DNA from: Klebsormidium nitens
Lineage: Eukaryota; Plantae; Klebsormidiophyceae
Length of the DNA stretch: 64,000 nt
NCBI GenBank assembly: GCA_000708835.1
Contig: DF237010.1
Location: 191,511-255,510 of the forward strand
Reading direction: 5' to 3'
Shown here one piece after another: positions 1 through 64,000 of this stretch. The notes under the pieces were generated by a model. It had not been told where the DNA came from and made no database searches. It saw only the letters and a program-made list of their open reading frames with translations. The stretch's first letter is position 1. Every line of letters begins with the position of its first letter. Position numbers and translations under genes: made by a program.

Positions 1-936
1 CCTCGTGCCAATTCAAATTTCAACGACGATCCGGTCCTTGCAAAAGTGAGTATATAGTACGCCCGGCCGGCCCACTGAGCCATCATGTCAGTGTGCGCAT
101 GCAGCACACTGACGCGCTCGAACCTGGAATCAAAATTTCAGTCCTGTCGTGAATCGGCCATGTCGATTGAACATGGTTAGGAACATGCATAATAGCTAGA
201 TACGCCGCCCGCGCGCGCGCGCTGGCAGGCTGGTGCATTGCTCAGCTAGTGCGGGACGTGATCAAACGCATATGTAGCGCGCATATGAGCATGATTGTCA
301 TTTCTAGCTAGCAATTTCATATTGCCGCGGCGGCGCGAGGCCGTGATTGAGTCGAGGCTAGCTTCTTGATCGCAAGATTATAACATGCTAGTACCGGCAG
401 CGCGCGCGCCGCCGCCGGTAGCTAGCCTGTGCGCATGCATGCAAGCATGGCCATGGATCATTCGCTCCCCTGGGCCCCGGCATGGCTATGCCGCCGCTTG
501 TACGTTGAAGTCATTTCAATTGAATGCCAAATTAAGGAATCATGACCGTCTCGGAACGACGGTGCATGTATGTATGACGGCCGCGGTGTGTGCCTACTAG
601 CTGCATATATGTAACAGCAGCGTGACGTTTGACGGCAAGGATTGAATAGTGATCCCGGACCCCGGGTCTGCTAGATATGCCGACACGAGCAAGCACCTAG
701 CAAATAAACGATATACTGTACGCAATACAAGAAAGCTCGGGATTGCGGGGCGCCAAAGTGACCCGGTGCATGATCTGATCCCGCAGTGAACAGCAGTTGA
801 TATCACACGCAAACCGAATGCTGATTGACTGGTAAGTGCTCAATTCTATGTTTGTAAAACAAGGATCGAGTTTGACGAATTGCGCCTCAAACTACTCAAC
901 TAGTAGCTGAAGTTCGTGACAGCTTCACCAACATCA

Positions 937-3900
937 TTACGGCTGGTTTCTTGGATTATCAATCAAAGGTTTCCGAGCCCGACGGGCAAGCCTTTCGTTG
1001 AGCATAGCTTCCAGCTCACTGCCAAACTCAGGGTCCCAACGACTTATTAAAGCTGGGTCCTCGGCAAACATCACGTAAATAGTCGTGACCCCGGCTTCGA
1101 TAACGGCAGTCACGAGGCCGATCTGCAAAAGGAAGGTGCAGCGCTTAGCAACTTTTTTACGCTGTCCTCAAGTCGAAAGCGCTCTCCCAGGAGGCTTGTG
1201 TACCCAAACACTGATCTTCGTCGACGCGGGAGGCGTAAGCGGGATGTCCGCCTCTGGCAATCCAACGGGGCAGAAGACGAGGGCACCCTCCGAATGGGAG
1301 CGGAATGGAAACCACAGCTTGAAGACCTCAAGCACGCCGATTCACTGCTGTTCTTCACCTCGATAGGCGGTTTTAGGATTGCCAAAAGAGGTTCATTACA
1401 TATTTAGCACGTCCCACCGCCGGGCTCAAGGTCGCTCAAGCATGCCTGGCCAACGCTTAGGGCTATTCTGCACCAGCAAAGAAACCTGCTGAACGAAACG
1501 CGGTGCCGCTTGTCAACGTAAAATTCTTACGAAACTCTCTTTCTCGTCTCACAATCAAGCAGACTTTGGAGCAAGACGACGTCTCCATGAAGTTTGCTTG
1601 ATGACACGGATCCGAGGCCAACGTGCGCTGCATCGCATTCTCCATCGACCAGACTCCAGCGCACTTCAAGCACGTACAGAATGCAAAGCACGTCAAGCAC
1701 GAAGCACGCATGGCAATAGCAAATTCCGATCCCTTTCGAGCCTTTCCCTCACCAGCATCATGCTGAGCAGCGCTCCCGTGACGGCCACGGGGACCGTCCG
1801 ATCCTCCTGCGTATAGTGCACCCACGTGCCCACAACCGTCCCGGTGATCAGTCCCCCGAGCGCGACGCTCAGCAGTAACACCGCCCCCGACAGGTCCTGC
1901 GCCACCAGGGCCTCGACTCCGGTCTGGTGTCAAGGGAAGGAGGAGAACCGTTAGCACTGCGACGGAACCGCGGGGTGAAGAGATCAGACCTGCGCCTGCA
2001 CTGAGCGTCAGGTTTACGTGCTGACTGCACAATAAGTCACGGAAACGTTGAGTAGTTTTCATGCAAGCAAATAAGTACACGGCGTCGGGTGTCTCTTTCA
2101 GCGACGAGACACGGCTCTTCGACTTGCCAAGGAGCAAAAACTTAGTATTATTTTATGTTTTTTGAATTGTTGAAACCCAAAACTTATTGCGGCGAAAGCG
2201 GAGGTGACGTAGCAGCGTGTTGTGATTGGTGCAAAGGATGTCAAGCAGGGATCTCCTACTCTTCAAACACGTCGAAGCCATTCCACGATTATGTGAGAGG
2301 ACGGTTTGAGCGGGTTCTCAAAGGTCGTTAGCTAGAGAATCCGCAGCCAGAGGTGTCAGGGCGTGAGAAAGCGCCGCTCGTTAAGCCGCGAAGCTCAAAG
2401 TTGGGTAGACCCAGTGACTCCGGCGCAAGACGTCCTCAAAGAGTGGAGAGAAAATTGATGATCCACCGAGGAGTGCGGGGCTCACCAGCTGGAACCGCTC
2501 CCACGCATCTGTCGATGCCCGGTTGAAACCCTTCCCACCAATCGCCATCTGCACGAAAATGAAAGGGCTGTCAAACAAGAGCAGACGGCCAGGTTCTGAA
2601 AGAATGAAAAAAGCAACTCGGATGGCACTCGCATCGCCAAAACTATGAGGACGTAGGACGGCATAAATGCTACTGACAGGACAATGTTTGTGTGCGCTAC
2701 TTTACGCGCTACTTGATAGAAGCCGGTGACTCAGTGGTGCCCAAATGTTTGAGCTTCTGAGGCGATTTCGATAGCCCCAATCCTTCTGGGAAGCTCTGCT
2801 AACCAGTCCATTCCGAGCGGAGGCAACCATCAGACTCCACGAGTAGAGCGTTTGACTGTTCAATCAAACGTGCGGAACGCCAAAACGCTGGGCACAATCC
2901 CGGACCGTTCTTGTGAATTTTCAGCAACCATACTACCGAGCTCGGCCGCGGAATCTAAGTTGTGCTGACGGACGAAAGCCATGCGCCGTTCTTGTGGTTC
3001 TCCAGCAATCGTAGTTCCGAGCGCGGCCGCGAGAAAACGAACGGGCTGACGGACAAGAATCATGCGCGCGCACTCACGTGGACGTACGCGTACTTGTTGA
3101 AGATGCGCACGAAGCCTTCCAAGAGGCCCAGGTAGCAGTCCAGGCAGCACAGCATGCACTCGTTGGAGCGCATGCGGCCGCGCAACCCCCGGGCCTGCAC
3201 GGACGGTCCGGGATTGTGAGTTGGGCGACGAAAGCAAAAGTGATTTACTTGGAAGCTGTTTTACCGGCAAAGCGGGACTCGTTGGAGCGCATCCGGCCAC
3301 GCAGCCCGCGGGCCTGTACGGACGATTCAACAACTTATCAGCCGGATAAGCTTGTGAAAGGTTCGTTCACCTCAGAACTGATTTCGCCTCTGCAAATACA
3401 GCGAATCAGGGTGAAAGCGGAGGGTGACGGTTTATCTCGTACGGTATTACACGTTATCTGTCCGGATTCGGTGGTCTCGGTGCTATGGGCGTTACATCGA
3501 AATAAATGGTGTGGGTCTGGTGAAACGTAAAGCATAAATGACGAGGTTCCGCCAAGAGATCGATGAAGGGGAATGAGCGACAAAGAACAGCGTCTAAAAG
3601 TCCACAATGAGAAACTCGGGCAACAAGCCATGCTGCATGCCAATGGATGAGCGACCCCAACACAGTTCAGCCAGATCGATTGCTGGGAGAGCCTCGAGAG
3701 CTGTTTGCATTGCTAGATCCTCCATTCTTCAATCCAGGCTCTGGTTTGATCCTGAATGCACACCCGAAGACTGCTCCTCTCTGCTAACTCCAATAAGGTA
3801 ATCTTGAAAAATGTCTCACCAGCCACCGAAGCGTCCTCACGGGCGGGCTCAAGAGCGACCCAAAACAGACGCTTCCAAATGAGCTGGTCAGCGCCACTAC

Positions 3901-6900
3901 CAGGCCCCGCGAGCTGCGGTGTTCCGGCGGCTGGCCCTCCCCCCCTGCCAGGAACCACTGCGCAAACGCGCAGGCTGCTGCCACGTGGACGACGTTGTGC
4001 GCCACGACGGCGGTCCACAGGAGACTCACCGACAGCAAAAACAGCTTGGCCCACTGCGAGGAAGGAAGTGGAAACACATTTGAACGGCCAAGTCTAGATG
4101 TAATATTGCCACCTGGTTATAGAAGAAACCAAAACGAACGATGTCCAGATGTTTGTGAAAGTGCCGTCCCGGATGCCTTTTTCAATTGCCTACGTCATTC
4201 GCACTTTGCAGGTGACGTCAAGTCCCGATGCCCAAACAAAATCTTCTGCAGGTCCTCATCGAGCGTGTCTAGCTGCTATGTTTGGGATGCGATAAGGGGT
4301 GCGACCTTCTCAAGCGGTGAACGAAAGACTTGTTACCAGTCGGATATTTTGAGCAGAACGCACGACAGAATCCTGCTCAAAGTACGCATGGTCATAGTCC
4401 ACGCCAGCCCAGCATCGACAAATACATGACCTGTAGCTGGCGAAAAGCGTGTTGTTACGAACTTCAACAGTCAAGCAGAGTTCCCTGAGCGACCTCTCAT
4501 TCCAAGGCCGAACTCGAAATGACAAACCAAAGTTAGCCGCATCAAAGGGAAGCCTGAGCAGCTGCGAAAGCATACGTGGTGAAACGTCACTTGCATCAGC
4601 ACTTGCACCACATGGGAGACGCGAACAGCGGCCCTCCAAGCTGTGCGCAACTTGCTCATTGAAGTTGAACGTTCAAGTCACGAGAAGGCGACATTGACGT
4701 ACCCGGTGTTTCTCGGACGAAAGTGCGATGGTCCCTGCGGCACCGAACGTCCAAAGCGCCAGCCACGCCAGCGAAACGACGCCGACTAGGAACGCGACGT
4801 ATAGTGTGGACGGGAAATCGCCCACCAGGTCCACCGCTTTTTGGATGACGAGAGCAGTAAAGGGCAGCCTGTCGGTACAGGAGTGCGCAATCTTGGATGT
4901 CAGTATCAGGGGGTGATTCGAACAAGAACCTCTTAAGAATCGACTCCGCTAAGCTGATTCCGGGGTCTAGTATCGAGACTCTTGCGAAACATCCTTCGTT
5001 CCCGTGCTTGAGCTCAGTAAGTGACTAACCAATTAAAGGCCAGCGAAGATCTGAAAGGTCTAACGTTCTCGGTTCGACCAGTGACATATCCGGGGCACCC
5101 ATGCTCCACATTGCTCCTGCGTAAGACCGCAATACGCCGGTTCAAGTAGTCGGCCTGAGTTGCAAAAGTGTATCGCAAAAATGGTTAGACACAGGCCAAG
5201 CCTTCTTACCACCAGCTTCCCTACTGTCCAATTTCGACAGGAGCAAACTCACACCAGGCTGGATGTTTCACAGGGAAGGAGGGCATCCAAACTATTCGGT
5301 CTTGCAACATAGCCATACCGAAAAAGTACCTCGCCCGCTTCTGTATCATCAATACCCCTCACCTGTCTGTGACCGTAAAGGAGAAGACAAAAGCGACCGC
5401 CGCCCCCGCCGCAAACCCGATTCCCCACAGGGGGCTGTGGTTCCAAAAGAGGAGTACGCTGAGAACAGCCCCAAACGTGCTGACGGAGTGGACTGACATC
5501 TTGATCATGTCAGCGGAGCACCGCCGGAAGAGCCACAGCCAGGCCCAGGTCAGCACGATGCCGAGCCCGGCCGCACCTCCGTACTGCAAAGAGCGGATGG
5601 TGGGGGTTTCAGAAGTTGATGGGTGCGTTTGGCCGCTCAAGCGTTCTAAACCTGGTAAATTGGGGTAACAGAATATGATGGAACTTAAGGGAAGGACAAA
5701 AGTGCCAAGACAATGCAGGAAGTAAGGAGAATCGTCATGGATCAATGTTTAAACCAAGAACATGACCTGTTTCCTGGCAATTTCTTCCAGAATTCAGGTG
5801 GCAATGTTGCAAGCTCACAGGGGAACCCCACAAGATGTTGCTGTGAACACTGACCCACTTCCTAGTCGGACAAACCCTGCTGCCATAGAAGTACGTGACA
5901 ATCCAATTCAGGACTGAAAACCCCTCTAGTAAGCCAGCCTTGAACGGAGAATATGGAGGCCAGAGAACATTGCGGGCTCATAGGTCAAAATGCAGCGTTG
6001 CAGGCAGCGCCCAAAGCTAATAGACCCAGTTGTCCTCACCAGCTTCCTCACTGGCTTTCAGGCAGCTTTCTTCCATTGCCTTTCATTGGGGCGCTAACGT
6101 TCTTCAGATGTTTCAAACCTCCAGTGCAATCAAAGCAAACGTTACTAAGTGTCGGCTTTCTGACAGCAGCTAAAAAGGCGTCCTACCTGCGGCCAGTAGG
6201 TGGTTGTCTGGGAATGTCGATCTGGCCCGTCGAACCTCATTTTGCCCCACACAACGAGCGCCCATCCTATCAGGCCAAGATGCCCCAGAAACAGACCCGC
6301 CCACAAAACGTCCCGGAACGGCCGCTTTGCATCCCCCCCCGCCAACGTCAACTCGGGGCGTGTCGCATTGCTCGCACGATGGGGGAGCGCCCGGGGGCTT
6401 AGAGGAACCTCCTGAAAACACAGTGGGGACCATTTTGACATGACTTTCTCCAAAGGTTTCGAAAGGAGACTGTTAGATTGGGGCCTCTTGGCTGCCTAAG
6501 CACGGAAGATGTGTGCGGGCGCTTGGGGGCTGCTCTTGAAGGGTTGTAAGCTGACAAAATTTTCTGAATCTTGCCAGAACAAGTTGAAAAGTTGTTCATT
6601 TTTTTTGACGAAATGCAACTTTAACCCTCCAGTTGAGTTTGTTGGCTTTTCCTGAATTATGGCACTCATGTCAATTGCTTCCACCCAAATGATATCTCAG
6701 TGCCAAAAGTATATCAGGGAAATTCGCATCTTTGTCGCGCAAACAAGAGCCTGCGCAAATAAGAACAGCTTTGAGAGCTAGCAACACTGCCAAGATCACT
6801 CATATCCAACATTGCTGGTTTGCATTCTTGGTTCTCCTCCTGCCACCACTGATCCACTTAACAGAATTTCGCATCTTACGGAAAGGATTGCGCACTGCTT

Positions 6901-7026
6901 GACCACCAGCGCAGGGCTCACCTCGGAATCAAAAGCAGCGGCTGGGGCTGTGCCCGCATGTCCTGTCTCGGCGTCATCAGAGAAGTTTGAATTGTAAGGA
7001 GTGGCAAAAGGCGTGGGCAGAGACAT
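937..7026 (-). CDS. Choline transporter-like (CTL/SLC44/PNS1, plasma-membrane choline transporter family) protein, about 495 aa, 9 exons
   Basis: Manually spliced GT-AG exons 7026-6922, 6411-6187, 5583-5363, 4868-4703, 4053-3820, 3194-3078, 2548-2486, 1923-1753, 1122-937 keep one frame (1488 nt). Family motifs: SFGSVCFGSLL, CCLDCYLGLLEGFVRIFNKYAYVH-MAIGGKGFNRASTDAW, TGVEALVAQDLSGAVLL, AVIEAGVTTIYVMFAEDPALISRWD, plus many TM segments. Resembles the plant At5g13760-type clade (from recall). Confidence 0.9.
3158..3330 (-). repeat. Direct duplication (about 50 bp, 119-bp offset) of a CTL 3' splice site plus exon head
   Basis: actcgttggagcgcatgcggccgcgcaacccccgggcctgcacggacg (real exon 6 start, 3194) versus actcgttggagcgcatccggccacgcagcccgcgggcctgtacggacg (intronic copy, 3313). 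Confidence 0.85.
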
Positions 7027-8247
7027 CGTTTGTCTGCTCAAAAGGGCTTTGGAGAATCTGCTGTGCCCCAAAAGTGCTAGTTAGGCGCAGCAAAGCCCCA
7101 GCGCATTTTGAAGATTGGTGGTGGTGCTTTTCCCAAAGGAAACCCACCGCTAACCAAGAACGGTTAGTCTTTGGTTGCCTGCCGTTCTACCAGATGAGTA
7201 CACTTTGCATGTGGTTAGGTGCCCTCAGCAGCTACCAGCTAGGATCCACCGCCAGTAATGCCCCATTCAATTCCATTCTCTATGGTCCTGCAGTGCGAGC
7301 AGCCAAGAAAGCAGCGAATCAGCTCCGGCGACAGCTTGTCCCTTGCTTTCTAACCCTGCTGCTCCCCTGCTGTGGCTGCGTGACCGTACCTTTACAAAAA
7401 CCAGAACGGCAAAACTTCTCAACCGAAAGAAACCATAGCTCCAGCTGAAGCTTGAAGTTGAAGTAAAGACGCATTCCTTTATCTTCCCAAATCTTTCATT
7501 CTACCTACTTCATGAATCCTGGTGCTTGAAAGACAGCACACTCAGAGGTTGAAGGTACCTAGCTGGCTGCTGTAGTCACAAATCTGGTCATCGTCATGGC
7601 GTACCTACACAGTGCCCTAGGTACCTAAACCGTCCTTCAAAGAAGTTTGCTACTTCAACTTTAAGTTTCAATCGATTCACAACAGATGAAATTGAATGCA
7701 ATTGCTTTGGCAAGTTCGAGTCCAGCCGGGGTCAGGCCGTACACTGCAGAGTCGGTGACCAGTCACCGGTCGGTGGCGTAGGCTGTCCAGTGTCCGGCGC
7801 TGAGGTACAATGTACGCCCGGATTGAGTCCCCCGACTGACCAAGGCCTAGAGTGGACAGGCTGGCATGTTGGGCCGTACATAGGACGTCATGTCGGCCAA
7901 CCGGGCACCTTCCGATCTGACCTCAGTCAGCTGTCAGATGGCTGGGTCATCCTGGCCGTTACAGGTAGAAAGTCAAAGTGCATCGGACGGTTCGAGAGCC
8001 ACTGTTATGTAATGTCAGCATGCTCGTCGGCGCATCTTGAATGAAATCATGTAACCGCTATCTGTGCGCGCGCAGACAGTCGACTCGATCTGGACTCTCG
8101 ACCCCTGCAAGCCAACTTCAAGTTCAAGAGTTGACAAGGGGATGCCAAAACTTGCTGGCAAAAGGGGAGCCTTTCAACTTTGAAAAGAGGAAGCCAGGCT
8201 GGGTCTTTGTGGCAACTCCCTCGAGCTGATTCCTTGCACGCATCGCA

Positions 8248-11200
8248 ATGGTCAGTCTGATCTGCCTGCTGGATAATCACGGGACGCCCTTGCTGACGAG
8301 ACATTATGATAACGGAACTGAGGCGCCATCGTTTCCAACTCTCGCCCTGCTGAGCACTGTAAGCCGAGAGCCCACATTTCTGTACATCTGCGGTTAAATG
8401 AGAATTGCAGAGGAACTTTGGTGCACTTCGGGGCTGAGCCCTTACATACGTGCGCTTCGTAAAGTGGCCATAAAGCAGCCCCGGGCGTTCTGCCATCAAG
8501 GGGTGGTGCTCTTTGAATATCACTCGGAAGCTTCTCATTGGCTTAAAGTTCACATGGGCAGCTCCCAGATGACCTGACACTTGCTTAAGAACTGATAGCT
8601 TGGGGAGATGAGCCAAGCTTTAAATGCATATCATATCTGTTTCCAGGTTGTCAAGTACAGCGAGCATGGCGGATACCAGCTCGATCAATTTGCCTCAGAT
8701 AACATGCGGGTTGTGTTCAGGAGGTACGTGCACCACTGACACGAGCTCCCTGCACAAACTGCTTCGATGATAAGGTTGAGAATGTCTAAATGGAAGCCGT
8801 AGTAAAGATCGACAACCAGCTCAGTAATGGGGCCCATTATCCAAGACACGAGTGCCCGGACCCACAGTTGTGTAAATTGCTTTCAAAGTAATGACACTCA
8901 GGTGTACATCGAAATGGACGCCACTGTTCACAAGATCTGACCCAATTGCAATGTGGCCACCACCCTTCTCCTTCTTTGTTAATCGAGATCAGACAAACCC
9001 CCCGACGGGTCTATTTCAAAGTGACATCTCAATCAGCTGGACATGGCCTGTAGAAACACCAGACTCTGGCGCAAGAAGATATTGCCTCAGTAATAATCGA
9101 CTTTCTGACTCCTGCTTTTTGTGCACAGCTTTCCAGAGGGCCTTCTCCTGGTGGCAATGACGGGAGACCTGGCAACGCCGGAAAGCGCACTGGGCAGGAT
9201 GCTACAAAGAATACACGATGCGGTATGTGCTAGACTAGTTTCCCCCAACCTGTCAATGCTGAACATCTGGTACGTTGCAGGAATGTCAATTGATTACTCA
9301 TATTATTGAACAGGAGATGGGGGGCGACAGGTGCTCTTGATTGATGCAGGGGACTTTAGGAAACAAACTTAGGGATCATTGATTGTTACTTTCGCGTGTG
9401 CGCAGATAGTGATGGTCCTGGGGGCGAGCACGCTAAGTGGAAGCACGGACGCTCTGAAGCGCCAGCTCAAGGTGCACTCTCCCACCCTGTTTGCAAGAAG
9501 GCGGCGGCGTGCTGTGCCGCTGGCCACTTTGTGGCCGATGTACCTAGAGCTTGTGTCGTGACTCAGGCACTTGCAACTTTTCCATAAAACTACACAAAAA
9601 GTTAGATTTGTCACTGAGGTTCCACTAACTCTGAAAGTTTCTTCATATGCGGTGAGCCAGATCTAAGATGAGAGCGTCAAGAAATGGTTAAGTATGATAA
9701 GGCTGCATGCCTTCGATGCTGCTGCCTGAACAATTCTCTCGTCCACCCTTCCCAGAGTGTCGTCCCCCTGGTTGACCGCTTGGCGGGCAGAGCTGGGGCG
9801 GCCGACTCCGGAGTGGACATGGTTGAGGTGCAGATTCGCCTGCTTAGTTGCTGTCTTATCTGCACCCATCGAGCTTCCATCCTCCTGCTGCTGAAGAGCC
9901 GTGCTTTCCATGGGACGATCAGACCTCAGATGTGTAGATTTGCTGCAAATACGCCTCGGGTCATGCCGTTTTCCCGGCCAGAAATGACATTTGGACGTCT
10001 GCTTTTGGGTCCCGCAGATCCTGCCCCTGTCCTCTACTGAGCGCGCCGACCTGCGAGCTGGCGCGTCCTCATTGGCCGCAGCTGCCCACGTGGACCACGT
10101 GGCAGTGACTCTGGGCGGCCGCTTCGTGGCCGGAACTCCTGACTGGTGGGCGCTAGACCCGGGGGGGGTGCTACTGATTCAGCAGCTACTAGCGACGCAG
10201 CCGCCGGCGCTGATGAGAGACGTGCCGCTATTCCTGCCTAAGACGAGCCCCGAGGTGAGTGAAGCAGTCTGGCCTGGCGATCGGTTCCAATGACTTTCTG
10301 AGTGAGGGATAGTTGTTAAAAAAGGAAGATCTGTTCAAACAGGAAAGGTTTCGCGAGTGCAGATGAAGTATATTCTTAAGCCCATGTTCCTCGGCCCTGC
10401 TAATGCCGTGAAAAAGAGGTGCCCTTTTACAAGTTTAAGCCTGCACCTCCTCAATGCAGTAGCAGATATTGCATCACAGTGGTGAGCGGGAGAGAACGCC
10501 CATCTCTAAGACCGAGTTATCGCGCCAAGTGCTGTTCTCCTCATCTGAAGCTGACGTATGTTTTTAGGTCGCGTTCCGCCTCCTTACTTGCCGACTGACG
10601 GCGGAAGCGGAAGTTCTCCTTCTAGGGGGGCCAGAGCTAGAGCTGACCAAGCTGGCCGTGGTAAGTGACGTCAGACGCTTCTTAAGCGGGAAGACACACC
10701 GTTTTAGCCGGCACTTATCCTTTCTAAAGTATTTGCGCTGACAAAGATCATTTGGACCGCCAGTGTGGAAGAAGCTACCCAACAGCCGTTCACTGATGTT
10801 CACTCTTGTCCGCTTGCAACGTCTTCGATCATTACTCCCTTCCCTCCGGCTAGCAAACATTGTTGATCCCTACACGGCCGGAACCCCCCGGACACAGGAA
10901 CGAGTTTGGCTCATACTGGCCCATGAATCAGCAGGATGAGATATTTTAGATGGTCATTGTATCAGCTCATTGGCTGCTTTCAATATGTTCGGCTTTGGGG
11001 TCAAAACACGCGCAAGGGGTAACAAAGAACCAGAAAACGCGATCTCCGATTCTACCCGCTCCGTACCCTAACCCACGCTGAATTCCCTAAGTTACCCCAC
11101 CCGTCTCAGGCGGGTGAGCTTCCTGTTCCCAAGGTTTATGACTCCTATAACTCAGAAAGAATCTGTTCTTGCAGCTCGCGAAGGCCGCCTTCCAGGCCAC

Positions 11201-12962
11201 AGCCGCTTCCTTGTACGCGTGCGCCACCCACCTGCCACGTGGCTGCACGTCGTCCGTCGCCTTCCCCGACGAGATGCTGATGTGAGTCGTCAGATAAGAC
11301 GCCCCTCTTATTGCCTTATCCTTCTAAACACATAACTCTATGCTGAAGACATAACTTCACGTTTTGTGTTCTCTAGATTGCCAAAGGTCTGCGGCTTTGC
11401 GGATTTGCCCATTCGCTTGTTTCTCGCCCAATCGGTTGGTCCTCGGTCTCCTTCCGCCTCTAGAACTGTACTCCCTGATTAAGTCAGCCTGACGAGGGGC
11501 TCTAAGTTTGTCAACCATTTCCATGTAATTCCCGACCAATCAAGCTGCGGAGACCTTCTTATCAAGCTTTCGCTTCTAGCTTTGGCGGGACACTTTTTCC
11601 GTTCTTCGCATGTGGCTTATAACTAATCAGTGTTCTTGCTTCCCGCTCCGCAGTTTCGTGTGCATCCGTTCCGACGTCCAACAAGCGTTCCGCTATTGCC
11701 CGCCTCTGCCGCCGGAACCGTCCGCAACGGACGATCAAAGCAGAGCTGCAACGAACTTGCAGAAGGTAAAAGCGTCTCAAGTCCGGCGCATTTCTTGAGT
11801 CGCTTTTGGAGGGAAGCCGGTGGGTCGAGCCACTGACCAGCAATGGCTTCTGATTGTTGAACGCACGTGTTATTTTTTATTCCAAGCCGTTTCAACAGCA
11901 GATACAAGCCCATCTGTGCCACACTAAGCCGCATAGCAACGTAAAGTGAATATGAAGCCAAGCATAAGGACCGAAGGCCTGTCGGTCGGCCCTAAACCTG
12001 ACCTTCATCGAGTCTCTGCTGCGCAGTTCATGTACCACGTAGAAGCCCTCGTCGAACAGCACGCTCGAGACCAGCCGCCGGTGGAAAGCGGAACGCGAAC
12101 TGAATTGAGCGACGTGGTGCTACGGGAGGAGGTGAGCAGCGGCGGCCGGCGCTTCCGTCACTCTATTTGTTTTCCGCTTCTTGTTCCGGTTTCGTCTTGG
12201 ACCGGAACGGGAAAAAACCAAGGCTGCGGCGTATGAATCGCACATGCTGCCTCATGCGTGTTTTCTCGAAGTTTTCTCATGTAGGCGACAGGTTGCTCTG
12301 AGAGGGAAAATTGTGTCACTTGACCGATCCAAGGCACTACGGTGGGCTGGCCTATGGAAACGTTTCTTGCGGGATCCCCCTCGATGCCACCCAATCTGCG
12401 AGGACCTGCTTCCCGGAAACTTTAAGTTTCAGCGATTTGATCATTCACATGACGAACCGTGTCTTCTTAAAGAATAATGAAGCATTCCCAGCTCAACGGA
12501 GTGTACTCAATCTGCAGGACCGATGCTACGTGGCGGTCAACAGCGGCAACCATACACTGTTTGCGGCTCTGAAGGAAGAGGTGAGAAATTTGGATCTTTG
12601 CTGTCCCTTTGCTTCAATCTTATTTTGTATGGTCAAGCAGGCACTTCATAAGCACTACGTCGTGCAGTGAGATGCCCCAACGTGCGTCAATGAGATCCAA
12701 TATGACAAGTAAGTCGACATTTGACCTTCAACACTCTGGCTCGTTTCTTCTTTCCGTCTGCGTTGGCGCCTGAACTTACTTCGACGGTGATCGCGGGTGT
12801 TTTTCCCTAGAACCGTCCATTCGGCAGTCTGCTTAGCCGTGCCGCTTCAAAAACAATATTACCGAAGTTTCCCTCTTTAAACTGCAGGTCCCCTCGTATG
12901 CTGCAACCGCGATCGCCAGAGCTGCGCTGCAAGCCGTTCAGTCTCTGGCCGGCTACACGTAG
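8248..12962 (+). CDS. FUZ: Fuzzy (tri-longin CPLANE / planar cell polarity effector) homolog, about 403 aa, 12 exons
   Basis: GT-AG exons 8248-8358, 8647-8723, 9129-9222, 9406-9471, 9756-9827, 10018-10254, 10568-10660, 11175-11281, 11654-11765, 12027-12131, 12518-12580, 12888-12962 join in frame (1212 nt). Motifs match animal Fuzzy as recalled: LICL..N.GTPLLTR (vs LLCL..SSGVPLFCR), SFPEGLLLV..LGRMLQRI.DAIVMVLG..LKRQLK (vs SFHDSITLI..LERLLQMV.GAMVLLVG..LKKDLR), GRFVAGTPDWWAL (vs GRVVAATEGWWRL), PPALMRDVPLFLPKTSPEVAFRLLT (vs PPQTARDYPVYLPHGSPTVPHRLLT). Confidence 0.85.
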
Positions 12963-13901
12963 CTGCGCCACAAACGCGACGAGTATGCGTAGAGAGAAGC
13001 GGCGCGGAATCGGCCGGGCTCCCAACGTCAATTTCATGGTAAGGCTGGGATGCTAATGTCGTCGGCCGAATGCGCTTTGTAAGCACTGGACGTCTTAATA
13101 GACCCACAACGGTCTCTGTATGTCGTTCCTAAAACAGTCGCCGGTGCTTAAGTCTATGTAAACCACGTATCGTTGCCGTGCCTAACATCAGCTCCATGTG
13201 ACCTTGAATCGAGTTGATCAGCAGTTTGCAAATGTACACGTGGCGAACCGCTAAGTCCTTTGCTATGCAGGCTCGCACAAGCTACCGTGCGAAACGGATC
13301 CCAAAGAACATGCCTTGGTGGTCCAGGGCCAAGTTATTCCAGAGGCTCCAACACGTAAGCTGCAGCGATTCGGCCTTCACTTTGAGTCCCATGCTTAGAT
13401 TTCCTTGTAGCTCCACACTTCAATTATTGCTTAGTGTCCTGGCCAGTGCCTTCTTCAATCTGATACAAAAGAACGCACTGGCCACGAAAATCTGGCGATT
13501 GCGTGCAACGATATTCCCAGACGATCATCTCCCTTATGTTCTACTGAGAGCGTTTGGAGGTCAGAACGAGGGCACACCATCTCTTTTTCACGTTTTCTGC
13601 TCATGCATCTTACGCATACATGCCTAGTTTGAGACAAGTCTTCGAGTTCGGAGTGTTTGCACATGCCTTTCTCGAGCATCTTCTCCAATTATGCAGGTGT
13701 AAGCAACAGCCGGTTGTGCACGGTTGGCTTAGGTCAGGATCAACACAATACACTAGGAAGCTTTCTAGCCGAAACGGAAATGGCACTGACATCAACCTCA
13801 ATGTACGGACCGTACCGCTCGGGCACCTGGGGTACTCAGACTCCAAGCAGCTATAGTACACAGGAAACAACATGCGACTATCTTAAGGCAACTTTTTAGC
13901 T

Positions 13902-16900
13902 CTACATAGTGGCAAGCGAGCCAGCTCTAGCTATTTTCCGGGGAGGGATGCCGTCCTCCCTAGAAGATGTCCTGCCACTCGGTGTACTTCCCCAACTCAG
14001 TCGGGTCTGCTTATCTCGCCCAAGGCGCTTGTAACCAAGTACCTGAAAAGAAAGGAAATCAACCTTCATATTCATACCCGTCGAGGCGCCGAGGACAATA
14101 AGTATCTTCAAAGGTGGCTGGTTGCATCTTTTCGAATCTGGTCCCAGCTTATTCTGCTACTAGCTACTATACCATTGCATGTGACGCCGACGTATACTGA
14201 AGTATGCACGTTGGCCACTTGCCAGTCGCGCACGCGTCTCAATTCAATGATTATCTACGTTGCGTGTCAGATTGCTCAACGGAGATCGAGGTGCGCGCAC
14301 ATGCCAGCCCCTGTTTACCCGAGTGACATCAGCATCTTGGCTTAGCAATTTGAAACGTTAGTCATACGATCTCTGGCATGCATTGTGAGTTAAAAAGACA
14401 GTACGTCTAGGTAAGTTCTGCACTTGCGGCTGGCTTTGCTTCGGCCGTCTCAAGCCCGGCCCAAAACTGCCTCGAGCTCAGCCTGGCTTACTGAGGCCAT
14501 TCCAGAAGCAAGTTCCGCTCATATTCGCGCCTATATACAGCATAGCTGGCCGCCAACAGTCAATCTTCCAACCACAGGCTGAGGCGCGTTCGTTTTTGAT
14601 AATGTCATTGAGTTTATTGGGAGTTTCACTGCCAGCGTGGCCGCACGCCGGAGCATTTGGATGCCACTACTCCTTGGCGGCCGTTGTTTAATCGCCCTCA
14701 TCTGCAAATGTTTAGCTCGAGACCATGCAGAACAGAGAGTCGAGACGGAGTCCTACCTCGGTCGCCCGCTTGTCTTGAGGCACGTCCATCAGGTGCGGCC
14801 GCGGCGTGCTCAGCCCTCCGTCGCTTTCCGCGCTGTGCGTCCCCTCCCCTTCCGCCGTCCTCCCCCCAGCCGCCTTCCGGGCCGCTTCCGGAACGTACTC
14901 GTACGCCCGGAAGTGCGCGATCGCCTCCTGGAGCTCCGGACGCTCCGTGCGCTCGTCCGAATGAGTGTCCGTAGCGCCCGGGCCGCCAGAGTTCCCACTC
15001 GACCGCGACCGGCCTGGGCCCCTCTTCGCGCTCGGTGTTCCACCCCGGGCGGCAGACTCGACCCGACCGAAGGGCGCGTTCACACTCCGCGCCCTTGGGT
15101 TCGTCTGCGCCTTCGGCCAACCCGGTGTAAAACCCGCAGTTGGCGCGCCATTCCTTTCTCGGGTAGACTGCAGCCCGGTCGAGATACCGAGAGCAGGGCT
15201 CGAAGGAAACCGCTGACGCTTCTGGCCCTGGTTGTCGAGCGGAAACGCACTCGTCTGCGGCCATTCGGGCTTCCTCTTGCGCGCGAGCCAGCTCTCCAGC
15301 CCGTCGCCAGCGCCCCTTGCTCTAGTTGCATCCCGAGGGTCTTCCCATGCGGCCACTGTGGCTGCGCCCGTCGGCGCGCCGGCGCGCGGCCGCGCCTGCT
15401 CAAACCCTCCCCCAAAACCCTCTGCCGCTGGGTCCTCGAACCGGCTGCGCTCTTCAAACGGTCCCACTTGGTCGAAGTCCGTCCGGCCGAGGAACGGAAG
15501 GCCCTCGTACAGGTCCTCCTGCAGAAAAGCTTCCGGGCCGTCCGAGTAGGGCACTCGCCTCTGCTCCCGGCGTCCGTAACCCCTCTCCTCAACGTCCGAG
15601 AACGGCACGTGCATCTGCTGCCGGTGTCCGAAACCCCTTTCCTGGACCGGCTCTTGCTCCGCGATCTCCCTCGCCGACGGCCATTCGGATTCCGGTTCTC
15701 GCGCCGCTTCGATCTCCGCAGCCGTGGGAAACTCGGGGTAAGCCGGAGCGCTGACGTCAGCTTCCATCCGGTAGTCCTCTTGGTACGTCTGAGGACCTTC
15801 TCCTGGGGCCAAGATTCCCGACTGCGGAACCCCTCCGTGCTGCGGGTATCGATCCGGCGGAACCTCCCAGTTGGACCGCCCCGGTTGATGCGCTTCTGCT
15901 GCCCTCCTTTCGTAGCCATACGAGCCCATCTCGTCACGTTCAAACTGGTGAGGAGCGCTCTCATAAGCGGACCCCGCTTCGCATTCCGCTGCTGCTCCAT
16001 AAGGGATTGCTCCTTCGCAGCGCGCCCCCCCCTCTGGATCCCGACCGCAGTGCACCGTGTACTGGAGTGTGAAAAGGCGCAGGCTGCGCACCGGGACGTC
16101 GAACCGCCGCGTCAGCGCGACCTGCTGCTCCTCCGGAAGTTGCGCGAAGTGGGGCGCATTCACACCCGACGCCAGGATGGCGTGCGCGCTTACCGGGTTC
16201 AGGCTGGGAAAGGCCGTGAGAAAAGCCTCCAGGGGCGACGCAGTTTCCGGCATGGGGGGGGGGGTTTCGGGCGGAACGGAAGCGCTCCGTTTGGGCAAGG
16301 TTCGGATGGATCCGATGAGCTTGAGAACGAAGCGGTTGGTCGTGTCGGGGCAGTCTGAGAGGAGGCACTGGAGGTTGATGTCGAGGCCGAGAGCGGCCGC
16401 GTGGAGCGGGGTCAGCTCCTGATAGGTGGCGCGGAGGAAGGCGGGCGGGCCCTCGAAGATCTGCAAAGGGTTTGATGAAATAGCGGGGCAAAGTCAGAAG
16501 ATTAGAGTCACTGCCTTGGAAGCCTGGTTCTGCGACAGCTTCAAGATCACTGCATAACGAACTTACCAAGAGATGCTGAGTAGCAGGACAATAGACGAGG
16601 AGACTGAGATACGAAGTCGCTTGTTGAGCGGGAGTCGAGGCTTCTCTTTGCCTTCGTCATGCAACCTGTATCCTTCAGAAACCAACTCTGCAAGATCTCC
16701 AAAAAGTGTCGGACAAAGAGGAGAGTTGCAGAGTAGAATTACATGCCGGGCAAGAAGACCTTGCTCGATCCTTTTGACAATCCCTCTCACCAGGACGGCC
16801 GTCTTGTAGGCGAAGCTGACCGCCTTCAGGTGACTGTCCACCGCATCCTGGAAGCAGGCCGGCAGGAGCGCCGCGAGCCTGTTCACATCGTCCAGGCACA

Positions 16901-19900
16901 GCGGATCCAGGCCCAGCCGCTCCGGTGTGAATATGGTCAGACACGTGGCGCCGTGGAGGATGAGGTCCGCGGGCAGCGCCATGTCGCGCTCGACGACCTG
17001 TGCGCGCGCGCTCTTCTCCAGCTGAACGACTGACTGGTAAAGGGCGCGTCGCATGCTGATCTCGCTGTCGAGCATGTTGGCCACGATGAGAATGCGCCGG
17101 CCGCGGTCCGGGGGTTTGTTTTGGCTCGGCTGGACGTCCCTAGTGGGGACCTCAGGGATTTGATTGCCGATGTTGGTCGGAAGTGGCTCCGGGCGGCTGG
17201 TTGCGGGGAAGGCGGAGGGCTGGGGCTTGGAAACAGGAGCTGGCGGGTTTGCCTGCGAAGAGAGAGGTGCATTCAGATTGTCGGCTCCATCTCCCGCAGA
17301 GAGCCTCGTAGAATGGCACGACAACGCAGAGTAAGATCTGGCGACATCTTGAAATCAAAGTCTTCAGTCGGGTAGATTGGGATAGTGCAAAGAAGAGGAC
17401 TTGATCACTTCTGAAGCAGGTCTTGAGGACCACGGGAGTGCAGCTGCGTCGTAATCGCAGTCGTCAAGTCCCTTACAACTGTTTTTCTCCAAGTTTGACC
17501 AACAAAGATAGAAGAGTCTGCAGAAAGTGAGGATCTTGCATGGGAGACTGCTTCTGCTTCACGTTACAAAGGAGATTCTCTATGGAACTCGCATTCATGC
17601 TTACCTGGGCCTCTCCCCGAGACGGTACAGAAGGGACTCCAACACCCTCTTTCAATACCCTCATCTCCTCCACATGGCCGCGGACCCCGATCTTGTGGCG
17701 AGGGCACGTGGCTTGAGCCAGAAGCTCTTCAACCTGGTTCAGATCCGTGTCCGAGTTGCTGAGCCTTCCGTCCGAGAACTGGACGATCAAACCGAAGTCG
17801 TTCAAGGGGAAGGAGGCTTTGAGATACCTGTAGGAAAATGTCTATAACTAGCATGGGGGAGCAGTATCCTGCAATATTTGAACGTTCTGCACTCGCTGGA
17901 GTGTTGAAATTGCTGATGCTGATGGCTCGCAGCATTCGTCAGAGGAAAATGTGGGCTTAAGTCTCTCCTCCCGAGAGCGGAGAAGATAGCTGAGTCGTCA
18001 AGACACAAGGCTAAAAATGCTCTTCCTTTGTTTGAATATCTATGTAGCCTCTCTGTGCAACTAAAGCAATGCTAGGGAAAGACGGTACTTACCCGTATGA
18101 TACGAGAAGACAATTGGAAACCGTCAGGGCCTCTTCGACTCCTTGCTTAAGCTTCTGTTGGGCTTCGGCCCCTACGGAAGTCAGAGCTTTGAGAATGCTT
18201 TCGTCTCGGTCGAGCTGGAAGGGCCGGAGTCCCGCCCCGACAAGCTCGTTGTACATGCTGATGAATGCTCGCCTGCGGAAGACGCAGACGTCATTGTCGA
18301 ATCGATTCGACTTAATTCCAAACCATCCTCCCTTCTGCGATCCAAAAAGCGCAGCTCCTTTTGGGATGGTTCCCTTCATGCTGCTACACTGATGGCCTAT
18401 AGCAATTTCCTCCCCGTTGGGCTGGTTTTATTGATATTTCGACGAGGGTTAAGCTTAAAGCAAGCCATTTCATCATTCTCTCACAACATCGAACGAAAAA
18501 CAGTACCCACCTGTCCGCAAAAATTAGTATCTTTCTTTCCTGCTCGTCCCGCCGCCCACCAGAGGTAACTGCCGCCTTCAGGAGGTCACGCAGGCAAGCG
18601 AGCTTGGGCGTGTCGATCGCCAGGCCTGCCTCGACCCGGCCGTACGCGGTCTCCAGGGCGCTCTTGCTTTTCAACACAGCCATGGACATAAAGGGCATCG
18701 TCTGCAGGCTATGCTCCAAGTAGAGGAAGGCCACCTGCACCAGCGGAGGAAAGTGTCAACAGGCTGCCACATTTGAGGAACAGGGAAGTCAATCACCGGG
18801 TCTGATAACGGAAGTATCAAAGCCGTGCAAGAGGCATAACACTCGTTGACTATCTTTCTAACGTCGAAAACTAGAGTCAGAAAGCACCACAACTTATGCG
18901 ACAGTCGAGCCAAGGGTAGCCCAGAGGCTTTACATTTCAGCTGCCGATACCACGGAAAGGAAGCTGCTCTACATCAGAACCTTCAAGTCAAGCAGAAGAT
19001 TCACCATCGGCTGTTGAAGATAGATCAAGGAGCCACGCAAGCAGAAAACCTAGAATCAGTACCTACCCGCACTCCGTAATCCAGCAGGTTCGACGCCGTC
19101 TGCCGGAGCGTCCACACAGTCGCGCACAGCCTTAAGCTCTGCTGATGGACGTCCCCCGTCTCCTTTTCCGAAGCAGCCGCTCTCTTTACCAGTGCCATCA
19201 ACTCCCGGTTCCCCGCAGCGTCTACGCCAAATCCTGGCACTTTCTCCTTTAGCCTGCTCTTCTCTCTGACCAAGATCGCGCTGTAGTCAGATCTTAGCGC
19301 CGCAAGTAGGGCTTCGTGATCCTCTGGAAGGTCTACTGTGTGAACTTCTACGGCGGGCGCGCTCGGAGCTTGAACAGCTTTTCCATTCTCAGACGCTTCT
19401 CGGCTTCCCAGGTCTTTCTCCGTGGCACCTCTGCGCTTCTTGCTCGCGGGCTCCTGTTCTGCGGCAGCAGGAGCGCGCGCGCGCACCGTTCCTTTCCTAG
19501 CTTGCATGAAGAAGGACAGGTCCTCGGTCATTGCGCCGGCAGTCTTGCTGACGAAAGCGGACCGCTGCCTGACGCTGCCCTCCGAGGCTCTCGCTGCTGC
19601 AGAGCTCTCTCTTTGGAAGACCACTTCTCCCTCAAGTGCCTCTTCCTCAACTGGTCTTTTCCCCCGGGAGCTCTCTGACGTCTCTCCTTCGTCGGGTTCA
19701 GGAGCAGCGAGAAAAGCAAGCAGGACGGAGGCCTTGTTCGCTGAAGGCTGCTGAGGCTCTGGAGGAACAGGGGCAGGCTCAAGCTCAGCTTTCATCTTCT
19801 TTTTGAACCGGAAGCAGCTTGCCTGGTTGCACGCCCCCGATTGGGAGAGGTGCCAATCGAGATAGAGACTGTCGCCACCTAGACTGCGCGGTCGAGCGTG

Positions 19901-21687
19901 CGAGGAAGAGAAGATCTGAGTGGCCGTCTCTGCTGCGGGGCCCTGGCACGGCAAGTACGGAACTGGCAGCATGTTGAAGTTGAAGGAGTCCATTCTCAGC
20001 TCGGGGTGTGCCACCAGGCGATGGAACTCGTTTTCAATGGACTCAGCCGTCGGCTCTTCCAAGGCTCCGTTTGCTTCGTCCTCTGAAACCACAGCGTTGA
20101 GCTTTGTGCAGACGAGGATCGCCTTTTTAGCAACGTTGGAAGGGAGGCCCTTAAAGAACTCGAGCGGATGGATTAGTGCTGGCTCTGCCAAGGCCTCAAG
20201 CGAAGGCTGCTTTGAACCCTGTTCCCTCGGTTGCACGCCATCGCTCCTTTCTGCAAGGACCTCTTCCCAGCAAAGAACGGGTTCCGCCAAACCCGTCTCC
20301 TCCTCTTCTAAAACCCGCTTTTCCACAAACGCAGACCACGAGCTCTTATCCGATTCGGATGCATTTGAGCAGTCGGGAGTGTCAATGCTCTGATCTGCCA
20401 GCTGGGAAGCGAAGTCTTCAAACGGTTTCGTCAGGAAACCAAGCCCTGCGTTTCGCATTCTGCTGCCTTCACCCAGAGCAACATCAGGAAGCTCCTGAGG
20501 TTCAAATTCCCAGACCGTCGCTTCTGTGCTTCGGCATCCGGAGTCGTCTGCATTGACTGAAGAGCTCTTCGTTGTTGGACACTTGGATTTCTTCTCCTCT
20601 GCTTCCAGCATGCTGATGATCAAAGGGCAAGACGCCGCTGTATCAGGATTGGAAATCTCAAGCGGCTCTTGGAGATAACCAGGGTCCAGACCTACTTTCT
20701 CCTGCAGACGAATAAATGAGTTCACTCGGAGCCACTCACCATGCATAAAGCCTCAAGCATGAGCAAATGCACGATGATCCACTCGAGGAAGGTAAAGGAA
20801 CAGGCGCATGATCCACGTTCTGAGGCTTTCTTTGAAGACTCCAGAATGTAAATGGTGCTATCATGCAGAGTCCTTGCTGCAGCTTTTGAAACACAGTTGA
20901 ACAGTATGAATCATTTCAAGCCTTACCCGTAATCTCCGTAATACAGGGACCTCTTCGTCGATCTCAACCTCTTGAGATAACTTTATAAGGCAGCATGGGC
21001 TCGAGCCTCGATGCTGTCCCTGGAAAGGAAAATGAGGGACTTTCAACAGATTTGTCTAAGCTTATGCTGTGAGATGATCTGAGATGACAAATATGGAAAA
21101 ACATTCAATATTGTTTTTTGCTCAAGACTGTGGCAGTCATCGTGGATTGAGTTTTCTAGAAAACCTACCTGCAGGTCGCTTTGGTCGAAAAACTCGCTTT
21201 CTTCGAGTTTCTGTATCGGATCAGCTTCGAAGACCTCTGGATCTGGATCCTCCAAGGTCCTGAAAGTGGACCAGAAAGAATGCTGGCTCTCCATGTTAGA
21301 GACCCTACCCTCCTGAACTGGGAAAGGCGGAAAGCCGGCGTCACACGCTGCTGTTTGTGAAGAGAGGTGCGAATCCCTCGAAGATGCAACTGGAGATGAT
21401 TTGCCCAGGATGCTTCCTCCATCCTCAATCAAGATCCTCTCAAAGCTCTCTGCAAGAGCATTCGCTGTCTCCCGTTCGTTTGCAGCTGGATGGTCTGTGA
21501 GATGCCATCCGCTGACTTGCAGCAGATCGTCGCAGGACGAGATGATTGCAGGTGTAACCTTCTTCTCAGGATCTTCTGGCCTGCATGGAGCTACTCTTGG
21601 AACCGGGAGCAGATACGATATGTGTTGTGCTCGCTCTTTCGCTGCTTGTATCGCAAAGAAATCTGTCCCATAAGAACGGAGACGCAT
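13902..21687 (-). CDS. SHOC1: SHORTAGE IN CHIASMATA 1 (SHOC1/ZIP2, XPF-like meiotic crossover protein), multi-exon
   Basis: N-terminus MRLRSYGTDFF..HISYLLPVP (21687) resembles plant SHOC1 MRTRFLNIDYF..LPAP. Large coding exons lie in ORFs 19025-20746, 18384-18740, 17473-17805, 16563-17324 and 14712-16466. XPF/HhH-like region: IFEGPPAFL..LHAAALGLDINLQCLLS..ETASPLEAFLTAFPSLNPVSAHAILASG..FDVPVRSLRLF. Probable last exon 14042-13902 (VLGYKRLGRDKQTRLSW, like the plant QTKLVW terminal motif) joins in phase to donor 14756. Small internal exons around 20750-21050 and 17850-18380 were not fully resolved. Confidence 0.85.
15541..15648 (-). repeat. 54-bp (18-aa) imperfect tandem duplication inside the SHOC1 low-complexity C-terminal exon
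   Basis: tccgagtagggcactcgcctctgctcccggcgtccgtaacccctctcc versus tccgagaacggcacgtgcatctgctgccggtgtccgaaacccctttcc. Encodes ERGFGHRQQMHVPFSD / ERGYGRREQRRVPYSD. Confidence 0.6.
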
Positions 21688-22508
21688 GGTGCCTTTTGAC
21701 CCGTGATATAGCAGCTCTGCTTTGTATTCTGATTAAGATACTACAAGAGGACACTTTGTCAATCTCGTTGAGGGGATCGCATGTCGTTCAGGCCACTTCA
21801 TCAGCAAGTTCAACGCTTCTTTGCCCATCATCAAGCCATGTTGATGAAGCCCCTTGCCACCTGAAGCTAGGGAGATCCAAAAGTTGGCTCTTCTCAGCTG
21901 GCGCCAGCGCCCTCATCTGGAATTGGGGCAGTCAAGCATGTATTTCTGCAATTCTTCCGTCTCTGCTACATAGCTGAGGCTCAGATGATTGCCACACTGT
22001 TCGTCGCATGCGGCCGCGCGTTCGGTCAGCTTGCACCGCTTTTGCCAGTGTAGCGGAGGGTTTTGTCAGGGTTTTGCCTATCCTCCGACGAGCATTTTGA
22101 GGGTTCTAGGTTGGAAAGGTCTCCCGCATCTAGTTTCCTGTGAAATGTGTAGGCTACACTGTAGAAAAGTCTGAAAACGCTAGCTAGAGCCACGCGCAGA
22201 AAGGAGGGGCTATCAAGGGCGGAAAGGAGGCAGCCCGGAAAGCCAAGGTCACCAGCAAATTGATCGAGCCAATCGGCCAGCACCAGACATCACTGCCTTT
22301 GCTTAAAAGTGATAAATTGAGCTTCTCGGGAGCTGACGTTACTGACTCAGAGACTTTGGCGTGCTACTTGACAGTGCGTCTTCTGTAGTTATTGATTCGA
22401 GCGAGGATTTGATTCAGGACAATCTTGAGAAATCAAGGATCTGAGGGGAAATCCTCCCCCAACAATTGAGCAGGCCACACATTGCTTCACTCAATTATCT
22501 AGGCAGCA

Positions 22509-24068
22509 ATGTCAGGTGGAGGAGCGAGGCTGGTCGTGGTGCCAACGGTGACTGTTCTGGCAGTCATCAAGGCTCGTCTTATAGGTGCCACAAAAGGTCA
22601 TCAGCTTCTGAAAAAGAAGAGCGATGCGCTCACTATGCAATTCAGGCAGATCCTGAAGAGAATTGTGGAGACAAAGGAGATGATGGGAGAGACAATGAAG
22701 CAAGCGGCGTTTGCACTCACGGAAGCCAAGTATGCAGCGGGGGATAACATCAAGCATACAGTCTTTGAGAATGTGTCATCAGCCACCATAAAGGTATGCG
22801 CAAATGATCCAAATGATGTCTTCCTGATTGCGAATTTCAAGCTCGTTGCATCGTGCATTTGCCATGATCCTGATGTTAATGATCGCCCCAGAATGAGTGC
22901 TCTGTCATCTGTGCTGTACGCTCTTCTTTTCGTGGGCCTTTCAAGCTTAGGAGATGAGCATTAAAGCTGTACTCTCATGTCTTACTAGCTTTTGATTCAA
23001 AATTCTGACTCCCAACTCTTCTATCAACCTCACTGGTGATGCTAAGTCCACTTCTAACTTTATCACACTGCTGCCTTGAACAGGTTAGGTCGAAGCAGGA
23101 TAATGTGGCCGGGGTCAAGCTCCCAAAGTTCCAGCATTACACGGAAGCGGGTGAAACGAAGAATGCTTTGACTGGACTCGCAAGGGGAGGGCAGCAAATA
23201 CAGCTTTGCAAATCTGCTTACGTAAAGGTAGGCAACCCAATGTCTCTTACTTGTGGAGGATGTGGAGGAGCTGCAAAGCTTGGCTTCCAGTTTGACCTCT
23301 TTCTCCATCAATGCATGTGCCAAACAAAACTCCTGCTTTTAGTAGAGCCTTTGACTCTGCTTACTCAGATCGCCTGTGAACTTTGATTCTAAGATGGTCT
23401 TGAAAAGAGTGGATCTCATACACTGCAGGGAATGGAACTGAATCTATGCAACTTCTCATACTGTTCCGAAATCAGACCAAGTCTTCCCCCTCTCACTACA
23501 TTCTAGCTTTGATTGGTGATCGCTGCTTGCAGGCTGTGGAATTGCTCGTAGAGCTGGCCTCCTTGCAAACATCGTTCCTCACGCTTGACGAGGCCATCAA
23601 GACCACGAACCGGCGTGTAAATGCACTGGAGAATGTTGTGAAGCCGAAACTGGAGAACACTATCTCATACATCAAGGGTGAGCTGGACGAGCTGGAGAGA
23701 GAGGAGTTCTTCCGTCTCAAGAAGGTGCAAGCGAACAAGAAGAAGGTCGCTGACAGGGAGCTCAAGGTATGTGCTAACCCTGTCTCCTTATGTAGTTGAC
23801 AGTTGAAGGTTGAGAAGTGGTAGCATTGAACGAGTATACTTGGCGCCTCAGAAAACGTTGATCCTTTTTTGAGATATTCATAGGAGGTTTTGCATGAGCT
23901 ACTTGATCGGCAGGCCTCCGTTGGAGTTATTCTGATTTTATTTCTTTTTGTTTTCTCCAGGAAAAGCTTGATGCTGCTGGGCGGGTCGCTGACAAACTGG
24001 CAGCCCGTGCTGAGGAAGTCGTAAGTATGTTGACAGCAAATGGCAAGGACGAGGACGTCATTTTCTGA
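22509..24068 (+). CDS. VHA-D: V-type proton ATPase subunit D, about 256 aa, 4 exons
   Basis: Exons 22509-22793, 23084-23227, 23533-23766, 23961-24068 are in frame. Motifs: VVPTVTVLAVIKARLIGATKGHQLLKKKSDALT, DNVAGVKLPKF, LVELASLQTSFLTLDEAIKTTNRRVNALENVVKPKLENTISYIKGELDELEREEFFRLKKVQ, C-terminal KDEDVIF. Confidence 0.97.
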
Positions 24069-25242
24069 TTGTTTTACCTCCCGGTCGTCATGTACATAGC
24101 CGATTTAGAACCTTGTGTTCAAGCACGCCCATGAGGTGTATAGCTTACAGGTATAATCAGCAATGATCAGGTTTCTCAACTTTTTTAGTTCCGCCATAAG
24201 CTAGGCTCAGAAAAAGATTCAGATTTCCGTCATAAGCCGTACAGAAGAATGGAGTGAACTGGTGAACAAAGGCGGCAATATGCATTGCAGCTATTGTCCG
24301 GTTCTCAAAGTTGCAAGCTGAACGGATCGAATGCAAGAAGCTCTTGGCACGCCCTCAAGAAGTGCCACCCAATGTTGATGAGTGATGATTTTGCCACGTC
24401 TCCGGGGTGGACGGTATGAATCTCATGCAACTGCAATGCAGATCTAGAGAGCTAGATTGCTGATATTTTTGCACTTTCAATAACATGTTATGATTATAAG
24501 TTGGATGAGAATTGATGTATACATGTTATAGCTCTGGCAATCGACTGGCTCTGCGATCTGGGTGCATAGTCGGATGTCGTTTGCACGGTACCAGGTCCTG
24601 GTCACCATGTGTCATTGCATGATAAGCAGCTTCGATGCCTTGTTAGCTAGTGCAGTGCAGTGCTAACACTTGAGTGCACGCGGTCAGTATGGAACGGCGC
24701 GTCTGATGCATGCATGCATTAACTTGAGTCACTAGATTTCCGAGGCCGCTTGCGCATTAATACGAACGGCTACTCTAGGCGCGGGCCTCAGCCATGCATC
24801 ATGGCATGTCACTTGGATGCATGCGGCGTTTCAATGCAAGAATATGGGCCCACTGAGCGTCAGGCTCAGAATATAATCGCCGGCAATGACTCCATGGGTG
24901 CGACGTACAGGCCGGGCACTGACCTGCCTGTCTCACAAGATCAAAGCTTTTGTTGCCACTGGCACTGATGCGAAGCCTGTCTGTGGCACTGCCGTAATGA
25001 TGGCGGTAGACGCATCCTCCACGAACTTTGGAAGGTAAAGACGACAGTAACTTCTTGGGGTGAGGTGCAAGCCCAATCTGATGCAAGCCATGAGTTCACG
25101 GGAATCATGAGATGTCGGAGGATGAGGTCTCAGCTTAATGTTAGCTAAAGGTTTTCCTGCCTGCATAATCTCCACTAGAATCAAGTTGTCACCACTAACT
25201 CATCCGTTTCGGCGGCTCCAGGGCAGGGCGTCGACTCTCAAC

Positions 25243-28200
25243 TCAGAATCGATACTCTGGTTCTACCTCGAGCGCCCATGTAAATTTGTTGAGCAAGGAC
25301 TTGTTAAAGATCTGCGGAGAGTAACTCGATCGTTAGGAGAAGGAAGTTGCTGTTTCCGATGCTCCCCTTTTGAGCATGCGTGCACAAGCAAACCACGCGG
25401 ATCGGGGTACGAAACAAGTGTTGCGAAGCGGGACTCCAAAAAGAGCTCTCGACAAAGGCCGTACTGCAGAATTCACACTTGATACCGTTCAACAGGGTAA
25501 CGGAAGCCCCGGCCTGACAAGCTCTCAAAATCCGTGACAGAAAGTGCAAAGTAGAAGACAGTAGCACATCTCAACTTAGACGGTGGAAACAAAAGTCTAT
25601 CTATGAGCAGCAAAGACACAAGGTGCCAGCTCACCTTTTCGATAGGCACTTCGTGCTTTTTGCACCAGGCAACACTGATCCGCGGGTCCATATAATTGAT
25701 CTTGGACGTGCCCAAGGCGACTGTCTTGAGGTCGTCCTTCTGCGCCATCTCGTGCGCAATCTTGCGCAGCTGGAGCTCCTTTTTCTCTATTTGCCGTTGC
25801 ACCCTGCAGACCAGCAGTGGACTTTTCAGCACAGTGAGAACGGTCCTCAGTCCTACCACTCTGCGCCTTAGGACTGATAATTAAGGCATTCCTCTGAAAC
25901 TGCTGGTGACAGCAGATTAGATCCACTCCGAAGCCGTCCCAAATAACCAATCAATGAAGAGCTTTCCTCGAAATCTCCCACTTGAAAATTCGTCAAAGCG
26001 ACAAAGAAACGGTTCCACAAACCCCGTTCCACGCCAAACCCCCAACACTCCCTTCCAAAAGCACTGACAGCATCAGACACGCGGCGGCGCACTCACGCGT
26101 CCGGCTGCTGCACTTTCTTCTCCTTGTCCTCCCCCGGCCGCTTCTTGGGCGGTTTCCCTTTCCTGGCGCGCGCGAGGTCCTCCTTGAGGAAGCCCAGCTC
26201 CTCCTCCGCCTCCTTGAGCTTCAGGCTCAGCTTCTCCATCTGGCCCTCGTGCGCCTTGGACACGCTCCGCTGATGGTTGCACAGAATGGCCACCTGCGCA
26301 CGCACGTAACCTGTGCTCAGCAAGCTCTTTTATAACCTTTTGTTAGCTGCAAGCATGCGCGAACGGTCAAGCTCAACAAGCTCTTTTTGAGGCTTCGTTA
26401 GCTGCGAGCGAGCGCGGACGGTCACGCTCAACAAGCGCTGATTCTTTGTTCATTCAATGGCCGCATGCGTGCTCCTACTGCCAATACTTTTGTCCAGACG
26501 TGCAGAAGCAGGTGAGGAAGTTTACAAGAAACTACCGGCAGACCTTTTCTGTCAGGCATGACTAACCATTGGTTAAGAGTCAGCAACCAAAACATCAAGC
26601 ATTGGAATCATCCTAAACCATGAAGCGGACGTGACCAAAATAAACATGCAAACCACGCCTGCCCCCTGTGGCTGCATCAACTTGACACCACTGTCCATGG
26701 GCCAGCTGTCCTTACCTCCTTGTTGGCCTTTTGGTAGCTCGCAATTTTCTCCAGCACCGTGGTGCCGTCAGTGTCCACCAGCTGCACACGCGCTGTGCTT
26801 GGGTCAGCTCTGACTCTGTCGCTTAACTTTATTAAGGCGCCATAGTCCAACCTCTGGTGTCAAAGTCCAAACTCTGGTGTAACAAAGTTGAGGCTCTGAC
26901 ACTCCCCAAACCAAACCGTCCCTCATTCTTAAAAAGCATCACACTCTTGCCCCGTAGCACATCTCAATCAATGCTACAAAGTGACCGAGCTAGCAAGGTG
27001 AGACGACGCTGCAGAGGAACTTTCCAACAACGTCTGAAACCTTTACCAAAGAAAGACGCTAGAAATCGTCGAATCACCAGCTTGTCCTGCGCTGGGGGGA
27101 ACAAGAGCCATTACACGAGACAGCTATGCGTCCTCTTATGTGGATCACGAAGGCGTACGAAAGCTCACCAGCTTGTCCAGCGTGTAGGACGCGTTGTAGG
27201 TACGGAACACCTTGGCAGTAAGGCCGGGCATCAGCCCCTTGAGGTGCGTGTTCACCTTGGTCGTGTTCAGGGTGTCGAACAGGTCGTCGTCGAACTTTTT
27301 GCCTGGATGAGAACGTTTGTGAATGCGTCCGTCACTCCTCTGTCCTCGTTTAGAGAGCTTTTGTAAAAAGTGCTATTACATGCAACTGTGTTCTTATACG
27401 CTTGGCAACAGCGGGCAGCGCTTCGGCTGCCTCGATCTGATGAGCAAGCCCAATTTCGTGTTGCTGAGTTAGATACATCGGCGTTAAGCGAAAACTGAGT
27501 CGGAAGGCTGCAACATTGCAAATGATTCTCCCAAGCAACCAATTCTTGGAGGCACTTAGCCGGCCTTCCAAGCACAGGTTTCAAAGATTCAATTGTGCGC
27601 CTTCTGAAGAGCGAGTTCCGTGCTTGGCGGAACCCACTCCTTCGGAGAGAAAAGTTTGGTTCTTGTGGGCACGTTGTGGCCAAGCGTACATCTCTGCAGC
27701 ACAAGCCAATCAAAAAACACCTAGCTGGTCGGTGACAGCTGGCGCCCGCACTCAAGCAGGGAGCACTTGCCTTTCTTGAATGAGCCGATGGCCTCGTAGA
27801 CCAAGTGGTTCACTTGCACCGTGTTGAAGTACCGAATCGAGTCCTTCCCCAGGAAGTCGAACTGCGAGCAGGAAAACCAAATAATTTTTCTATCCCTCAG
27901 ATGGAGAGCTGAGCCACAATCTGGAACTGCTTTCGACAACATTCTTCTGATGCTTGTTTCCTTCCCCCTGCAAAAAGCCTGTCACGCCGGAACGGGGTAT
28001 ACTGATAGACTGGAGTTGGTCTTGCATTTTCGATCATTCTCTGGTTGTCAGAATTTGCAGCCAGAAGGTAAGAACGGCCTTCTCGCCATGAATTCAACGG
28101 CCCTTGACTTTGAACAGATGCAAAGGTGGAGAGCAGAACGCTGGCGGATCGTACCTCGAGCGATGTGGGAGGAATCTGCTTCACATGCTGGATCTTGAGC

Positions 28201-31200
28201 GAGCAGCAGCCCACAGTGTCGGCCTCGTCTTCGTCCTGGAATCGAGACAAACGGCATTGAGAATTGCACATTGTCTAAAAGAGCATATCTTCCTCCTAGG
28301 AGTTGGAGTCAGTATGATGATCTGGAATAAGTGTAATAATATATGCTTCTTCGCCTTCCTTCTGAGAGTTGGACTTAGTATGATGATATCCGCTTCTTCA
28401 CCAAAAGGTAATTCTTTGAGTCATGTATGGTCTTGTTCGCTTCTCTGGCAACCGAGTGTTGGTCGTTGTGGTCGCAAGCAAGCCGATCTCGCCCGCTTTT
28501 TCACAGCGGGCGTATCTGCTCCCCGCTTTCTCACAGCAGGTGTCCGAACGATACATGCAAACTAGAAGGTCCCCAAGATCGACGCTCAAGAAGGAAAAAT
28601 ACTCCAGCGGAAGAGATAACGGAAAGTAACCATTGTCCGAACCTGCTCGCCTTTCAAATGCGTGTCGGACACTTGTTCAAAACCAGACACCGCAAGTAGC
28701 AAGATGACACCGACCAATGGTGCCGCAGCCGCTCACTTTTTCGTTTCCTGCTCTCAGGGCGAGAACGTCGATCAGGTAGACCGCCACGGCAATCTGCTTG
28801 TTCTCGGTGTTCTTGGAAGTGAGGTCGCGGTTGTACTGGTCCCGGATAGCCCCGATGTAATCCTGCAGCGTACAAATGGGTATCAGCGACTTTCAGGAAT
28901 CTGAACACGCTTTGCAAACTTGCAAGCAGCTCTCCGAATTGCATTCACGAGTGCTTCCGACGGTTTAGTTGCGACTCGAAACGGCTGCGTACGCACTGTT
29001 TGGTAATAAGCTCCGGGTGATGCTTCTGGCTAATGAAGAGCCTTTCTGCAGCACATGGTTGGAACAAGCAAACCACACTTCCTTACGAATGAGGCACAGA
29101 GGAGGGCCGGTTGGATCATTCCTTCCAAGCAGCACAGAAGGATCATCAACCTTCCTTCCAGCCAGCACATAAGAATACAGGATTATCATCAACGTCGAAT
29201 GATAACATCGAGCATGCATGCACGTGTCAGCCTGAAACAGAGCGTTCCACAGATCCCTCAGCAAGCCAACCATCAGCAAGCCGATTCAATACGAAGGTGC
29301 GAGTCAGAGAGCAAATGCAACAACCGCTGCGTTGCCTGCAGTGCAGACGCGCTGCGGGCTTAGTGTCTTTTCTTTTTGATTATTGATCGGGCCAGCTCAC
29401 CTTGAGCTTGCGCGCCTTCTCGTACTTCTCCATGTCGCTCTGCCCCTTCCAGCTGCTGCTTGGTGCCAAGAACACGTACTTGAAGTCCTTGGGGCTGATG
29501 GGGTCGTGCCAGAACGCCAGCCACGTCACTGTGGGGTCGTGCCGGATCTCGCCCCACCTGAGAGAGAAGATGTAGTGTTTACTTCCGTTCGCAGTTCTGC
29601 TTGTGATTTGGCTGACCAAGAGACATGGCAAACAGGAGCCTTGGCACAAAAACGCCCTCGACCTCGGGGGAAAAAGGAGAAATTGTGCTCTGGTTTTCAC
29701 CGCTTCAAGACGGGCTCCAGGTTTCAAGTTTGTCGATACCCAAAATCGGAAGTGCTAAGACCTCGAGGAGGGTTGCCTAGAACAGTCTGCTCCGCTGCTC
29801 ATGGAGGGAAGATTGACAGATGCGATACGGGCAGAAGAGATGGATGCGAAATATTCCAGCCATGCAGCGAGATAAGAACTGAAGTAGCACAAAGATCGAT
29901 TTAGACGGGCATGAGCAGTCTTGTTGCCAGTTTGCAGTGACAGAAGCAGTCCAACGGCAGAGGAGTGACTTGAGAATCTCCTGTTTGGTCGACTGGCTCT
30001 AACAGACATATTGTGTCAAATATGGGGGTGGAATGCTGAGCGCCTCACTTGTGCCCTGGAACTGGACACTCCGGGATGGGCGCGTCCTTCCCGATGTTGA
30101 GGGTGATGTCCTCAGGCACTATCCTTTTCTTAACCTTGCCCATCTGAATGCACACCAGAGCTGGGTTAGCCTGTGTAATCCTGCATAACCCTCCTCTTAA
30201 CCCCTGATTAGACCTGTGCAAAGCTTTTCTTAACCTTGCCCATCTGAACGCACACCAAGACTGGGTCAGCCTGTGTCAACTAGTGTGCGCGCATACTGCT
30301 GCAAGCTCTGGCACACAGAACTTGCCATTGCATCCCAAGCAAAAATGTTGCATGCAGCGTGAAGCTGCTGTTTACAAGTGTGCGGAGTTTTGAAACGTGC
30401 ATGCTTCTGGTGGCTGATAGGAAAGAAGTGATGTACAACGGGACGGAGTGCAAACTCCCACCTTTGGATGCTCCCCCCGGCCCCGGAAAAGACCTGGGGG
30501 CTCCACCCTGAAGTTTCCCACCTGCAAAGAAGCCAGGCAGTGAGATCATTGAACTGCACAAGTGATTTACACAACCAGACTTGCTACTTAAAGCAAACAA
30601 GCAGAGACGGAGTCATGCACGGATAAGGAAAGGTATACTAGAGAAGGATGTTGTGCTGATGAAAGCAACAGCCAGAAGGTGCTCGGCAGGGCCACCGGGC
30701 AATCCAAGGTTGCAGATATCATTGATACTCTGAGAGCAAGAGACAGTGCATATACCTGCTCCTTTACCCCATCGACTAGCGCAAACATGTACTTCTCCTC
30801 GGCTTTCAGCTTCTCCTCCTTCAACCGCTTCTTCTCCTGCATGCCAAAAGACCAGCTTTAAGATTCAATTCAGTTGCATCCATTGATTCCCCTTACCGCC
30901 CTACTTTGCATTAACCAATTCCTTTAGTAGTTGGCAGGGGCTTGGCTAAGGATACACATGCACGCATGTAACAGCCATAGCAGGGTCCTCTAAGCAGAGT
31001 CTATTTTGTGTTTACAAAAGTAGAGAAGTTGCGAATGCAGAAAGTGTGAAGAGGAACTCAGAAGCAAAGAATCCCCACCTCGGACGTCATGCTCTTCTTC
31101 CTCTCCTTCTCCTGAAGGTGCCACTCATAGATAGGCGTGAAGTCGCACGGACCGAGCTTCTGAATGACGTGCTTCTTTCCCAGCAGCTTCGACCAGTCGT

Positions 31201-32423
31201 GCCAGAAGTTGGTGACGAACGTCTTCTTCTGGGCCCAGTCAGTGTCCTTCATCACCGCAAAGAAGGTCGCCACCTGCAGACAAGCGCCATGTATGAGGCT
31301 CAGTGACGCCTAGTATCCTTCTTGACCTCAGGAATTTATGCAACACTCAAACGCAGTCGGTATATGACAGCTTGCACAAAGAGTTCAATTGTGCTGCAAA
31401 ATGGCAATCGAAACCGAGCTAAGCAGTGTGCATGCAGCCAGACAAGGAAGAACAAGCAGGAGGCGATTCAAGGCAAAAGCGGTCCGCTTTTCCCAGTGCC
31501 TCAGCTTTTCTTTGCCATGCACCACCACCCTGCCCGCCTCTTAAGCCAGGTTGCTCAAAGGCCAACTAGTCAATGCACAGCAGAGGGTAGTGATCGCGCA
31601 TGACATGCCAGCGGTTGTTTGGACGACTCTCAAATAAGAGTTGACTCCTGCAAGGCAGTGTGTTGATGATAAGAGTGCATACCTCCTCCTGCTCCGGTGT
31701 CAACTGGACAGGCTTCCCATCGTACAGCATCTTCACCCCATGTGGCTGGTATGGTGGCGGGAAAATGACCCCGTTGTGCTCCAAAGTGGTCCACTTCACG
31801 GTCCCGTTCTCGTCTCCATCCTTGGGTGCTTTCTTCCTCTCTGGCGCCTTCGCCTTCGCTGGCGCCTCCTTCTTAACCGGCTTCTTCACCTGCTCCACCT
31901 TGACCTTCTTCTTCCCCTCTACCTTTGCACTCGTCTTCTTCACAGAGGCTTTCACAGCGGACAGTGGCCGATCATCGTCCTCATCGCTGCTGCTGGCTCT
32001 TGGCTCCGGCTTCGCCTTCTTTGACGGCGGCGCCTGCGTCTTCTGCGCGTCTGCAGGCCGCTTCTTCACCACGTTCTTCTCTCCCCCTAGTTGTTTCTCC
32101 TTGGCTGGCAGGGCAGGTTTCTTCTGGACTGCTATTGGAGAGGGCTTGTGCTCTGCCTCCTGGAGAATCTCCCGCCGTTGCACCAGAGGCACGTCGTCGT
32201 CGCTGTCCGATTCCTCCTTCGACGCGGAAACTCCAGTCACCCCCGATTGTGCGGATACATGGCCGCCGGAGGCTATTTGAGGCACATTCTGTACGGGTGG
32301 TTTCAGCAACTGAGGTGATGCGGGGGTGTGCCTCTTAAAGACCAGGGGTGCGTCGTCATCGTCTGAGTCGTAGTGCCCGTTCGAAGGAGCTGGAGCACCA
32401 TTTGGCACGGCGTCCACTTCCAT
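25243..32423 (-). CDS. TOP1: DNA topoisomerase I (type IB), multi-exon
   Basis: Charged N-terminus followed by [140 protein letters not shown], catalytic [12 protein letters not shown], and last exon [22 protein letters not shown] (TGA at 25245-25243). Start at 32423 is the first in-frame ATG after the acceptor at about 32435. Confidence 0.97.
26294..26450 (-). repeat. About 54-bp intronic tandem repeat (about 3 copies), each unit ending in a YAG acceptor-like site, TOP1 intron
   Basis: Minus strand: gcttgttgagcgtgaccgtccgcgctcgctcgcag / ctaac..gcttgttgagcttgaccgttcgcgcatgcttgcag / ctaac..gcttgctgagcacaggttacgtgcgtgcgcag|GTGGCC. AG positions are 26402, 26347 and 26294 (real). Confidence 0.75.
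30124..30277 (-). repeat. Direct duplication (54 bp, 100-bp offset) of a TOP1 3' splice site plus exon head
   Basis: cttttcttaaccttgcccatctgaatgcacaccagagctgggttagcctgtgt (about 30124-30177) versus cttttcttaaccttgcccatctgaacgcacaccaagactgggtcagcctgtgt (about 30224-30277). Confidence 0.85.
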
Positions 32424-33742
32424 CGGAGACAGTCCTGCTGGAGGAAAAGAGGTGTCATTCAAGTTAGCTTTCCGACAAGCTCCGCCTTCATAGGAAGATC
32501 CTGGACGCAGGATGCTGCAAAGGTCCACTCAACCAAGGATATATGAGCAAAGCCGCAAATGCAAACAAGCAAGCGGCCAGCTTGACCCACAACCTGCGCC
32601 AAATCTCACATGACAGATTCTCCAATATATATTCATTGTCCCATCACCCCTGGCCTTCATTGATGGAACTGTATTAAGAATGGAAAACGACGGATTATGC
32701 GGCAACCTAGCTCCAGCAAAGCGGCAGTTTCGGTGGCTGTATCTAATGCACTCGCTTAAAAAAACCCTTCTTTGTGTTCCAAAGAACATCCTTCCTCACA
32801 AAAGCGCGCATTTGTGCTTAAAAAAGACCAGCTTCGAGCGACGAAGCAATGGCCAGGAAACTACATTGTGCTCTTCCTTTAGAGGTTTCTGATGAGCCTG
32901 TACAATGACAGCGAACAATGAAAGAGCATTGAAGCTCCACAAGGCAGCAAAACGGGCTTTTACCTGGAACTACACCCGCCATCAAGGGTTGAGCTCCTTT
33001 CCAAAGGTTACCCCAAATGCGAGCCGCAGCTGCTGATTGATTTCTTCCGCAACTTCTCACTCTCTCGCAGCTTCTCACTCTCTAGCACTCAATGGGCTGA
33101 TAGTCCCTTCTTCTTCGCCTCTAGATATCTTCCTGAACGTTTGACAAGGCTTGTGTAGCCCCAGCACTGGCAGGAGAAGATGCCCCACGTTTAATGTCGA
33201 CAGCTGGGCTCACCATGGCAGCTGGTCAAACGGCAGCGCCAGAGACTGGGCAGAGACGAAGTCCAAGACCGAGTCCCTAGCTCAGCCCTGGCTCATGCAG
33301 CCTCAAGTGCAACCTCAGGCTCAGACTCAGAGTCAGAGTCTGCCAATCCCGTATCTAGACCGGACAGAATTCAATCACCTTCGTCGGTGGATCTTAGAAG
33401 TGCAGGCTCAAGTTTCCTAGTTTAGAAGAACTCTCTGATGACAAAGTGTCGATTGGTCAAAACGAGTTGCCGTGCCTACAGTAGTAGCAAAGTTCAGAAG
33501 TTGGAAAACTCTGGTGCCAATGCCAATGGGATCATGCTACCTACCTTATGTAGATCTATACTCTGATCGGATCAGGGGACAAAGGTCCAACTTCAAACAG
33601 ACTGCAACTTCCTGATCAGAACTTTGCACGTTGAAAGGCCCAAGTTGGGGCACCAAGCTGTCCTAAGAGCACAGTAGCTCCTCCATGCAAAGCTTTTGGT
33701 GATTCTCCACAACTCAAATCAGGTGGAGCAGATTAGCCTGCC

Positions 33743-36449
33743 ATGAAGGACCGCACGGAGCACTTCCGGGATATTGTGCGGCGATTAGTGGCAGAGGAGG
33801 TCATAAATGAAGTAAGTTACTTTATCCTGCTTCACTCTCTGCTCTCGAACTTTCTTTGAAAGTAAGCACGCAGCATTAGTGACCGCAAATGGAATCGGGT
33901 TCTGACTTTTTGTGTGCGCATTCCCTTCTTGAGTTGAAGGTTTTTTGGGGTCATTGTAGGCAAAGAGTACTGATTTGAGGTCCCCTCTAGGTGGTGGCGA
34001 CGATGGATGACTAGCCTGCCACAGAGGCCCTTGAACCTGAGTGGCACCCATATCAGAAGGAGAATGATAACAAGCCCGCAATTGGCACCAATCGGTATTC
34101 ACAGACTGTGGTCACTTGAGCAGGAGAAAGAATGCCATGGGAAAAGAGGCTTCTTGTGGGAAAAGGCATGTCTAGTTGTTCAAATGTCCCTTGTTCACTT
34201 TGTTGTCAGTATCTGAGTTTTTAAAACAGTGGAAGCCATAAGCTTCTTTAAGGGCTCGAGCTTCTAACGCCCAATGCTCTTTCAGGAGAAAAAGAGGAGA
34301 ATCTACTCCAGCTTGATACTCAAAAGGGCACAAGTGCACACACCATTCATCACCACCGCCAATGAGATTGTAAGTCTTGTTACCCTCTCCGTGCGAAGAA
34401 GCACCCAAGTTGTTGTAATGTGGTCTGTTGCTTAACAGAGCAACTGAACAAAAGTAGCTGTACTTTCAACCCTTGTCTTCATAGTCTTGATGAGTGTTGT
34501 GCTATGTAGGATTGCAACTCTTTTGACAACATGGAAACGTGTTCCGCCCTTGTTCCGTTAGGCCATAACAAGAGCTGTCTTTCTCGTACCCCTGGTCCAG
34601 TTTGATTCTGGCAATAGTCACGGTGGATATGTAGGACGAGAATATTCTGACGTCTATCAAAATCATTTGAGTAATGAACCACTCATCTTTGTATCTGATA
34701 GCGCACTCCAGATCAGCCGATGTACACCATTGGCAATGCTGCCGAAGAGCGGACTTCACTTCAAAAAGCCCCCTCACCCTCCCGTTTTGACGCGCCGTGC
34801 AGCGCGCGAACATCCGTGCCATGCGCGCCTTCATTCTGCAGCACCGGCAGGACTACTTGCGCAAGGGGCGCATGACCGAGCGCGAGCGAGACGACCTGGA
34901 GCAGGAGGTGGGGCTGTTTGTCAAAACCTGCCGGCAGCGGATTGACGTCCTGAAAAACGCAGTCTCTGGAGAGGCGCCAACGCAGCAGACGCTGGCCTGG
35001 ATCGGAGGCGAGGGCAGGGCAGGGAACACAAACCTGGTTGCGCACTGGCACGGCGTGGTGAGTGGCCTGTTTGAACTGTGTTTCTGACGGGTCGCTTGAA
35101 GTTTTCCTCCTGTTCCGTTCTTGAAATTACGGGGAGCTTTCAGTCGAAGGTGTGACGATGGTCCTACGCTTTGAACCATGGCAGAATCGTGCTTTAGGAA
35201 CAGACTTTCACCAAATGACTATGTCGAAAAACGTATCGAAGGTCTTGTTGCCTCCAACGTAGACTTGCAAAGCCGTTCGAGAATGTCCAAGAACTACCCC
35301 GCTCTCTCCGCTGGTTTTCTGCGACCTCTTCTGTAATTATCCAGATTTGCTCCAGCCTGCTCGTTCTGCTCAGTCGTCTTGCATTAGCGTTTCCGTTGAT
35401 GTATCTTCAGCGACACTCATTTCTGCTTTTTGAAACACACCTTGCGCATGCGCCCAGTACTCTTGGATTGTTTTGCAAAATTCGGTTGAGATAGATGCGC
35501 TCTCTGCTCCAGGTGCTCATCCTGAGCGAGCGCTTGCACTGTGTCACTTCCATGTTCGACCGGATGCGAGCAGCCCACTTCGAGGAGATTCTCCAGGAGA
35601 GCAAGCCCGCAAAAAGAGAAGGCATCCCAACTAGAGCGCGGAAGTCTTTGCCACGGCCGGCCCCCAGCGGCCCAGGACGAGGCCACGAAGCTAACGGGGA
35701 GGCCGCCGAGCGAATGGAAGAACAGGTCCAAGAATACGACGAAACGAGAGCGCTGCAGGTGAGCAAGTGCTTCAGGACTTTGCAGTAAAGTCTGGGCCGT
35801 CCCAAATTCTGCTCTTCACCTTCGTGCACCTGCAAACGCGGAGACTTAAAACGTTCGGAAAGCTGTGGTACTCCAATTCAGAAAAGATTTGGGGTCAACA
35901 ATGAGTCGAACGAGACACGTGCTGGATGGTAGAGATGCCTCTATTTGATGATCACAGTACTGTTTGACTGTACAATCGCTCATTTGATGGTCGAGATTTT
36001 GATGGTCGAGATTAACAGACGCTCGTTGGCCTGTTGTGTTCTCTCTCGATCATCAAAAGGAAGGCGCATCGGTCAAGTGCACACTTTGAGAAGCAACATC
36101 GGTCCCTTAATTGACGAACTCGTTTGCCAAGGACTTCGTATTGGTCTTACCCGTTGTGAGTCCTTCGCAGCTGGAGCTTGCGGGGCTTGCGGAGGGCGCA
36201 GCAGCCGTTGAGGGGAAGGTACTGGAGATGACGGCGCTCAGCCACCTCTTCTCAACGCGGGTTCTTCAACAGGCGCAGCAAATAGAACAGCTATATAACC
36301 AGGCCGTCGAAGCCACCACGTACATAAAGAAGGGGAACACCGAGTTGCGGAAGACAGTGGATCGGAACAGCGACGGAAGGATATTCGTCATTCTCTTTTT
36401 CGTGATCATGATACTGGCGGTCCTCTTCCTGGACTGGTATAGTCCTTAA
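33743..36449 (+). CDS. SYP81: Syntaxin-81 (SYP81 / syntaxin-18 / Ufe1, ER Qa-SNARE), about 310 aa, 5 exons
   Basis: Exons 33743-33811, 34286-34369, 34803-35057, 35513-35758, 36171-36449 are in frame (933 nt). Motifs: MKDRTEHFRD, FILQHRQDY..TERERDDLEQEVGLFVKTCRQRIDVL, AHWHGVVLILSERLH, LLEMTALSHLFSTRVLQQAQQIEQLY, C-terminal TM ending LFLDWYSP. Confidence 0.93.
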
Positions 36450-38716
36450 TGACGTGTGCCTTTGGAGCTACTCGAGGAATGTATTATTCTTCAGGTTCCC
36501 TTTGACTGCAGTGCTAAGTTGGGCTCCAACAATTGTTGTAGCCGCAGGCCGCGCTCAAGCGCATGTTCAATGTACACGATCGTGCAATCAAGTTTGACAT
36601 GAGCCTCGGACCCTCCCAACATTGATGTAGCTAATACGTCTCGATCGCTCACAGTCGCATATATATGATCGACGCTAACTCGCATGGTTGAATTCCGCAC
36701 TGCAATGATCGTGCAGTATACAAGGATACGTATCCGACCTGCGTGCATGTCGAATGCGCCATGTGATGCATTCAACTCTCATGTGCATCTATAGTCAGTG
36801 ATCAAAAGCTAGGTCCGACTTACTGCATGAACGTGATCGCGTCTATTACAGCATCCGGCGGCCCCCCGGACCAGTCTCACATATACATATATACCGTCCG
36901 ACTGCAGCCTCATGCATATGTCGCGCGCGGCATGTGAGCACAGTATGTGCGCGCCGCGCCCGCGCCTCGGTTTTGCATATGCAGATTCGATGCGGGAGCG
37001 TGTACGTGCGCGCTGCAGACCATGCAATCACTTACACACCCGCAGATCTTAGTTTACAAAGCTTGAAGTCAATTATACAGTTCTAGATCCGTCGATCCCT
37101 TGTAACAGCCTGAACAACCTTTGTTGCGTTCCGACAATTGTTGAAGAGCGAACGGAACGATCGGCAACGAATATTTTGTAGCTTACTAAGCTCGTCAGAA
37201 GCTGTCCCCATCAAGTTCTGGACGGGCAAAACCAAGGTAACGACAATCGTTGGCATCCTATCGTATCTTTTGAAGGCAACTCATCAAGCTGCAGGAAAAA
37301 GCGTGCGGGACGCGGCGTAAATTGCGGACGAACGTAAGCGGCGTCAGCATGACGTCTCGCCTGCTCAAACAATCACGTGCTCATTCGCGTGCCCATTTCC
37401 GATAAGGTGCAAGTGCGAGAGGTGTCCTGCTTCGAGAAACCAATCTGCTAACTGGAGTACAGAACGAAGTTACTCCTCAAATGACTGAGGATCAGTGGAT
37501 TGGAAGCCGTTGGGGGATCGGACGACTTACTAGCTGCAATGTCATGGACACGCCTGACGGCATTTCGTCGTTGAACGTGCTCCGTCCTTCCTCTAAAACT
37601 GGTTCTGTGCAGTAATAAACCTGCAAGCCTGCAGGTCGATGCTCACTCAGAAGTCTGTGGACGGCTCGGAGATAGAGCGACGTACATGGTCAACCTTGGC
37701 TGTAGCGCCCTTAGCTGCTCAAGTGTCAAGAGATGCGATCAGCGTCTATACGTTAGTGGACGTTCTTCTTGCTGCTTCGAAGAACCTCAAGCAAAAATAC
37801 AAAATTTGGAAAGCAGTGGCCTTGTTGATCTTTCCCAGTTGTTCGCGAGTATTCCTCTCCCTTAGCTCGCTCAACGTTCAACCCAGCGCAACTTCGAAGT
37901 GACCGGAACCTGTCTCCTAGAGCTGGGCACTGTCGATCATTTGCCGCCTAAAGGGCATACGATGACACGTGGCAGCTCGAGCGCACCTGACCGAAGGCGG
38001 TGCCACTGTTGCGCTCCTGGCTGGCGTCACTGCGGCTGTCATGACGACGCCTTCTCGTGCAATCATTGTCTTTGTTATCCTGTGTACACGTTCCGAACGG
38101 GCGCTCTTCTTCCCGTTAGCAGAAGTCATCGCTCCCATGTCGAAGACATTTCGAGTCAACTTTTGCCGAAGCAGGGGCTGCCTTGAACGAGTCTAGACAA
38201 AGGTAGTAGAGCGAGACTCTCTGAAGCTGGTTCTTGTGCTCGTTATTATGCTTCCGTCTGGGGTTCCGATTCGATCCATTCGAAGCCTTTGTCCGAAGGT
38301 CGACGGCCGGAGCTGGATGCTTCAAACTTGTCTGAAGACGTGCCTCTGCCTGCAAAAAGACCGTTTGCAAAGTGCATTAAGCACTGAACGGCAGATCTAT
38401 GCGAAGTGAGCGGTCCGAAAGTCGCCTCTTTACAACGGGTCTGCTGCGCATCACTTGTCCAAGGGTCGATGACTCAGTTGCAACGGGTAAATGAACGAGA
38501 ATGTAGAGGAAGAGAATAACCAACTTCGAGCGCGTAACCGACAATGCTTCAACCTAAGAAGCTCATTTAGCAGAGGGTTTTGTCACTGGTAACAGGTCCA
38601 AAAGGGAAGTGCAAAGAAAACCTGCCAGTAGAGGCAACCGCCTTTGTCTGCCCCAACGCATATATCAAAAACGTCATCAGACCCATCAAGAAAGGTTTAC
38701 ATCCTGAGGCGCACCT

Positions 38717-39450
38717 TCACGAAACGGGCGTCCGGCTGCCACTTTCGACGCTTCCGTCGAATCCTGGACCGGCCACCGCAACCCGCCTCCGTTTCAGCAC
38801 CGGCCCCTCCGTTTCCACATCGTCTTCCTCCGTCATCAGTTCCGCCGGACGTGGCAGCGTTCGAACTTCGCCAACGGGCGTCCGAACTGGCAGCCGGTGT
38901 TCTTGCTCTCCTTGGAAAGAGTTGGGGGCGGGTTCCGTATCGGGTGCCAATTCCCACGGCTTCCGAACCTCTTCCTGGGGGGGTGTGAAATACTGCACCT
39001 CCCGCGCGTTCCACCAGCGCCACTTGGTGGGCCGCCGGGGATTCTTGATCGACCCGGCGGGGGGGGCGCCCATGGCGTGCTTATTCTCGAAGTAAGTTTT
39101 CCGTTGCTCAGTGATCACAGGTCTAAGGAGTACTCGTGCGCGAATGATGGAGTTTCTTCTCTTTGGTCCAGCTAATCAAACCGCCGTCACCTTTTGTGAT
39201 AGGCTGGGTGCTTCGAATCCAGCAACGATGGTACCACGGCATTGGATTGCATCACAACCTGGCAGTGGCCACGTGTGTGTACGTCAGCTTTCTATCAGAA
39301 GGTGTCGGCTGCTTGATTGCTCTTAATAGGAATGAGAAGAGGGCGGTCTACTGGTGCAAGAAGCGTGTCTCGAGTTCACCTCAAACGGCCTCTATTATCC
39401 TACTCAGAAAGTAGAAAGGCGTAATGTGGAGCGCACCCATTGCAGTACAT
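38717..39450 (-). CDS. Hypothetical orphan protein (putative 2+ exons, about 140 aa or more; 5' end uncertain)
   Basis: ORF 38717-39118 reads as coding (EVRTLPRPAELMTEEDDVETEGPVLKRRRVAV, NLS-like). It has an acceptor (ccttag at 39123) that joins in phase to donor GG|GTGCGC at 39437, giving MYCNGPVITEQRKTYFENK.. No family recognised. Confidence 0.35.
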
Positions 39451-40598
39451 GGACGACTCGTAGGACAGGTCCCTTTGCAGATGCCGCTTTTCTTGATATT
39501 GGCGGGCCGATATTGGGTGCTTGAAGAATTCAAACTACAGTACTGACATAGGTTGCTCGGACTCTTCTTCGACCCACTCTGCATAATGCTGTCGGCCTGA
39601 GGCAATGCTGTCCCGTCAACTGCCAGGACTGCTGGCAGATTGACACGTCCACAGACTTCTCAGGCTGTAGCCTAAAGCAGGTCAGTATTCGTGCAGATGG
39701 CGCTGAGCCTAGATCTGGAAGACGTACCAAGTCTGCTGGGCGGTCACGCAAGCGAAAATTTCAACCCACCAATGCTATACAGGTCCCTTTTGTCAACAAG
39801 ATCGTGATGTCCTTGGAAAGGATTTGAATGCAGAATATATATGCTGACTGCGCTGTGGCGGCCACAAGTGTCGAATTAAAGTGCAGAATATGAGAGTACA
39901 GCGGGATGAAGCGAAAGCGCCGACGTGCGAACCTCCTGAAAAGGCGGTTCTAAAGATAGGTTCGCTTTTGTGCTGCCTGAGCCGTAGATTCACGAAAATA
40001 TCGGGGATCCGACGTGAGATACGCAATGATCTTGCCAGCTGGACCGTGCAGTCATTTGAAAAGGTTCAAATGCCGCCAAGCCAGGCTTCTTCTGCAGGCA
40101 GGCTATTATAGCGAACACCTTGAAAGTTGACAAGGATCGCACGCCTCTGTTCAGGTTGAAGGTGGTAAGTTTTACTGGTGGCAGAGGACTCGGAGCCGGA
40201 GAAAGAGCACCCCCATCAGTGATCACTTCCGTGCTGATTGCACAATCCTTCTTGTTCCAACTCATCAAGTTGGTGTCTTCAGGTGGTCACTTTCTTTTGA
40301 CAACATGATTGGTGGTTTTGAGCAGCCATGGGTTCCTTTCTGAAAGCTGTTTGGTAGTTTTCCAGATTCTCAGAGCCCAAGTAGAGCCATTTGGCGGTAG
40401 AAGGTTTGGCGATACTTCATTGAAGTCCCATTTAGGTGCACTTTCTCTGTGAGCGTGCAATGCAGCTTTAGTCCTTGCACTTGCTACTTTGGCTAGCTCT
40501 TCATATTTGCAGAAGGTCTTAGAGGTGCGAATCAAGCCCATTCTTGTAAAGCAGAAAGCACCACTTCATATCCTTGAATGCACAATTAGTCTGGCAAG

Positions 40599-43500
40599 AT
40601 GTTGCAAGCAGGAAAGACCTCCCCCGCGGCCCTCGCAGAGCTCAAGCAGCGGGTGCTCTGGTCCCTGAGCAAGCTTAGCGACAGGGACACTCAGCAATAC
40701 GCAGTGGAAGATTTAATTGCGATTGTGGATCGGCTTACGGTCGATGCCATCCCAACGTTTCTTGCCTGTCTTTATGACACGGACCTCCAGCAGAAGAGCT
40801 TTGCAAGGAAGGAGAGCGTGCGCCTTCTCGGGATCATGGCGGCAGTGCACGGAAGGACAATTGCACCGCATCTTTCTAAGATGATTGCCAATGTGGTGAG
40901 CCATGGTTCATTTTGCAAGGTTTCTTTCAAGTTTCGTTTTTCTGCTGGTTTCTACTTTTTCCCTCCGTCCATAAGCAGCACAATGAATACGTGAAAGGTG
41001 CAAAGCAGCACGGGCCTCAGAGGCAGTGGTGATCAACAAAGTGCATTCTTTTTTTCAACGGAGTGGTGCAGTGATCCAACCCCAGAGAGTGATCTCTAGA
41101 AAGGATATAAAGAACGCATGCAGAAAGATTGAGAATCAAGAAAAGGATCAATCAGAATGGAAACGCGAGAGAATGTGATGGGTGCCAATCCCCAAGCGAG
41201 CCGTCTGATGGGGAGTGCTGACTGTCTGTCCAAGGTGAGCAGCAGCCACCTCGGCTTGCCCAAAGCTAGCATCTTTCCTTCCAGGGGTTTTCTTGTCCTG
41301 GCTTTTTACGTGAAGCCTACTGAGATGTGGTAGATAAGTTTGGCTTCCGCTTTGACATCCTAACCCAGATCTTTCCAGGTTGGATTGTGACCTGGCGGCG
41401 CTCACCAGAATGGAGATGTTGTGCGATCATGTAGGTCCAAGAGTTCTTTAGCACCTATAGGTTGCCCCTTGTTTCCCCGGCTGCAAATTAGGCTTCACCT
41501 GACCTGCTATTCATAATGCAGTGGTCTGACAGGGGGACTATCTGTCAGATTGAGTAGAGGGAGCATCGAAATGAAGTAGGCTGTTTCAAGCAGGTCTGCA
41601 AGTTATGTCTGGGCAGCCTTGCAGGCTGTCAACCCAAAAGTCCAAGGTCGGACCATGCAACCAGTGATAAAGTTGTGCAACTTGACGGCCAACCTTTTCA
41701 GTACCTGTTACGGTTCGTCGCTGTGCTCCCTAAGTGTGAGAATCGTTGGCAAGGCAACAAGCAAGAGGTACCTTCATCGATCAAGCGAAGAGACTCCTTC
41801 GTTTATGATCAAGCAGCACTGAACACCCAAAAGCGAATGGCGTACAATGCAGAGACGAGGTGCGTTCAAGTGCTAGGTGCCTGATTCGAAGGTTCTCTTT
41901 ATTCCCAGGTCCAACATTTCAAGGACCAGGACTCCAAAGTGCGCGATGCATGTGCCGAGACGATGGGAGTGATTGCCGCAGAGGCGTTCCCAGCAAACGG
42001 TGCCGCAGCGGACGGGTCCAGTCCACTTAACCCCCTGGGGGCGTTCTTCCGCCCGCTCTTTGAGGCGATGAGCGAGCAGAACAGGTACTGCAGTTTGTTC
42101 CTAGCTTTACAGGTCCTTTTAGATAATGAACACAAGGATTCGCTTCCAAAACTTCGTCGGGTCGGTTGGTCAGGTCCAAGTCGGCAAGTGCAGAGCTCAA
42201 AAGACAGCCAAAAGCGCCCCTGCCTGATGAGCATAGGCTTCTGGACTGTGCTAACTGAATCTCCCTTGCTAGCCGATCGATGATTCATTGCTGTGCATTT
42301 TCAGAACCTTAATTGCCCTCAGATTAAGCAGTACCTGATCTTTCTCCTTTTTGAAACACTGGTACCACCTTTGTGAAGGAAATCTTCGTATTCTGCCCTG
42401 CAGGAACATCCAGCTGACCGCTGCCGCGAGCCTCGGTCGCGTGATCCAGTGCACCAACATCCCGCTTGCATCCAGCCTGCCGAAGCTGTGCCCCCGTGTT
42501 GTCAAGTCGCTGAGCGCCCCCAATTTTCTGGCCAAGGCGCCCCTCCTGGACTCTGTCCGTACCCTGATTGAGGTACGGCTTTGACAACTCCGTGGGTTGG
42601 AAAACCCGCAAGAAGAGTAAAAGTATGCAGGCTGGAGCATGGTTGTCTGAGCTGTCTGCTTTGCCAGGCCTTCCAAGACTTGTGTGCTTTGATTCGTTTT
42701 GATATTGTGGGAGCGTCAATCTCCTCATGGCAGAGGACTTTAGATATGAAGGTTTTGATGCCTGTATGTCTGTCCCTGCCTTCAGCATGCAAGTATCAAT
42801 GCTTTGAATTTGTCACAACATGACAAACGCTTGAGAGGTTTGTACGGAGTCAGGACTTCGTTGAGAGGGGAGACGATCAGGTCTGAACTCCGAAATTCCC
42901 ATTGAATTTTTGAACAAGGAAAATAGCTGATCAAATGAGTCATAATAAGCGATCGTCCCCCCACCCATTTCAGGTCACTGGCCCAGACATCGTTCCCTTC
43001 TTGCCCGTACTGCTACCCCCAACCCTGGCGGCCTTTCTCAGCCCGGATTGGATGACCCGCAAAGCTGGGGCGCACGTTGTACAGCAGGTGGCAACTAGCG
43101 TGGGCTCAGCCGCAAGCGCGCACAAGGAGACTCTTGTGGCCAAGCTGGAAAAGCACCGCTTTGACAAGGTGGGCGCCAGAATAAGTTTGGACCCAGGTTT
43201 TATTGGATGTGGGTCTCGATTGTTGACGATTGCAAAGTTTGGCCGGTTTGCATGCGGAAGACGCTCATGCACTGTTGTCCAGTCAAAGGCCATCAGACTA
43301 CTCACCAGAGATTCGCACAAAATCCTTGCATTATCTGCTTCTTTATTGAGGGTGGCTCTCCGCACTAGCCAGGTTGTAACGAGCAAAAGCTCGTAGGTCT
43401 GCTGTTCTCGCACCAAGGCCTTCCTTAACCGCTCCCTTAACCCGGTGCTTATCCTTGTTAACCAGGTAAAAGCGGTTAGGGACGCCGTTAGCGACGCTCT

Positions 43501-46500
43501 GAATATGTGGAAGGACGTGGAGGACGCGCCGCGGCCCACGTCGTACTCGCAGTACCGACTGAAACACGGCCGACCATCGCTCGCGGCCGAGGTCTCAGGT
43601 GCGTGCTATGTGAGAGGCGGTGTCGGGATGGTTGGAAAACCAGGACACACTGTCGTAGCGCTTACTGCTAGCGGCGTACGCGCTGATTTACACATTGGTT
43701 CATGACTAGGCAATCATAATGAGGTGGCTTGAGGTTTGATGAGGCTGTTCTTCTGTGTGAGAACGAGGGCTCGGGCTAACGTGCCGAAGGCCTACAAGGT
43801 CCTTGGAGGCTCCTCGGGAAGATAAAGAGATCTCATACTACAGTAAGATCCCTGAGCAACTCTTAAAGAGTCTATTCTGCCAACAGTCCTTGAATCCGGG
43901 TTTCACGTTGACCATTTTTCCCACTGGTTATCCTGCTTATGCAGACCAAGTCGGCGAGTCCCCATCATCAGCCGACTCCCCCACCATGAGCGAGAAGGAC
44001 GATCAGCCAATTGCCGCAGATATCTCTACGCCCGAGTCGGTCCCGGAAGCTCCGGAAGCCAAACCCGTCCTCACGCCCAGGACTCCAGCCCGCCCGAGCC
44101 CCTCCCCGGCGCGGCCGAAGCGGCCGCCAACAGGGACACGTGTCAAGCGGACGTCGCTCCGGGAGATGCGGCAAGCGAGCCCCGGAGGGTGGGGGGGTAG
44201 CGGGGACAAGTGGGCGGTCGAAGTGGCAGTGCCGAAAAGTGCGCGGTACAAAGAGGAGGCGGAAATTATTTCGGGGGGGTCAAATGGGGAACACTTAGAA
44301 GGGGATCAGGGGGGAGGGAATGAGCATAGGAGAAAACTGGACATGAGTTCAAGCGATGTGGGAACGAGTGGATGGGGCGAGGAGGGCCGGCTGACGCGCG
44401 AGGAAGAAAATAAACCCGAAAAGGAAGGAAGCGGAAGCGAAATCGGGGAAGTAAAGTGGGAGAAGGGCTCCGAAAGGGCGCAGGAGCAGGAAAGGGAACT
44501 AGAAGGGCGAGGTTTGCACGGGGCGAGCCGCCTGCTAGAGATCGGTGAGGGGGGCGAGTCTCCGGTCGATCCGAGTCACAACAGGAGTGCGCGCTGGATG
44601 GACAGCTCCGTCGTGCGGAGCTTTGAGACCGTGACGGGGCAGAATGGAGAGGTGGATGGCGGCGTTCCAGGTAAATAGAGCCACTGCGAGTATTGGAATC
44701 GATCAGGAGATTTGGCGTGGCGAGGTGTGCTTGGTCAGTAACACAAAGTTGATATGGACACACTAAGAAAGTGCATTTCCACCTTCCGTCGTACTTGGGT
44801 GCGCGGCCACAATTGTACCTGCCTTTACCTGGTCGTAAATGTCTCGTTTCTGGATTATCAGCAGTCCCAAAAGTGTGCGTGATATGCTGAGAGCAACTTG
44901 ATAACTCCGCAGCACAGTGGAAAATTTTGGGATTGTCCCACGTTTGGCAAAGTGCAATCTTGATCGATCCGCCACGTTGCTCCTCTGCAGGCCTGCTCTC
45001 GGACAATTTCGGTGCGTTGCAAAGGGACGACTCTCACCGACCAAACGGGGCCTCTGTCGTACTCCCAAGCCCACGGGTTGCGGCCCTGGCAGGCCCGCTC
45101 GGTTACGAAGAGGCGAAGCCGTCCCCGCGAGAGCGCCGGAAATGGGGCCAGCCAGAAGTGGGACACTTGCAGAGCGGGGAACACAGCGTGCCTTTCGGGG
45201 CCGATGATCCGCAAACGGACCTCGCGTCCACTCAGCGGACGGAGTTCTCTCCCTCGGAAACGAGTCACGAAGAAAACGCAAACGCCTCGTATACGGGTCA
45301 GTTGGAAATCGCGAACGAGCCCGCGGGGTCCTCGTCTGGAGAGGGGCCCTCCAACGGGGTTGCGCAGCGGGCGGAGTTTGAACGGGGGCCTGCGGCCGCT
45401 GCTGAGGAGTTGGAAGAGCGATTAACGAAATGGGGGGGGGTGGCGCAGGGGCTGGCGAGGAGCGGCGGAGGGGGGGGGGAGTGGATCGAGGTGAAGCAGC
45501 AGCTGGCAAGGCTGGAGCAGCAGCAGGCGCAGCTGATGACCATGCTCCAGGTGGGTTCCAGTTAACCAACATTGCCCGGTTTACTTTTAACCCAAGCGGG
45601 TATCTTCTCAGTCTGGACATGACAGCTGGCTCCTACCCCTGCTGCGAAAACCTCAGTTGATGAGCGTTCGTTGGATGGAAGTGGAGCGTAGACATCAAAG
45701 AGGTGTTGCCGGCTGCCTATTTCGTGAGCTACGCCCACGAAACATTGTCAAGTTCCAAGTTTAAACTGGGGAGGCAAAACGGTGAGTATTTCCACCTTTC
45801 CTACAAGACGGTCGTAATTTCTTCAGACCTTCCTTCGCGAGGAAATTGGATGTTCACACTCAAAAAGTAAGTCCAGAGGTTGGATTTGGGATGCTCAAGT
45901 TAACTCTCTGCTTCCAGGACATGGTGACCCGGAGTCAGACCGCTCTCAACGGGGTCGAGTCTCGAGTGTCTTGGATGGAGCGTCGGCTCGACGAGGCCCT
46001 GTCCCAGCAAACGTTGTATTCCGGAGGTGGAGGCTTGGCGACGACCCCGTCGCCCCGGGCGCTCGACGGGGCCTTTGCCAGCTCGCCCATTTCCCGGCTT
46101 TCTCGTCCTCAAAACGGAGGTAAGGTCTAAAGAGGCTCAAACTAGACTATCAGGCGGTTTTTTGTTCGTCCTTTCATTGCTTGTTGTTGGCGCCTCAAGA
46201 TTTTGTTCGGCAGCTGCTCCCATAGCAAAGCGTATCTCTGGAGCACCATCCAGCAGTTAATCGGCGAAACTTTCGTCCCGGAACGGAACAAAGCCCTCAA
46301 GAGATCGGGTCTCTCAAACGCTAAGCATCACTGCTATCACTGCTACTGTAGCCCACTTCAGTTACAACCTGCAAAAGTATTTGCCACTGTGCAAAGTAAC
46401 CCTCGCCTATTTGCTCCAGGCGTGCGGCGATGGAGCGGCACCCAGTACTCGAACCCTGTCGCTGACCCCCCTGCCACGGAGCACCCGTTTTCCTTCCGGC

Positions 46501-47719
46501 CAAGCCCCCTCCGAGAACAGCTAACGAGAAAAAGCCAGGACGAGCCTTCGCCCAGTCCTTCAACTCTCCCGCTTGCACAGAGACCCCTCTCCGCCCGCTC
46601 CGGGCCCGACTTTGCTGACATCAGCGCAAGCCCGTCCGCCCACTACGCTAACGTCAGCAACGGGCTCCCCAGAGAGTACGCCGCCGTAAGCGCGGGGCCG
46701 CCTTTGCAGTACGCTGACGTTAGCGGAGGACGTTACAATCACGGCGACGGCGCGAGTCGAAGATTTGCGGGGGAAACGACGGACGCCGGGGGATCCCCCG
46801 CCGAGCGGGGGAGTCCGTTGGTGTCGCGGAGGGTCAGCGGGGTCGGGGCGGAGGCCGCAGCCCACGGGGCCAAGGCGTGGAGCGCCGCGCAAGAGTGGCT
46901 GCGGCACGGCAAGGTGGAAGAAGCGTACATGGAGGTGCTGAGCCTGGGGGACGAGCTACAGGTAAGCTTTGTGGTTGTTTTGGGATTTCGGGTGCGAGGT
47001 CCTCCAATCCGACCGCTCTTTGGAACGTTTGCAATTTGGCAATCCGAGTTGCAGGGGACGAGCTGCGTGCGATTTGTCAGCGGTTGCGTAGAAGTCGAGT
47101 CAGCGGGGCAGCTCTGCTCGTGAATCAAAATGGCGAAGCTTCAACTGAGTTTAGACATTTGCTCTTTGTCCTGACATCATATACCTTGCGAAGCCTGTTC
47201 GGCCCTGAAACGCTCAGAAGTCACCCCAGAACTAACGACCACGTCAGTGCCTTCGAAAACTCCTCGCTTCTCAATCGCAATCTTCCAATTGGAGCCACAC
47301 TCTTATTTCTACCGCAAAAAGACAAAGCCTTTTGATTTTCTGCACCTCCTCCGCTTTTACATCCCTGGCGCTGTCCCGCATGCAAATATCACCCATAACA
47401 AACCGTGCTGTTTCTGCAGCTCATCCGCCTGCTGGGGCGGACTGGACCGGTCCTCTTTCAACTTACCCCCCCCACCGCGGCCGAGGTCATCTCCATCTTG
47501 GCGGTTCTGCTGAAGCAGGAGAGCTTTCTTGACGTCATCTTGCCGTGGATGCACCAGCTGGCGGACCCCGCAAACGACGCCCTGCTGCCACGTGGCCTCC
47601 AAAGAGAGGTCGTGTGGGCGCTCCAAGTCGTGGCTGCGCAGCCCACACTGAGCGGCAGCGAGGCGGCCAAGCTCGTGACGACGCTGTGTGCGTTGTGGGC
47701 GCCCGCGTTTGTTGAGTGA
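40599..47719 (+). CDS. TOR1: Microtubule-associated protein TORTIFOLIA1/SPIRAL2 (HEAT/TOG-like N-terminus, coiled coil, C-terminal helical domain), multi-exon
   Basis: LKQRVLWSLSKLSDRDTQQYAVEDL..ARKESVRLLG, KDQDSKVRDACAETMG, FFRPLFEAMSEQNRNIQLTAAASL, DWMTRKAGA, LEKHRFDKVKAVRDAVSDALNMWK, WIEVKQQLARLEQQQAQLMTMLQ, LESRVSWMERRLDE-like segment, AWSAAQEWLRHGKVEEAYMEVLSLGDELQLIRLLGRTGPVL..ILPWMHQL. These are typical of the plant TOR1/SPR2 family (not the TOR kinase). Confidence 0.92.
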
Positions 47720-48772
47720 CAACACCGAAGGAGTCGCCCACAAGGTAGATCGCAGAAGAACTGCCGTCGTTAATGGTGCCTCGAAGCTTCGGACGACCAT
47801 GAAAGCGCATGCTTGGAAGATGAGTTGGAGAGTCCTGGTTCTGTGTTGTCCGTCGAATATTAACAAGAGTTGCCCCTGCGCCCTACTTTCCACTAACATC
47901 CGCCTCGATCCTGAGATCAGTGTTGAGAGATTGAGACCGCCCGTCTTAAGTCAAGATTAACCACCGCCCCTTCAAGTAGTTCGCAACGTCCACCAGATGA
48001 ACGCGTTATGCTAGTAGCGCAGACTCGATCGGCTCTGCAACAAGTTTCATGATCTTGAGAGAAGGTGTAACGACCTGCAACAAGAAAGACGTCAAAAGGT
48101 TGCAGGCGGAAGGCTGTGCACAGCAGCTAACGATTGTATAGAGCAGGACCTGAACAAGTATCAGAACTAACCTACCCCTGACCGCGTTAAGAAGACTTTG
48201 ACTAGGATTACTACAACACTAACCGGTAAGAAGTATCAGCATCCGAAAATAGGGACGCAGACGCTCACGAGTTGATTTTATCCCACCCGAGTTGAGTAGG
48301 TATTGCCCGGCACCAAACAGATCACGTTATCTATACTATAGCTGACAGGAAAAGTTTGTGCCCCTTCAATTCTTCTATCCTGGGCCAGTGTGCGTAGGTG
48401 GCCCTCCTGGGCGATGGCATTTTCAGTCTTCATGCAGGATTTGTTTGCCAACCGCCTAAAACGTAGTGCTTACGCCAGCGGCACATGCTCACATCTATCA
48501 GTGCACAGTGAGATGGCCCGGCCGGTGTGCAGAGCTACAGAAGCCCACGTGTAGGGTAATGTGTGGAAATCGCTGTGCGGTGACTGTATCATAATTGCCA
48601 GCCGTGATAGCGGCCGGCCGCTTCAGTACGTACACCTATAGCTGGCGTGTGAAATCAGCATGGCGCTGCGCACATGCGTGCCAGCCATATGGCACATGTG
48701 CTTAAAAGGGGCGTACCCCTACAAAACCCCCTTTCACCCGCTATTCCACGGACAAGGTGGTGCCCGGGGAAT

Positions 48773-48854
48773 GTCGGCGTAGCATAGTGGTAGCGCGCGC
48801 GGTTCCAAATGCCTCAAGTTGCAAGTTCGATTCTCGCAAAAATGTTTCCTTTTT
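48773..48854 (+). pseudogene. Degenerate tRNA-derived (Trp-like, CCA loop) Pol III element: tRNA pseudogene or SINE head
   Basis: A box TAGCATAGTGG (48780-48790) and B box GTTCGATTC (48825-48833) at tRNA spacing. T-stem GCAAG/CTCGC pairs 4 of 5, the loop TTCCAAA sits at the anticodon position, and a T5 terminator lies at 48850-48854. The acceptor and anticodon stems do not pair, so it is not a functional tRNA. Confidence 0.55.
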
Positions 48855-49782
48855 GGGTCACCCGCAGAGCGGCGCACATATAATCACAGCGTATTCTTTC
48901 AAGGCGAGGCAGTTTCGGTCCAAACCTGTTCGGTAGTGACTCTCAGTGGAGACAGAATAGTTGTAGGACGCGGAGATCCAGGCGCTGCGCGGCGTAGGTC
49001 ATACGATTTCACAGGGATTTGATAATTCCCCGTAGCTTGCACCTGGCCCCCGGTGCACTTACGGACTGCCGTACCCGGTGAACTCAGCTTTCAACCGACC
49101 ACCAAGGCGGAGTCAAACTCACAGCTGCGTAGCGTACGTCGATCTTCTTTTGAGCTTTTGAGATCGACGGTCAAATCGCTGACGGATCGTCACCGACGGC
49201 TGCCGATACCACTTCAGCGTCCGGCGTTCCCCGGAACGGAACGCCCCTTTTAACCGCGCGAGATCATTCTTCTGTATTATACATATGCCAGCCTGCGTGC
49301 GGCGGCGTCATGTGTCATCATGGGTCCGATCAATTGTCATCATGTCAGTGACTCCGGTGCAATTGTAATGCGTATATATCCGATTCATGCATTGGCATTC
49401 GAGCTCGAGTCACTGACATATGCTTCCGAGTTGACTATAGTAACAGTCGTCATTGCGTTTGCGATCGCTAACTCAAATGATTGCATTGAGTTAGTAATCC
49501 ATTGCGGTCTACGCCAACGCGTTATCATCTTGAAATTTACCGCGCCGATCTAACTGATACGCGTACGGGTATATACCCGTGTTCATATGTTGAATAAATA
49601 CTCTGCTCAACTTGCGGCTAGTCGGACGAGTAGGGGATTAGTCAAACCTATAGTACACTATAACAGCAACTCAAGTGTCAATTGAAGCTCAGGCCCACTA
49701 CTTTGCAGATCTCGTGCAGTGACCCGAAGCGACCGAACTTTAAAGCAATCGTAGGAGTCACTCAACCATTAATAGCTGTGAG

Positions 49783-52700
49783 TCACCTCGGCTTTGTCCG
49801 TTTTTTGGCTTCGCTGTACAGCACAACTCCTAAAAGGGTCAAAGCAAATCCGCATGTGCCTTGCAGCGTGACAGGGTTGCGGAAAATCGCGACAGATATC
49901 ACAACCGCCAGAGCCGCCTTCGCATTTCCAAGCACCTGCAAAAACCCAACCACTTCTTAGGGTCTCTGAAAGCTCGTCGTTTGTTCTAAGCGCTTCTGTG
50001 GGTTTCACACTTTGGCGGATCAGTAGGAATCGTTAGAAAGTTAGAAAGTCAGTGAGGAAGGTCATCTGACCCGTTTTGCAGAATCGGATGATAATCCCTT
50101 TCCCCCCCCCGCCCCCCTCCCTTTTTTGCCTTCACGTCTTGATTTTTGAAAGCTTGCGAAGCATTCACCACTTTACTTCTTTGCCGTCGCAAAGAGACAG
50201 CGAGCACCTTTCGGAAAGTTAAGCAGCAGCAGGTGAACCCTCCAAGGTTGTGCTCTTTCTCTTACTATTCTCTCAGCAAGCAACAACGAGTGTCCCCAAC
50301 AATTTTCGGACGGAACGCGGGCAAAACCGACTACAGAAGCTACACGCAGATCTTCCCACTAGCCCGTTCTGCAGCCACAACAACCGAAGCCCACATTAAA
50401 CCCAAAGCCCAACCGAAAAACGCGATGCGCGCGCACCTGCAGCGTGAGGGCGCTGGTGTGCTTGGTCACGATGAAGTTCATGAGGTTGACCAGATACGCC
50501 ATGGTCATGTTCCCCGCCAGGTACGCAAAGATGCGCGGCGACTCGACGCCCTTTTGCAGCGTGACCGCCAGGACGTTGCCCTCCATGAGCAGCGACGCGG
50601 GCAGGAGCGCCACGCTGGCGACAGGCGCCATGTACATGAGCAGGTTCATGCTGTTGAGCTTCTCGGAGTCGGAGGACAGCAAAATGCCCTGGGAAAAATG
50701 ACGAATTGCCGTGGTTCGTACCGGGTTAAGTGAGAAGGTGGGTTATGTGAAAGCAGGTTCATGCTGTTGAGCTTCTCCGAGTCGGACAACAGCAGAACGC
50801 CCTGACGAAAAAAGACGGGTTGCCCTGGTTCGCACCGGGTTAAGTGGGAAGGTGGGTTATGCATAAGCAGGTTTATGCTGCTGGGCTTCTCGGATCGGAA
50901 GACAGCAGAATGCCCTGGGAAAGAGAGGGGGGAGACGTGTCTTTGAGCTGTCTTTAAGGGTGCACTAGACCGGATCGATGCAACTAAGTACTTCGGAGGA
51001 GGAAAGCAGGATTGTACCGAGAAAAAAGGGGGCGCTCGTCTACTTGGCACCGAATCAAGTGGAAAGGGTAGGCTACTCTGAGCAGGTTCATGCTCTTTAG
51101 CTTCTCGGAGTCGGGGGACAGCAAAATGCCCTGGAAAAGGGGGGTGGAGCAGTTCCATAGCTTTTCTGTGTATTTTCCAGAGCTGGGATTACAAATGGAC
51201 TGGATCGACCACTACTCAGGAGAGTAGAGTTCTGCTCCGATTGAGTTTCTCGGCTCCAGAGGAATGCGAACTGCCCTGGAAAGACAGGACGCCATTAAGT
51301 GAACCAAAGCCGTGACTGGTGATCGACAAGATTGGACTCTTTGTGAGGGCGGCTTTTCTAAGCACGTCCACGAAGTTGAAGCAGGATGCTCGGGTGAGAG
51401 AGGGTTGTGCTTTCAGAAAGGGACTGGTAATCGACGAGAGGATTTTACTAGCAAGGGCGGTACATCTCTCAGCAGGATCGAATCAAGGCCAAAAATTGGG
51501 GGAGGTGAACTCAGAAAAATAGCAAACGCCGGCGCAATCGGAATTGCACAGAGCGGTTCTCGCATCGAGCTTCTCGAGACTAGGTGAAAGATGGATAGCT
51601 TAGGAAGAGAAGATCTCGAAGCGTCAATGCGCAAGACAACTCAGCTCAACAGAACTCAGAAAGGAAGAAAGTCGTCGGCAGGTAAAATAGCTTTTAACTT
51701 GTCGAAGGGGGAAAAGTAGAATGCGTTGGGAGTCAAAGACGGGACCAGAACGGGAAGCATCTGATACAGGCTGGTCAACAGCGAAGCGTTTCGATATAAT
51801 GGACGGGTCACTGACAAAGCTCTGATCTTTCGAAAAAAACGGGGCGGCGATCTGTAACTCTACGGATCGAAGTGAACTGAAGACTCAACGGTCGAAGTAA
51901 AGCCGTTTTTAAGCTGCTGCAATCCCCTGTCCTCGAAGGCGTTCCTAAGGCAATCTCCTTATCATTTGACTTTTGAGGGTACCCAGTCTCACCTGCAGGA
52001 CGCTCTTGCAAGCCCGTGCTGACGTCGAAGTCAGACACATCAAGAACCCAAAGAGGTTGAAGAGGGGCTCGCCGCCGCTTGCAATCACGATGCCCAGAAC
52101 AATCGGTATGAGAGTGGCGTAGACCTGCGAAAGAAACGCCGTGTTACAAAAACCAAAAGAAATCCGCACTGAGCGTACAATTTCAGGTGCTTGATACAAA
52201 CTGCTTCAAAGAGAAGCCGTTGATTCACACAGGGAAAAGGAGAAACGGAGTAAAGGACTGACAGGGATTCCAGAACTTTCGGAGGAGCCACAGCTCGCTG
52301 TAGCTCGCTGACTCGTCAAAGAGCGCCCCTCGTATCACCAATTGGCAGAAGCGACTTGCGCTAGATGTATAAGAGATCAAAGCGATGACCCTACAAGTTC
52401 GTCGTTCTGGGAAGCAAAGCTGTCTCACCGGCATGGCTTCCGTCTTCCAGGTCATGAGCACCGCAAAGAGCGCCGTGAAAAAGGGGCCTGTGGCGCCGAT
52501 CGCCTGATTGAACGAGACTGGGAGGAACCGGAGCGAGACGTTTCCGGCCACCACCGAGAGGCAGAAGATGAGACTGAGGCCCGAGATTTTGAGCATCTGT
52601 GTCCTCGAGGAGAGCGGCTGGTAGGGCACGAGCTTGAGGAGCTTGATGAAGAGGAGGCTGTAGAAGGTGCACGCCAGCATGTGCAGCTGCACGGAGAAGA

Positions 52701-53724
52701 ACGGGATCAACTAATGAATCTGACGTTTGCATCTTTTCTTCTGATCAGTGCCACATAGGAATCCTAGCCAGAACTAGTTAAAGCTAGCCAGGACAGAAGA
52801 GATGTCGCTCTGCAACGATCCCGTACAAAGTATTCTGGGAGATTGCAGGCATGAAAGAGAAAGAGGGACACACGAAAGACAGATCAGAAAACGGGGCAAT
52901 GTGCTCAGAATCAAGGAGAAACCAGGCCCGCACCAATCCCTTCGATTGGTTGAGACCTTTCACGAAAGGGACATGCGTTCCTTGTATTGCTCGAGTAGGC
53001 TTCTGGAACTCGAACTTGATGGGGGCCATTGTGCAAGCTTCCCGCAGATTGCTCGCTCGCTTCGTCAACACGCGTTTCTCATTCTCAATTCCTCACAGAA
53101 TGGACCTATCTTTAATCTAGTGCTGGATGCGGTGTGTATGAGGAATTTAATCTGGTGCAGGACAATCTGAAGACCAGCATCAGTAAGCTGGTGGATTCTC
53201 GCTCTCACCAGGGTCAAAAAGATGGGGTACTTGTATTTGTAGTTGCTCAGAATGGCCTTGTTGGCCAGCAACACACCGATGTTGCTCGCATACCTGAAGA
53301 CAGTCCGCAGCAGAGTCACTGTCAAGATGTGCACCGAGAATGAGAACTTTCAGTATAGAGTGCAGTCTAGAAAGAAGATGAAGATCTACGCTCAAATAAG
53401 ATGCAGCCTTTGAAAAAAAGGTTGCTTATTATTAGACTTGCTATACTCCAGGTCAGTATGTGACCGGATCACTCCTCCAATTACGGCTGGCTGACAACGT
53501 GAGTGGACTATCTAGAAGGCCAGTCAAAACGGAAATTCCAAAGCACTTTGCAAAAACCAGTGCAATCCCCCTGGAGAGTCCCCTTACCAACTCAGGACAA
53601 TCGCAAGGGTCTTGATACTGCCTGAGAGGACAAACGAGCGGCCAGATGGTTGCCCCTCGTAAAGAGGCAACTCTTCCTCTGCCTGCTTTTGCAGTCCTCC
53701 CTTGAGCCACGTTCGCAAGTCCAT
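49783..53724 (-). CDS. TPT-family (sugar-phosphate / nucleotide-sugar) transporter, UUAT/At3g11320-like Golgi clade, about 338 aa, 6 exons
   Basis: Exons 53724-53588, 53293-53209, 52686-52429, 52124-51993, 50688-50437, 49935-49783 are in frame (1017 nt). Motifs: [111 protein letters not shown]. Confidence 0.93.
50640..51330 (-). repeat. Polarised tandem array (unit about 105-145 bp) of 3' splice site plus the first about 17 codons of transporter exon 5, inside the 1304-bp intron 4
   Basis: Exon-head copies after YAG start at 50688 (real, [17 protein letters not shown]), 50801 ([17 protein letters not shown]), 50914 (1-nt deletion), about 51020 (degenerate, AG lost), 51130 ([17 protein letters not shown]) and 51275 ([12 protein letters not shown]). 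Fainter traces near 51390 and 51720. Confidence 0.9.
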
Positions 53725-55383
53725 GGCAGACTTTGATGCCAGCTTTGAGAGTTGCTGGCGGCTCACAGAACCTGCACGAAATTACGTGCTGGTCATCATA
53801 TTCGTCATCTCCTATCATATTTTGGTTGTTGAAGACAATGTGAACTTAGCTAATATTGTCGACTGATATTGACACTTTCAACCAATCAGTTTGGTGACTG
53901 ATTGAATGGTGACTGATTGAAACAGTCACCATACCGTCTTTCTGCTGATGTGCACACCACTCTGTACTTGGTGTCAACAGGGCGTCTGGATTGTGTTAGA
54001 GGTCACAATTGTCCTTGAGGTGGTGCTCAAATAGGCAGCACTGGCTTTCATCCGGAAAGACTGCTAACTTTTCAGCATAAGATGTAGGCAAATCTGAGAT
54101 ACAGTGACCCTCAGTTTCTTATCTGCTACAGACTAGATCATGCGGTTTTCCCCAACAAAGCTGTGTAACTAAATCTGGTCGAGGCAAGCACATATGAATG
54201 CAATCTACTAACCAGCTGAGATACTTTTGCGCATGATGATCTCAGCAGTCTGCAGCCCCACTTGGGCGGATTCCCAGTTGGACCCGCCAGGCTTCTACTT
54301 GGTAATCTCCTGCAGCTTGGTTACTGGAGTGTCATGGCCCCAACAGAATTGCAGCAGTTCTATTAATGCTGCACTACCAGACACAGTCTTTCCAGGCAGC
54401 ACAAAAGGCCTGTGACTAGTCTATCTCTAACATTCAATGAGTCGTGATCTTTGAAAGGTGATTGTCTAACTACATCACAAGGCAAAGCTCCTATCAATCA
54501 ATACAACCACTTCCCTCCTCTGCTCGGTGATGTGGCCGGCAGTACAGTACATCTGAGCCCTTGCATTTAAACCATGGTGAGTGCTCACAGAAGTTGGCTG
54601 TGACAAATGCGTATGTTCTGAAGCTGGAGAGGGCCTGCCGCATTGTGCAGCTAGAGATGATGCTGGGGGCGCTGGCAGGCAACCTGGATACATTAAACTT
54701 CACCCAGCCAGTGCTTGAGTGCTCTCACCATCACCAAAAGACACTGCATTGGATGGCAACTATTCGCCCTTACGCCCTTCTGTCATTGCTCTAACCTTAG
54801 TTCCAGAAGTTGCCAACGCAAACAGATCCATCTTCCCAGGGAAGCAAGCAGCTGGCGGCCAGCGCCTAATAGTAATACACGATGCATGATGGAGACAGAA
54901 GAAGGTTTCGATTGATCTCGAGGCAAAGCGCCTCACGATCCAAGCTGATACGTCTTCGTCTTATTAACAGTGAAAAACAACATGCTTTTAGAACGCGGCT
55001 GTTTTGCAGCTTTCAAAGCAAGGATCCAGGCCGGTTCTACTCACACAGCTCCTACAGAAATTCCAGAGAGCCAGATAATCGCTTTTTCGCGCATCATACG
55101 AGCATGCTGCTGTCCTCGGAGCATGAAAGATTTTCAGCTAATTTTGTGCTCAAACTTCGAAGGCACTTGACATGCTATGGGGCATTTCGCTGCACAAGGG
55201 CACTAGTGGCGGCTTCTTTTTGAGTTTCAACAGCTCCTTGGTTGCCTGACTTCTTCGGAAACCCTTTGAGCTAGTTGCAAATGAAGGCAGCTTTGTACTA
55301 CTAGGAAGTCTGCACTTCTTGTCCTCTTTCCAAGCTCCAACTCGTGAGTGGGGCGCCGCCTGCGGGATTGCTTGTGTGTCATC

Positions 55384-57022
55384 ATGGCAGACTACCACAC
55401 GGTGTACAAGGATGTAGAAGGGACAACGACAGAGTGGGAAGATTTGCAAGTCAAGCATGGAAACCTTGCTCCAAAAGAGAAGCCAAAAAAGGAAGCTTGG
55501 GTGCCGGCAGATGAAGCTAGGAAAGGCACCACCGAGTGGCTGGATGGGAAAACAGAGGAAGAGCTGGAAGAGGCAGAGGACGAGGTTGACGACGACAGAT
55601 TCATGGAGGATTACAGGTAAGTTGTTTGCTGGCGTCTCTGCACCACCCTGTCATCGCTTGGGGCTACTGTTGTGGTGGCAAAAAGTGCAAATGATGATTT
55701 TAGGGCCCCTTGGTAATTCTTGGACGCATTGAGCAGTCTGTTCCTGTACTCCTTTCAGGCAGCAATGTGCCTGACACCTTCAATCCCTTACACCCTGTGT
55801 AGTTCGCATGGCTCCCATTGCGGAACCACCTTTAGAAGTGGGCAAATGATGTATCCTGCTGATCTGATCTTCCCTGCAGACAGAAACGTCTGGCAGAGCT
55901 GAGAAACAAACCAGCCGCCCCAAGATATGGGGCTGTGAAGCACATAACTGGCGCCGACTACATCCGAGAGGTTTCTCAAGCGGGCCAAGATGTCTGGGTG
56001 TTAGTCCACCTTTACAAGGACCAGTGAGTGCAGTAGCCCCAAAGCGCGTCGACCTTTTCAAATATGTCAGGTTATCACTTGATGTTCATCTTGCAAATGA
56101 CCTGAACAACCTGTCAAGTTGCTCTTTGCATGTTGTAGAAAGTCGTAGGTTGAAAAACTGATACACTGGCAGCTATTCAATCTTCTGATCCCACAAATCT
56201 ATGCCCCTATTCCTGACTCGCAGTCCTCTCTCTCCCTCTGCTGGCTTCGGACAGTTCAGACGATTGGGTCCCGTACTGACTGGTCCTGTTGATGTGCAGC
56301 CTGAGCAGTTGCCAACTCATGGCTGACTGCTTGGAAGATCTCGCATCCAAATATCCTGGCACCAAGTTCGTCAAAATCATCTCGACAGACTGCATACCCA
56401 ACTACCCCGACAGCAACTTGCCAACTTTGTTAGTGTACTTGAACGGGGCCGTCAAGAAGAACATCACTGGCCTGGCTCCATTTGGGGGGAAGCACACAAC
56501 TCCAGAAGGTAAGCTGTGCACGCCATTGATATCATTGGTTCATTCTTACCTCAAGACGTAACTATTTCTGTCCGTGTTTAAAGACCTTCTCGAATCGCTC
56601 TTGCAATTCATACGTCAAAACGAAGCTAGAGGGGCGTGCCATGAACTGCGACGCTTCTGTCGACCAGGAAGGGCATTAGCCGCTTTCTGGGCCCCGCTTT
56701 GTTCTACGTGATTTTCTGGCGGCAATAGTAGACTATCGAAGCCAGTATCAACCCGCCCCAAGGCCGCGTTAAGTTTTTCACACAGTTTTTTCCCATGTTT
56801 CGCCCGTTTTGATAGTCAGAGCTCTTATTCTTGCTCGAGTAGTCTGAAATGTACAATATTGTTGCAGGTGTGGCATATGCTCTATTACAAGTAGGCCCCG
56901 TCCTACAAGAAGCCCAAGGTGGGACCACGCAAGAAGCAGTGGCCGAGCAAGTGCAGAGACGGTATCTAGAAAAGCTCATAGCGCAGCGAGAAATGGAGCA
57001 CAAGAAGGGCGACACTGATTGA
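55384..57022 (+). CDS. PDCL3: Phosducin-like protein (PhLP2 / PDCL3 / VIAF1 type, thioredoxin-fold CCT co-chaperone), about 246 aa, 4 exons
   Basis: Exons 55384-55616, 55880-56023, 56300-56508, 56868-57022 are in frame (741 nt). Motifs: TTEWEDLQVKHGNL, DDDRFMEDYRQKRLAEL, DYIREVSQAGQDVWVLVHLYK, LASKYPGTKFVKIISTDCIPNYPDSNLPTLLVY. Confidence 0.93.
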
Positions 57023-57357
57023 CGGTGACATGCCTATCAATCCGAAAACTTGACGGTCTGGGGACTGTCCTAACAGAGTGGGCAATGTTTCGGGAGACTC
57101 CATTACAGCAAAGGAACACGCTACGGTGTCGAGTTCGTCAGCTTACAACAATATTGAGATTGGTCCGGTTTTCGCAATTTGCAAACTATGTGCTGGCTCT
57201 TGTCCTTAGGCAGACGAGAGCCAGCAGAATAGCTTGGGCATCCAATGGTGGACCATGCAAGAACGCAAAAGCAGGCAGATTACCGCTCACGTGATGAACG
57301 TGATCACATACGAACAGTGGCAAAAGGACATGTTCAGTCAGCTATTGACATGATCGA

Positions 57358-57413
57358 ATGATCAACTCAAGGGAATTCGATCGTCATGATCAACTCAAGG
57401 GAATTCGATCGTC
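57358..57413. repeat. Perfect 28-bp direct tandem duplication in the PDCL3-glutaredoxin tail-to-tail spacer
   Basis: atgatcaactcaagggaattcgatcgtc occurs twice back to back. Confidence 0.9.
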
Positions 57414-58130
57414 AGTCATTTGCACGTACTTAGACGGTCTTATAGAGGGGAACGCGTACATAATTGACTCAACAGCATCAATTTTAGTGAGCGGCCGCCG
57501 TGTAAGATCCAATTGGACTTTATTTGCAATGCGATTCGTAAGTATACATGGCCGCCTGCCACCGGCGCACTACGCATGGGGTATGAGCTCAAGCTAGTGC
57601 GGACTTCAACGTGCATACGGTATTATTATGCATCTGCATGCCAGGTATTTCAAAATACGGCGCGCTAGACTGTAGAATTTCTGTCCGACCAACAATCATG
57701 TTGATAAAATGCTCGATACACAAGTATGCAGGCTCGCTGAGAGACATTCAGCAATTCGAAATTCAGGTGCACCATCCAGTCGACTGACATATTCAAACAA
57801 GGCCATCGTGTTTTAAACTGTTTGGCCCCCTGGACTGCTGACGGACCCATGCAGCCAGACTGAAGGCTTCGCATTGTCAAAGACAGCTAGGATCCACAGC
57901 AGGGAGCAAAACGAATTGGATGGTTTCAAAGGTCGATGGAAACCCATCTGGCAGGGAGATTGTGCAACATGTTATTGACAACTTCCAAACATTGCTAGCT
58001 ACTCGGGCCTTCGCTTTTTGTATACTCCTGTCACATCGATTATTGAACAACTGGAAAAGGACTGAATCCATATCAATGGCCATATCGGCAAAAGACCCTT
58101 ACTAAGAAGGACCAGGACAGATCGCGATCG

Positions 58131-59547
58131 CTATGAGACGAGGGCCTTCTCGACAAGCTCCTTCAACTCGCCGCTCTGGTAAAGTTCTGCAGTCGAGGTG
58201 GAGCAATGAATGATCAAAATTGAAACTCTAATCGATGGCTAAACTGACGATAAGGAGGCAATACGATAGCATGTCGCAAAGAGACACCAAAAACAGAAGG
58301 AAGTATTAATCTTTTGTTTAGGCAGAAATTATAGGAAAAATAGCACCACGCGGTCGCTTGGCTATGGATCAGCTTTCTTCTTATAGGACCGCAAGGTCCA
58401 AGTTCTTTGATTTAGGGTCACAATCCGTGAAGGGAAAGCATAAAAGTGATGATTGAGCTGGAAAGGAACCTCGATCCCCATTCAGACAAGCAGCAAGAGC
58501 TCGGTCCACTGAGCTTCATCATCTGCAGCTTCATCATTTGAAAGTACATCCTTCACAGTTACATTCAATAAAAAGAGGCTACTGGCACCTTCTAACCTTT
58601 GGTGAAGAGAAGCCTGGATAAGATCTGGCACCAAATATGCAAACTCCTTGAAGCGACTTTGAAGCTCACCAATGGCAATGTCGCATCCCCCGATGAACTC
58701 CCCATCGATGTAGATTTGCGGGAAGGTGGGCCAGGACGAATACTCCTTCATGCCCGCTCGGAGAGTTTCGTTCTCTAAAATGTTGACGGTCTCATATGGG
58801 ACTTGAACCATGTTGAGAATCTGGACACAGGTGTTCGAAAAGCCGCACTGTGGGAACTGCCGGTTGCCCTTCATGAAGAGCACGACCTTGTGCTCCTGCA
58901 GGAATTCTTCCACCGCCGTCCGGAGCTCAGGGGTGAGGACTGCCAATAGCACACGAAGAAAAGCATCAGAACAAGATGATGCAGAGGTTAAACCCTTCGT
59001 AATCTACAATCAGCCGGCAAACAGGTGCTTGACATTTGGAAGGGGGCGCAGAGAACGCACCCAAACCTGAGCAATGCCATGACATTTGGGATGTTGATTG
59101 CTGGGCAATTTCTCACACCATCTCCATTCCAAAATATCAACAATCACACAAGTCAGGCACAACCACAAAAGCTAGGCACAAGGAACATCCTGCAACCCTC
59201 AAATTTCTCCAAAGCATGTACTTCGAATTATTCTAGAGCCCGCTTAGTTGGAGTAGATTACCTGAACCCCCACCAGAACTGGCCCCTGCAGACGCACGGC
59301 ATCCTGAGTGTGCAGTTCGCCTCACAGTCTGAGTTTTGCCCATGAAGGACATCTTGACTTCTCTGCAGGACGTACTCCTATGCGAAGCTGACTTGTGCGC
59401 AAGCAGATGCAGGCTGGCCAAAGCTTCACGACTCCGGCACGGCAGTGCCGCTCTGCTCCCAACGACGCTTTGCCCACGCAAGGCGTGCTTTGCAAAACAA
59501 GCCCCTGGTGTCACACCACTTCTGAGAGCAACAGCGGCGCCTGCCAT
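58131..59547 (-). CDS. GRXS14: Monothiol CGFS glutaredoxin with plastid transit peptide (GRXS14-like), about 203 aa, 3 exons
   Basis: Exons 59547-59262, 58939-58670, 58186-58131 are in frame (612 nt). The N-terminus is Ala/Ser/Arg-rich and transit-like. Core: [71 protein letters not shown]. Confidence 0.92.
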
Positions 59548-59590
59548 AATGCTAATTGCTTGCTCGACCTTCTTCGGGCTTTATAACGTG

Positions 59591-59618
59591 ATGTATGTAT
59601 GTATGTATGTATGTATGT
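59591..59618. repeat. (ATGT)7 microsatellite about 45 bp upstream of the glutaredoxin ATG
   Basis: atgtatgtatgtatgtatgtatgtatgt read directly. Confidence 0.95.
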
Positions 59619-60528
59619 GGCTGTTGCAAATTACGGCGCCCTGATTCTTGAAGCTGCACAGATTCCCTGTGCTGCAAGTGAACAGGTTCAAGTTGCTTTC
59701 CAAGTTGTTTCGTCGCCTCATGTGAGATCTTGCATATGGCACAATCACCATGGTTGGTTCAACCCAGTTTAACCGCTTGCAAACCCCTTGCATGCAAAAC
59801 TGCAGTCGATCGATTTGGAAGCTGCAGCTCAGGCTGACTCCTACCGGGACATTCTACTGGGGGCCGTCCAAGTGGATGGCCACACCTCGGAGGGTCCAGC
59901 CGGTCAATTTCGCACGAGTAGTTACATTTAAACAATTCCTATTTCTGCAAATTTGCGCAGCAGAGGATGACGAGCTTCTGCAAACTGCAAACTTTGATTC
60001 TGAAGACTGGTTCAAACTGTGAAGTTTGACAGTGAACAGTAAAGAGAAGAGGTGCTTTCAACAGCAAACTTGTCGTTGTCAGTAGGTACTCCTAATCGAA
60101 GGTGCAGCCTGGTTGGCCTGGTGCCTTCGATTGAGCATTTGTGATTGCGTGACAGGCTCTTTGCCTCATTTGCCTGTGAGTCGTTTCACCACCAATCACA
60201 GGGAGTATCATCAAAAGTGCGGGTGTTTTTAGAGTAATATGCGGGCTCTGAAATCTGAGGGAGCAACTCCACTGGTCAACTGAATGAACGAGGCATTGTC
60301 TCCAGGCCGTACATTTCTTTGCTAGAATCGGTTTTCGACATAACAATGGCAGAACACTGCAAGCTGCTGCCTTGATGGAATCCTCATATCGATTGACGGT
60401 GCCCGTCCTTTAGGATTGAAAGAGCTGATAAGAGCCTCCCATTGTAGCCGTCTCAGCCACAAAGTGATTCAGGGGTATTTGCGCAGAAAGTTCGTTTCAG
60501 CCCCACAGACCCCGAGGTCCTTGTGGGG

Positions 60529-63426
60529 ATGTCTCGCAAGCGCCCCCCGGAAGACGGCGCGATCCCCGAGCCTGATGCCAAGCGGGGGCCTGTGCCAGGC
60601 GGCAGTGGCAGGCCGCCCGCGCTGGAAGGTAGTCTCCTGCTTCCTGCAGCCCCCCCAGGGACCCTCCCTACATCTAGCAGTACCCCTGCTGGAGTGATTT
60701 CCCCAGCGCGCGCTGTACCGGGGGGCCCTGCCAGCGAAATGAATACAAGGGGGGTGGCAGAGGGGGGTCCGCCANNNNNNNNNNNNNNNNNNNNNNNNNN
60801 NNNNNNNNNNNNNNNNNNNNNNNNNNNNNNNNNNNNNNNNNNNNNNNNNNNNNNNNNNNNNNNNNNNNNNNNNNNNNNNNNNNNNNNNNNNNNNNNNNNN
60901 NNNNNNNNNNNNNNNNNNNNNNNNNNNNNNNNNNNNNNNNNNNNNNNNNNNNNNNNNNNNNNNNNNNNNNNNNNNNNNNNNNNNNNNNNNNNNNNNNNNN
61001 NNNNNNNNNNNNNNNNNNNNNNNNNNNNNNNNNNNNNNNNNNNNNNNNNNNNNNNNNNNNNNNNNNNNNNNNNNNNNNNNNNNNNNNNNNNNNNNNNNNN
61101 NNNNNNNNNNNNNNNNNNNNNNNNNNNNNNNNNNNNNNNNNNNNNNNNNNNNNNNNNNNNNNNNNNNNNNNNNNNNNNNNNNNNNNNNNNNNNNNNNNNN
61201 NNNNNNNNNNNNNNNNNNNNNNNNNNNNNNNNNNNNNNNNNNNNNNNNNNNNNNNNNNNNNNNNNNNNNNNNNNNNNNNNNNNNNNNNNNNNNNNNNNNN
61301 NNNNNNNNNNNNNNNNNNNNNNNNNNNNNNNNNNNNNNNNNNNNNNNNNNNNNNNNNNNNNNNNNNNNNNNNNNNNNNNNNNNNNNNNNNNNNNNNNNNN
61401 NNNNNNNNNNNNNNNNNNNNNNNNNNNNNNNNNNNNNNNNNNNNNNNNNNNNNNNNNNNNNNNNNNNNNNNNNNNNNNNNNNNNNNNNNNNNNNNNNNNN
61501 NNNNNNNNNNNNNNNNNNNNTCCGCCAGAGCGGAGCTTGGCGCCTATGACGGCAGGGGCAGGTGCACGGACAGTGGCGGCCCGTATGATGGGCAATGCGC
61601 TGCCGGGGGGGGGACCAGAGGACAGCAGCGGAAGTGCCACGGTGACGCACGGGGGGGCGGTGTGCCGAGGTGGACCGTCGGATGAAGAAGGTGAGGGAAG
61701 ACGTCCTGTGGGCGCACCCATGCTTTTCTTTGATGTGCCCATACCTTCCTTCAATAGCGTTTGGATTGGTTGAAGGCCAGAAAGCTGTGGACTTTGCTTT
61801 GAAAGCTCTAGCTGAACTATTGGAGGTGGAGTTGCCCCCATTGGTCTTCACATACTGACCTGTGGCATAATCTCTGGGGTTGCTCAAATGCAGATCAGAC
61901 GTCTTCAGAGGAGGAAGTGGAAGAGAACGGCGCAAAGTGGGGGGTGCCCCTTGCAGTAGATCTGACCCCCGAGGAGCTGGCGCGGAGGCGTGCCGCACAG
62001 ATGAAGCGGCTGCTCAAGCTATACAGGTGGGTGTGGCAGCAACCTCTGATCTTCTCGTCTTTCTGAGTTTGCTGTTGCTTCCTTGCAGGGATGATGGGAG
62101 TGTACAGGGCACACCGGCTTATTGTGTAAAGCTATGACTTCATGCTTTCATTCTCTTGCTCTCATTCTCATACATATGTTCTCATTCCTATGTACATGTT
62201 GCTGATTAAAGGTGTGTACCTGGCCAAACATGTGCAGGTTGCAGTACTGGGGCCTAATTGAAGAGATGCGGTCCAAGCACCGCCGTTACTTCCTGCGCCA
62301 AGGGACGAGTGGCTGGAAAGAGGAGGGGGAGGGGGCCGCAACCGAGGGAACAATGCGCCCCGTATGCAGCAAAGCAGGGTGTACAGACAGGGCCATGCCA
62401 GCCAGGTAAGCTAGTGGCTTCCACTCGCTTGTATGTTCCTACTCATTATTGTTTAGGGGTGATTGATGCGGTTGCAGATATCACCAATGTAGCGGAGACG
62501 GACAAGATGCCCTTCAGCCCTCCCGCACAGCTACTGTGTTTGTGTGCCAAATTAAGACCTGCATCTTGAGAAAGAAGGCGCAATTACCAAAGGAAAGTGA
62601 CCCAAAGCTATCGTCATGTTTGTCTCACGAGATTTGTTTTCTGGTGGTCCATCTTGGGCATGCCGCTCAAAGCTTGTGCTTTCAACTGCATGAACCTGAA
62701 GGTCCTTTTTTCCGCAGCTCGTTCTGCTTCCAGCACATCTTGTGCGACCCCCGGCAGCAGCTCTACTGTGCGTGTATCCACAGCCCCAGTCCTGACGAGC
62801 CCTGCCCCCGCCCTGTTCTGCGAGCGGTGGTCCCGGCACTCTGCGCTCAGCATGCGGTAAGCCAGACCTTGCATCTGCTGAGTGGCCTCATTGCAATGCT
62901 CGTCTTCAGAGGGACATATTCCAGTCGGACCAGATACCAACTCACAAGTCAAAGAATACTCTGCGATTCGAGTCCATGCAAGTTTTGTGTTTTGGCGGCG
63001 CCTACTCGGTTCCGGAATTCATTTTATAAAAACGATTTCCGAAACACGCTCCTCACCGTCGTTGCGACTGAGTGGAGTCCTTTTTGTGTCGTTCTGCTCC
63101 TCTGCTAAGTCCGATGGCAGAAGGTAGTTGAAGTGTCATAAGGTAACTTATTTCAAGTGACAATCAGATGCATATCCTCGCACCAATAATGGTGGCAAGG
63201 GGTGATAGGTTGATTAGAACGACCATCATTCGTGCAGGCTCTGCGCAAGACCAGCCAGTCCCCCCGCCAGCGGCCCAGCTCTGCCGGCAGCTCAGCCGGC
63301 GGGGCGACGTCTTCTTCCTCCATGCTCCCCGTCCCTCCAGTGCACGTGTTGATGAACGAATATATAAGAGTCTTGCAGAGACATAGAACAGTCACGGCAG
63401 CTTTAAAGCAAGAGGTTAAAACGTGA
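60529..63426 (+). CDS. KAT8 regulatory NSL complex subunit 2 / INO80 subunit D-like protein with zf-C3Hc3H domain, 5 exons; exon 1 spans an assembly gap
   Basis: Exons 60529-61690 (gap inside), 61894-62026, 62238-62405, 62718-62856, 63238-63426 have consistent phases. Motifs: LTPEELARRRAAQMKRLLKLYRLQYWGLIEEMRSKHRRY, C-SKAG-C..AMPASSF-C-FQ-H-ILCDPRQQLYCAC, and VHVLMNEYIRVLQRHR, all matching the plant KANSL2/INO80D-like family as recalled. Confidence 0.8.
60775..61520. other. Assembly gap (746 N)
   Basis: Run of N characters, flanked by GC-rich, G-run-containing coding sequence. Confidence 1.
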
Positions 63427-64000
63427 CTTTCGAAAGGACCTTGAGAGAGTTCAGACCTGCTTTATATGCCATGTGGAAAGACTTTCGATTGCTAGCACAA
63501 TGAAAGGTCTCAGATCTTTTGCAACTTTCCAGGCTTCGTACAACTTGTGGCTATATGCTCCATGGACCGTGTGACGATGAATGCCCGCGAGACATCATCC
63601 AACGTGCACGCGTGTATGTCTAACAGAAAGATACGTTATGTATGCATCGGATATCGTAGTTGACTGCGGCTAGCTAGCTTCAACAGCATGATGAATGCAA
63701 TCAAGTACATGTATAATCGAAGACGGTAAGCTATGCGCTCTGTGCGCAAAAGGTTGTCATATACAAAGTCTCGTGCGGGGGCCCCGCGGTCAATGTCCGA
63801 CCGGACTCCCGGCCAGGTCCGCATGTTCTACAACGTCCTTTTTGCATCGTAATTTTAGAAGTCTTGGTGCAACTTCAAACTACATTCACTCGCCACTTAG
63901 CCAAACCGACATTGGGAAGTGCCCGGGGGAAAGTACGGAACTCTGCAGAAAGTACCGCCAGGTCATTGCAGTGCCGCAGACTCAGGTGCACGGTCTGCAA

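What the first reader, a model, noticed from the sequence alone, without database searches (positions are those of the whole stretch)
8248..12962. Complete Fuzzy (CPLANE / Rab23-GEF subunit) gene in a streptophyte alga, mostly hidden from the ORF track
Seen: 12 short exons splice into an intact ORF of about 403 aa with Fuzzy-type motifs (GRFVAGTPDWWAL, RDVPLFLPKTSP), which fit Fuzzy better than my recollection of Mon1/SAND. Established: animal Fuzzy pairs with Inturned as a tri-longin GEF for Rab23 and acts in ciliogenesis; Rab23 is kept in flagellated plant lineages and lost in flowering plants. Inference: this alga may retain a CPLANE-like Fuz-Intu-Rab23 module for building zoospore or gamete flagella, a system studied almost only in animals.
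Basis: partly seen in the sequence, partly recalled or inferred. Interest (0 to 1): 0.75.

Follow-up and report, generated by a model that had tools for sequence, protein, structure and literature searches.

The report
Fuzzy (FUZ) orthologue in Klebsormidium nitens
This is a real, intact 12-exon gene of the alga Klebsormidium nitens that encodes a true relative of the animal cilium-building protein Fuzzy. It is already in the public annotation as a nameless "hypothetical protein", and whether its partner proteins exist in this alga could not be checked here.

Summary
Window 8248-12962 (+) holds 12 exons, all GT..AG and phase-consistent. They total 1212 nt, giving 403 aa plus TAG.

The chain matches, exon by exon, the public model GAQ80756.1 / KFL_000610340 ("hypothetical protein", Klebsormidium nitens NIES-2285). 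So the gene was hidden only from a prokaryote-style ORF track.

It is a Fuzzy orthologue, not MON1 or HPS1:
- The protein hits solved human FUZ at 8e-30, with no MON1 or HPS1 chain up to E = 10.
- A profile built only from non-opisthokont relatives scores 266 bits on FUZ against 35 bits on MON1A.
- An AlphaFold model (pLDDT 83.5) shows three longin domains. Its best match is FUZ in CPLANE, at TM 0.83-0.85.

A Klebsormidium-like metagenome contig keeps all 12 exons, with DNA similarity confined to exons and dN/dS of about 0.13.

Relatives occur in Mesostigma, Cymbomonas, Myrmecia, Cyanophora, Diphylleia and a choanoflagellate. The family is therefore ancient and not a metazoan invention.

The inferred Fuz-Intu-Rab23 module is untested, because I had no referenced seed sequence for INTU, RAB23, WDPCP or RSG1. 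The scan holds a second first-stage note on this same stretch (s1-342658).

Verdict: a new member of a known kind, of moderate interest.

The parts
8248..12962 (+). Whole coding span of the FUZ orthologue (KFL_000610340 / GAQ80756.1): 12 exons, 403 aa
8248..8358 (+). Exon 1 (aa 1-37), start of longin domain 1. The ATG is the first start codon after an in-frame stop.
   Evidence: Hit by Mesostigma, Myrmecia and Cyanophora FUZ in tblastn.
8647..8723 (+). Exon 2 (aa 38-62 plus 2 nt of codon 63)
   Evidence: Conserved in L003.
9129..9222 (+). Exon 3 (aa 63-94)
9406..9471 (+). Exon 4 (aa 95-116), helix alpha3 of longin domain 1. It carries K116 at the position of human R129.
9756..9827 (+). Exon 5 (aa 117-140), end of LD1 and the low-confidence linker
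10018..10254 (+). Exon 6 (aa 141-219), core of longin domain 2 with the FUZ-family motifs (DWW...L and RDVPLFLPKTSP, which is LD2 strand beta3)
10568..10660 (+). Exon 7 (aa 220-250), LD2 strands beta4-beta5
11175..11281 (+). Exon 8 (aa 251-285 plus 2 nt of codon 286)
11654..11765 (+). Exon 9 (aa 286-323), start of longin domain 3
12027..12131 (+). Exon 10 (aa 324-358)
12518..12580 (+). Exon 11 (aa 359-379)
12888..12962 (+). Exon 12 (aa 380-403 plus TAG)

Best explanation
Window 8248-12962 (+) is the Klebsormidium nitens gene KFL_000610340. It has 12 exons and encodes a 403-aa protein made of three longin domains. The protein is an orthologue of animal Fuzzy (FUZ), inherited vertically within the green lineage and kept under purifying selection. 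All of that is shown here. By homology, and so inferred rather than shown, it most likely pairs through its first longin domain with an Inturned-like tri-longin partner to form the exchange factor that loads GTP onto Rab23. That complex would act at the basal body when flagellated cells (zoospores) are made. Its most conserved strand, LD2 beta3, may dock an RSG1-like GTPase as it does in mouse CPLANE. My confidence is about 0.93 for FUZ orthology and about 0.55 for the Rab23-GEF and flagellum role.
For: Exon chain: it is intact and identical to public protein P0001. Sequence: P0001 against all PDB chains gives human FUZ at 8.4e-30 over residues 2-320, and no MON1 or HPS1 chain up to E = 10. 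A profile of only non-opisthokont relatives (A2) gives FUZ 5.9e-78 (266 bits, full length) against MON1A 9.4e-8 (35 bits). Pfam Fuz_longin_1 and Fuz_longin_2 score above their cut-offs. Structure: the AlphaFold2 model has pLDDT 83.5 and pTM 0.83 with three alpha-beta-alpha longin units. Foldseek ranks FUZ chains of CPLANE and of Fuzzy-Inturned(-Rab23) first (E 1e-30, TM 0.83/0.85, 24% identity), ahead of MON1 (E 1e-19, TM 0.72-0.77, 15-17% identity) and the best BLOC-3 chain (TM 0.58-0.61). The ESM Atlas agrees. Selection: a Klebsormidium-like contig, L003, keeps all 12 exons collinear. Nucleotide similarity is restricted to exons, AG/GT sits at homologous borders for 10 exons, and dN/dS is 0.135 over 268 codons. 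Distribution: relatives occur in the flagellate-forming taxa Mesostigma, Cymbomonas, Myrmecia, Cyanophora, Diphylleia and Salpingoeca. The green-lineage sequences form a clade with 99/98 support. Function of the family: Fuzzy-Inturned is the Rab23 GEF (PMC6864590; PMC12383261), and FUZ LD2 beta3 pairs with RSG1 (PMC9012472). Earlier scan notes report other ciliary genes in this genome.
Against: No partner (INTU, RAB23, WDPCP, RSG1) was looked for or found in this genome, because no referenced seed sequence was available. No transcript or splice-junction evidence for this gene was obtained. Strain NIES-2285 is reported not to form flagellated cells under laboratory conditions. Pfam's third-longin model does not hit the protein, so LD3 rests on the predicted structure alone. 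The two mouse FUZ side chains that hydrogen-bond to RSG1 (Q215, Y220) align to A204 and V209 here. Human R129 aligns to K116. No tree with MON1 and HPS1 outgroups could be built.
Confidence: 0.8

Rival explanations
1. It is a FUZ orthologue whose present role in Klebsormidium is not flagellum assembly. It could act, for example, in centriole- or cell-division-linked or general endomembrane Rab activation, or in actin regulation.
For: The sequenced strain is reported not to show flagellated cells in the laboratory. Another basal-body gene (BLD10) is nevertheless expressed there, and its authors suggest a cell-division role. Strong purifying selection shows that some function is in use. In flies, Fuzzy acts on actin-based hairs (PMC9012472).
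Against: Every named taxon with a hit forms flagellated cells. Klebsormidium flaccidum is known to make zoospores, and ciliary genes are reported to be present in the NIES-2285 genome (PMC4736243). No positive evidence for another role exists.
Confidence: 0.15
2. It is a divergent MON1/SAND paralogue, the Rab7 GEF subunit that works with CCZ1.
For: Pfam's longin models are shared by FUZ, MON1 and HPS1. MON1 chains are the second-best structural matches. One ESM Atlas cluster among the top hits is named MON1.
Against: No MON1 chain is reached by the protein itself up to E = 10, while FUZ scores 8e-30. There is a gap of about 230 bits in the profile test. Sequence identity to MON1 chains is lower, at 15-17% against 24%. 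The protein starts directly at LD1, without the N-terminal extension seen in the solved MON1A chain, where the match begins near residue 158 of 555.
Confidence: 0.03
3. It is not a functional gene of the alga. It would be a contaminant, a decaying pseudogene or an over-predicted gene model.
For: The gene is annotated only as 'hypothetical protein'. Only one contig holds the exact protein. No transcript evidence was obtained.
Against: The reading frame is intact across 12 canonical introns. The gene sits on a 255-kb scaffold between ordinary algal genes. A related genome keeps the same 12 exons and the same downstream neighbour, with dN/dS 0.135. The protein groups with other green-lineage FUZ proteins.
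Confidence: 0.02

Closest known systems
Animal Fuzzy (FUZ; human and mouse, PDB 7q3d_C, 7q3e_C, 9rs8_A, 9rs9_A), the tri-longin subunit of the Fuzzy-Inturned Rab23 GEF and the CPLANE complex
   Same: The length is similar (403 against 418 aa). Both have three longin domains with no N-terminal extension, and they align over the full length (TM 0.83-0.85, E 1e-30; phmmer 8e-30). They share the LD2 motif DWW..L...PP...RD.P.(Y/F)LP..SP.
   Different: Identity is only about 24-26%. The RSG1-contacting side chains Q215 and Y220 are A204 and V209 here, and R129 is K116. Pfam's LD3 model is not matched. The partners, the substrate and any ciliary role are untested in this organism.
FUZ-like proteins of other flagellate-forming protists and algae (Mesostigma viride P0011, Myrmecia bisecta P0008, Cymbomonas P0005, Cyanophora P0007, Diphylleia P0040, Salpingoeca P0015)
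   Same: Identity is 26-33% over the full length, with the same architecture and invariant residues. The green-lineage members form one clade with K. nitens.
   Different: None is characterised, and all are unnamed predictions. Mesostigma carries C-terminal extra sequence.
MON1/SAND (Rab7 GEF subunit with CCZ1)
   Same: It has the same tri-longin fold and shares the Pfam longin models.
   Different: It is much more distant in sequence: 35 bits against 266 bits for FUZ in the profile test. In solved MON1A the match starts near residue 158, so MON1A has an N-terminal region that is absent here.
HPS1 (BLOC-3, Rab32/38 GEF subunit)
   Same: It has the tri-longin fold.
   Different: There is no sequence hit. 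The best BLOC-3 chain aligns at only TM 0.58-0.61.

Membership tests
Fuzzy (FUZ) orthogroup of tri-longin RabGEF subunits | Three consecutive longin domains in a protein of about 400 aa that starts directly at LD1 | tested here: met
   Pfam LD1 (47.8 bits) and LD2 (32.3 bits) are above their cut-offs. LD3 appears as the third alpha-beta-alpha unit (residues 284-399) in the AF2 model and lies within the full-length Foldseek alignment to FUZ. Pfam's Fuz_longin_3 model itself was not matched.
Fuzzy (FUZ) orthogroup of tri-longin RabGEF subunits | Sequence closer to FUZ than to the paralogues MON1 and HPS1 | tested here: met
   The protein gives FUZ 8.4e-30 and no MON1 or HPS1 hit at E up to 10. 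The non-opisthokont profile gives FUZ 266 bits, MON1A 35 bits and no HPS1 hit.
Fuzzy (FUZ) orthogroup of tri-longin RabGEF subunits | Structure closer to FUZ than to MON1 or HPS1 | tested here: met
   Foldseek against PDB gives FUZ TM 0.83-0.85, MON1 0.72-0.77 and the best BLOC-3 chain 0.58-0.61.
Fuzzy (FUZ) orthogroup of tri-longin RabGEF subunits | Placement inside the FUZ clade in a tree rooted with MON1 and HPS1 | not tested
   No MON1 or HPS1 sequence was available by reference. An unrooted tree of FUZ-like proteins follows the species groups, with the green clade at 99/98 and opisthokonts at 98/97.
Fuzzy (FUZ) orthogroup of tri-longin RabGEF subunits | Family-specific LD2 motif (DWW..L ... 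RD.P..LP..SP) | tested here: met
   W184, L186, P203, D208, P210, L213, P214 and P218 are invariant across 8 sequences from Klebsormidium to mammals.
Fuzzy-Inturned Rab23 GEF / CPLANE module | An Inturned-type partner (Intu_longin_1-3) in the same genome, forming a heterodimer through LD1 | not testable with these tools
   No INTU seed sequence was available by reference, and only this window of the genome can be read. Scan notes hold no entry for it.
Fuzzy-Inturned Rab23 GEF / CPLANE module | Rab23 substrate present and activated | not testable with these tools
   No seed sequence was available. The literature held here says only that RAB23 appears restricted to ciliated species (PMC4736243). 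Biochemistry is needed.
Fuzzy-Inturned Rab23 GEF / CPLANE module | RSG1 docking on FUZ LD2 beta3 and LD1 alpha3 | tested here: inconclusive
   The beta3 strand is the best-conserved element (residues 206-213). However, the side chains equivalent to Q215 and Y220 are A204 and V209. Presence of RSG1 is unknown.
MON1/SAND | Best sequence and structure match to MON1, and an N-terminal region before LD1 | tested here: not met
HPS1 | Best match to HPS1, and a long protein of about 700 aa with inserts | tested here: not met
   There is no HPS1 sequence hit, the BLOC-3 chains are the weakest tri-longin structural matches, and the protein has 403 aa.

The most novel reading that the evidence does not exclude
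FUZ, and by implication the Fuzzy-Inturned Rab23 exchange factor, is not a metazoan elaboration of the tri-longin family. It would be an ancient ciliary module already present before Archaeplastida, CRuMs and opisthokonts diverged, and retained in streptophyte algae. Its most conserved element is the LD2 beta3 strand, which in mouse docks RSG1. That would suggest the GTPase-effector link is ancestral too.
Probability: 0.5. Interest if true: 0.5.

Novelty: new member of a known kind. Interest (0 to 1): 0.35.

Why it matters
Structural and cell-biological papers on CPLANE describe Fuzzy, Inturned and Wdpcp as "broadly conserved in metazoans" (PMC9012472). They also describe the tri-longin GEF family as having expanded from one complex in yeast to three in metazoans (PMC10193976 abstract).

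A well-conserved, selected FUZ orthologue in a streptophyte alga argues otherwise. Relatives also occur in a glaucophyte, chlorophytes, Mesostigma and a CRuMs flagellate. Together these suggest the Rab23 activator is an old ciliary component. If so, its core mechanism could be studied outside animals, free of planar-polarity and Hedgehog overlays.

The practical gain is modest. The gene can be renamed from "hypothetical protein", and it offers an entry point for asking whether plants with motile sperm or zoospores use a Rab23 GEF in flagellum assembly.

Tried and rejected
- **Word-index protein searches.** All three returned only the protein itself or an input sequence: whole P0001, the 8-sequence profile and region 166-250. 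These blanks say nothing about absence. Relatives came only from the exhaustive representative search with exon 6.
- **Exon-by-exon Pfam scans.** Ten exons scanned on their own gave nothing, because 21-37 aa is too short. Exon 1 also gave nothing against PDB. Only exon 6 is informative alone.
- **Joined-model step.** I used the public protein P0001 that a database search returned, and checked each exon translation against it.
- **Tree with outgroups.** A tree with MON1 and HPS1 outgroups was not possible, because no such sequence was available by reference.
- **Partner genes.** The search for INTU, RAB23, WDPCP and RSG1 was not possible for the same reason. Scan-note look-ups for these words were blank.
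- **Literature.** No paper in the held library discusses non-metazoan FUZ or INTU. None lists Rab23 in Klebsormidium or land plants.
- **Transcript evidence.** The Logan contig with the relative's exon 6 (L002) is genomic, since its reading frame runs into the intron. It gives no junction evidence.
- **Downstream neighbour.** It has no Pfam hit on its large exons, and one exon searched against PDB gave nothing significant.
Full report
**What is there**

The + strand between 8248 and 12962 carries twelve short exons, read directly from the sequence and checked by script.
- Coordinates: 8248-8358, 8647-8723, 9129-9222, 9406-9471, 9756-9827, 10018-10254, 10568-10660, 11175-11281, 11654-11765, 12027-12131, 12518-12580, 12888-12962.
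- All eleven introns (183-514 nt) begin with GT and end with AG.
- No exon has an in-frame stop, and the two split codons read AGC and ATT.
- The total is 1212 nt, which is 403 codons plus TAG.
- The ATG at 8248 is the first start codon after an in-frame stop.

**How I searched the spliced model**

- Exon 6 alone hits Pfam Fuz_longin_2 (E 2.8e-4, just below the cut-off).
- Exon 6 alone also hits solved human and mouse Fuzzy (E 1.6e-8), with no MON1 or HPS1 chain.
- The other exons are too short to hit anything on their own.
- An exhaustive HMMER search with exon 6 returned a public 403-aa protein, P0001, that is 100% identical over the exon.
- All twelve exon translations are found in P0001, in order and contiguous.

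From then on I used P0001 as the referenced full-length protein. The step of joining exons myself was left out.

**Identity of the record**

P0001 is GAQ80756.1, "hypothetical protein KFL_000610340", UniProt A0A0U9HMS9, from Klebsormidium nitens. It is encoded on scaffold DF237010.1 of GCA_000708835.1, in a gene range of exactly 4715 bases. The gene model is thus already public and merely unnamed. Pfam PF19036 and PF19037 are precomputed for it. "Hidden from the ORF track" only reflects that it is a spliced eukaryotic gene.

**Fuzzy versus MON1 and HPS1**

Pfam cannot separate these three, because its longin models are shared. P0001 passes Fuz_longin_1 and Fuz_longin_2. The discriminating tests were these:
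- P0001 against all PDB chains gives human FUZ at 8.4e-30 over residues 2-320 and mouse FUZ at 5e-28. No MON1 or HPS1 chain appears up to E = 10, although both are in the PDB.
- A profile built only from non-opisthokont relatives (Klebsormidium, Cyanophora, Myrmecia, Mesostigma, Diphylleia and one unnamed sequence) owes nothing to animal FUZ. It gives FUZ 5.9e-78 (266 bits, full length), MON1A 9.4e-8 (35 bits) and no HPS1 hit.
- An AlphaFold2 model built from the 8-sequence alignment is confident (pLDDT 83.5, pTM 0.83). It shows three alpha-beta-alpha longin units at about 1-126, 139-267 and 284-399.
- Foldseek ranks the four FUZ chains first (E 1e-30 to 4e-28, TM 0.79-0.86, 24% identity). MON1 follows (E about 1e-19, TM 0.70-0.77, 15-18% identity), and BLOC-3 chains come last (TM about 0.6).
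- The ESM Atlas gives the same answer.
- The protein begins directly at LD1, as FUZ does. In solved MON1A the match starts near residue 158.

I could not build a tree with MON1 and HPS1 outgroups, because no such sequence was available by reference. The 230-bit gap makes the assignment secure nonetheless.

**Is it a living gene?**

A 30.5-kb JGI metagenome contig (L003, sample 3300060285) comes from a Klebsormidium-like relative.
- It holds all twelve exons in the same order (tblastn).
- Nucleotide similarity between the two genomes starts and stops within a few bases of the exon borders, and the introns do not align.
- For ten exons the homologous borders carry AG and GT, with equal or in-frame lengths. 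Exons 5 and 9 differ in their variable 3' parts, and frame-preserving donors exist for both.
- Over the eight equal-length exons (268 codons) there are no stops. dS is about 1.14, dN about 0.15, and dN/dS is 0.135.
- The downstream neighbour is syntenic.

This is clear purifying selection and independent support for the exon chain. Distant FUZ proteins (Mesostigma, Myrmecia, Cyanophora, Diphylleia, Salpingoeca, mole) hit exons 1, 3 and 6 in the raw window and nothing else in the 64 kb. I obtained no transcript evidence. The Logan contig L002 is genomic.

**Relatives and history**

Named hits of the exon-6 search are:
- Mesostigma viride
- Cymbomonas tetramitiformis
- [Myrmecia] bisecta
- Cyanophora paradoxa
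- Diphylleia rotans
- Salpingoeca macrocollata
- mammalian FUZ

They share 26-33% identity with the Klebsormidium protein and a set of invariant residues. These residues concentrate in LD1 strands beta1-beta2 (P14, L15, R18) and in the LD2 motif (W184, L186, P203, D208, P210, L213, P214, P218, R223).

In an unrooted ML tree the four green-lineage sequences form one clade (99/98). Choanoflagellate plus mammals form another (98/97). This fits vertical descent and argues against contamination.

All named taxa make flagellated cells (my knowledge). No embryophyte or zygnematophyte appeared, but a 79-aa query at E up to 0.001 cannot show absence.

**Likely mechanism (inferred)**

In animals, Fuzzy and Inturned form a hexa-longin heterodimer. 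Their first longin domains bind nucleotide-free Rab23 and remodel switch 1 around a Y-K motif (PMC6864590; PMC12383261). In mouse CPLANE, FUZ LD2 strand beta3 extends the sheet of the GTPase RSG1, and LD1 helix alpha3 contacts its switches (PMC9012472).

It is the best-conserved part of the family. The hydrogen-bonding side chains Q215 and Y220 are A204 and V209 here, and R129 is K116. Docking of an RSG1-like GTPase is therefore possible but unproven.

I consider it most likely (about 0.55) that the algal protein is the FUZ half of a Rab23 GEF used when basal bodies dock and flagella grow in zoospores.

Caveats:
- No partner was searched for.
- Strain NIES-2285 is reported not to make flagellated cells in the laboratory.
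- On the other side, K. flaccidum zoospores are documented, and ciliary genes are said to be present in this genome (PMC4736243).
- Earlier scan notes, which are unchecked leads, list CFAP54, CFAP20, B9D2 and PKD2 genes in this genome.

**Novelty**

The family and fold are known, and the gene model is public. FUZ-like predictions exist for other protists in EukProt. What appears unremarked in the literature I could search is that FUZ is present and selected in streptophyte and other algae. CPLANE papers speak of conservation "in metazoans".

I class it as a new member of a known kind, with interest about 0.35. The higher-value claim, an ancient Fuz-Intu-Rab23(-RSG1) ciliary module in the plant lineage, depends on the partner search listed under next steps.

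**Surroundings**

Using the L001 map (window coordinate = L001 coordinate minus 1753):
- A choline-transporter-like gene lies upstream on the - strand, at about 937-7026.
- A 1726-aa gene with no Pfam hit lies tail-to-tail downstream, at about 13902-21687 on the - strand.
- A V-ATPase subunit D gene starts at about 22509 on the + strand.

None of these suggests a functional cluster with FUZ.

Noticed in passing
window 13902-21687 (- strand): The downstream, tail-to-tail neighbour is a called gene of 1726 aa with no Pfam family on record. None of its large exons (14712-16466, 16563-17324, 19025-20746, 21043-21687) has a Pfam hit, and one exon gave no significant PDB sequence hit. It is conserved and syntenic in the Klebsormidium-like contig L003, with up to 83% nt identity at 16785-17117. 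From memory only, parts of it resemble an XPF-like/HhH2 meiotic protein such as SHOC1. This was not tested.
   Followed up: partly
window 60775-61520: A run of 746 N (an assembly gap) explains the apparent GC drop to 0.357 in the 60-62 kb bin. It is not a biological AT-rich island.
   Followed up: yes
window ~937-7026 (- strand) and ~22509 onward (+ strand): Ordinary neighbours according to the public gene calls: a choline-transporter-like protein (PF04515, 495 aa) upstream, and a V-ATPase subunit D (PF01813) two genes downstream.
   Followed up: no
window 14001-18000: GC content rises to 0.58-0.61 with strong skew over the 3' exons of the 1726-aa neighbour. Long overlapping ORFs appear in several frames there, typical of GC-rich, low-complexity coding sequence.
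   Followed up: no
L003 (JGI metagenome 3300060285, contig Ga0590115_0006221): This 30.5-kb environmental contig is a genomic fragment of a Klebsormidium-like alga that is syntenic with this window. The prokaryote-style gene calls on it are exon-sized ORFs. It is useful as a comparative partner for other findings in this window.
   Followed up: partly
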